A stretch of 37,793 nt of DNA from Actinomycetota bacterium (GCA_947472655.1 CANJCG010000003.1:1-37793); one strand, 5' to 3'; counted from the first letter of the stretch, positions 1 through 37,793 are shown. Numbers and translations are program-made. The notes: generated by a model not told the origin, from the letters alone.

Positions 1-67
1 CGTTTACGCCGCCGCCACCAATACCTACGACCTTGATTACAGCGAGATAGTTCTGTGGAGCCGCCAT
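1..67 (-). CDS. ftsZ: Cell division protein FtsZ, 5' fragment running off the window edge
   Basis: Reverse complement of 1-67 reads MAAPQNYLAVIKVVGIGGGGVN, the actinobacterial FtsZ N-terminus; purine-rich SD (GAAGGAAGGGAAG) upstream; follows ftsQ. Confidence 0.97.
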   Translation of the reverse strand, partial: MAAPQNYLAVIKVVGIGGGGVN

Positions 68-134
68 TGCGCTTCCCTTCCTTCGTTGGCGGATCAACCA
101 TGTACGTCGACCCCTGCGCTTACTCCTTCAACTC

Positions 135-155
135 TCAACCTCAAGTAGAGGCTGA
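135..155. promoter_or_regulatory. Inverted repeat upstream of ftsZ, probable transcription-factor site (FtsR/MerR-like)
   Basis: TCAACCTC-AAGTA-GAGGCTGA: 8-bp arms with one mismatch and a 5-nt spacer, in the ftsQ-ftsZ intergenic region. Confidence 0.6.
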
Positions 156-249
156 AATACGAGCATGGTTGCAAGCGGCGGGAAGTTAGTCTGTATTACC
201 CCTGTTGCGCAAGTGCGGAGCCAAAAAAGCAAAGCGACCTACGTCACAT

Positions 250-966
250 TTAGCTTTTGAGCTTCTCTTTATAGGTGGTTGGCAGCTCAGGAGCTGACAC
301 GTCATACACCTTGGCTTTGCGCTTGAGGAGCGATCGGGCCACCTGTGATTTCAACTCTGGCTGCTCAACACTTCCCCAACGCAAGATCGCCCCACTGTGC
401 AAGGTGAGTTCCACATTGTCACGAGTTGAGGCGAACAGTTTTGCTATTTTCGGACGCAGATCATCAGGCATCACGCTGAGAACCTCCATGGCTGCAACCA
501 GCCCGACACCATCGCCTTTCACTGTCGGCAAGCCTGCGGGAAGGACGGATGTCGGAGTGAATGCGACACCCTTGGCATCCACCCCAAGCCCTGTCGGTGT
601 GACTGCAATTGCAGTACGAGGAGTTACTGCAATCACAACATCATGCGGCCAGCCACGACGCACATCAACGGACTCAATCCAACTGATGTCAGCAAGGTGG
701 TCAGCAATTGCCTGGGTATCAAGTTGCGCAAGTGGAACACCCAACGGAACCTGCGCAGCGTCGTGTACCTGTTGAGCTGGAGCACCTTCAACGCCGAGGA
801 CAGTGACGCCTTCAGCGGTAAGCAATGACGAGAACCAGACCATCCACCCCACGCCAATAGCTGCAATCAACACGAAGATCGTGACAAGCAGCCTGCGCCG
901 TTTCTTGGGTGTCGCCACGCGCCGCGCATCCAGCTCAATTACGGGTTCTAATACGGGCTCTGTCAT
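250..966 (-). CDS. ftsQ: Cell division protein FtsQ/DivIB
   Basis: Basic N-terminus, single TM helix, POTRA-like segment (IESVDVRRGWPHDVVIAV), C-terminal YDVSAPELP; lies between murC and ftsZ. Confidence 0.93.
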   Translation of the reverse strand: MTEPVLEPVIELDARRVATPKKRRRLLVTIFVLIAAIGVGWMVWFSSLLTAEGVTVLGVEGAPAQQVHDAAQVPLGVPLAQLDTQAIADHLADISWIESVDVRRGWPHDVVIAVTPRTAIAVTPTGLGVDAKGVAFTPTSVLPAGLPTVKGDGVGLVAAMEVLSVMPDDLRPKIAKLFASTRDNVELTLHSGAILRWGSVEQPELKSQVARSLLKRKAKVYDVSAPELPTTYKEKLKS

Positions 967-2348
967 GTTCGACGTGCCAAAAGTTCTAAGACTTCGGTAC
1001 CAAGTAAGCCAATGTCGCCGGCCCCCAGAGTCATGATGAGATCGCCAGGTCGGGCCCGATCAACGAGTCCGCCCGCCACTGCCGACCATGAAGGCTCGAA
1101 GTGAACCTGACTGGCCGGAAGGGGAACATTGGTTGCCATGGTCTGCCCACTTGCACCAGGAATAGGTGTCTCGCCTGGTGCAAACACTTCAAGCACGATT
1201 ACTTCATCGGCTAACCCAAGTGCCGCACCAAATTCTTTAATGAACATGGCAGTCCGGTAGTAGTGGTGTGCCTGAAAGGCCACGACTAGGCGCCCTTCTC
1301 CAACCACATCTCGGGCTGCTCGCAAGGTGGCCGCAATCTCCGTTGGATGGTGGGCATAGTCATCGAATACTCGTACTCCATGCGCTTCGCCCTTGAAGTC
1401 AAAGCGCCGACGAGTGCCCGTGAACTCAGCTAAACCTGCGACAAGGTCTTGGGGTGTGAAGCCCAGACCAATTCCAGTGACCAGAGCTGCGAGGGAATTC
1501 AATGCATTGTGCTCGCCCGGTACCTGCAAGGTCACCGGACCAATAACATCCCCTAGATGCACAACGCTGTACTGCCACCCTCGCCCGATTAGCTGCGGCT
1601 CAATGAGTCGGAAATCTGCATCTTGTGCAGTTCCATAACTGCGAACATCCACACCGACAGCCCTGGCATCTGTCGCTAACTTGCGGCCGCCTAAATCGTC
1701 GATGCAAATCGTCACAAACCCCTGATGCCTTTGCACATTCTTCGCAAACTCTAAGAAGCCTTCTTCAATTGCTTCGAGGCTTCCCCAATGATTGAGGTGG
1801 TCGGCTTCAACATTCGTGACGATCGCTGCAACCGCGTCAAGATGCAGGAATGCGCCGTCGCTCTCGTCCGCCTCGACAACAAAAATGTCACCGCTGCCTA
1901 AGTGTGCATTGGCTCCAGTCTCATTGAGCTCGCTACCTATTGCAAAGGAAGGGTCTGCACCACAGTTTTGTAGAGCAACAGTGAGCATCGAGGTCGTCGT
2001 GGTTTTCCCGTGCGTTCCCGAAACTGCGACCCCTCGGCTGCCCGTCATAATCGCAACTAAGGCGTCTGCACGACTGAGTTCTTGGATGCCCCGTTCTGCG
2101 GCAGTTACACGCTCAGGGTTTGTTTCTGGGATCGCAGTGGAAATCACTAGGGTGTCGATTCCGTCAAGCCAATCACCTGAGTGACCGATATGTACGGCCA
2201 CACCTAAGGCCCGCAAGGCTTCAATCCGCCGAGACTCCTTGGCATCACTACCCGAAACCCGGGCTCCTTGGGCAACCAGAATGCGTGCGATTCCTGACAT
2301 CCCGGCTCCACCAATACCCACGATGAAGACATGCCCGAGGTCCCTCAA
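963..2348 (-). CDS. murC: UDP-N-acetylmuramate--L-alanine ligase
   Basis: GIGGAGMSGIA, GTHGKTTTTSM, VEADESDG and DDYAHHPTEI motifs. Confidence 0.97.
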   Translation of the reverse strand: MRDLGHVFIVGIGGAGMSGIARILVAQGARVSGSDAKESRRIEALRALGVAVHIGHSGDWLDGIDTLVISTAIPETNPERVTAAERGIQELSRADALVAIMTGSRGVAVSGTHGKTTTTSMLTVALQNCGADPSFAIGSELNETGANAHLGSGDIFVVEADESDGAFLHLDAVAAIVTNVEADHLNHWGSLEAIEEGFLEFAKNVQRHQGFVTICIDDLGGRKLATDARAVGVDVRSYGTAQDADFRLIEPQLIGRGWQYSVVHLGDVIGPVTLQVPGEHNALNSLAALVTGIGLGFTPQDLVAGLAEFTGTRRRFDFKGEAHGVRVFDDYAHHPTEIAATLRAARDVVGEGRLVVAFQAHHYYRTAMFIKEFGAALGLADEVIVLEVFAPGETPIPGASGQTMATNVPLPASQVHFEPSWSAVAGGLVDRARPGDLIMTLGAGDIGLLGTEVLELLARRT

Positions 2349-3457
2349 GAGTCGTCCCTTTCATCATGTGTCTTCAGCGCTCGATGGTGGCGTGCAATTC
2401 GTAGTACTTCCTGCGCAAGTTGTAGTCCTGAGTCTTGAACACCTGTTCGCGCGGCGGCCTGACTCATGGCCTCGAGCCTGGCACTATCTTTCACGAGCGA
2501 TGCAACCGTATGCGTGAGCCACTCCGCGGTGAGTGCAGCGTTATCAATCACAACTGCTCCACCGGCATTAACCATCTTCAGTGCATTGATTTTTTGTTCA
2601 CCATTTCCAATTGGTAAGGGGACAAAAATTGTGGGCAAGCCCACAGCTGAGACTTCAGCAACTGTCATCGCCCCAGCTCTGGTGAGACCGAGGTCAGCTG
2701 CGGCATACGCCAAATCCATTCGATCGAGGTACGAAACTGCGGCATAACCCTGCAACTGAGCTGGGGCCTGATTTTTGGGTCCATACCCATGCAGTACCTG
2801 AATTCCTAATTCAAGAAGTGCAGGCAGACTCTGGGCAACGATCTCATTGATGTGCTGAGCACCTTGCGATCCGCCAAATACTAAAAGTACCGGGCCATCG
2901 AGCCGTAGACCGAAGAATTCTCGAGCTTGTATTCGCAGTGCTCCACGGTCAAGCTCGGCGATCGAAGCACGCAATGGCAAGCCCAAAATAGTGCCCGGGA
3001 GGCTTCCTGGAACGCTGACAAAAACCTGATCTGCAAAACGCGCAGCAACTTTATTCGCCAACCCTGCCTTTGCATTGGCTTCATGGATCACCAGCCCGCA
3101 GGAAACCTTGCGCGTTGCTAGATATGCAGGCAACGCCGCGTATCCCCCAAAGCCGACCACTACATCCGCATCGACAGCCCGCAATATCTGCTTACTTTGT
3201 TTGGTTGCTCGCCGAACTTTTGAACCTACAGAAAACAGATCACGTGACAATTTTCGAGGCATCGCAACTGCAGGCACCGAACGAAGTTCATAACCACGCG
3301 CCGGAACTAATGTCGACTCCAGCCCATGTTCACCACCAATGACTGTGATCTGAATATCTGGTTCAAGAGCAGTGAGCGCGTCCGCGAGATTCAATGCCGG
3401 CTCGATATGCCCGGCCGTTCCGCCAGCGGCGAGCACGACGTGAGTCGGTCTGGTCAT
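2345..3457 (-). CDS. murG: Lipid II GlcNAc transferase MurG
   Basis: GGTAGHIEPA, GFGGY, HEANAKAGLAN, GGSQGA and RAGAMTVAE motifs. Confidence 0.97.
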   Translation of the reverse strand: MTRPTHVVLAAGGTAGHIEPALNLADALTALEPDIQITVIGGEHGLESTLVPARGYELRSVPAVAMPRKLSRDLFSVGSKVRRATKQSKQILRAVDADVVVGFGGYAALPAYLATRKVSCGLVIHEANAKAGLANKVAARFADQVFVSVPGSLPGTILGLPLRASIAELDRGALRIQAREFFGLRLDGPVLLVFGGSQGAQHINEIVAQSLPALLELGIQVLHGYGPKNQAPAQLQGYAAVSYLDRMDLAYAAADLGLTRAGAMTVAEVSAVGLPTIFVPLPIGNGEQKINALKMVNAGGAVVIDNAALTAEWLTHTVASLVKDSARLEAMSQAAARTGVQDSGLQLAQEVLRIARHHRALKTHDERDDS

Positions 3458-4653
3458 CGCCTGGCCAACGAGCGCGCAGTCTGCCTGCGCCTCAAAGACT
3501 GTCGAGCTCCTGGTTCATTACGTGCAAAACACAGCAGCATGCCAACGGCTGCCAACGTCGGAATAAGTGATGAGCCACCATAAGAAACAAATGGAAGAGG
3601 AACACCAGTAATCGGCAGGAGTCCAAGAACTGCACCAATGTTGACGATTGCTTGGACCACAATCCAACAGCCCACGCCTGCAGATGAAATTCGCACGAAG
3701 GGATCCGACGACGTTCGAGTGAGTCTAAAAATGGCGAAAGCCAACAGGGCAAACAGCAAGAGCACTGACAAAGTTCCGATCAGTCCCAACTCTTCGCCAA
3801 TGACCGAAAAGATGAAGTCAGTGTGAGCCTCAGGAAGTGCTCCCCATTTTTCACGGCTTGCACCCAGTCCGACGCCGAGCAATCCCCCTGTGCCCAGCGC
3901 ATAGTGGCCTTGAGTGAGTTGCCAGCCGATACCCAACGGATCACTGTTGGGATTGAGCCACGAGGTGATGCGTTCCATTCGATATGGCGCCGCAAGAGTG
4001 AGCACCCAAACACCGACGATCGAGAATGCTGCAAACCCAGCAAAAAACCGGCCTGGAACTCCTGCAATAAAAAGCATTCCGCACATGATTGCTGCCAGCA
4101 TGAAGGTGTTGCCAAAGTCGCCTTCCATCAGCACTAAGACCATGAATAGTGCGGCCACTGGTACAACAGGGACCAGTAACTCTTTCCACTCACGGTAGTA
4201 GTCAACTTTCTTCGCGAGCTGATCTGCTCCCCAAACAACGAGGGCGATCTTTGCAAACTCAGAAGGTTGAACGCGGAACGGGCCAAAGAGTTCAATCCAA
4301 TTTCGCTGGCCAGCAACAGACACGCCAATGACCAACACGGCAACGAGCAAAACGACAGCGCCAACAAAAAGCCACTTAGAAATTCCACGCCAAAATTGAA
4401 TAGAGGTGCGAGCAGCAAAATACAAGCCGACAAGACCAATCACGCCAAAGAGTGCTTGGCGCTGAAACAACGTGTACGAAGACCCAAAGGTTTTAAAGCT
4501 CTCGATGCTAGAAGCCGACAAGACCATGACCAAGCCCAGAAGGAGAAGCAGTACTGAAGCTCCACCGATGAGGTAGTACGTACTCAGTGGGTGATCCAGG
4601 AGAAACTTGACCCGATTATCCCTGAGCCGTTTAGGTATTTTTGTATCCGTCAT
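3454..4653 (-). CDS. ftsW: SEDS peptidoglycan polymerase FtsW
   Basis: Multi-TM; QPSEFAK, LPEAHTDFIFSVIGEELG and GVPLPFVSYGGSS motifs. Confidence 0.97.
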   Translation of the reverse strand: MTDTKIPKRLRDNRVKFLLDHPLSTYYLIGGASVLLLLLGLVMVLSASSIESFKTFGSSYTLFQRQALFGVIGLVGLYFAARTSIQFWRGISKWLFVGAVVLLVAVLVIGVSVAGQRNWIELFGPFRVQPSEFAKIALVVWGADQLAKKVDYYREWKELLVPVVPVAALFMVLVLMEGDFGNTFMLAAIMCGMLFIAGVPGRFFAGFAAFSIVGVWVLTLAAPYRMERITSWLNPNSDPLGIGWQLTQGHYALGTGGLLGVGLGASREKWGALPEAHTDFIFSVIGEELGLIGTLSVLLLFALLAFAIFRLTRTSSDPFVRISSAGVGCWIVVQAIVNIGAVLGLLPITGVPLPFVSYGGSSLIPTLAAVGMLLCFARNEPGARQSLRRRQTARSLARR

Positions 4654-6080
4654 GAGCGCCCTAGCCCAAGCTTTCGAACCGCATCGGCGAAAAGTTCGCC
4701 GCGTTGGGCGTAATCACGGAACATGTCCCAAGAAGCACATCCAGGGGCGAGTAAAACGGTATCGCCCGGCTGCGCAAAATCCCGCGCGGCAGCAACGACC
4801 TCGACCATGGCTTCAGTGTCGTTGCGTTCAATGACTTTGACCGGCACCTGCGGCGCGTGTCGCGAAAGCCCGTCGGCAATCACCCCACGATCCACTCCTA
4901 AAAGGACGACGCCTCGCATTTTGTGACCCACTTCGGCTATTAAGGTGCTGAAATCTTGCCCTTTTGCCATACCCCCAGCGATCCACACGACTGATGGATA
5001 AGCCCGTAGTGAAGTCAAAGCTGCATGGGCGTTCGTGGCTTTTGAATCGTCGATATACGTCACCTCATCGATGGTGGCAACGTTAGCAATGCGATGTCCT
5101 GCCGGTTCAAACTGTTCAAGGCCTAGCTTGATAGCGCTGGCACTCACTCCAAAGGCACGGGCCAAAGCGGCCGCTGCAAGCGCATTGGCAATGTTGTGCG
5201 GAGCATTTGGTTGCACATCATCTTTGCTTGCAAGCTCCTGAGCCGAACGTTGACGATCATCTAAGAAGGCTCGATCTACAAGAAATTCTTCAACTACCCC
5301 AAGCATTGAAACATCTGGAATGCTCAAGGTGAATCCCACCGCGCGACAGCCTTCGATAACGTTGGCATTTTCAACCATACGAATCGTTGCATGATCATCC
5401 GCGTTGAATACAGCAGCGACTTGAGTGCGCTCATAAATCTTTGCTTTCGCCAATACATAATTTTCGAAAGTTCCAAAATGATCGATGTGATCATCGGCGA
5501 TGTTTAAACAGACCGAGGCTAGCGGGCTCATCGACTCCACGAACGGTAGTTGCGGCGCCCCTACTTCAACCGCAATCACATCAAGATCGTCGTGCATAAC
5601 AACGCTGACCAACGAATGACCAATATTGCCTGCTGCCACAGCGCGCAGACCCGCAGCTTTCAACATCGATTCCAGCATCAACGTGGTGGTGGTTTTGCCG
5701 TTAGTTCCGGTGACGACCAGCCATGGAGCCGCACCCTCGGCCGCCCGTAGACGCCAGGCGAGTTCGAGTTCTCCCCAGACAGGGACCCCCGCTGATTGAG
5801 CCTGCAAAATAAGTGGATCGGAAGGCCTCAAGCCAGGCGACACGATCAGTAGATCGGTTTCCAATAACGAACCGTCGTGTCCAAGTATGACTTCGACACC
5901 TATGACGTCGAGGATTGCAGCTTTTTCTCGCTGCTTCTGGCCGTCTTGCGCATCAACAACCCTTACCTTGGCGCCTAGTTGGGCCAAGGCATCGGCTGCA
6001 GCGAACCCAGCTATTCCAAGGCCAGCTACTGTTGCGTGAATTCTGGACCAGTCAGATTCACGGTTAAAACCTTGGATCAC
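4650..6080 (-). CDS. murD: UDP-MurNAc-L-Ala--D-glutamate ligase
   Basis: GLGIAG, VTGTNGKTTTT, DDSKATN and LLAPGCASWDMF motifs; start moved from 6146 to GTG at 6080, which overlaps the mraY stop (GTGA). Confidence 0.95.
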   Translation of the reverse strand: MIQGFNRESDWSRIHATVAGLGIAGFAAADALAQLGAKVRVVDAQDGQKQREKAAILDVIGVEVILGHDGSLLETDLLIVSPGLRPSDPLILQAQSAGVPVWGELELAWRLRAAEGAAPWLVVTGTNGKTTTTLMLESMLKAAGLRAVAAGNIGHSLVSVVMHDDLDVIAVEVGAPQLPFVESMSPLASVCLNIADDHIDHFGTFENYVLAKAKIYERTQVAAVFNADDHATIRMVENANVIEGCRAVGFTLSIPDVSMLGVVEEFLVDRAFLDDRQRSAQELASKDDVQPNAPHNIANALAAAALARAFGVSASAIKLGLEQFEPAGHRIANVATIDEVTYIDDSKATNAHAALTSLRAYPSVVWIAGGMAKGQDFSTLIAEVGHKMRGVVLLGVDRGVIADGLSRHAPQVPVKVIERNDTEAMVEVVAAARDFAQPGDTVLLAPGCASWDMFRDYAQRGELFADAVRKLGLGRS

Positions 6081-7147
6081 GAACGCACCCATTCTGCGTA
6101 GAACAAGACGATGCCGGCTCCAATGCATAAGCCGTGAATAATCCAAAAGCGCACCACGATTTGAATTTCTGGCCAGCCGAGCATTTCAAAATGATGATGC
6201 AGCGGGGCCATGCGAAATATTCGACGCCCCGTGAGTTTGAAGGATCCCACTTGTCCAATAACCGACAGTGATGTGATGAGAAACAATCCCGCGAGTAACG
6301 GCAGCAGCAACTCAGTTCGGCTCAAAATTGCTAAGCCGGCGATCCCACCACCGAGTGCGAGTGAGCCGGTGTCGCCCATGAAGATTCGAGCCGGAGCAGT
6401 GTTCCACCACAGAAACCCAAAGCTTGCCCCTGCCAAGGCTGCGGCAACAATGGCTAAGTCAAGGGGGCTAACCGTGGAATAACACGTGGAACTCACAGAG
6501 TCACTGAAGGCACAGTTTTGTCCGTACTGCCACACAGTGATGATGACGTAGGCCAAAAACGTCATGATCGAAGCTCCGATAGCTAATCCGTCCAAACCAT
6601 CGGTGAGGTTGACTCCATTTGTGGTGGCTGTAATCAGGAACCAAATCCACAACAAAAAGAGTCCCAGCGGCAGAACAATCGCAGTGTCGCGAACAAACGA
6701 GATAGCCATTGACGCGGGAGCCCCGCCGTCATTAACGAACTGCAGTGAAAGCCACGCGAAACTCAATGCGATGACTGCTTGACCGATGAGTTTGGTGCGT
6801 GCGCGAAGACCAGTGCTGCGTTGTTTGAAAATCTTGAGATAGTCGTCAGCGACACCAACCAAGCCCAGGCCTAGTGTCAGATACAACACAAGCATCGCGG
6901 ACGGTGTTACAGGGCGCCAAGTCAATAAATGAGTTAAGAAATACCCCACAACCACGCCCAGAATGATCGCGACGCCACCCATCGATGGGGTGCCGCGCTT
7001 ACTCTCGTGATCGGGATACAACTCACCTTCTGTCGATACCCGAATTGCTTGGGAATATCCATGCCGAGCGAGCAATTTAATGAGCAGAGGGGTGCCAATG
7101 AGCGTGACGATCGTGGCGATCGTCATCGAAATTACTACGAGTCTCAT
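6077..7147 (-). CDS. mraY: Phospho-MurNAc-pentapeptide transferase
   Basis: KRGTPSMGG, NGVNLTDGLDGL, IFMGDTGS and MAPLHHHFE motifs. Confidence 0.97.
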   Translation of the reverse strand: MRLVVISMTIATIVTLIGTPLLIKLLARHGYSQAIRVSTEGELYPDHESKRGTPSMGGVAIILGVVVGYFLTHLLTWRPVTPSAMLVLYLTLGLGLVGVADDYLKIFKQRSTGLRARTKLIGQAVIALSFAWLSLQFVNDGGAPASMAISFVRDTAIVLPLGLFLLWIWFLITATTNGVNLTDGLDGLAIGASIMTFLAYVIITVWQYGQNCAFSDSVSSTCYSTVSPLDLAIVAAALAGASFGFLWWNTAPARIFMGDTGSLALGGGIAGLAILSRTELLLPLLAGLFLITSLSVIGQVGSFKLTGRRIFRMAPLHHHFEMLGWPEIQIVVRFWIIHGLCIGAGIVLFYAEWVRS

Positions 7148-8547
7148 GGCTCTTCCTGGTCTGTGAGTGCTGCGGCTACCCGCTCAAGTCCAATCCCACG
7201 AGACGCCTTAATCAGCACGATATCGCCGGAACGCAGTTCCTCATGTAACAGTGAGATGGCGTCGTCAGGGTCTTTTGAAAAGTAGGCCTGCATGGCTGGT
7301 AAACCCGCAGCCTTCGCGGCTTGATTTCCCGCTGCTATCGCAGCTTGATAAATCGGGTCCGCTCCTAGGCCTATACACAGCAACCGAGTGATCCCAAAAT
7401 CCACTACCTGGCGACCGACCACCTCGTGCGCATCTTTTGAGCCAGCGCCAAGCTCCAGCATTTCGCCGAGTACAGCCCAAGTAGCGCGTCTTGCACCCAT
7501 GGCAGCCAGCGTTTCTAATGCTGCTCTCATCGACTCAGGATTGGCGTTATACGTGTCATTAATAACAGTGAAACCTGCCTGGGTTTGCGTGACTTCCATA
7601 CGCCATTTACTTGGGATTGTTGCGTCACTCAACGCTTTCGCAACATCTTCAAGCGCTATCCCAACTTCAAGAGCTACCGCAGCGACAGCGAGTGCGTTGG
7701 AAACAAAATGTTCGCCATGAATTGACATCCGAACGCTTGCTTCGTTTCCTAAATAGTGAAGAGTGAATGACGGTCGAGCCATTTCATCAAGTGTTACACC
7801 AGTAGCCCGAACGGTTGCATTCGCAGACTGGCCGAAGCGCACGATTCGCGCCGACGTCTTCGACTCTTGCTGAGTTACATTCGGGTCATCCCCATTAAGA
7901 ATTGCGATTCCACCAGAAGGCAGTCCTGCAATGACTTCAGCCTTAGCCTGCGCGATACTTTCAATCGAGCCCAACATGCCCATATGCGCTGAACCAATGT
8001 TCAGAAGAACTCCAATTAACGGCTTCGAAAGTTCACAGAGATATTCAATATGGCCGATTCCACGCATTCCCATTTCCAACACTAGATAACGCGTTGATTC
8101 ATCGGCCCGCAGCATCGTGAGGGGTACACCGATTTCAGTGTTGAATGATCCACGCGAGGCAACGGTCTCCCCAAAATGCCCTAGAACATTGGCGAGTAAG
8201 TCTTTGGTTGAAGTCTTTCCACTTGAACCTGTAATCGCAATGACAGTGCAGTTCAGTTGGGTGCGAACGTATTCCGCCAATTGGCCGAGCGCTTTGATCG
8301 AATCTGACACAACAATGCAGGGCACGTCTAACTGACGTTCAGCCAAAACGGCTACTGCGCCGTTAGTCAACGCGAGGGCAGCAAATTCGTGACCATCAAC
8401 GCGTTCGCCAACAATGGCAACAAAGAGTGATCCGGCTGTCACGTCATTTGAATCGACGACAACATTTGTGACCTGTTCTGCTCCTGTGGTCGCGAATATT
8501 TCTCCTTGGAGAATCGCGCACACCTCGGACACCGTTAATGTAATCAC
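7144..8547 (-). CDS. murF: UDP-MurNAc-tripeptide--D-Ala-D-Ala ligase
   Basis: ITGSSGKTSTKD, LEMGMRGIGHI, NDTYNANPESM and KASRG motifs. Confidence 0.96.
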   Translation of the reverse strand: MITLTVSEVCAILQGEIFATTGAEQVTNVVVDSNDVTAGSLFVAIVGERVDGHEFAALALTNGAVAVLAERQLDVPCIVVSDSIKALGQLAEYVRTQLNCTVIAITGSSGKTSTKDLLANVLGHFGETVASRGSFNTEIGVPLTMLRADESTRYLVLEMGMRGIGHIEYLCELSKPLIGVLLNIGSAHMGMLGSIESIAQAKAEVIAGLPSGGIAILNGDDPNVTQQESKTSARIVRFGQSANATVRATGVTLDEMARPSFTLHYLGNEASVRMSIHGEHFVSNALAVAAVALEVGIALEDVAKALSDATIPSKWRMEVTQTQAGFTVINDTYNANPESMRAALETLAAMGARRATWAVLGEMLELGAGSKDAHEVVGRQVVDFGITRLLCIGLGADPIYQAAIAAGNQAAKAAGLPAMQAYFSKDPDDAISLLHEELRSGDIVLIKASRGIGLERVAAALTDQEEP

Positions 8548-10082
8548 CGGACACCAGCATTAATCTCTTCGAGAGCCAGCTCGAGAACCACTCGGTCATC
8601 GAAAGGCGTCATCACTCCGGCAATCTCTTGACCTAGCTCATGCCCTTTGCCAAGAACCACAACCACATCGCCAGGGCGCGCTAACCTCACTGCAGTTGTG
8701 ACTGCCAAAGCCCGATCTGCCACTTCATGAATTGATTTACTTGGCACCTTGGACGCCTCGTTTACTCCAGCCAAGATTTCCGAACGAATCAGTGCTGGAT
8801 TTTCAGAGCGGGGATTGTCATCGGTGATAATGAGTTGATCAGCAAGGCTTGCCGCTAGCTGCCCCATGAGTGGCCGTTTGGTGGCATCACGATCGCCACC
8901 GGCACCCATAACCGCGATCACCTGACCTTTTGTGAGTTCGCGCACTGCAGTGAGCACTCGCTGCACGGCATCAGGAGTGTGTGCGTAATCGACAAAACCT
9001 TCGATCCCCGCGGCACCGTTGCTGCCCTGAATTTTTTCAAGGCGCCCAGCAACATGAACAGTTTTTAGAGCCGAGACAATCTCCTGGCTTGGGATATCAA
9101 TCAAACGCAGCATGGCATAGGCCAGTACTGCATTCGCTCGGTTGAATTCACCTGGCATTTGCAATTCAACCTCTACCTGCTCCCCTAACGGGCCACTGAT
9201 TTTTGCTTTTGTGAGCGAGGTGCGTTCAATGGACCAGTCAGCTTGTTTACCCGTTGCCGTGACGGTTGAAATAGGAATGTCAGTCTCGGCAACTAACCGC
9301 TCACCCCATGCCGAGTCAATACATACAACACCTCGACTCGCAAAATCTCGGTGAAAGAGTGACCTCTTAGCCTTGAAATAATTCTCCATCGTAATGTGGT
9401 AATCGAGATGATCTTGAGAAAGATTTGTGAACCCAACTATTTCGAAATGGATTCCTCCAACTCGGTGCTCACTCATCGCATGGCTTGAAACTTCCATCAC
9501 CACATCTGAAGCACCAAGATCACACATCTGAGCAAATAATTCATGCAAAGTCGTAGCTTCGGGAGTCGTTCGCGATGAGTTTAATACGTCTGCGCCAATG
9601 CGCACACCAGTTGTGCCAATGAATGCTGTAGCTCGGCCTGAGGCTTTCAAGGCGGCTTCAATCATGGTGGCAGTCGTTGTTTTTCCGTTCGTGCCAGTCA
9701 CTCCGAGTAACCGCAATTTCTCAACTGATCTACCGTAAATGAGATTTGCAACTGCACCCATCCATTTACGGGCATCGGGAATAGCGAGCACCGGAATCTG
9801 AAGTTCCAGGGATGATTCGCTATTGATTTTTGTCCAACCAGCAGTATCCGTGAGGATTGCAACAGCGCCACGCTCTATAGCTTCAGCGACAAACTGCAGT
9901 CCATGACTCTTGTGACCAGTGATCGCCGCAAACATGTCGCCTGGATTTACGTCTCGTGAATCTAAGGAAATGCCAGTGACAACGGTCTGGCTTGATCCAG
10001 ATAACTGCGCTTCAGGTATGCCCAAACTCATCAAAGCGGAGAGTTCAACCGGTGCCAGTTCTGCGTGAGCGTGTGATGCCAT
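8544..10082 (-). CDS. murE: UDP-MurNAc-L-Ala-D-Glu--meso-DAP ligase
   Basis: GTNGKTT, TTPEA, MEVSSH, DYAHTPDA and GKGHE motifs; DNPR motif indicates meso-DAP specificity. Confidence 0.96.
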   Translation of the reverse strand: MASHAHAELAPVELSALMSLGIPEAQLSGSSQTVVTGISLDSRDVNPGDMFAAITGHKSHGLQFVAEAIERGAVAILTDTAGWTKINSESSLELQIPVLAIPDARKWMGAVANLIYGRSVEKLRLLGVTGTNGKTTTATMIEAALKASGRATAFIGTTGVRIGADVLNSSRTTPEATTLHELFAQMCDLGASDVVMEVSSHAMSEHRVGGIHFEIVGFTNLSQDHLDYHITMENYFKAKRSLFHRDFASRGVVCIDSAWGERLVAETDIPISTVTATGKQADWSIERTSLTKAKISGPLGEQVEVELQMPGEFNRANAVLAYAMLRLIDIPSQEIVSALKTVHVAGRLEKIQGSNGAAGIEGFVDYAHTPDAVQRVLTAVRELTKGQVIAVMGAGGDRDATKRPLMGQLAASLADQLIITDDNPRSENPALIRSEILAGVNEASKVPSKSIHEVADRALAVTTAVRLARPGDVVVVLGKGHELGQEIAGVMTPFDDRVVLELALEEINAGVR

Positions 10083-10085
10083 CGA

Positions 10086-11873
10086 CTATCCCGCGGTAAG
10101 CAGCAGTCGTGGGGCGGTTTTGCCAGTTGGCGGAATACTGTGAGCCTGCAACGCGTATGTCATCACACGCTTGAATACAGGAGCTGCAATCTGCCCACCG
10201 AACCGACCATTACGCGGATTTACCAAACTGACCGCAACGACAAGTTGTGGATTGTCAGCTGGAGCCATTCCAATAAATGAAGCTACTACTTCGCCGTTAT
10301 AGCAGCGACAATTCGGATCAACATATTGCGCAGTTCCGGTCTTACCGCCTACGCGATAGCCAGGGATCGCAGCCTTAGGTGCAGTGCCGCCTTTACCGAC
10401 CACACCTTCCATCATGAGTCGGACTTGCTTTGCTGTTGAGGCCTTGATGACCTGCACAGCTTTAGGCGTTGGTGTTGGTGTAACTGTTCCATCGGGTGAG
10501 ATCACTGACTGCACTATGCGAGGCGGTACGCGCAATCCATCGTTGGCAATAGTTGCAAATATGCTGGCTGCTTGTAGTGACGTGACTGCCAACCCCTGTC
10601 CAAAGGCAACTGTGGGGAACGTTGTCGGTGACCAATCTTGGTAATCAGGAATTAGTCCGCGGCTTTCGCCAGGCAGACCTGAATCAGTTGATTCACCGAT
10701 TCCGAAAGCCTTGAGATAGGAATTCAATTTCTTGCTGCCAATACGTTCGGAGGCAAGAATCGTGCCCAAGTTGCTGGACTTGGCAAGAACCCCTGCAAGG
10801 GTTAAATGCCATGTTCCGTGCGCAACATCATCATGAAAAACTTTTCCGCCTCGCTTCAAAGTGCCAGGGATTGTGAAGGCGGTGCCTGCATTCGCTGCGC
10901 CTTGGTCAATAACTGCGCTCATTGTCATAACTTTGCTCGTTGAACCCGGCTCATAAACCTCAGAGACCGCACGATTACCGCGCACGGCATCTGAGGAGGA
11001 AGCTGCGGTGTTTGAATCGAAGGTCGGTGCCGTTGCCATCGCCAGAATATGTCCACTTCGCGGATCCAGAACTACAACAGTTCCGCTATCAGCGCGAGCC
11101 GATAACACCTGCCGCGCGATCTGTCGCTGAGCAACTAACTGAATGTCGCGATCGATCGTGAGCTGCACGTTTGAACCTTGTACAGAATCAGTGCTGGATA
11201 CATCACCTGTCGTGATGATTCGGTTACCTGAACCGCGCTCATAAGTTTTCGTTCCTGCTTTGCCAGCGAGCAAAGTCTGCATGCTTGATTCAATCCCACC
11301 CAGGCCCTTGCCGTCTGCGCCAACAAAACCAACCACGTTGGCTGCCAACTCTCCACCAGGATAAATACGGCGTTGAGTTTCTTCGCTGAAAATACCAGGC
11401 AACCTCAGCGCTTCGATTTCACGCCAGGTTGTTGGAGAAAGACCTTTTGCGATGTACATATACCGTCGCGTGCCCGTGAGTCGGTTAGCAAGAATTCCAG
11501 GATCAACGCCAAGAATCGGCGCAAGGGCGGCTCCGACTGCCGCTGGGTCAGTCACCAGCGTTTGATCAGCCGTGACATCACGAGCTTCTACAGTGGTAGC
11601 CATTGGCTGGCCAGTAGCGTCCAAAATACTGCCACGAATTGCTGGGATTGATAGCGTTTTGATTCGTTGATTTAAGGCCTGTGCTGCCAGATCAGACCCT
11701 TTGAAGACTTGCAAGTCAACGAGTCGCACCGCGAATAACGAAAAGGCGATCGTGGTGATGATCAGCAAGATCATCCCTCGCCTACCTCGATGACCAGTGC
11801 GCACCTGACGACGGTAGTTGCTCGGAGGTCCAGATTTGCGCTGCTGGCGCGGTGGGGCGACCAATTGCTTCAC
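10086..11873 (-). CDS. ftsI: Class B penicillin-binding protein (PBP3/FtsI)
   Basis: N-terminal TM; RGSILD; SxxK (EPGSTSK), SxN (KSSN) and KTG (GKTGTAQ) motifs. Confidence 0.95.
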   Translation of the reverse strand: MKQLVAPPRQQRKSGPPSNYRRQVRTGHRGRRGMILLIITTIAFSLFAVRLVDLQVFKGSDLAAQALNQRIKTLSIPAIRGSILDATGQPMATTVEARDVTADQTLVTDPAAVGAALAPILGVDPGILANRLTGTRRYMYIAKGLSPTTWREIEALRLPGIFSEETQRRIYPGGELAANVVGFVGADGKGLGGIESSMQTLLAGKAGTKTYERGSGNRIITTGDVSSTDSVQGSNVQLTIDRDIQLVAQRQIARQVLSARADSGTVVVLDPRSGHILAMATAPTFDSNTAASSSDAVRGNRAVSEVYEPGSTSKVMTMSAVIDQGAANAGTAFTIPGTLKRGGKVFHDDVAHGTWHLTLAGVLAKSSNLGTILASERIGSKKLNSYLKAFGIGESTDSGLPGESRGLIPDYQDWSPTTFPTVAFGQGLAVTSLQAASIFATIANDGLRVPPRIVQSVISPDGTVTPTPTPKAVQVIKASTAKQVRLMMEGVVGKGGTAPKAAIPGYRVGGKTGTAQYVDPNCRCYNGEVVASFIGMAPADNPQLVVAVSLVNPRNGRFGGQIAAPVFKRVMTYALQAHSIPPTGKTAPRLLLTAG

Positions 11874-11878
11874 GATCG

Positions 11879-12580
11879 CTACCGAACCGGAACAGCTACG
11901 AGACCTGCGTCACCCGAGCCGACGTTGCCAACCTGGATGGGCACTTCTTGCCAGAGTGAATCCTCACTCTTTTTTGCGCCTTTCGCCTTGGCCGCTGCTG
12001 CATCCGTTTTGGCTGGATCGTAATTAGGTCCTGGAACAGCTCGCTCACCAAGCGCACCGTTGTCTACTGCTTCACTAGCCGTCGCGTTTGCCGCAAGATT
12101 CAGTGGCACTCCGTCGCCAACGGCTGCCCGAGGCTTTCCAAGAACTGTGCCGTCAGGAACGCGCAAAAAAACTGGATTCTGGCTTGCCACCATGCCTAGA
12201 TCGTGCGCCATGTTCGCTAAGGATTCTGGTGCCGCTGCATTAGCTACTTGCTCACTCAAAACTGCTTCTTGTTCGCTCAAAGTGTTGAGCTGTGATTTCA
12301 ACGAACTCATCGCGAATGAGCCTTGTGCAAGTTGGGTGTTGATCACGAGCATCGCGCCAAGCCCAACGACAAGCAGAACACCAACGACGATCGCGAATGT
12401 TCCGCGACTTGCCTTAACCGGACGAAGAGGGGAAACCAATCTAAGATTTGGACGATCTTCATTTCGAGCAACCGCACCGCGAGTTGCATACTCAGTTACT
12501 TCTGCAGCAAGTGCTGTTGCGCCAGCCACCGCGCCGTGGAATGCGCGGCCAGCAAATTCACGTGGGGTCTGCCGACTCAT
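11879..12580 (-). CDS. ftsL: FtsL-like bitopic cell division protein
   Basis: Between rsmH and ftsI; one TM helix, then a leucine heptad coiled coil and [11 protein letters not shown]. Confidence 0.75.
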
Positions 12581-13518
12581 GCTGCCACCCGCTCAAGTGC
12601 ACGAACTCGAACTGATGCAGAGCGCGGATTCTCATCCAACTCTTGTTCGGTTGGGGTTTCGGCTCCACGAGTCAGAAGTCGCAGTTTTGGTTGGTGCTCG
12701 GCTGGGATCACAGGCATGCCATGGGGCACCTTTGCTGTGGTCTGCTCCGTAAAAACCTGCTTTACGAAGCGGTCTTCGAGTGACTGGTACGACATCACAA
12801 CGAGTCGACCGTCAACCGCTAGTGCTTGGATCGCAGCAGGGATAGCTGAACGCAGGGAATCGAGTTCACCGTTGACTTCAATACGAAGCGCTTGGAAGGT
12901 GCGCTTTGCCGGGTTGCCACCAGTACGTCGAGTAGCTGCCGGAATGGCTTCGCGCACGAGTTCAACAAGACGAGCAGAATTCGTGAAGGGTGCATCTTCG
13001 CGGGCAGCCACAATGCGTCGAGCAATTCGCATTGCGAACTTTTCATCGCCGTATTCGCGGAGCACATCGGCTAGTTGTCCTGCACCATACGTATTAACAA
13101 CATCTGCTGCCGTGATTCCGCGTGATTGATCCATCCGCATGTCAAGGGGCGCATCTTGCGAATAAGAAAACCCGCGATCGCGCAGATCAAGTTGCATAGA
13201 GGAAACTCCGAGGTCGAACAAGATACCTTGGACGGAAGAAAACCCAAGCTCTGCAAGGACTTCTGGCAATTCGTCATAAACAGCGTGCACGAGATTTGCC
13301 CGATCACCGAATGGCGCTAATCGCTGACGCGACTTCTCAAGAGCATCTGTATCGCGATCGAGTCCGATGAGGCGAAGTCCTGGGAATTCAGTGAGTGCGT
13401 ACTCAGCGTGACCACCTAGACCAAGAGTCGCATCAACTAAAATTGCATCGGGTGTGCTGATCGCTGGTGCGAGAAGTGCGAATACGCGCTCGCGCATGAC
13501 TGGGATATGGATGCTCAT
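12577..13518 (-). CDS. rsmH: 16S rRNA m4C1402 methyltransferase RsmH (MraW)
   Basis: [36 protein letters not shown] and NPRSAS motifs. Confidence 0.97.
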
Positions 13519-13667
13519 GAACTCAAGCCATCAACAATCGCAGAGATCGCTGCCAACGTTAGTGCGGTGAAACTTCCGGCCACGATAAGGAGTCCAAACG
13601 CGCGAGCACCGTGACGAGCGGCATGGCTGTCAACCATGTCCGTCAGGGTGTTCGTTGGCGTTGTCAT
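13515..13667 (-). CDS. Unannotated 50-aa small membrane protein, translationally coupled to rsmH
   Basis: SD GAAAGGAAG just before ATG 13667; [50 protein letters not shown]; hydrophobic stretch at residues 23-45; stop TGA overlaps the rsmH ATG (ATGA). Confidence 0.7.
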
Positions 13668-13726
13668 GACTTCCTTTCGTGTGGTGCACGGTTCGCGGTC
13701 AAAGAAGGTGTTGTACGCATTCGGGT

Positions 13727-13810
13727 GATCAGGTCCCCGCCCGTCCCTTGCTTCTCCAGGCTCCGGGGAAGTGAGTCAGGAACAGTTCAGCAACGGGAGG
13801 AGGCCTCACC
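13727..13810 (-). ncRNA. mraW RNA motif-like structured element (boundaries approximate)
   Basis: In the mraZ-rsmH intergenic region; minus-strand stem UCCC(G)UUGCU/AGCAAGGGA encloses a hairpin with loop ACUUCCCCG complementary to downstream GGGGAC; position and CUUCCCC/GGGGAC pattern resemble the actinobacterial mraW motif as I recall it. Confidence 0.7.
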
Positions 13811-13816
13811 ACTCGA

Positions 13817-14248
13817 TTACAAAATTCCGGGAACAACCTCCTCGCTGATGTCCGAGTAGGCGTCTTCTTGGCTAGCCAGGTAGCTCTCCCATGCGGAGGC
13901 ATCCCAGATTTCTACGGTGGTGCCATTACCGACCACCACAACATCTCGATCAAGTCCGGCATATTCACGAAGGGCGGCGGGGAGCGTCACTCGACCCTGC
14001 TTATCTGGCACTTCGTCAAAAGCTCCGGAGAAAAGCACACGCAGATAGGCGCGGACTTTGGCATCAGAGCGAGAAGCTTCATTGAGGCGATCAGCGTGAT
14101 CAGCGAATTCAGCAGCTGGCCAGACCACTATCGAGCGATCTTGGCCCTTGGCCATCACTAAACCAGCCGCGAATCCCTCACGGAACTTTGCTGGTAGGAC
14201 AAGCCGACCTTTGTCATCAATACGGGGGGCATGCGTACCTAGAAACAT
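13817..14248 (-). CDS. mraZ: Transcriptional regulator MraZ
   Basis: MFLGTHAPRIDDKGRLVLPAKFR and second repeat DKQGRVTLP...VEIWD; SD GGGGAGGT. Confidence 0.97.
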   Translation of the reverse strand: MFLGTHAPRIDDKGRLVLPAKFREGFAAGLVMAKGQDRSIVVWPAAEFADHADRLNEASRSDAKVRAYLRVLFSGAFDEVPDKQGRVTLPAALREYAGLDRDVVVVGNGTTVEIWDASAWESYLASQEDAYSDISEEVVPGIL

Positions 14249-14314
14249 CGCTCGACCTCCCCTAATCCAGATGAATCACTTCCGACCCATCAACCGCACT
14301 GGCCTCTTCTTTAA

Positions 14315-14360
14315 CTCCAGCAGACGCCACTCTACTCCACTTTCCTCCACCGTCAACCAT
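14315..14360 (-). promoter_or_regulatory. MraZ-binding direct repeats (GTGG boxes, 10-bp period)
   Basis: Minus strand ATGGTTGACG-GTGGAGGAAA-GTGGAGTAGA-GTGGCGTCTG-CTGGAG upstream of mraZ. Confidence 0.8.
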
Positions 14361-14458
14361 TTAACCCGGGCAATTTGGGAAATCACTCCACTCAATTCCT
14401 TGCCTCGTCGCCCCACGATCTGGCCTAGAGTGCTGACACCAACAAAAAGAGGCCTTCG

Positions 14459-15703
14459 ATGAAAAAAGCACTACTCGCTCTAGGGGCAGTAGCACTGAGT
14501 GCGGTGCTACTCGCGGTCGCCCTTATCGGGGCAAATCAACACACGGCGGATGAAGCTCAGGCAGCGGTCGCGCCCTTTTATGAGACCCCAGCAAACCTGC
14601 CTTCGACCCCTGGCACCCTGATTCGAACCGAGCCTCTTGGCGTTGTGGTGCCAGGTGCGATGACCTACCGAATGCTCTATTCCTCACAGCGACCTGACGG
14701 ATCTATTGCCGTGTCGAGCGGGATGCTGTTTGTGCCCACAGCTCCAGCCCCAGCCGGCGGCCGGCCAATCGTTGCGTGGGCTCACGGCACAATCGGTCAA
14801 GGCGACTCCTGTGCGCCATCGCGCCCAGGAAATTCCCTCAATGACACAGCGAACTGGCTGAATCAAATGATCTCGTTGGGCTGGGTTGTTACTGCCACCG
14901 ATTACACCGGGCTGGGAACTGCGGGCCCGAACCTGTATCTGGTTGCCAAAGCTGAAGTCAGTGACGTAGTGAACTCTGTGCGAGCAGCTCGTCAACTTCC
15001 AGGCATCAAAGCGAGCAACCGTTATGTGGTGTGGGGTCACTCTCAAGGTGGCCATAGCTCTCTGTGGTCTGGTCACCTTGCACCGAAACTCGCACCAGAA
15101 CTGAAACTTCTTGGCGTTGCTGCCGCAGCACCTGCCGCAAATCTCAACTTGATTGTGGGCGCGCAGTGGAGCGGCCTCATCGGTTGGGGAATCGGACCAG
15201 AGGTTGCTGACTCTTGGCCACTTGTGAATCCCGCATTAAAGTTGCAGGGTGTGGTTTCAGAAGCAGGAATAAACAACGTTGATTCCATTGCGCAAGAGTG
15301 CTTGAGCAGCAAGAAGTTACTTGTGCAACTCCTTGTTCGAAAGGCTTTGGGACAAAGCTTCTTCGAAGTGAATCCAACCAGTAATCCACTGTGGAAGGCC
15401 ATGGGCGAACGGGAAACACCGCCACCATTGCCTGCTTCCATGCCTGCCTTTGTTGGCCAAAGCACTGCAGATGAAGTTGTGCTTGCCTGGCCAAATGCGG
15501 TCCTGCAAAACCAATGGTGCAAAGCTGGTTCAACCATCAGCACACTTTGGGTTGGTGAAGTGTCACACCAATTGACAGCAGAGACCATCGGTCCAGATGT
15601 AGTGCGGTGGATTAATGATCGATTCGCCGGACGTCCAGCACTACGAACCTGTGATCTTGCGCCGCCAGTGAGTCCGCCGGTGAACTCACCTGCGGGAAGT
15701 TAA
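14459..15703 (+). CDS. Secreted lipase (LIP family alpha/beta hydrolase)
   Basis: N-terminal signal/TM; VAWAHGT, TATDYTGLG, nucleophile elbow GHSQGG, candidate Asp (ADEVV) and His (VSHQ). Confidence 0.85.
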   Translation: MKKALLALGAVALSAVLLAVALIGANQHTADEAQAAVAPFYETPANLPSTPGTLIRTEPLGVVVPGAMTYRMLYSSQRPDGSIAVSSGMLFVPTAPAPAGGRPIVAWAHGTIGQGDSCAPSRPGNSLNDTANWLNQMISLGWVVTATDYTGLGTAGPNLYLVAKAEVSDVVNSVRAARQLPGIKASNRYVVWGHSQGGHSSLWSGHLAPKLAPELKLLGVAAAAPAANLNLIVGAQWSGLIGWGIGPEVADSWPLVNPALKLQGVVSEAGINNVDSIAQECLSSKKLLVQLLVRKALGQSFFEVNPTSNPLWKAMGERETPPPLPASMPAFVGQSTADEVVLAWPNAVLQNQWCKAGSTISTLWVGEVSHQLTAETIGPDVVRWINDRFAGRPALRTCDLAPPVSPPVNSPAGS

Positions 15704-15706
15704 CTG

Positions 15707-16093
15707 CTACTCGTCTCCTTGGCGCTTGCGCCAGCGATCTTCGACACGATCCATGAATGAGGTCTTCGGCGCATTGGGTTTAGGTGAACTGCCCGCATTT
15801 CCAGCATTGGGATCAACGACTACAGCTGGAGTCTTAAAAGCGGAATACACCAGCACCGCACCGATCAACATCACTGCAAAACCAACGATGCCAACGAGGG
15901 TCGCTTGTAGAGCCATCGCCGTAACGAGCAAAGCAATACCACCGAAAGCAACCAAGACACCTAAAGCCGCTTTGCCCCGTGATGCGCGAGCTAGGGATGC
16001 TGAGCGCAGACTGGTAGCGAACTTTGGATCCTCGGCATAGAGCGCGCGCTCCATTTGCTCGAGCAGGCGCTGTTCGTGCTCTGACAACGGCAT
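15707..16093 (-). CDS. DUF3040-family membrane protein
   Basis: MPLSEHEQRLLEQMERALYAEDPKFA, two TM helices, C-terminal FMDRVEDRWRKR; SD AAGGGGAG. Confidence 0.9.
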   Translation of the reverse strand: MPLSEHEQRLLEQMERALYAEDPKFATSLRSASLARASRGKAALGVLVAFGGIALLVTAMALQATLVGIVGFAVMLIGAVLVYSAFKTPAVVVDPNAGNAGSSPKPNAPKTSFMDRVEDRWRKRQGDE

Positions 16094-16187
16094 CTGAACG
16101 ACTCCCCTTCTTCGCTAGGTAGGTACAAGTTTAGGCGCAATTCCTTAAATTCGATACCTCAGCCTCATTATGACTAATTTTTCGTCG

Positions 16188-17426
16188 CTATTCGCCCTCG
16201 GGCGTGACTAATCGGGCAGATCTGACCGCCTTTGGTCCGAATCTGACCCGTAACTGATCGATGGCTACTTCAGCATCTCGGCGCCCGTGCTCTGGCTCCC
16301 CCAGGAGTAACTGTTGAGCCGCACCTGCGCTTGCCTGCAAGCCATCTAGTCGAACGCCAACGAGGCGCACCCGGGCCCGCTGCAACCCAAGGGCATCAAA
16401 GAGTTGCTTGGCCGTGGTGTAAATCTCTTGGGTGACATCGGTGGACTCACTCAACGTTTTAGAACGAGTGATAGTGCTGAAATCAGAAAAACGCACTTTG
16501 AGATGCACACTGCGTGCAACCCGATCCGACTTACGTAGTCGGCTACCCACTTGATCACTGAGTTGCATCAGATGTGCGTGAATCGTTGGCGCATCCTCGA
16601 GATCGTCGACAAAAGTTTCTTCTGCACTAATGCTCTTATCTGGCACGTGCGCAGTAACCGAACGCTGATCCCGGCCCCAAGACAAGTCGTGAAGATGCGC
16701 GCCTGCAGCTACGCCAACTGCCCTCTGCAACGTAGCAAGTGGGGTGTGTGCGATATCTGCAACGGTAGTCAAGCCCAAACGTGTGAGTTGCTCTTCAGTC
16801 TTCTCGCCTACTCCCCATAATGCACCAACGGGCAAGGGATGCAAGAAGGCTAAAACCTCTTGAACTGGAACCACCATGAGCCCATCAGGCTTAGCTCGAG
16901 TTGACGCTAACTTCGCAATGAATTTTGTTGATGCAACTCCGACTGAACACGTGATTCCCTGCTCGTCGTGAACACGCGCTCGAATCATTTCACCGATTTC
17001 AGTTGGACTACCAAGACGTCGCAAACTCCCGCTGATATCAAGGAAGGCTTCGTCAACACTTAAGGGTTCAACTGCCGGAGTGACCGATGAGAAAAGTTCC
17101 ATGATCGACCGACTCACTTCTGCGTACTTGTGATGTGACGGCGTGATGACAACGGCAGTAGGCGCAAGTCGGCGGGCTCGACTCATTGGCATCGCCGAAT
17201 GCACGCCCATAGCTCGCGCTTCATATGTTGCTGAGAGCACTACGCCACGGGAACCGCCCGCGCCAATAATCACCGGCTTGCCGTGCAGTTCTGGCCTTGT
17301 GCGCAACTCAACTAATGCAAAGAATGCGTCCATATCAACATGCAAAATTGTGCAGCCAGCATCGTCATTGCCCACGCCGGATGTACCGACCGAGCGACGT
17401 ACCTGATTACGACTCACACTGACCAT
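16188..17426 (-). CDS. dinB: DNA polymerase IV (Y family), catalytic residues intact
   Basis: ILHVDMDAFF, SATYEAR, PLSVDEAFLD, AKLAS...KPDG, little finger (LKVRFSDFSTITRS, VRLVGVR); SD GGGGAG. Confidence 0.95.
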   Translation of the reverse strand: MVSVSRNQVRRSVGTSGVGNDDAGCTILHVDMDAFFALVELRTRPELHGKPVIIGAGGSRGVVLSATYEARAMGVHSAMPMSRARRLAPTAVVITPSHHKYAEVSRSIMELFSSVTPAVEPLSVDEAFLDISGSLRRLGSPTEIGEMIRARVHDEQGITCSVGVASTKFIAKLASTRAKPDGLMVVPVQEVLAFLHPLPVGALWGVGEKTEEQLTRLGLTTVADIAHTPLATLQRAVGVAAGAHLHDLSWGRDQRSVTAHVPDKSISAEETFVDDLEDAPTIHAHLMQLSDQVGSRLRKSDRVARSVHLKVRFSDFSTITRSKTLSESTDVTQEIYTTAKQLFDALGLQRARVRLVGVRLDGLQASAGAAQQLLLGEPEHGRRDAEVAIDQLRVRFGPKAVRSARLVTPEGE

Positions 17427-17441
17427 TGTTGCGCTCCCCTG

Positions 17442-20400
17442 CTACCAACCGCTGCTACCTGGACTGCTGTGCCACAACTTTGTGACTGGACCTGCCGGTA
17501 CGACATCGGCGTAAGGGGAAACCCGGAAACCGCTGGCATGCACTAATACCCGAGAGCCTGTGGCATCGACCCCAACCGGCCGGTCACTTATCAATGTCTG
17601 ACGAACCGCATCTGTGCCTGACGTGCGCCAGTGCTCGTGCACCGCACCCAGTTCCCATGCTCCTGTAGCCCGAATTGAGACGCCTCGCGGGCCAGTTCGA
17701 CGAACATGTCCACGCACGAGCAATAGCCAAGAGGAAAAGACCGTACTGGCGTATGGCACTTGGAAATCTTCGAAGAAAGTGGCATCAAGCGGACCTGTGG
17801 CGTCGTCAAGGGTTAAAAAAATGACGCGCTTACCGGTACGAATTGGCGGAGTTTGGGTGGCGACCTTCACTCCTGCGATGTAGATCTCTTGCTCAGAGCG
17901 GCAATTCAATAATTGCTCAGCGCGCGTGATCCCTAGCTGTGTAAGCATCGGCCTGAAGAACTCAATGACATGTTTACTCACATCAAGGCCGAGAAGATCC
18001 AACTCAGCACGCACTGACTCGCCGATAGTCATCTCTGGTAACCCAGATGCCGGAGTGGTTGCTGGGTCATCGCCTAGGTCAAGAAGTAACTGACCTGGGC
18101 CATCACCTCGCGGACGCCTACCAAGATCCGCAAGCTGCAATAACAGATCTCGACGAGTGAGGTGTCCGCGTTCGCGCACTGATCGGTTGCGGTCGATGTC
18201 ATATAAATGATCAAAGGCACCTGTCAGGACGAGATGCTCTGCTGTGGGGCGTGCAATTCCCGAACGGTTCCACGCATCACTTAAGGATTGATACGGCTGG
18301 CCAGCAACCAGTCGTTTAACTTCATCCGCATTGATGCCTTTGACTTCAACAAAAGGGACACGCACGCCTTCTCCGGTTGGCGTTGACTCGACTTCATATA
18401 CCTGTGTAGAACGATTAATATCAATACCAAGAATTTCTACCCCAAAATGTCGGGCATCATCAAGGATGAGTCGCTTGGGATACATCCCCGGATCGTGGGT
18501 AAGGATGCCGGCATAAAACGCGGCTGGGTGATGAGTTTTCAGCCAGGCTGATTGATACGTCGGCAGTGCAAAAGCTGCTGCATGGGCTTTACAAAAACCA
18601 AATGACGCGAAGGAACGCAAGACATCCCAGACTTTTTCCACAACCTCTAAGGAGTATCCGCGCCGTAGCGCCGTGGGATAAAACCAGGTGCGCACATCGT
18701 CAATACCTAGGTGAGTATTCATCGAACGACGAGTCTCATCGGCTTCAGCGAGCGAACATCCCGTCATCACCGAAACGATGCGCATCACTTGTTCATGAAA
18801 GACAACGACACCTTGGGTTTCTTCCAGAATTGGGCGTAGATCCTCGTGCACAAACTGCGGTGCGCACCAGCCTTGCCGAGCACGCAAGAATGGATTAATC
18901 ATGTCTGACTTCACCGGGCCTGGGCGAAATAACGAGATATCAATAATGAGATCGTTAAACGTTTCAGGGCCAAACTTGCCGATAAGTTCGCGCTGACCGG
19001 GTGACTCGATCTGAAAACAGCCCAGAGTTCGAGTTGAAGCAATCAACTCATAGGTTGCTGGATCGTCAAGTGGCACATGCTGAAGTGCGAGTGTGACTCC
19101 CTTGGTGCGCTGGACCTCTGACACCGTGTGTGCAATTGATGACTGCATTCGCACACCCAACACATCAAGCTTGAGTAATCCCATGTGCTCGACATCGTCT
19201 TTATCAAACTGACTCATGGGGTAACCCGCATTACTGGATTGCACTGGAGTGCGATCAAGAAGAGATACGTCAGAAAGCAATACGCCGCATGGATGCATCG
19301 CGATATGACGAGGCAAGCCATCGAGTGCTTCAACACGAGCAAGGAAACTATCCAGTTTGCCTTGCGCTGCCATCACCCCAAACCGACTGCGTTTGAGCTC
19401 GGGTAGATCATCGAGAGCTGCTCGAGCATTACGGGCACGAATATGCGGAAACGCTTTAGCGAACGAGTCGATCTCATCAGCAGGTAAACCAAAGGCCGCG
19501 CCTACATCACGAATGGCATGCCGTACGCGATAGGTCTCCATCATGGAAACGCACGCCACCCGCTTGTCGCCGAACCGTTCAAAGATCCAGTCGTAAATTT
19601 CAAGGCGGCGATCAGATTCAACATCAATATCAATATCCGGTAATTCCTTACGCAAGGTCGACAGGAACCTTTCCATAAGCAATCCGTGCGAAAGCGGATC
19701 AACTCCGCTGATGCCAAGCAAGTAATTCACCAAACTTCCTGCACCTGAGCCTCTCGCGGCAACACGCACTTTGCGGCTCGTAACAAGATCAACAACTTCA
19801 GCAACCGTAAGAAAGAATCCGGCAAAACCCAAAGCACCAATCGTTCGCAACTCTTCTTCGAGACGAATACCAGCGGTTTGTTGATCAGCCGTAGACGAAT
19901 ACCGCTGCGAGATTGCAAGGTGACACCGCGTTGCAAGCAGCGCTTGGGCTTGTTGTACTTCATTGCTTGAATCCGCAGCCGTAGCTCCAGTCAAAACATC
20001 AAGTTCGGGAACAAAAGCCTGTCCCAGACCCAAATCATTTTCTGGGTCAAGCGCGCAACTTTCAATCAGGGTCCAGGTATCTCGATGCAAGGTAGAACGT
20101 GCAATTCCAGCAGCCTGAGCAATCTCTTGAACTCTTGCATCAAGTGCTTGTGGGCTATCCAAGATCGCCTCGCCGTTGTTACCCACCACTCGCGATGAAC
20201 TCAACGGCACTAGTTGGCGTGCAGCATCCAATACGTCTGCAGTGGCTGCATCTGCTGCTTCCAAATATCTCGCACCGTGACTCAACACCACTCGTACGTG
20301 ATGTTCGCGCGCCCAACGCCACATCGCGGCGGCCTGACTTGTGGACCAGACAGCCTTGTGATCAGTGCGATGACTTCCAATCGCAATCGCAAGACTTGGG

Positions 20401-20936
20401 CCTACGAGATCACGCCAATGCTGAAGCACTGCAGCAGCTGCTCGTAATTGTCCACGCAATAAGCAAGCACCAAGTTCAGAATCGGGGCCCAGGAGCGCGA
20501 CTAAGCCTTGGCTATGCGCAATGACATCTGATATTTCCAGAATCGGCATTCCATAGGTATCGGTGTTGGCGTGTGCAGCTGAAATCAATCGACATAGCGA
20601 AGCCCAGCCCTGCTTGCCTCGAGCAAGAAACACCACTCGGGTATCTCCTTGTGCTACCCATGCGCCGCCTCGAGCAGGTGTACGGCGGGCTCTCGAATCA
20701 ACCACCGGAGCATGGATAGGAACCACCGCGAGGTCAACTCCCACAACTGGCGTAATACCCGCACTCAGCGCAGCTTGCACCCACTGAACTGCGCCATACA
20801 CCCCATCGCGATCAGTGAGCGCGATGATGTGATGACCATCAGCTGCAGCACGCTCAATGAGCCGCGCAGGGGTCGCTGTGCCGTACTGCAAGGAATAACT
20901 CGAGGCCACACGCAGATGCGGCCATGACAACAACAT
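17442..20936 (-). CDS. dnaE2: C-family DNA polymerase alpha subunit, accessory error-prone DnaE2-like clade
   Basis: ARGSGAGS, LPDIDID and KLDVLG catalytic motifs, GFCKAHAAAF, OB fold; PHP ligands degenerate (HLRVAS, LTDRDG, GVDL); ends KLWHSSPGSSGW; start moved to ATG 20936 (GGAG 5 nt upstream). Confidence 0.88.
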   Translation of the reverse strand: MLLSWPHLRVASSYSLQYGTATPARLIERAAADGHHIIALTDRDGVYGAVQWVQAALSAGITPVVGVDLAVVPIHAPVVDSRARRTPARGGAWVAQGDTRVVFLARGKQGWASLCRLISAAHANTDTYGMPILEISDVIAHSQGLVALLGPDSELGACLLRGQLRAAAAVLQHWRDLVGPSLAIAIGSHRTDHKAVWSTSQAAAMWRWAREHHVRVVLSHGARYLEAADAATADVLDAARQLVPLSSSRVVGNNGEAILDSPQALDARVQEIAQAAGIARSTLHRDTWTLIESCALDPENDLGLGQAFVPELDVLTGATAADSSNEVQQAQALLATRCHLAISQRYSSTADQQTAGIRLEEELRTIGALGFAGFFLTVAEVVDLVTSRKVRVAARGSGAGSLVNYLLGISGVDPLSHGLLMERFLSTLRKELPDIDIDVESDRRLEIYDWIFERFGDKRVACVSMMETYRVRHAIRDVGAAFGLPADEIDSFAKAFPHIRARNARAALDDLPELKRSRFGVMAAQGKLDSFLARVEALDGLPRHIAMHPCGVLLSDVSLLDRTPVQSSNAGYPMSQFDKDDVEHMGLLKLDVLGVRMQSSIAHTVSEVQRTKGVTLALQHVPLDDPATYELIASTRTLGCFQIESPGQRELIGKFGPETFNDLIIDISLFRPGPVKSDMINPFLRARQGWCAPQFVHEDLRPILEETQGVVVFHEQVMRIVSVMTGCSLAEADETRRSMNTHLGIDDVRTWFYPTALRRGYSLEVVEKVWDVLRSFASFGFCKAHAAAFALPTYQSAWLKTHHPAAFYAGILTHDPGMYPKRLILDDARHFGVEILGIDINRSTQVYEVESTPTGEGVRVPFVEVKGINADEVKRLVAGQPYQSLSDAWNRSGIARPTAEHLVLTGAFDHLYDIDRNRSVRERGHLTRRDLLLQLADLGRRPRGDGPGQLLLDLGDDPATTPASGLPEMTIGESVRAELDLLGLDVSKHVIEFFRPMLTQLGITRAEQLLNCRSEQEIYIAGVKVATQTPPIRTGKRVIFLTLDDATGPLDATFFEDFQVPYASTVFSSWLLLVRGHVRRTGPRGVSIRATGAWELGAVHEHWRTSGTDAVRQTLISDRPVGVDATGSRVLVHASGFRVSPYADVVPAGPVTKLWHSSPGSSGW

Positions 20937-20945
20937 AAAAACTCC

Positions 20946-21026
20946 AGAAGAAAAGGAAAAGTAAGAAGCGACAGCTACCGGTTGGGAAGGCACCACAACC
21001 GATAGCCGTTGCACTTCGGCTGTCGG
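20946..21026 (-). terminator. Terminator/antiterminator-like element between the HEPN gene and dnaE2
   Basis: 11-bp stem 20974-20984/20996-21006 followed on the minus strand by UGUCGCUUCUUACUUUUCCUUUUCUU; overlapping alternative stem 20999-21008/21017-21026. Confidence 0.55.
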
Positions 21027-21041
21027 GGATCAGCCGGTGAC

Positions 21042-21485
21042 CTAGCTGCCAGTAGGCAGCATGGATTGATGCGTTACACCAAGGGATGCGGTGACACGCT
21101 CAACAAAAGTTTCGACATCGCGAACCAGGTCATCGGCCTCACGAGAAGTCACACAGGGCACACCTGCCTGCGCAAGAGTTCGCTTGCGAGCCCCAGCCGC
21201 AAAAAAGTCGGACCATTCGGCGAACTCGCCCGCAACTTCCGGGAGTACTTGCCACACGCTGCGCACCCGGCTGCGAGATTTACGTTGAACTCGGCCGTGC
21301 GTTGCTAGTACAGCTGCTGCTGCTCGCAGCGCGGCCAAATGGGCTGCTGCATATCTATCAGCAGCTGTGCTGGCCACGATCGCCTCGGTCAGGCTGCGGC
21401 GAGCTGCAGTAATGAGTTCATGTGCTGCTGAAGGAAGTGCGCTCAGCGCGGTGGCTGAGCGGGGGGTTGCTATCAGAATTGCCAT
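21042..21485 (-). CDS. SAV_6107-family HEPN-domain protein
   Basis: DRYAAAHLAALRAAAAVLA, SVWQVLPEVAGEFAEWSDFFAAGARKR and VTSREADDLVRDVETF patterns; start moved to ATG 21485 with SD AAGGAG. Confidence 0.85.
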   Translation of the reverse strand: MAILIATPRSATALSALPSAAHELITAARRSLTEAIVASTAADRYAAAHLAALRAAAAVLATHGRVQRKSRSRVRSVWQVLPEVAGEFAEWSDFFAAGARKRTLAQAGVPCVTSREADDLVRDVETFVERVTASLGVTHQSMLPTGS

Positions 21486-21640
21486 GACAAGCTCCTTATT
21501 CGGGATGTGGTTCGACTTCTTGTACTTCGACCCATCGACCCCGGCTCCTTGCACCGCCGAGCCCGGGGTCGAAGCGAGCCCGGCGGGGCAAGAAAGCTCT
21601 CTGAGAACCCCGGCCGCGAATCCTGCGAGCCTCAGAGTGT

Positions 21641-21656
21641 TCGAACACTTGTTCGA
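21641..21656. promoter_or_regulatory. LexA (SOS) box, actinobacterial consensus
   Basis: TCGAAC-ACTT-GTTCGA is a perfect TCGAAC-N4-GTTCGA. Confidence 0.9.
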
Positions 21657-21665
21657 ACAAGACAC

Positions 21666-21695
21666 ACGTTAGCCCGAAGGCCTGACAGTCGTCAA
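21666..21695 (-). promoter_or_regulatory. Promoter of the HEPN-dnaE2-dinB operon: SigA-like -35/-10 plus PafBC (RecA-NDp)-type motif
   Basis: Minus strand TTGACG-N18-TAACGT containing TGTCAG-N10-TAACGT. Confidence 0.75.
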
Positions 21696-21764
21696 TCCCA
21701 CACGTTCTTTATGTCTATGTTCCCCCTCAGATATGGTCCGCAATACCCAAGTCAAGGAGCACTC

Positions 21765-22577
21765 ATGAGCAAGGTTTGGTTCATCACAGGAGCATCACGC
21801 GGCTTTGGCCGTTCGTGGACAATCGCAGCGCTCGAACGCGGCGATCGTGTTGCCGGCACCGCTCGCGATATCTCCATGCTCAGTGACTTGGTTGCCACCT
21901 ACGGCGATGCCTTTTTGCCGTTGCAGCTTGATGTCACCGATCGTTCTGGTGATTTCGCTGCTGTTCAACAAGCTCACGAATACTTCGAACGACTTGATGT
22001 CGTGGTGAACAACGCTGGCTACGGTCATTTCGGCTTCACTGAAGAACTGTCTGAAGTTGATATTCGCAATCAAATGGAAACGAACTTCTTTGGTGCCCTC
22101 TGGGTAAGCCAGGCAGCAATTCCCATCATGCGCAATCAAGGCTCCGGCCACATCATTCAAATCTCAAGCGTTGGCGGGGTCTGTGCCTTCCCAATGCTCG
22201 GTGCCTACAACGCGTCAAAGTGGGCACTAGAAGCTATGAGTGAAGCACTCTCCCAAGAAGTTGCTGACTTTGGCATCAAGGTGACGATCATTGAACCTGC
22301 AGGATTTGCTACTGAATGGGGAAATACTTCATCGGTCCACTCCACTGCACTTTCACAGTACGCAGATAAACGAGCAGCACGCGCAGCAGCAGCACGCCAA
22401 ACGCCTCCAGCGGAAGCCACAAATGCTGCGATTTTTGCTGCGGTTGATGCCGAACACCCACCACTTCGTTTGCTGCTCTCGAGCTTTGCTAGCACCCTTG
22501 TCAACATTGCATACGACAAGCGGTTGGCTGAGTGGGATCAATGGAGCGAAGTCACTACGGCTTGCGACAACGTGTAA
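21765..22577 (+). CDS. Short-chain dehydrogenase/reductase (SDR)
   Basis: TGASRGFG, NNAGYG, YNASK; real start ATG 21765 with SD AAGGAG. Confidence 0.93.
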   Translation: MSKVWFITGASRGFGRSWTIAALERGDRVAGTARDISMLSDLVATYGDAFLPLQLDVTDRSGDFAAVQQAHEYFERLDVVVNNAGYGHFGFTEELSEVDIRNQMETNFFGALWVSQAAIPIMRNQGSGHIIQISSVGGVCAFPMLGAYNASKWALEAMSEALSQEVADFGIKVTIIEPAGFATEWGNTSSVHSTALSQYADKRAARAAAARQTPPAEATNAAIFAAVDAEHPPLRLLLSSFASTLVNIAYDKRLAEWDQWSEVTTACDNV

Positions 22578-22588
22578 GCAGAGCCGGG

Positions 22589-23245
22589 CTACTCCCCTTG
22601 TGGGTTCAAGGCTTCGGCATACCCCTCGCGGAATCCATGTTCTTTTTCCATGATTTTCAGTTCTAACGCAGCTTTTTCTGCCGCAATATCAAGTGTGGCT
22701 CGCTTATCCGCGATGTAATCCGTGACCGCGAATAGCACACCTGACACTACGAAGGTCAGGTGAATCATGATCATCCAAAAGATCTGATCAGTATCTGTCA
22801 TCTCAGGCTCAAGGAACACCGCAAGCAGCTGAATCACCGAAATTGCAACCAATGAACCAATGAGCTTGATCTTCAGACCAGAAAAGTCAACCTTGCCCAT
22901 CCAACTTGGACGATCTTCGGTGTCTTTCGCAACTGAGATTTTCGAAACAAAGTTTTCGTACCCACTGAAAATTACGATGATAATCAAGTTTGCTAACAGC
23001 ACGATGTCGAGCAACTCAAGCAAACTGATTGTGGTGTCTTTCAAACTTGCGCCCGAAGTGATGGTTAACAAATGCCAGAACTCTTGGGCAAACTTGACTA
23101 CGAGTACTACCAGGCCCAGGAGCAACCCAATATAGAACGGCATCAACAACCAGCGGCCATTGAAAAGCATCACTTCAACACCATGCTCAAATGACTTAAA
23201 TTTGCCAACAAACCCACGGCCGTGGGGATGTGGGTTCTTCGTCAT
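22589..23245 (-). CDS. UPF0114/YqhA (TIGR00645)-family membrane protein
   Basis: RWLLMPFYIGL, SGYENFVSKI, WMGKVDFSGLKIKL, HLTFVVSG; four TM helices. Confidence 0.85.
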   Translation of the reverse strand: MTKNPHPHGRGFVGKFKSFEHGVEVMLFNGRWLLMPFYIGLLLGLVVLVVKFAQEFWHLLTITSGASLKDTTISLLELLDIVLLANLIIIVIFSGYENFVSKISVAKDTEDRPSWMGKVDFSGLKIKLIGSLVAISVIQLLAVFLEPEMTDTDQIFWMIMIHLTFVVSGVLFAVTDYIADKRATLDIAAEKAALELKIMEKEHGFREGYAEALNPQGE

Positions 23246-23328
23246 AACTCACTCCTTGGGAATTGAACTGGCCTTTCAGGCTACTGACCCGGAAAGACTT
23301 CTAGTTTCCCACTCTAGACTGAGGCCTT

Positions 23329-24129
23329 ATGAGTGTGCGGGTATATACGGGGGGTCATGCCGATCGCGGCAGCAACCTTCCGTCGTGGGTACCAAAGGTT
23401 CCCTGGGCACTTCTCGGTATTGGAATTTTTTCCCAAATAGCCTGGATTTTGGTCGATGGCAACGTCCGTCGAATCTTGACTATCGTTTCGGTTCTTGCGT
23501 TCTTTGGCGCCTCAGCGATCCATGCTCGCCTGACACGTCGCACGAAATGGACGCTTGAATACCTCGGCATCACTCTTGGTGTGAGTTTCCTCGTAGAAGT
23601 TCTCGGTGTTGCAACACAATTCCCATTTGGTGAATACGCCTACACCGATGCTCTTGGGCCACAACTTTTCGGTGTTCCCTTGCTCATCCCGCTGGCATGG
23701 GCCTCGATGGCTTACCCCTGTCTGTTAGCGGCGCAAAGACTTGCAGTCGACCCACTGGCCACTGTCCTTATCGGTGGTGTGCTGCTTGCTTCGTGGGATC
23801 TTTTCCTTGATCCACAAATGGTGAGCCAGGGCTACTGGACCTGGGCCAATACTGGCTGGGAAATTCCTGGCATCGACGGCATCCCATTGCAGAATTTCTT
23901 AGGCTGGCTACTCACCGCCTTTGTCTTGATCGCTCTGCTTGATCGACTTCCTCGCCGGGTCGCGAAAGACGGCGTTCCCGTCGTGATGCTCAGTTGGTTG
24001 TATGTCTCAAATGTGATGGCAGCACTCGTGTTCTTTGGTCGACCAGGAGTCGCCTTATGGGGCGCAGTAATCATGGGCGCCATTGTCATTCCCTGGTGGT
24101 GGCGAAGTTGGAGCAGGCCGCAATGGTGA
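23329..24129 (+). CDS. cruF: Carotenoid 1',2'-hydratase (CruF-like)
   Basis: Multi-TM; EVLGVATQFPFGEYAY, GVPLLIPLAW, WDLFLDPQMV...YWTW, GIPLQNFLGW. Confidence 0.85.
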   Translation: MSVRVYTGGHADRGSNLPSWVPKVPWALLGIGIFSQIAWILVDGNVRRILTIVSVLAFFGASAIHARLTRRTKWTLEYLGITLGVSFLVEVLGVATQFPFGEYAYTDALGPQLFGVPLLIPLAWASMAYPCLLAAQRLAVDPLATVLIGGVLLASWDLFLDPQMVSQGYWTWANTGWEIPGIDGIPLQNFLGWLLTAFVLIALLDRLPRRVAKDGVPVVMLSWLYVSNVMAALVFFGRPGVALWGAVIMGAIVIPWWWRSWSRPQW

Positions 24130-25238
24130 TGAAGCGAATAACCACGTTGGGTTCTCTCACCGCTGGTGCACTTGCAATCCACACTGCATTCAACTTAGCT
24201 CACTTGCGCAAACCAAATCCCAACTCACCACCAGTTCTCGAAAAAGTTAGCGTGCTGATCCCCGCTCGTAATGAAGAATCAAATATTCAACATTGCATTG
24301 TTAGCGTCCTTGCATCCTTAGACGTACCTTCGCTCGAAGTGCTCGTCCTTGATGACGGATCAACAGATCGCACCGCAGAAATCGTCAGCTCAATCACAGA
24401 TTCACGAGTTCGGTTGATTCGAGGAATGGATGAACCCCCTCCAGGCTGGCTGGGCAAACCTTGGGCTTGCGCACGTTTAGCTACTGAAGCAACCGGCACA
24501 GTTCTGGTCTTTCTTGATGCTGATGTTGAACTATCTCCTGATGCAATTCGCGCTTGCGTCGGTGAACTCCGAGCACACAATTATGCGCTGGTCTCGCCTT
24601 ACCCGATGCAACTTGCACAAGGCTGGCTGGAACGTTTAGTGCAACCAATGGTGACATGGTCATGGTGCGCATTCTTGCCGCTGGAATGGTCACAACGATC
24701 TACACGTCCATCGCTTTCAGCAGCAAATGGTCAACTTCTCGTCGTTGATTCGGTGGCGTATCGAGGTATTAGCGGCCATGAAGCCGTTGCATCCGAAGTC
24801 CTTGAAGACATCGCCCTAATGCGTGCGCTGAAAAGTTCTGGATCATTAACGTGCACTATGGATGGCTCTGCCATCGCTACCTGTCGGATGTACTCAACCA
24901 CGAATGAAGTCATTGATGGCTACGCAAAATCGTTGTGGGCAGGCTTTGGCGGACCAGCCGGATCAATAGGTGTGAATGTCTTGCTGCTTTCTACGTTTGT
25001 CGTGCCACCTCTTGCTGCGGTCGCTGCTCGATCACCACGAACACGCGCTATGGGCACAGTCGGTTACCTCGCTGGGATTACTAGCCGTGCGCTGGTCGCT
25101 CGGCGAACTGGCTCGCGAGTCTGGCCAGACAGTGCCATGCATCCAGCTTCGATCACCGCATTCAGTGCGTTATCCGCCATCTCATGGTCGCGCCATCTCA
25201 AGGGAAAAAATACCTGGAAGGGCCGGTCGCTTTCATGA
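24129..25238 (+). CDS. GT2 glycosyltransferase, carotenoid glycosyltransferase (CruG-like)
   Basis: SVLIPARNEE, DDGSTD, GWLGKPWAC, FLDADV, ANGQ, EDIAL, CRMY; start overlaps the cruF stop (ATG 24129; 24123 or 24126 also possible). Confidence 0.85.
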   Translation: MKRITTLGSLTAGALAIHTAFNLAHLRKPNPNSPPVLEKVSVLIPARNEESNIQHCIVSVLASLDVPSLEVLVLDDGSTDRTAEIVSSITDSRVRLIRGMDEPPPGWLGKPWACARLATEATGTVLVFLDADVELSPDAIRACVGELRAHNYALVSPYPMQLAQGWLERLVQPMVTWSWCAFLPLEWSQRSTRPSLSAANGQLLVVDSVAYRGISGHEAVASEVLEDIALMRALKSSGSLTCTMDGSAIATCRMYSTTNEVIDGYAKSLWAGFGGPAGSIGVNVLLLSTFVVPPLAAVAARSPRTRAMGTVGYLAGITSRALVARRTGSRVWPDSAMHPASITAFSALSAISWSRHLKGKNTWKGRSLS

Positions 25239-26740
25239 GTCGCATTGTGGTGATTGGCGCTGGGGTTGGTGGCTTAGCTACTGCAGCGCGCACCGCAGTC
25301 AAGGGTCACGATGTTCTCATTGTTGAACAAGGTTCACGCGTTGGTGGAAAGTTGCACACCTATCGCCGAGATGGTTTTGCCTTTGATACTGGGCCCTCGC
25401 TTTTCACCCTTCCTGCTGTGTATCGCGATCTTTTTTTGAAAACTGGAGAGCCATTAGAAGACTGCGTAGATCTCCAAGAAGTTGAACCAGGGTTTACTTA
25501 CCACTGGAGTGATGGAACAACCGTCGTGCTTCCAGGTGTTGGTGTCGGCAAGGCTGCTGAAGCGCTTGGTGATGGGCTCGGAGGTCACGCCAGCGATCAA
25601 TGGCGAGCACTCATGCAACGGGCAAGCGACATGTGGGCACTAACTCGTGCGCCTGTATTGCAATCGCCACTAGAAGGCTTGCGAAGCGCAGTGCGGCTCA
25701 CAAATAGCGTGAGCGATATTCGCACGATTGCGCCTTTCACGACCTTACGAGGGCTAGGCAAGCGCTCCTTTAGCGATCCACGGCTTGTTACTTTGCTTGA
25801 TCGTTATGCCACCTATACCGGAAGTGATCCACGGCGTGCCCCTGCAGCATTGGCCACAGTTCCGTTTGTTGAACAAACCTTTGGCGCTTGGCATATTGGT
25901 GGTGGCGTTGGCACCTTGGCAGCCGTGCTCGCCGATCGAGCCAAAGCACGTGGAGCCGAAATTCGGTTGAACTCCCCCGTTGCCTCAATTGCGCTACGCG
26001 ATGGCGCCGTTTCAGGAGTCGAACTCACAACGGGCGAATTTCTGAATGCCGACATCGTCATTTCTGATGTCGATGCATCAGTTCTTTATGGGTCGCTCCT
26101 GCCATCAGATACCCGTTCAGCAAAAATCCTTCGCACGCTTAACCGCTCCACCCCTTCACTAGCCGGCTTTGTGATGCTGCTTGCTGTGAGTGGAGAAACT
26201 CCATGCATCACTCATCACAACGTTTGGTTTCCAGAGAATTACGATGCCGAATTCGATGCGATCTTTGCCAAGTCTGCACATGTTGTGCCAGACCCCACTA
26301 TTTATGCGTGCGTTCCTAAGGATCCCGCTATGCGACCGGACTCAGACCATGAATCGTGGTTCATCTTGGTGAACGCGCCTCGTCATAGCGATAGTGGCGC
26401 GGCGGGCACAATGAATTGGAATGCTCCCGGAGCCGCAGAGTCCTACGGAAAACACATCCTGGACCTTCTTGCTGTTCGCGGAACTGATCTGCGTTCGCGA
26501 ATTATCTGGCAGGAAATTTCCACTCCAGCCGATCTAGAACGCGATGCTGGCGCTCCGGGTGGTGGGATCTACGGAATGGCTAGTCACGGGTCGCTCTCAA
26601 CATTCAAACGTCCAGCAAATCAAGCACCAATCCCAGGCTTATTTGTCGTTGGCGGCTCCGCACACCCAGGTGGTGGATTACCGTTGGTTGGCATGGGAGC
26701 AGAAATTACTGCCGAACTTATTGGTCGTGCGAAAAAATAA
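25235..26740 (+). CDS. CrtI-family carotenoid desaturase, probably CrtD-like 3,4-desaturase
   Basis: GAGVGG FAD motif, FDTGPSLFTLP, GGSAHPGGGLPLV; ATGA overlap with GT2; follows cruF-GT2. Confidence 0.8.
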   Translation: MSRIVVIGAGVGGLATAARTAVKGHDVLIVEQGSRVGGKLHTYRRDGFAFDTGPSLFTLPAVYRDLFLKTGEPLEDCVDLQEVEPGFTYHWSDGTTVVLPGVGVGKAAEALGDGLGGHASDQWRALMQRASDMWALTRAPVLQSPLEGLRSAVRLTNSVSDIRTIAPFTTLRGLGKRSFSDPRLVTLLDRYATYTGSDPRRAPAALATVPFVEQTFGAWHIGGGVGTLAAVLADRAKARGAEIRLNSPVASIALRDGAVSGVELTTGEFLNADIVISDVDASVLYGSLLPSDTRSAKILRTLNRSTPSLAGFVMLLAVSGETPCITHHNVWFPENYDAEFDAIFAKSAHVVPDPTIYACVPKDPAMRPDSDHESWFILVNAPRHSDSGAAGTMNWNAPGAAESYGKHILDLLAVRGTDLRSRIIWQEISTPADLERDAGAPGGGIYGMASHGSLSTFKRPANQAPIPGLFVVGGSAHPGGGLPLVGMGAEITAELIGRAKK

Positions 26741-28292
26741 CGTTGATCTTGTTTGCCATTATTCGCAGCCACGAAGGATTGTCGTGATTACGTTTTACCG
26801 GCTCAGGCAGATGAATCCAGGTGGCCAAACGACCATCTTTAGCCACCAAACGAAGACGCTCCTCAGTAGCGATCCGAACATCACCTGGACACACCACTAA
26901 AACTCGATCTAACGCACGCAAGCGTGAGTGTGCGTCGATGGGGAACGGCTCATTTTCTCGAACGATCAAAGACACTACTGCGCCCTTGGGTAGTCCCAGT
27001 TCACTAATAAACACCCCAATTAGGCCCGACCCTTGCGGAACATCCAAGGCTAAGACGACTGCATTCATCGCGTCTAAGGGCGCACTTTCAAGATCGAATT
27101 CCGCAGCTTCAGTTGGCAAGGTGACACCAAGTCTTTTTGCCAGCACTGGCAGCAACGAGGTCTGTACTGCCAGCAGCACGATTACTACGATCACGGTGGC
27201 ATCAAAAACTTGTTCAGCGCCAGTTACTGCAAGCCCTAATGGAATTGCCGCAAATACAATCGGCACGGCTCCGCGCAAACCAGCCACACTGACAAAAACT
27301 CGTTCTCTTAGCCCCCATCTAAAGGGAGTCAAAGAGACAAAGGACGCGATGGGACGTGCGATGAACACCAACGTCACTCCAGCAACTGCTGCAATACCTA
27401 GTGCTGCTGGCAAGCGACTCACGTCTACGAGAAGTCCGAGCATGACGAAAAGCCCAATTTCTGAGATCCAGGCCAGCCCATCAGCAAAACCAATGATGGA
27501 TCGTCGGTGAGGAAGTCGCGTTGCAGAGCCTAGGAGCACTGCGCCGATATACACCGCCAGGAAACCTGAAACGTGAATGAAGTCAGCTAATGCGAAAGTG
27601 CCAACAAGCATTGCCATCGCTGCGATCGGATACAGCCCAACAGCCGACAACGCCAATCGCGGCAAAATCCATCGCGCAGCAAGGCCGCCAAGAACACCAA
27701 TGATGGCACCGCCTATTAATTCACCAAAGATCTGTAGCGAAATAAGCCACCAAGGAGAATCAGTAAATGCGCCGCTCGCAATCAGGCTGACTAACACCAC
27801 AACGGGAGCATCGTTGAATCCGGCTTCACCTTCAAGCAATGTGCGCAATCTTGGAGCCAACTTCAACTTGCGAAGAACGGAAAACACTGCGGCTGCATCT
27901 GTCGCAGCAAGAACCGCGGCTAAGAGCACCGCATTACTTGTGGACATTCCGGTAAAGAAAATGAGCGGAACTGCAACGACTCCAATGCTTGCCAGCACAC
28001 CGACAGATGCCAAAGTAACCGCCGGCCACAACACTGGACGCAATTCCGAAATTCGGGTGGTTAACCCTCCCTGAACCAAAATCAGCACGAGTGCGACGTA
28101 ACCAAGGATTGCAGCAAGTTCAGCATCTTGAAAATTGAGTTGGTCAAAAAATGTTCCCAGGAAAAGTCCGATACCTAGGTAGAGCAACAACCCAGGTACC
28201 CCGAGTCGCCCAGCAAAACGAACTCCGAGAATGGAGATCAAAACAATTACTGCCCCAAGGAGCAACGCCGGAGCAAGGGAATCCAGCGTCAT
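26718..28292 (-). CDS. Potassium/proton antiporter (CPA1, NhaP2/CvrA-like) with TrkA-C domain
   Basis: ATDAAAVFSVLR, EGEAGFNDAP, GLRGAVPIVFA; about 12 TM helices plus C-terminal RCK_C. Confidence 0.9.
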   Translation of the reverse strand: MTLDSLAPALLLGAVIVLISILGVRFAGRLGVPGLLLYLGIGLFLGTFFDQLNFQDAELAAILGYVALVLILVQGGLTTRISELRPVLWPAVTLASVGVLASIGVVAVPLIFFTGMSTSNAVLLAAVLAATDAAAVFSVLRKLKLAPRLRTLLEGEAGFNDAPVVVLVSLIASGAFTDSPWWLISLQIFGELIGGAIIGVLGGLAARWILPRLALSAVGLYPIAAMAMLVGTFALADFIHVSGFLAVYIGAVLLGSATRLPHRRSIIGFADGLAWISEIGLFVMLGLLVDVSRLPAALGIAAVAGVTLVFIARPIASFVSLTPFRWGLRERVFVSVAGLRGAVPIVFAAIPLGLAVTGAEQVFDATVIVVIVLLAVQTSLLPVLAKRLGVTLPTEAAEFDLESAPLDAMNAVVLALDVPQGSGLIGVFISELGLPKGAVVSLIVRENEPFPIDAHSRLRALDRVLVVCPGDVRIATEERLRLVAKDGRLATWIHLPEPVKRNHDNPSWLRIMANKINVIFSHDQ

Positions 28293-28297
28293 CGCTG

Positions 28298-29194
28298 TTA
28301 CCTCGAACCTAGACCGAGAGCTTCGTACACCTGCAAGGTAGAAGTTGAACGATTCAATGTGTAGAAGTGCAAACCTGGCGCACCCATTTCTAGTAGTTCA
28401 TTCGATATTTCTACGGCAATCTCCACACCCAATTTGCGCACCGCATCATCGTCATCCTTAATTCCTTCAAAGCGCGCAGCAAGCTCCGGGGGAAATGCGG
28501 CGCCTGAAAGTTCTGCGAATCGTGAGATCTGAGCCACGTTGGTTACAGGCATCAAGCCCGGGATTATTGGCATTGTGACGCCGTGAGTGCTAGCCCTTTC
28601 CAACAGATCTGCGTAGTCACGAGAGCGAAAGAAGAATTGGGTCACCGCAAATTCGGCACCTGCATCTTGTTTTGCGGCAAGAACTCGAGCATCAGTATCA
28701 AGATCTGGCGACGACGGATGTCCTTCAGGGAAGGCGGCAACTCCAACCGTGAAATTGCCAAGTGTCTTGATGAGTTCGACGAGCTCATCTGCGTGTTGCA
28801 AGCCATCAAGATGTGGGGTCCAAGCAGCGTTTGGTCCACCTGGTGGATCACCCCGAAGAGCCAAGATGGTGGTAATACCCGCGTTGGCATACTCGTCAAT
28901 GACGCCGCGAAGTTCTTCCCGGCTTGCCCCTACGCATGTCAGATGCGCCACCGGAATCATCGAAGTTTGTGCTGCGATCTCTGCGGTAATGCGTACGGTG
29001 CGATCTCGAGTGGATCCACCAGCTCCATACGTCACTGAAACAAATGTGGGATGCAGGCGTTCAAGATCACGTACGGTTTGCCACAGGGCCCGCTCGCCCT
29101 CGTCAGTCTTTGGGGGAAAGAGTTCAAAAGAAAAACTTCGGCCACCTTGAGCAAGTAGGGCTCCTAGATCAGCGCCACCTGCCGGATATGTCAT
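28298..29194 (-). CDS. metF: 5,10-methylenetetrahydrofolate reductase
   Basis: SFELFPPK, FVSVTYGAGGS, AHLTCVG, LALRGDPP, TQFFF, LHFYTLNRS. Confidence 0.96.
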   Translation of the reverse strand: MTYPAGGADLGALLAQGGRSFSFELFPPKTDEGERALWQTVRDLERLHPTFVSVTYGAGGSTRDRTVRITAEIAAQTSMIPVAHLTCVGASREELRGVIDEYANAGITTILALRGDPPGGPNAAWTPHLDGLQHADELVELIKTLGNFTVGVAAFPEGHPSSPDLDTDARVLAAKQDAGAEFAVTQFFFRSRDYADLLERASTHGVTMPIIPGLMPVTNVAQISRFAELSGAAFPPELAARFEGIKDDDDAVRKLGVEIAVEISNELLEMGAPGLHFYTLNRSTSTLQVYEALGLGSR

Positions 29195-29200
29195 GAAGAC

Positions 29201-29237
29201 AGCCTAAGGGTGACCTCCCTCTGGCAACCTTTAGGCT
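29201..29237. promoter_or_regulatory. Back-to-back -10 elements for leaderless metF and crtE transcripts
   Basis: TAGGCT on minus (29201-29206), 6 nt before the metF ATG; TAGGCT on plus (29232-29237), 7 nt before the crtE GTG; neither gene has an SD. Confidence 0.65.
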
Positions 29238-29244
29238 TAGTCAT

Positions 29245-30336
29245 GTGAACGCTTTCGCATTACCCCCTATGGATAGCGCCGCCTTTCGTGCGGGCATTCA
29301 ACGTGTGGTTGATCGCGTCAATACCGAAGAAACTCGCAACCTGGCCTTCATTAGCCCAGACCTTGCTCCGTTGATGGATTCTGTGATTGCCCTCATGAGT
29401 GGTGGCAAGCGTCTGCGGCCAGCTTTTTGTTATTGGGGCTGGCGGGCAGTGGCTTTGGAACCTGATCTCATCGCCCACCACGAGGCAGTATTGGAAGCAG
29501 CTGCAGGATTGGAATTTCTGCAATCCTGTGCCCTTATTCATGATGACGTGATGGATGGTTCTGATACTCGACGTGGACTTCCCGCAGCCCATCGAGTCTT
29601 TGAAAAGATGCACGACCAATCGCAATGGGTTGGTCAAGCACCAATATTTGGCATTGGCGCCGCCATCCTGCTGGGAGATCTGTGCCTGGCCTGGGCCGAT
29701 CAGGTTTTTCTCGCAGCACCTCTTCCCATCGAGGCCTTGCAGCGAGCCAAACCAATTTATGATCTGATGCGCACCGAACTTATGGCCGGGCAATACCTTG
29801 ACCTACTCGAGCAAGCACGATCAAACACTTCGCTCGAGCGTGCTCGCACGGTTGTTCGCTACAAGTCTGCGAAATACACGATCGAACGGCCTCTTCACCT
29901 CGGTGCAGCACTTGCAGGGGCAAGCGATGTCGCTATGCAGGCTTTTTCACGCTACGGACTGGCTTTGGGTGAAGCTTTCCAACTTCGTGACGATGTGCTC
30001 GGTGTTTTTGGTGACCCACAAGAAACAGGGAAACCAGCTGGAGATGACATTCGCGAAGGAAAGCGCACGGTGATGGTCTCACTCGCCTACGCGCATGCAA
30101 CTCCCGCAGAACAAGCCACCATGACAGAACTACTCGGAAAGCCTGATCTTGACGAACATGACGTTGCTACGGCTCGTGAAATTTTGAGCTCAACTGGTGC
30201 TCTTGCCCAAACTGAAGTATTGATTGAACAAGGCATCTCCTCCGCGTATGACGCATTAAATAACGCACCGGTTTCAGAAGAAGGCCGCTCGGCTTTAGCG
30301 GATTTGATTGAAGCCTCCACGCGAAGGGCCACCTAA
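29245..30336 (+). CDS. crtE: Geranylgeranyl diphosphate synthase (CrtE/IdsA)
   Basis: GGKRLRP, FARM LIHDDVMDGSDTRRG, GQYLD, KSAKYT, SARM FQLRDDVLG, GDDIREGKRT. Confidence 0.92.
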   Translation: MNAFALPPMDSAAFRAGIQRVVDRVNTEETRNLAFISPDLAPLMDSVIALMSGGKRLRPAFCYWGWRAVALEPDLIAHHEAVLEAAAGLEFLQSCALIHDDVMDGSDTRRGLPAAHRVFEKMHDQSQWVGQAPIFGIGAAILLGDLCLAWADQVFLAAPLPIEALQRAKPIYDLMRTELMAGQYLDLLEQARSNTSLERARTVVRYKSAKYTIERPLHLGAALAGASDVAMQAFSRYGLALGEAFQLRDDVLGVFGDPQETGKPAGDDIREGKRTVMVSLAYAHATPAEQATMTELLGKPDLDEHDVATAREILSSTGALAQTEVLIEQGISSAYDALNNAPVSEEGRSALADLIEASTRRAT

Positions 30337-31856
30337 TGAAGCTCAATCCATTTACTCCTACTCAACAAGTCACCGGCCCTACTGACAATGTGGTGATTGT
30401 TGGAGCAGGCCTTGGAGGGCTGAGTGCAGCAATGCATCTAGCGGCCGCGGGTCGCACGGTCACCGTGTTGGAACGTGAGGATATTCCCGGTGGACGCGCA
30501 GGTCGCCTGAGCGTTCCTACCGCTGACGGTTCGTTCGAGTTTGACACTGGTCCGACAGTGCTCACCATGCCCGACTTGATCGCTGACTGTTTCAACGCTC
30601 TAGGTGAGAACATGAGCGACTGGCTGACCCTTGAACCAGTGAAGCCTCTCTACCGGTCGTTTTATCCCGATGGTTCCGTGCTTGATGTGCATTCCAACAC
30701 CGACGAGATGACTGAAGAAATTCGAAACGTCATTGGTCCAGATGAAGCAGCTGGATATCGCCGCTATGTAGATTTCGTCACTGAGCTCTACCGCTATGAA
30801 ATGAAAGACTTCATCGATCGCAATATCGATTCCCCCCTTGATTTGCTCACTCCAAACCTGGCAAGGCTTGCAGCAATTGGGGGATTTAGGCGACTTGCTC
30901 CAAAAGTTGAGGAGTACCTCAAGGATCCACGCACGCAACGGGTCTTCTCCTTCCAATCAATGTATGCGGGGCTTTCTCCTTACGACGCCTTGGCGATCTA
31001 TGCAGTTATCGCTTACATGGATTCCGTAGCTGGAGTCTTTGCTCCCAAGGGCGGAATGCACGCGGTTCCAAAGGCGATGGCCCAGGCCGCTGCTGCACAT
31101 GGTGTGACTTTTAGGTATGGCGTAGAAGTTGCACACGTGGATCGCGTCGGCGGTCGAGCCACTGCAGTGATTACGACTGAAGGCGAACGTATTCCCGCTG
31201 ACGTGGTCGTTCTTAATCCCGATGTTCCCGTGGCTTTTCGTGATCTCTTAGGCATTGAGCCCTGGTCGATCCGCAGGCTGAAATACTCACCATCATGTTT
31301 TCTTTTCCTTGCTGGCTCATCAGCTAAATACAGCTCAATCGCGCATCACAATATTCACTTCGGAAAGAAGTGGCGCGGAGTTTTTGACGACATAATCCGT
31401 GATCAAAAGTTAATGTCGGATCCAAGCGTATTAGTTACAAACCCAACGTATTCAGACAGGTCTTTGGCGCCTGAAGGTAAAGAGGTCTATTACGTACTCT
31501 TTCCGACTCCGAACCTTGATGCTGATATCGACTGGGTGAAGGAAGGTCCTCGTTATCGCGATGAGGTGTGTCGAGTGCTTGAAGAGCGTGGTTACCGCGA
31601 CTTCACTTCATCGATTGAAGTTGAGAACGTCACGACTCCCCTTGATTGGCAGCAGCGCGGAATGGAACGAGGCGCGCCATTCGCCTCATCACATACTTTT
31701 GGCCAAACAGGACCCTTTCGACCAGGCAATCTCTGGGGACAAAACATCGTCTTCACCGGTTCTGGCACTCGGCCAGGAGTTGGCGTTCCGATGGTGCTGA
31801 TCTCGGGTCGACTTGCTGCCGAGCGCATCACTGGACCTGTCTCAGCGAGGAACTAG
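30336..31856 (+). CDS. crtI: Phytoene desaturase
   Basis: GAGLGGL, FDTGPTVLTMP, FQSMYAG, GSGTRPGVGVPMVLISGRLAAERI; TAATG overlap with crtE. Confidence 0.93.
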   Translation: MKLNPFTPTQQVTGPTDNVVIVGAGLGGLSAAMHLAAAGRTVTVLEREDIPGGRAGRLSVPTADGSFEFDTGPTVLTMPDLIADCFNALGENMSDWLTLEPVKPLYRSFYPDGSVLDVHSNTDEMTEEIRNVIGPDEAAGYRRYVDFVTELYRYEMKDFIDRNIDSPLDLLTPNLARLAAIGGFRRLAPKVEEYLKDPRTQRVFSFQSMYAGLSPYDALAIYAVIAYMDSVAGVFAPKGGMHAVPKAMAQAAAAHGVTFRYGVEVAHVDRVGGRATAVITTEGERIPADVVVLNPDVPVAFRDLLGIEPWSIRRLKYSPSCFLFLAGSSAKYSSIAHHNIHFGKKWRGVFDDIIRDQKLMSDPSVLVTNPTYSDRSLAPEGKEVYYVLFPTPNLDADIDWVKEGPRYRDEVCRVLEERGYRDFTSSIEVENVTTPLDWQQRGMERGAPFASSHTFGQTGPFRPGNLWGQNIVFTGSGTRPGVGVPMVLISGRLAAERITGPVSARN

Positions 31857-31858
31857 CA

Positions 31859-33352
31859 GTGAGCCAAGCCATAACTCTGGAGTCGATGCCTGCTCAGCAT
31901 CTACTCCTACGTCATGGTCTGCCTGGATTTTTCGGAACAACATGTCTTGCCGTGGGTGCACTGGGAGTGGGCTGGCTGCCAGGCACTACAGACCTCCTGA
32001 CCAATCCCATCGTCGATTCATTACGAGGTTCAACTTCTGGATCGCTCATCGCCCGAAGCCTGGTGCTTATTGGGCTAGCGATCCTGCTTCAAGCTTGGCT
32101 GCTTATCGGCGCTGACTTGATGCATCGTGGGACGTGGCCGATTCGCCAATTGCAATGGGTCTTACTGCTCTGGGTTGTTCCGCTCGTCGTGGCACCGCCA
32201 CTGTTTAGTCGGGACGTCTACTCCTATTACGCCCAAGGTCGCCTATTCGAATCTGGCGCTGACCCGACCACAATCGGCGTGGGAAGCTTGCCGGGTTGGT
32301 TTGATATGGGCGCAGACCCGATGTGGACTGAATCCCCAACTCCTTATGGGCCATCGTTCTTGTTGATCGAACGAGCGATCTCCTCAATCGCTCACCCAAA
32401 TGCCTACCTCGCCGCCATCTTGCTTCGCCTGACTTCACTTGTTGGTGTTGCACTGATGGCTATTTACGTTCCAAAACTTGCGAAGGCCTACGGAGTCGAT
32501 GGATCAACCGCACTCTGGCTTGGCGTGCTGAACCCACTGGTGATCATGCACTTTGTGTCAGGTGCCCACAACGATGCCCTGATGGTTGGACTCATTGTTT
32601 TGGCGCTTTATTTAGGCACCTGCAACCAGTGTTTATGGAGCGCGGCACTTATCGGATTGGCAACAACCGTCAAACCCATAGCGGTCCTAGCTTTACCTTT
32701 TGTCGGTCTGCAATTCGCTGGCATGGGAGCCTCATGGATTGCCAAAATCAAGGCTTGGTTGCTCACCGGATTAGCAGCAGTCATCACGATTATTTGCGTC
32801 TATCTCGTGGTCGGATCCGGCTATGGAGTGGTTCAATCTGCCTTTGGCACTCCAGGCAGTGTGCTTACGTGGCTTTCACCCACAACTGCGATTGGTCAAC
32901 TTATTGGCGCCATCACGAGTGCCATCGGTCTGACTTCAAACGCATACACCGTAATTAACGTGGTACATACAATTGGCACTCTCCTTTCTCTCGTCATAAT
33001 TATTTGGCTCCTTGTCACTTCAGATCGGCGTACCCCACTTCGCGGTGCCGCTCTCGCCTTTGGTGCATTAGTAATTCTTGGACCAGTTGTGCACCCCTGG
33101 TATCTCCTGTGGGCGTTGCCGCTATTCGCTGCCGCTGGATTGAATTTTCGGGAACGTCGCATAGCAGTAATTTTGACCATCATCATGGTCGTACACGGCA
33201 TGATTGAGGCCAGCACTGCGGCCGACAATGTTTGGGACTGGTCGGATCTCATAACTTTCGTCATTGCTCTGGCAGTGGTCGCGATCATCGGTTTCGCTAG
33301 CCCCCATGAAAGACATGTCATTCTAGATGCAGGATCGACCGTGAAAGTATGA
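31859..33352 (+). CDS. GT-C polyprenol-phosphomannose-dependent alpha-1,6-mannosyltransferase-like protein (MptA/MptB family)
   Basis: PPLFSRDVYSYYAQG, PTPYGP, LNPLVIMHFVSGAHNDALM, VHPWY; polytopic; start moved to GTG 31859 (GAGGA upstream). Confidence 0.85.
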   Translation: MSQAITLESMPAQHLLLRHGLPGFFGTTCLAVGALGVGWLPGTTDLLTNPIVDSLRGSTSGSLIARSLVLIGLAILLQAWLLIGADLMHRGTWPIRQLQWVLLLWVVPLVVAPPLFSRDVYSYYAQGRLFESGADPTTIGVGSLPGWFDMGADPMWTESPTPYGPSFLLIERAISSIAHPNAYLAAILLRLTSLVGVALMAIYVPKLAKAYGVDGSTALWLGVLNPLVIMHFVSGAHNDALMVGLIVLALYLGTCNQCLWSAALIGLATTVKPIAVLALPFVGLQFAGMGASWIAKIKAWLLTGLAAVITIICVYLVVGSGYGVVQSAFGTPGSVLTWLSPTTAIGQLIGAITSAIGLTSNAYTVINVVHTIGTLLSLVIIIWLLVTSDRRTPLRGAALAFGALVILGPVVHPWYLLWALPLFAAAGLNFRERRIAVILTIIMVVHGMIEASTAADNVWDWSDLITFVIALAVVAIIGFASPHERHVILDAGSTVKV

Positions 33353-34287
33353 GCGTGAAAGAGCTTGATGCTGCCGAAATCACCGATCCGATGGTTCGAA
33401 TGTCTTATCTACGCTGCAAGGCTTTAAATAAGCAATACGGCAAAACATATTATCTTGCAACGCTTTTGCTCCCTCCAGCAAAGCGACCATTTGTTCATGC
33501 ACTCTACGGACTCGCCCGCTATGCCGATGAGATTGTCGATGACATGCAGTCCAATAAGTCTGACAGTGAAAGACGGGCCTGGTTAGAAGAATGGTCGGCA
33601 GCATTTTTTCAAGACCTTGATCGCGGCACGTCTGACGACCCTATTTGTCGGGCTGTCGTTGACACTGCAGTTCGGTGGAAAATCCCACGCGGGTATTTCG
33701 AAGCGTTTTTCACTTCAATGGCAATGGATCTGACCGTTACCGAATACAAAACTTTTGATGACCTCTTCACCTACGTCTACGGATCCGCAGCTGTCATCGG
33801 GTTGCAAGTGGTACCAATTCTAGAACCAAGCCAACCCGCTGCCTATAAATATGCTCAAGACTTAGGTATCGCATTTCAACTCGCAAATTTTATTCGCGAT
33901 GTCGGTGAAGATTTAGACCGCGGAAGGGTGTATCTCCCCCTCGATGAACTAGCAATGTTCGGAGTCACCAGAGCAGATCTAGAAAAACGCATAGCAACTC
34001 CGGCAATCAAGCAAGCTCTTGCGTATCAAATCGAACGCGTGCGCGCTCTCGAGGCAGAGTCACGCATCGGTATATCGATGCTGCATCCAGCAGCTCAGCC
34101 CTGCATCGAAGCCGCCCGCATTCTGTACTGCGGGATCGTTGATGAAGTCGAAAAAATTGACTACGAAGTCTTTTCAAAGCGCGCAAAAGTGCCAACTTCT
34201 AAGCGACTTTTCGTGGCTGTCCCTGCTTGGTTCCAAGCCCGCCGCGCACGTAAAGAATTTGGCTCAGGGGCTATTTCAGCCATCTAG
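33349..34287 (+). CDS. crtB: Phytoene synthase
   Basis: YGKTYYLAT, RYADEIVDD, YVYGSAAVIG, AFQLANFIRDVGEDLDRGRVYLP. Confidence 0.95.
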   Translation: MSVKELDAAEITDPMVRMSYLRCKALNKQYGKTYYLATLLLPPAKRPFVHALYGLARYADEIVDDMQSNKSDSERRAWLEEWSAAFFQDLDRGTSDDPICRAVVDTAVRWKIPRGYFEAFFTSMAMDLTVTEYKTFDDLFTYVYGSAAVIGLQVVPILEPSQPAAYKYAQDLGIAFQLANFIRDVGEDLDRGRVYLPLDELAMFGVTRADLEKRIATPAIKQALAYQIERVRALEAESRIGISMLHPAAQPCIEAARILYCGIVDEVEKIDYEVFSKRAKVPTSKRLFVAVPAWFQARRARKEFGSGAISAI

Positions 34288-34648
34288 GTGGGCCAGATTT
34301 AGGTGTGCGTTGAATTCCGGAGCGGCCAAGCCAGACCCATGTCGACAGTGTTATCAGCACGAGTGCGAAGCCGAAAAGTAGATCTTCGACGGGAGCGAAA
34401 ATTAGCCGACCATCTCCGATAAATGGCGGCGGTGCATCAACTGGCGTCGTCGATCCAATGATGTAATCACCCGCGTAACGCACGATGCGAAAGCCAGTGA
34501 GCACTCCATTGGTGATCAGCTGAAACACAATAATAATTCCGTAGGAAACCCAAAACACTTTCCTGGACACCATTCGGGTGCGTAAGCCGACGACGTCGAT
34601 GAGTACCGCGATAACAACAGCGGACAGACCAAGTTGGGTATAGGTCAT
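34271..34648 (-). CDS. crtYd: Heterodimeric lycopene cyclase subunit (CrtYd-like)
   Basis: Small 3-TM protein; FQLITNGVL, APVEDLLFGF. Confidence 0.8.
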   Translation of the reverse strand: MTYTQLGLSAVVIAVLIDVVGLRTRMVSRKVFWVSYGIIIVFQLITNGVLTGFRIVRYAGDYIIGSTTPVDAPPPFIGDGRLIFAPVEDLLFGFALVLITLSTWVWLGRSGIQRTPKSGPPRWLK

Positions 34649-34980
34649 GACGCATCCTCATCGCCAACGGGCCAATTCCAAACGGCACGAACTGCTTCAA
34701 GGGTTAAAATTGAAGCGAGCGGGACAACGATAAAAAACAAGACTTCGTCGATTGGCACACCGGCAATGACTTGCCATCCAAGAATCTTTTCAAGGTCAAA
34801 AAACCAATGGCCCTGCGAAATCGCATAGGCGTCCCACGCAGTGAAAAGCACGAGCCCTGGAACTATGGACAAAAGCAAACGCCAGATTCGTTTGAGAACT
34901 CGCGTGCGCAGCACCACCTCAAGCCAGATGCTGCCCATGATGATGCAGAGCAAAACTCCCACGTAAGCCAGACGCGACAT
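34645..34980 (-). CDS. crtYc: Heterodimeric lycopene cyclase subunit (CrtYc-like)
   Basis: WDAYAISQGHWFF, GVPIDEVLFF; start moved to ATG 34980; ATGA overlap with crtYd. Confidence 0.82.
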   Translation of the reverse strand: MSRLAYVGVLLCIIMGSIWLEVVLRTRVLKRIWRLLLSIVPGLVLFTAWDAYAISQGHWFFDLEKILGWQVIAGVPIDEVLFFIVVPLASILTLEAVRAVWNWPVGDEDAS

Positions 34981-34998
34981 AAGCGTTACTCTCGCACA

Positions 34999-35565
34999 GT
35001 GGGCAGCCAACTTCGCATAGCAGTTCTTGGTGGTGAGTCAACCGGAAAAACGACGCTTGCTCGGGCCCTATCGGCGATGACGCACGGAGTGGTCGTCTCA
35101 GAAGTCTTACGGGCCTTCGTCCAAGAACATCACCGGGCGCCCAAGCAAGACGAGCAGCGGGCAATCATGCTGGCCCAACGCCAGCGCGAGGATCAAGGAG
35201 CCAGTTCCCACCCGCATGCCTTTGTTTTTTGTGACCCCGCGGTGCTCATGACTGCGGTCTACAGCCAGCTGTATTTCAATGACAGTTCGTTAAACGATCA
35301 AGCGCTTACCTACGCCAAGGACTATGACGCATTGCTTTGGTGTCGCCCTGATATTGCGTGGGTGGCTGAAATTGGCCAACATGATGGTCCAGATTTTCGA
35401 GACCGAGCCGATTTCCTCATCCAGCTGTGGTCAGATGAACTTTGTACGGTTACGAACGTGCTTGAAATCACTGGAGACCTCGACCGGATCCCAAGAGCAC
35501 ACGAGTTGCTGTCTGAACAGTTCGGCAGCGTGTGGCAGAGCGCTGCTCGCCCTGAATCGAATTAG
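34999..35565 (+). CDS. Stand-alone NadR kinase-like P-loop protein (AAA_28 family)
   Basis: IAVLGGESTGKTTLA Walker A, FCD...TAVYS, YDALLWCRPDIAWV; start placed at GTG 34999, 6 nt after TACTCT. Confidence 0.78.
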   Translation: MGSQLRIAVLGGESTGKTTLARALSAMTHGVVVSEVLRAFVQEHHRAPKQDEQRAIMLAQRQREDQGASSHPHAFVFCDPAVLMTAVYSQLYFNDSSLNDQALTYAKDYDALLWCRPDIAWVAEIGQHDGPDFRDRADFLIQLWSDELCTVTNVLEITGDLDRIPRAHELLSEQFGSVWQSAARPESN

Positions 35566-35575
35566 ACTGGTTCAA

Positions 35576-37441
35576 ATGGATCTGCAACCTGATGCCCTCG
35601 TCGGCCAAATGGTTGATGGTCGCTATCTCGTGCAAGCCAAACTCGCCCGTGGGGGCATGGCCACCGTCTATGAAGCACTCGATGTGCGCCTTGATCGCAT
35701 CGTTGCCTTGAAAGTGATGCACCGCCATCTGGCTGATGATCCTGACTTCGTGGCCCGCTTTCAGCGTGAGGCTCGATCTGCCGCCCGCCTAGCCCACCCT
35801 CACGTCGTCGGCGTCTTTGACCAAGGAGCCGCTGACGGTTTGGTCTACCTAGCGATGGAGTACGTGCCAGGCCGCACCCTGCGAGACATTATGCGCGAGT
35901 TTGGGCCACTCACACCCGAACAAGCTCTCGTCATGCTCGATCCCATCTTGGAAGGCCTTGCGGCGGCTCATGCTGCAGGCTTCGTGCACCGAGATATCAA
36001 ACCCGAAAACGTGCTGGTATCTGATGATGGACGAGTCAAGGTTGCCGACTTTGGGCTAGCGCGTGCAGTCGCAACTTCGAATTCGAGCGCGACCCAAGGC
36101 GTGTTAATCGGGACAGTTGCTTATCTTTCACCAGAACAAGTTGAACGCGGTGAAGCCGATGAGCGTTCCGATATTTATGCAGCCGGAATCTTGCTGTTTG
36201 AGATGGTCACGGGTCAAGTCCCCCATGCGGGCGATAGTCCACTGGCCATCGCTTACCAACATGTAAATCAGGACGTGCCGACACCGTCTTCAATTCTGGC
36301 TGGAATTCCAGCCGATGTTGATGCACTCGTCATCACGTCAACGCGCCGCAACGCCGGTCAGCGATATCAGCACACAACCGATTTTCTGGCGGACGTTCGC
36401 CGAGTGCGCCAAGTTCTTCCCGCACCACGCCCGTTCACCGAGACGCGAGCCACCTTGGTGGTTGATGCGAACACATCTGCACGATTGGCTGCTGGAGCAC
36501 CCAATACTCAGCGTTCAAACGCTTCAGCCCTTTTTGCTAGGCCGGCAAGAAAGCCCTCGCGCGCGCTCATAAAAATCGCGCTCGCGGCCACGGCCGTAGT
36601 TATTGCGATCGTTGCTGGCTTGTTTGTAGCTAACGCCTTTGGGAATAAAGTTCCTATGCCAAATGTTGTTGGCCTCAACATCGAAGCGGCTCGCACAACT
36701 CTGGCTACAACCGGATTGAGTCTCGAAGTTGGATCCGAGCAATTCAGTGAGACTGCTCCTGCCACTACAGTGCTGGCCACAGATCCGGCAGCAGGTAGCG
36801 ACATTAAAGAGAACGGTTCGGTCTCTGCCACCGTCTCCAAGGGCCCTGAGCGCTACACGATTCCTGACATCAAGGGAAAAACACCATCACAGGCCACTGC
36901 TGCGTTGGCATCGATACCTGTCACGGTTGGTTCCCAAGCCCAGACTTTTGATAACACCGCGCCAACCGGAACGATCGCAGGAACTGACCCAGCCATTGGT
37001 TCGAGCGTTAAACGTGACACCGTGGTTAACCTATTAATTTCAAAGGGACCTGAGCCAGTCAGCGTTCCTATCGTTGTTGGAAAAAAACTTACTGGTGCAA
37101 CTGCAGCATTAAACGCAGTCGGTTTGAACCCCATCGTCACACAGGAGTTTTCTGAGACGATCGCCGAAGGTCGAGTTATTTCCGTTGCCCCAGCTTCGGG
37201 CACCACCGTAAACTCGGGAACAGATGTGCAGCTACTAGTTTCCGATGGTCCACCGCCTGTAGTCGTTCCGAAATTGATCGATTTGCGAAGAAACGAAGCA
37301 GTAGCAGCCTTGCGCAAAGTTGGGCTGAAGGTTCGAATAGTCGCTGGTCAGGCAACACCACTGAATCGCGTGTATTCACAAAACCCAGCTGCGGGAACGC
37401 AAATCCCTAAAGGCAGCACCGTCACGATTAGCGTGATTTAG
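35576..37441 (+). CDS. pknL: Ser/Thr protein kinase with TM helix and four PASTA domains (PknL-type)
   Basis: GRY...ARGGMATVY, ALKVMH, HRDIKPEN, VADFGLARA, GTVAYLSPEQ; four PASTA starts (VPMPNVVG, YTIPDIKG, VSVPIVVG, VVVPKLID); start ATG 35576; position near idsA/mptA-like genes matches PknL. Confidence 0.88.
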   Translation: MDLQPDALVGQMVDGRYLVQAKLARGGMATVYEALDVRLDRIVALKVMHRHLADDPDFVARFQREARSAARLAHPHVVGVFDQGAADGLVYLAMEYVPGRTLRDIMREFGPLTPEQALVMLDPILEGLAAAHAAGFVHRDIKPENVLVSDDGRVKVADFGLARAVATSNSSATQGVLIGTVAYLSPEQVERGEADERSDIYAAGILLFEMVTGQVPHAGDSPLAIAYQHVNQDVPTPSSILAGIPADVDALVITSTRRNAGQRYQHTTDFLADVRRVRQVLPAPRPFTETRATLVVDANTSARLAAGAPNTQRSNASALFARPARKPSRALIKIALAATAVVIAIVAGLFVANAFGNKVPMPNVVGLNIEAARTTLATTGLSLEVGSEQFSETAPATTVLATDPAAGSDIKENGSVSATVSKGPERYTIPDIKGKTPSQATAALASIPVTVGSQAQTFDNTAPTGTIAGTDPAIGSSVKRDTVVNLLISKGPEPVSVPIVVGKKLTGATAALNAVGLNPIVTQEFSETIAEGRVISVAPASGTTVNSGTDVQLLVSDGPPPVVVPKLIDLRRNEAVAALRKVGLKVRIVAGQATPLNRVYSQNPAAGTQIPKGSTVTISVI

Positions 37442-37793
37442 CTTCAAACTCCAGCAGGTCACTCTTCAGCTTCAACCCAAATTGGTAGCCACCAATGCCA
37501 TTACTCGCCACTATTCGGTGACACGGAACAAACAGAGCTACTTGATTACGCCCGCAGGCAGTGCCCACTGCTCGCGCTGCTCCTGGGGATTGCGCATTAA
37601 TGGCTAGCTCTCCGTACGAGGCAACCTCACCCGCAGGAATATCACGCATACATTCCCATACTCGAAGTTGAAACGGCGAGCCAAATTGCAAAACCGGAAT
37701 ATCTGTGAGGCAGTTAACCTCGCCGGCCAAATACCGACCAACGGCGGAACTGATTTCGTGCGGAATTCCTAACTGCTCACCCGGTACTCGATC
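37428..37793 (-). CDS. ogt: Methylated-DNA--protein-cysteine methyltransferase, 5' end outside the window
   Basis: FQLRVW, IPAGEVASYGELA, ARAVGTAC, active site PCHRIV; frame stays open to the window end. Confidence 0.92.
   Translation of the reverse strand, partial: DRVPGEQLGIPHEISSAVGRYLAGEVNCLTDIPVLQFGSPFQLRVWECMRDIPAGEVASYGELAINAQSPGAARAVGTACGRNQVALFVPCHRIVASNGIGGYQFGLKLKSDLLEFEAKSR

What the first reader, a model, noticed from the sequence alone, without database searches (positions are those of the whole stretch)
16188..21695. Candidate ImuAB-independent mutasome: damage-inducible HEPN - DnaE2-like - active DinB operon
Seen: three co-oriented genes behind one promoter with a perfect LexA box; dnaE2 and dinB are 15 bp apart. 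The C-family polymerase keeps its catalytic aspartates (PDIDID, KLD), has a degenerate PHP site and ends KLWHSSPGSSGW. DinB keeps DMDAF and SVDE. Known: the canonical cassette is imuA'-imuB-dnaE2, where ImuB is a catalytically dead Y-family scaffold and DnaE2 usually ends in an SRDF-type motif. Here an active Pol IV replaces ImuB, an uncharacterised SAV_6107 HEPN protein replaces ImuA', and the tail differs. Inference: a distinct translesion or mutagenesis system, possibly an inserter-extender pair with a HEPN-fold adaptor or RNA-binding regulator. This is my best candidate for an undescribed system.
Basis: partly seen in the sequence, partly recalled or inferred. Interest (0 to 1): 0.82.

Follow-up and report, generated by a model that had tools for sequence, protein, structure and literature searches.

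The report
SOS-controlled HEPN-DnaE2B-DinB polymerase operon
A freshwater actinobacterium carries a DNA-damage-switched operon with two error-tolerant DNA polymerases of an already published, ImuA/ImuB-free type, headed by a small helical HEPN protein whose conserved link to these polymerases has not been described in the papers searched.

Summary
Three co-oriented genes lie behind a perfect actinobacterial LexA box. It is one of only four such boxes in the 1.66 Mb assembly; the others front recA, lexA and ruvC. The genes are HEPN_SAV_6107, a C-family polymerase with an intact palm, a degenerate PHP and a KLWHSSPGSSGW tail, and an active DinB 15 bp downstream.

The polymerase is not canonical ImuC. 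It falls in a separate clade with Streptomyces DnaE2, and near-complete genomes of the same genus hold no ImuB-like gene.

This is not an undescribed system. ImuA/ImuB-free "DnaE2B" paired with RecA-motif Y-family polymerases was published in 2019 and 2026. The SOS-induced Streptomyces dnaE2-dinB2 operon was published in 2011.

The usual actinobacterial block is LexA box, DUF6504 (probably ImuB-C), HEPN, DnaE2B, methyltransferase, DinB, DUF3040, beside the dcw cluster. This genus has lost DUF6504 and the methyltransferase.

The HEPN link is the new part:
- HEPN is single-copy in 102 of 121 Actinomycetes genomes.
- It lies directly upstream of DnaE2B in 53 of the 68 genomes that have both.
- It also stays with DinB alone, or with neither polymerase.

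A HEPN-DinB complex prediction gave only weak support. Verdict: a new variant of a known kind, of moderate interest.

The parts
21641..21656 (.). LexA (SOS) box TCGAACACTTGTTCGA, a perfect palindrome
   Evidence: It is the only match in the window. It is one of 4 perfect boxes in the assembly; the others front recA, lexA and ruvC. 62 of 80 related DnaE2B loci hold a perfect box.
21666..21695 (-). Promoter-like element TTGACG, 18-nt spacer, TAACGT, ending 9 nt upstream of the LexA box (inferred)
   Evidence: Read directly from the sequence. The consensus scan did not report it, so this is inference only.
21042..21485 (-). HEPN_SAV_6107 protein, 147 aa, the first gene of the operon
   Evidence: PF18726, E 1.3e-30. 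AF2 model with pLDDT 88.9 and pTM 0.79, all-helical. Best structural matches are HEPN proteins: 2hsb with Z 15.4, rmsd 2.4 over 116 residues, then 1ufb, 3o10, 1wol and 4nqf. AAGGAG precedes the ATG.
17442..20936 (-). DnaE2B-type C-family DNA polymerase (the ORF is open up to a GTG at 21014; the likely start is the ATG at 20936)
   Evidence: It sits in a clade with Streptomyces DnaE2. The PHP is degenerate. The clade-specific C-terminal tail is present.
16188..17426 (-). Active DinB/Pol IV-type Y-family polymerase with a clamp-like QLLLGE motif and a RecA-N-terminus-like motif at its C-terminus
   Evidence: The catalytic D31, D33, D125 and E126 are invariant in 24 of 24 orthologues. The tail AEVAIDQLRVRFG aligns with the own-genome RecA N-terminus ETALAQIERQFG.

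Best explanation
This is an SOS (LexA/RecA)-controlled translesion-synthesis cassette of the actinobacterial 'DnaE2B' type. It is a reduced form.

Proposed working:
- DNA damage leads to LexA cleavage, which derepresses one transcript: HEPN, DnaE2B, DinB (possibly running on into DUF3040).
- DinB is a catalytically competent Pol IV-like enzyme. It is recruited through a clamp-binding-like motif and a RecA-N-terminus-like motif.
- DnaE2B is a catalytically competent C-family polymerase with a dead PHP domain and a clade-specific (K/R)LWHxSPGSxG tail. It works without ImuA'/ImuB.
- The block is vertically inherited beside the dcw cluster. The fuller form is LexA box, DUF6504 (probable standalone ImuB-C), HEPN, DnaE2B, methyltransferase, DinB, DUF3040. 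This Nanopelagicales genus has lost DUF6504 and the methyltransferase.
- The HEPN protein has the HEPN fold and lacks the canonical His at the usual RNase position. It is most likely a small accessory or regulatory subunit of the polymerases, tied at least as much to DinB as to DnaE2B.

Shown: gene content, motifs, the box, clade membership, absence of ImuB-like genes in near-complete congeners, and conserved synteny.

Inferred: co-transcription, damage induction in this organism, joint action of the polymerases, and any HEPN-polymerase contact.
For: SOS control:
- The box is one of 4 perfect boxes in the assembly, with recA, lexA and ruvC.
- A perfect box is present in 62 of 80 DnaE2B-anchored loci.
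- Tsai et al. 2011 (PMC3273824, passages read) measured about 6-fold UV induction of the orthologous Streptomyces dnaE2 and dinB2.

DnaE2B identity:
- 632 bits against the NF004225 cut-off of 939; canonical DnaE2 of three relatives scores 1393-1441 bits.
- The tree of 36 rows gives DnaE1-like 7, canonical DnaE2 5 and DnaE2B-like 24. The last group includes the window and the Streptomyces copies whose stop overlaps an inactive dinB2 (ATGA). All three splits have SH-aLRT 100.
- Tail: 22 of 24 clade members end in H-x-S-x-G-x-x-G (18 with LWH). 5 of 5 canonical copies end in SR(D/N)F.

No ImuA/ImuB:
- One Y-family gene in G000 (74% complete).
- One Y-family gene each in G003 and G009 (97-99% complete). 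G018, G021 and G023 each have a second, divergent Y-family gene directly upstream of canonical DnaE2.
- No homologue of the presumed ImuA'.
- PMC12926913 section 20 (read) states that DnaE2B occurs in genomes without imuA or imuB and associates with RecA-NT-bearing PolYs. It describes DnaE2-[ImuB-C]-PolY-RecA as an Actinobacteria-only type.

Synteny:
- Of 80 DnaE2B-anchored loci, DUF6504 is present in 68, HEPN in 66, DinB in 66, DUF3040 in 59 and the methyltransferase in 40. Six loci have the window's reduced form.
- DUF6504 is over its cut-off in 0 of 13 genomes of the window's genus, but in 11 of 31 relatives, where it lies just upstream of HEPN.

HEPN link:
- In 121 class genomes, HEPN is present in 102 and DnaE2B-like in 78. 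Both are present in 68, and HEPN lies within 1 kb upstream on the same strand in 53 of those 68. This becomes 50 of 65 without the unpublished genomes G202, G206 and G213.
- In G003 and G008 of the same genus, HEPN-DinB keeps its own perfect box, while DnaE2B sits elsewhere behind another perfect box.

Complex prediction, HEPN with DinB: verdict weak support.
- Score 0.47 (runs 0.47, 0.54, 0.47); best of 3 controls 0.01.
- The mark was reached by 58 of 80 solved complexes and 2 of 110 mismatched pairs. At 0.60 or under it was reached by only 7 of those 80 solved complexes and by both mismatches that passed.
- The runs agree in at least 77% of contacts. The partner's pLDDT is at least 75.
- My own alignments were used, so the calibration counts hold only roughly.
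Against: - No expression data exist for this organism.
- Streptomyces dnaE2 deletion changed neither UV killing nor UV mutagenesis (PMC3273824, passage read), so the function of this DnaE2 clade is unproven anywhere.
- HEPN is not confined to the polymerases. 34 of 102 HEPN-positive class genomes lack a DnaE2B-like gene. Only 12 of those 34 have the DinB orthologue within 3 kb downstream (hand count).
- 22 of 22 Streptomyces loci are HEPN-methyltransferase-DUF3040 with no polymerase and no GAAC-N4-GTTC core upstream.
- 10 genomes have DnaE2B-like without HEPN.
- The complex score is in the band the tool calls 'more often wrong than right unless the guess was likely beforehand'.
- The box lies in a divergent region and could also, or instead, serve the SDR gene.
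- R44-x4-H49 is nearly invariant in the HEPN family, so a catalytic role is not excluded.
Confidence: 0.55

Rival explanations
1. The two polymerases form the published DnaE2B-PolY SOS cassette, but the HEPN protein is not their partner. It is an independent, near-universal Actinomycetes gene that sits at this position only because the whole region beside the dcw cluster is syntenic by descent. Here it shares the LexA-controlled promoter by position.
For: - HEPN is single-copy in 102 of 121 class genomes, whether or not DnaE2B is present: 68 have both, 34 have HEPN only, 10 have DnaE2B only and 9 have neither, an odds ratio of about 1.8.
- 22 of 22 Streptomyces loci keep HEPN with the methyltransferase and DUF3040. 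They have no polymerase and no SOS-box core.
- In G021, HEPN stands beside an amine oxidase gene.
- In Propionibacteriaceae-type loci the LexA box lies between HEPN and DinB.
- DUF3040 is the commonest neighbour: 65 of 80 HEPN-anchored loci.
- The small genomes of family f83 have DnaE2B-DinB without HEPN.
Against: - Same-strand adjacency within 1 kb in 53 of the 68 genomes that have both genes, spread over many families.
- When the block splits (G003, G008), HEPN stays with DinB behind its own perfect LexA box.
- G021's lone HEPN still has a perfect box.
- Weak but control-clean complex score with DinB: 0.47 against a best control of 0.01. The mark was reached by 58 of 80 solved complexes and 2 of 110 mismatched pairs. 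At 0.60 or under it was reached by 7 of those 80 and by both mismatches that passed. Contacts agree in at least 77% and the partner's pLDDT is at least 75.
Confidence: 0.3
2. The HEPN protein is an SOS-induced nuclease or toxin-like effector, for example an RNase that slows growth or translation while lesions are bypassed, or a defence component. It is not a polymerase subunit.
For: - It has the HEPN fold. Structural neighbours include HEPN toxins of HEPN-MNT pairs, AbiV, Csm6 and LsoA, with Z 8.7-9.5.
- It gives a weak match to a PADLOC defence-candidate component, PDC-M05B, E 3.5e-6.
- R44-x4-H49 is at least 90% conserved in 37 sequences.
Against: - Anantharaman et al. 2013 (PMC3710099, table passage read) list SAV_6107 as a family without a conserved Rx4-6H motif.
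- The R-x4-H seen here sits in the second helix, not at the usual position in the last helix, which reads READDLVRD. That the last helix is the usual position is recalled, not tested.
- No MNT or antitoxin-like partner is adjacent.
- It is a single-copy, vertically inherited core gene, which is unlike mobile toxin or defence genes.
Confidence: 0.08
3. The polymerase is a canonical ImuC that depends on imuA'/imuB genes located elsewhere in the genome, in the unassembled 26% of this MAG.
For: - G000 is only 74% complete.
- In M. tuberculosis, dnaE2 and imuA'-imuB are unlinked (recalled, not from a call).
Against: - Clade and HMM scores separate it from canonical DnaE2.
- Its tail differs from the SR(D/N)F tail.
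- G003 and G009 (97-99% complete, same genus) have one PF00817 gene each.
- There is no homologue of the presumed ImuA'.
- The published statement says DnaE2B genomes lack imuA and imuB (PMC12926913, section 20).
Confidence: 0.03

Closest known systems
Putative DnaE2B-based complexes of Actinobacteria: DnaE2-[ImuB-C]-PolY-RecA (e.g. Tessaracoccus lapidicaptus) and DnaE2B-PolY-RecA (NAR 2026, PMC12926913; NAR 2019, PMC6511836)
   Same: - A DnaE2 outside the ImuA/ImuB-linked DnaE2A group, in genomes without imuA or imuB.
[quoted passage not shown]
- LexA control.
- Restriction to Actinobacteria.
   Different: - This genus lacks the standalone ImuB-C/DUF6504 gene: 0 of 13 genomes over the cut-off. 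By content it therefore resembles the type reported for Bacteroidetes (DnaE2B-PolY-RecA).
- The papers' main texts do not mention a HEPN component (0 occurrences of 'HEPN' in PMC12926913). Supplements could not be seen.
- My equation of DUF6504 with ImuB-C is inferred. hmmscan gave no hit and hhalign gave 7% probability against actinobacterial ImuB C-termini.
Streptomyces dnaE2-dinB2 operon (SCO1739-SCO1738; Tsai et al. 2011, PMC3273824)
   Same: - Orthologous DnaE2 clade: 50-52% identity and the same tail.
- A Y-family gene immediately downstream.
- An SOS box upstream.
- UV and alkylation induction has been shown there.
   Different: - Streptomyces DinB2 lacks the catalytic motifs (called inactive in PMC6511836). 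The DinB here is active.
- In Streptomyces the HEPN gene stays at the dcw-side locus without polymerases or an SOS box.
Canonical ImuA'-ImuB-DnaE2 (ImuC) mutasome
   Same: An SOS-induced C-family polymerase with an inactive PHP, paired with a Y-family protein that bears clamp and RecA-NT-type motifs.
   Different: - A different DnaE2 clade and a different tail.
- The Y-family partner is catalytically intact.
- No ImuB-like gene and no homologue of the presumed ImuA' were found in the congeners searched.
- No ImuB-C domain.
Small accessory subunits of Y-family mutasomes: UmuD'2 (Pol V), YolD/YqjX, ImuB-C
   Same: A small protein encoded at the head of an SOS operon with a RecA-NT-bearing Y-family polymerase. 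There is weak predicted contact with the polymerase.
   Different: Those subunits are beta-structured (SH3-like or a beta-barrel, per PMC6511836 and PMC12926913). This one is an all-helical HEPN bundle. No binding has been shown.
HEPN domains attached to nucleotidyltransferases (HEPN-MNT pairs, aminoglycoside nucleotidyltransferases, AbiA polymerase)
   Same: The HEPN fold. Structural neighbours include NTase-linked HEPN domains: 3c18, 3jyy, 2pbe, 6nlt, 7ae2 and 8oz7, with Z 8.0-10.8. The neighbouring gene encodes a nucleotidyltransferase-type enzyme.
   Different: There is no MNT gene. Sequence similarity is limited to the fold. Two singleton HEPN-PHP fused proteins may be gene-call run-throughs.

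Membership tests
Canonical ImuA'-ImuB-DnaE2 (DnaE2A/ImuC) mutasome | The polymerase belongs to the error-prone DnaE2 family (NF004225 over its cut-off, or the canonical clade) | tested here: not met
   631.6 bits against a cut-off of 939. Canonical copies in G018, G021 and G023 score 1393-1441 bits. The window's polymerase is in a separate clade with SH-aLRT 100.
Canonical ImuA'-ImuB-DnaE2 (DnaE2A/ImuC) mutasome | A catalytically dead Y-family ImuB is encoded in the genome | tested here: not met
   A single Y-family match in G000 and in G003 and G009, which are 97-99% complete. Positive controls G018, G021 and G023 show a second, divergent PF00817 gene upstream of canonical DnaE2.
Canonical ImuA'-ImuB-DnaE2 (DnaE2A/ImuC) mutasome | ImuA' is encoded in the genome | tested here: inconclusive
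   The ORF upstream of imuB in G018 was taken as ImuA' by position only; it has no Pfam hit. It finds no homologue in G000, G003, G009 or G016 at E <= 0.01. This was a single-sequence query.
Canonical ImuA'-ImuB-DnaE2 (DnaE2A/ImuC) mutasome | SR(D/N)F-type C-terminal motif | tested here: not met
   The window ends KLWHSSPGSSGW. 5 of 5 canonical copies end SRDFR, SRNFR, SRNFG or SRDFQ.
DnaE2B-PolY(-RecA) association modules (PMC12926913) | The DnaE2 is in the clade of S. coelicolor DnaE2, outside DnaE2A | tested here: met
   It groups with the Streptomyces copies that have the ATGA overlap with an inactive dinB2. The label DnaE2B is transferred from the paper through Streptomyces. The paper's own tree is in supplements I could not see.
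DnaE2B-PolY(-RecA) association modules (PMC12926913) | The genome lacks imuA and imuB | tested here: met
   (see the rows above). The imuA part is weaker.
DnaE2B-PolY(-RecA) association modules (PMC12926913) | The associated Y-family polymerase carries a RecA-NT-like motif | tested here: met
   The DinB tail AEVAIDQLRVRFG aligns with the own-genome RecA N-terminus ETALAQIERQFG. A388, D390 and G397 are invariant in 24 orthologues. This is a motif-level match only.
DnaE2B-PolY(-RecA) association modules (PMC12926913) | Standalone ImuB-C, for the actinobacterial DnaE2-[ImuB-C]-PolY-RecA subtype | tested here: not met
   PF20114/DUF6504 is over its cut-off in 0 of 13 genomes of the genus, but is present upstream of HEPN in 11 of 31 relatives and in 68 of 80 related loci. 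That DUF6504 equals ImuB-C is inferred.
DnaE2B-PolY(-RecA) association modules (PMC12926913) | The proteins form a physical complex | not testable with these tools
DnaE2B-DinB-RecA was not modelled here.
LexA (SOS) regulon of Actinomycetes | A TCGAAC-N4-GTTCGA operator at the promoter | tested here: met
   LexA binding and induction themselves were not tested.
HEPN superfamily (PF18726 SAV_6107 family) | Family HMM match and a four-helix HEPN fold | tested here: met
   106 bits against a cut-off of 27.2. VIA-align gives 2hsb Z 15.4 (rmsd 2.4, 116 aligned), 1ufb Z 13.2 (rmsd 2.1, 108 aligned) and 3o10 Z 13.0 (rmsd 3.1, 117 aligned). Foldseek's best hit is 2hsb at E 0.039, with none at E <= 0.001.
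HEPN superfamily (PF18726 SAV_6107 family) | A catalytic Rx4-6H motif at the canonical position | tested here: inconclusive
   The last helix reads R115-EADDLV-R122 with no His. A nearly invariant R44-x4-H49 lies in the second helix. PMC3710099 lists the motif as not conserved for this family. No activity test was done.

The most novel reading that the evidence does not exclude
HEPN_SAV_6107 is an unrecognised accessory subunit of SOS translesion polymerases, found in most Actinomycetes sampled. It would be a helical, fourth kind of small mutasome subunit beside UmuD', YolD/YqjX and ImuB-C. On this reading it binds the RecA-NT-bearing DinB, the PHP side of DnaE2B, or both. In lineages like this one, which have lost ImuB-C, it would be the only adaptor coupling the Y-family inserter to the C-family extender.
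Probability: 0.25. Interest if true: 0.65.

Novelty: new variant of a known kind. Interest (0 to 1): 0.45.

Why it matters
DnaE2-type polymerases drive damage-induced mutagenesis, including drug-resistance mutations in mycobacteria. How the ImuA/ImuB-free DnaE2B enzymes work is unknown. The only genetic test, in Streptomyces, gave no phenotype.

This survey adds three things:
- It places the window's operon in that published class.
- It shows that the class is part of a vertically inherited block beside the cell-division (dcw) cluster.
- It shows that a single-copy HEPN protein heads the cassette in most lineages, and stays with DinB when the block splits.

That gives a concrete, cheap hypothesis to test: HEPN as a polymerase accessory factor. 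The minimal three-gene version found here would be the simplest form to reconstitute.

Tried and rejected
- RNA evidence: the look-up of sequencing runs listed no RNA holder. Two metatranscriptome runs of the same sample hold next to none of the stretch's words.
- The search of earlier findings: one search was rejected for a word format.
- Promoter and terminator scan: nothing was reported in the 21486-21764 intergenic region and no terminator after dinB. The promoter I list is read by eye only.
- Foldseek against the PDB gave no match at E <= 0.001. The HEPN fold rests on VIA-align and Pfam.
- DUF6504 = ImuB-C: hmmscan of three actinobacterial ImuB-like ORFs gave only PF00817. hhalign of DUF6504 against ImuB C-termini gave probability 7%, E 0.005. 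The equation therefore rests on three points. The Caulobacter control genome rings for PF20114. DUF6504 occupies the position the papers give to ImuB-C. Both share a W..WW...W.(V/I)EA..(Y)D pattern seen by eye.
- Fusions: the search for longer HEPN homologues found 9 proteins. Two singletons carry PF18726 plus PF02811. This is too thin to count as a Rosetta-stone link.
- ImuB-C as the gene between dnaE and dinB in other lineages: rejected. That gene is a class I SAM methyltransferase.
- HEPN and DUF6504 as mutually exclusive alternatives: I considered this after and rejected it. 57 of 80 DnaE2B-anchored loci have both (sum of the rows that hold both).
- Literature: 'SAV_6107' gives 1 paper. 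'HEPN' + 'dnaE2' gives 0. 'HEPN' + 'DinB' + 'SOS' gives 2 unrelated papers, seen in the listing only. 'DUF6504' gives 0. The supplementary tables and trees of PMC12926913 and PMC6511836 may list gene neighbours, including this HEPN family.
- The phylum-wide sample was mostly other classes and was not useful for co-occurrence. HEPN was over its cut-off in 8 of 151 genomes, and 7 of those 8 are class Actinomycetes.
- One count in my notebook (entry 4, '21/24' for the tail) was recounted as 22 of 24 with H-x-S-x-G-x-x-G, of which 18 have LWH.

Full report
**What is there.** The window comes from a MAG labelled by its nearest public relatives as Candidatus Nanopelagicales (81% identical polymerase in L004). 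The assembly has 1.66 Mb in 182 contigs and is 74% complete.

On the minus strand lie three co-oriented genes:
- a PF18726 HEPN_SAV_6107 protein, 21042-21485, 147 aa from an ATG behind AAGGAG;
- a C-family polymerase, 17442-20936 from an ATG behind GGAG, with the ORF open up to 21014;
- a Pol IV-type Y-family polymerase, 16188-17426.

The last two are 15 bp apart. The first two are 105 bp apart if the ATG is the start. Downstream follow a DUF3040 membrane protein, a lipase-like gene, mraZ and the dcw cluster. Upstream, divergently, lies an SDR gene.

**The LexA box.** TCGAACACTTGTTCGA at 21641-21656 is unique in the window. The laid genome has only four perfect boxes and no shuffle produced any. 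The other three sit in front of recA, between lexA and a LysM gene, and in front of ruvC. The operon therefore carries an operator of the same grade as the core SOS genes of this organism. Binding and induction are inferred, not shown. No RNA run holding the stretch was listed.

**The polymerases.** The C-family enzyme keeps PDIDID and KLD. Its PHP metal ligands are replaced, when compared with the same genome's DnaE1.

It scores 632 bits on the error-prone DnaE2 model (cut-off 939) and 620 on the DnaE1 model (cut-off 1002). Three relatives in the same order have true canonical DnaE2 at 1393-1441 bits.

I built a maximum-likelihood tree of 36 proteins. 54 candidate ORFs were filtered to 36 by phmmer at E <= 1e-40, which removed spurious high-GC ORFs. 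It gives three groups, each at SH-aLRT 100:
- DnaE1-like (7 rows);
- canonical DnaE2 (5 rows);
- a third clade (24 rows) holding the window's protein and the Streptomyces DnaE2 copies.

In those Streptomyces copies the stop codon overlaps the ATG of a catalytically dead dinB2. This is the arrangement Tsai et al. described for SCO1739/SCO1738 (PMC3273824).

- 22 of 24 members of the third clade end H-x-S-x-G-x-x-G (18 with LWH);
- 5 of 5 canonical copies end SR(D/N)F;
- the DnaE1-like rows end differently again.

DinB keeps all catalytic acids in 24 of 24 orthologues. It ends with QLLLGE followed by a stretch that aligns with the RecA N-terminus of the same genome.

**ImuA/ImuB independence.** The MAG has one Y-family gene. 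Two genomes of the same genus that are 97-99% complete also have one. The three relatives with canonical DnaE2 have a second, divergent Y-family gene right upstream of it. The ORF preceding that gene, presumably imuA', has no homologue in four genomes of the window's family.

**It is already in print.**
- Timinskas and Venclovas (PMC6511836, passages read) described Y-family/DnaE2 operons without ImuA, including the Streptomyces pair, and the RecA-NT motif.
- The 2026 survey (PMC12926913, section 20 and passages read) divides DnaE2 into A, B and X groups. It states that DnaE2B occurs in genomes without imuA or imuB. It lists the actinobacterial types DnaE2B-iPolY-RecA, DnaE2-[ImuB-C]-PolY-RecA and DnaE2-[ImuB-C].
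- Tsai et al. showed an SOS box and about 6-fold UV induction of dnaE2 and dinB2, and found no phenotype for a dnaE2 deletion.

**The wider block.** I took 80 loci anchored on the polymerase (594 relatives found, best 80 kept). Within the flanks they hold:
- DUF6504 in 68;
- HEPN in 66;
- DinB in 66;
- a perfect LexA box in 62;
- DUF3040 in 59;
- a SAM methyltransferase between dnaE and dinB in 40.

Two of the 14 loci without HEPN have no upstream DNA. The modal order is box, DUF6504, HEPN, DnaE2B, (methyltransferase), DinB, DUF3040. The window's reduced form occurs in 6 loci, all Nanopelagicales-like.

DUF6504 is the small beta-rich ORF at the position the papers give to standalone ImuB-C. 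The direct tests of that identity were weak. It is missing from all 13 genomes of the window's genus and present just upstream of HEPN in other families of the order.

**The HEPN gene.** I took 80 HEPN-anchored loci, with an Embleya sequence first in the query alignment (570 relatives, best 80 kept).
- 32 have DnaE2B, 46 have DinB, 62 have the methyltransferase and 65 have DUF3040.
- 22 loci, all titled Streptomyces, are HEPN-methyltransferase-DUF3040 with no polymerase and no SOS-box core.

In an even sample of 121 Actinomycetes genomes:
- HEPN is single-copy in 102 and a DnaE2B-like gene is present in 78;
- 68 have both, 34 have HEPN only, 10 have DnaE2B only and 9 have neither;
- HEPN lies directly upstream of DnaE2B in 53 of the 68 with both;
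- 13 more have the two genes on different contigs, several at contig ends.

Three unpublished genomes (G202, G206, G213) are among the 53. Of the 34 HEPN-only genomes, 12 have the DinB orthologue within 3 kb downstream (hand count).

Within the window's own genus the block is split in G003 and G008. HEPN-DinB stays beside DUF3040 and mraZ behind its own perfect box. DnaE2B sits elsewhere behind another perfect box, next to an SRAP gene. Genomes with the canonical imuB-dnaE2 cassette (G018, G023) still have HEPN-DinB-DUF3040.

HEPN is therefore neither a replacement for ImuA' nor specific to DnaE2B. Its gene order with the SOS polymerases is, however, conserved far beyond chance neighbourhood.

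**What HEPN might be.**
- The AF2 model is confident (pLDDT 88.9, pTM 0.79) and all-helical.
- VIA-align puts five HEPN proteins on top, from 2hsb at Z 15.4 (rmsd 2.4, 116 aligned) to 4nqf at Z 11.6. NTase-linked HEPN domains and HEPN toxins follow. Foldseek alone was weak.
- The family keeps R44-x4-H49 in its second helix, and E90, W91, R115, D119 and R122. It has no His at the usual motif position. This agrees with its listing as a motif-less HEPN-M family (PMC3710099).
- One complex job, HEPN against DinB with my alignments, returned 'weak support': score 0.47 (0.47, 0.54, 0.47), best of 3 controls 0.01.
- The mark was reached by 58 of 80 solved complexes and 2 of 110 mismatches. At 0.60 or under it was reached by only 7 of the 80 and by both passing mismatches.
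- Contacts agree in at least 77% across runs and the partner's pLDDT is at least 75.

I take this as a lead, not as evidence of binding. HEPN against the DnaE2B PHP domain, where ImuB-C is modelled to bind in the canonical system (PMC12926913), could not be tested.

**Verdict.** The system is a lineage-reduced member of the published DnaE2B-PolY class, so I file it as a new variant of a known kind. The part not found in the searched literature is the conserved HEPN gene at the head of the cassette, and its persistence with DinB.

My odds:
- 0.55 that HEPN is a polymerase accessory factor within an SOS translesion cassette;
- 0.30 that it is a syntenic bystander;
- 0.08 that it is an SOS nuclease or toxin-like factor;
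- 0.03 that the polymerase depends on canonical ImuA'/ImuB.

Noticed in passing
window 250-14248: The operon lies directly beside the dcw cell-division and cell-wall cluster (rsmH at 12577-13518, mraZ at 13817-14248; the upstream mur/fts-size ORFs were not annotated individually). Across Actinomycetes the whole HEPN...DinB-DUF3040 block keeps this position next to mraZ.
   Followed up: partly
window 15707-16093 (-): A DUF3040 membrane protein (PF11239, E 2e-25) lies 94 bp downstream of dinB on the same strand. It is the most persistent neighbour of the block: 59 of 80 and 65 of 80 loci. Whether it is co-transcribed is unknown.
   Followed up: partly
L105 5124-5828 (+), box at 5887 (G003, same genus): Where DnaE2B has moved away from HEPN-DinB, it sits behind its own perfect LexA box, directly after an SRAP (SOS response associated peptidase) gene, PF02586, E 3e-62.
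   Followed up: no
e.g. L028 8937-9701, L044 8464-9255: In 40 of 80 related loci a class I SAM-dependent methyltransferase (PF08241 and PF13649) lies between dnaE2B and dinB. In Streptomyces it remains next to HEPN without any polymerase. Its role is unknown.
   Followed up: partly
L157, L166, L173, L193 (Propionibacteriaceae-type loci): In loci with HEPN-DinB and no DnaE2B, the perfect LexA box lies between HEPN and DinB (for example L157: HEPN 7001-7372, box at 7421, DinB from 7464). There, HEPN would not be under that box.
   Followed up: no
window 21042-21485 (-): HEPN gives weak, full-length matches to the PADLOC defence-candidate component PDC-M05B (E 3.5e-6, 2.5e-5 and 1.4e-3). The nature of that candidate system was not looked up.
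   Followed up: no
P0010, P0012: Two singleton database proteins (272 and 617 aa) carry both PF18726 (HEPN) and PF02811 (PHP). They are either real HEPN-DnaE2B fusions or gene calls that run through the short gap.
   Followed up: no
G209, G230, G251, G268, G283 (family f83, 1.4-1.5 Mb single-contig genomes); L069, L071: Very small Actinomycetes genomes keep DnaE2B-like immediately followed by DinB, but have no HEPN hit. L069 and L071 also lack the C-terminal tail motif or a perfect box.
   Followed up: partly
window 21765-22577 (+): An SDR-family oxidoreductase starts 108 bp from the LexA box on the other strand. The box could in principle also affect it. In G003 the SDR gene is about 1.5 kb from the box.
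   Followed up: no
window 23329-24129 (+) and L102, L104: A carotenoid biosynthesis protein (PF04240) and, in relatives, an amine-oxidase/phytoene-desaturase-like gene lie on the far side of the block. In G021, HEPN stands alone between these genes with a perfect LexA box.
   Followed up: no
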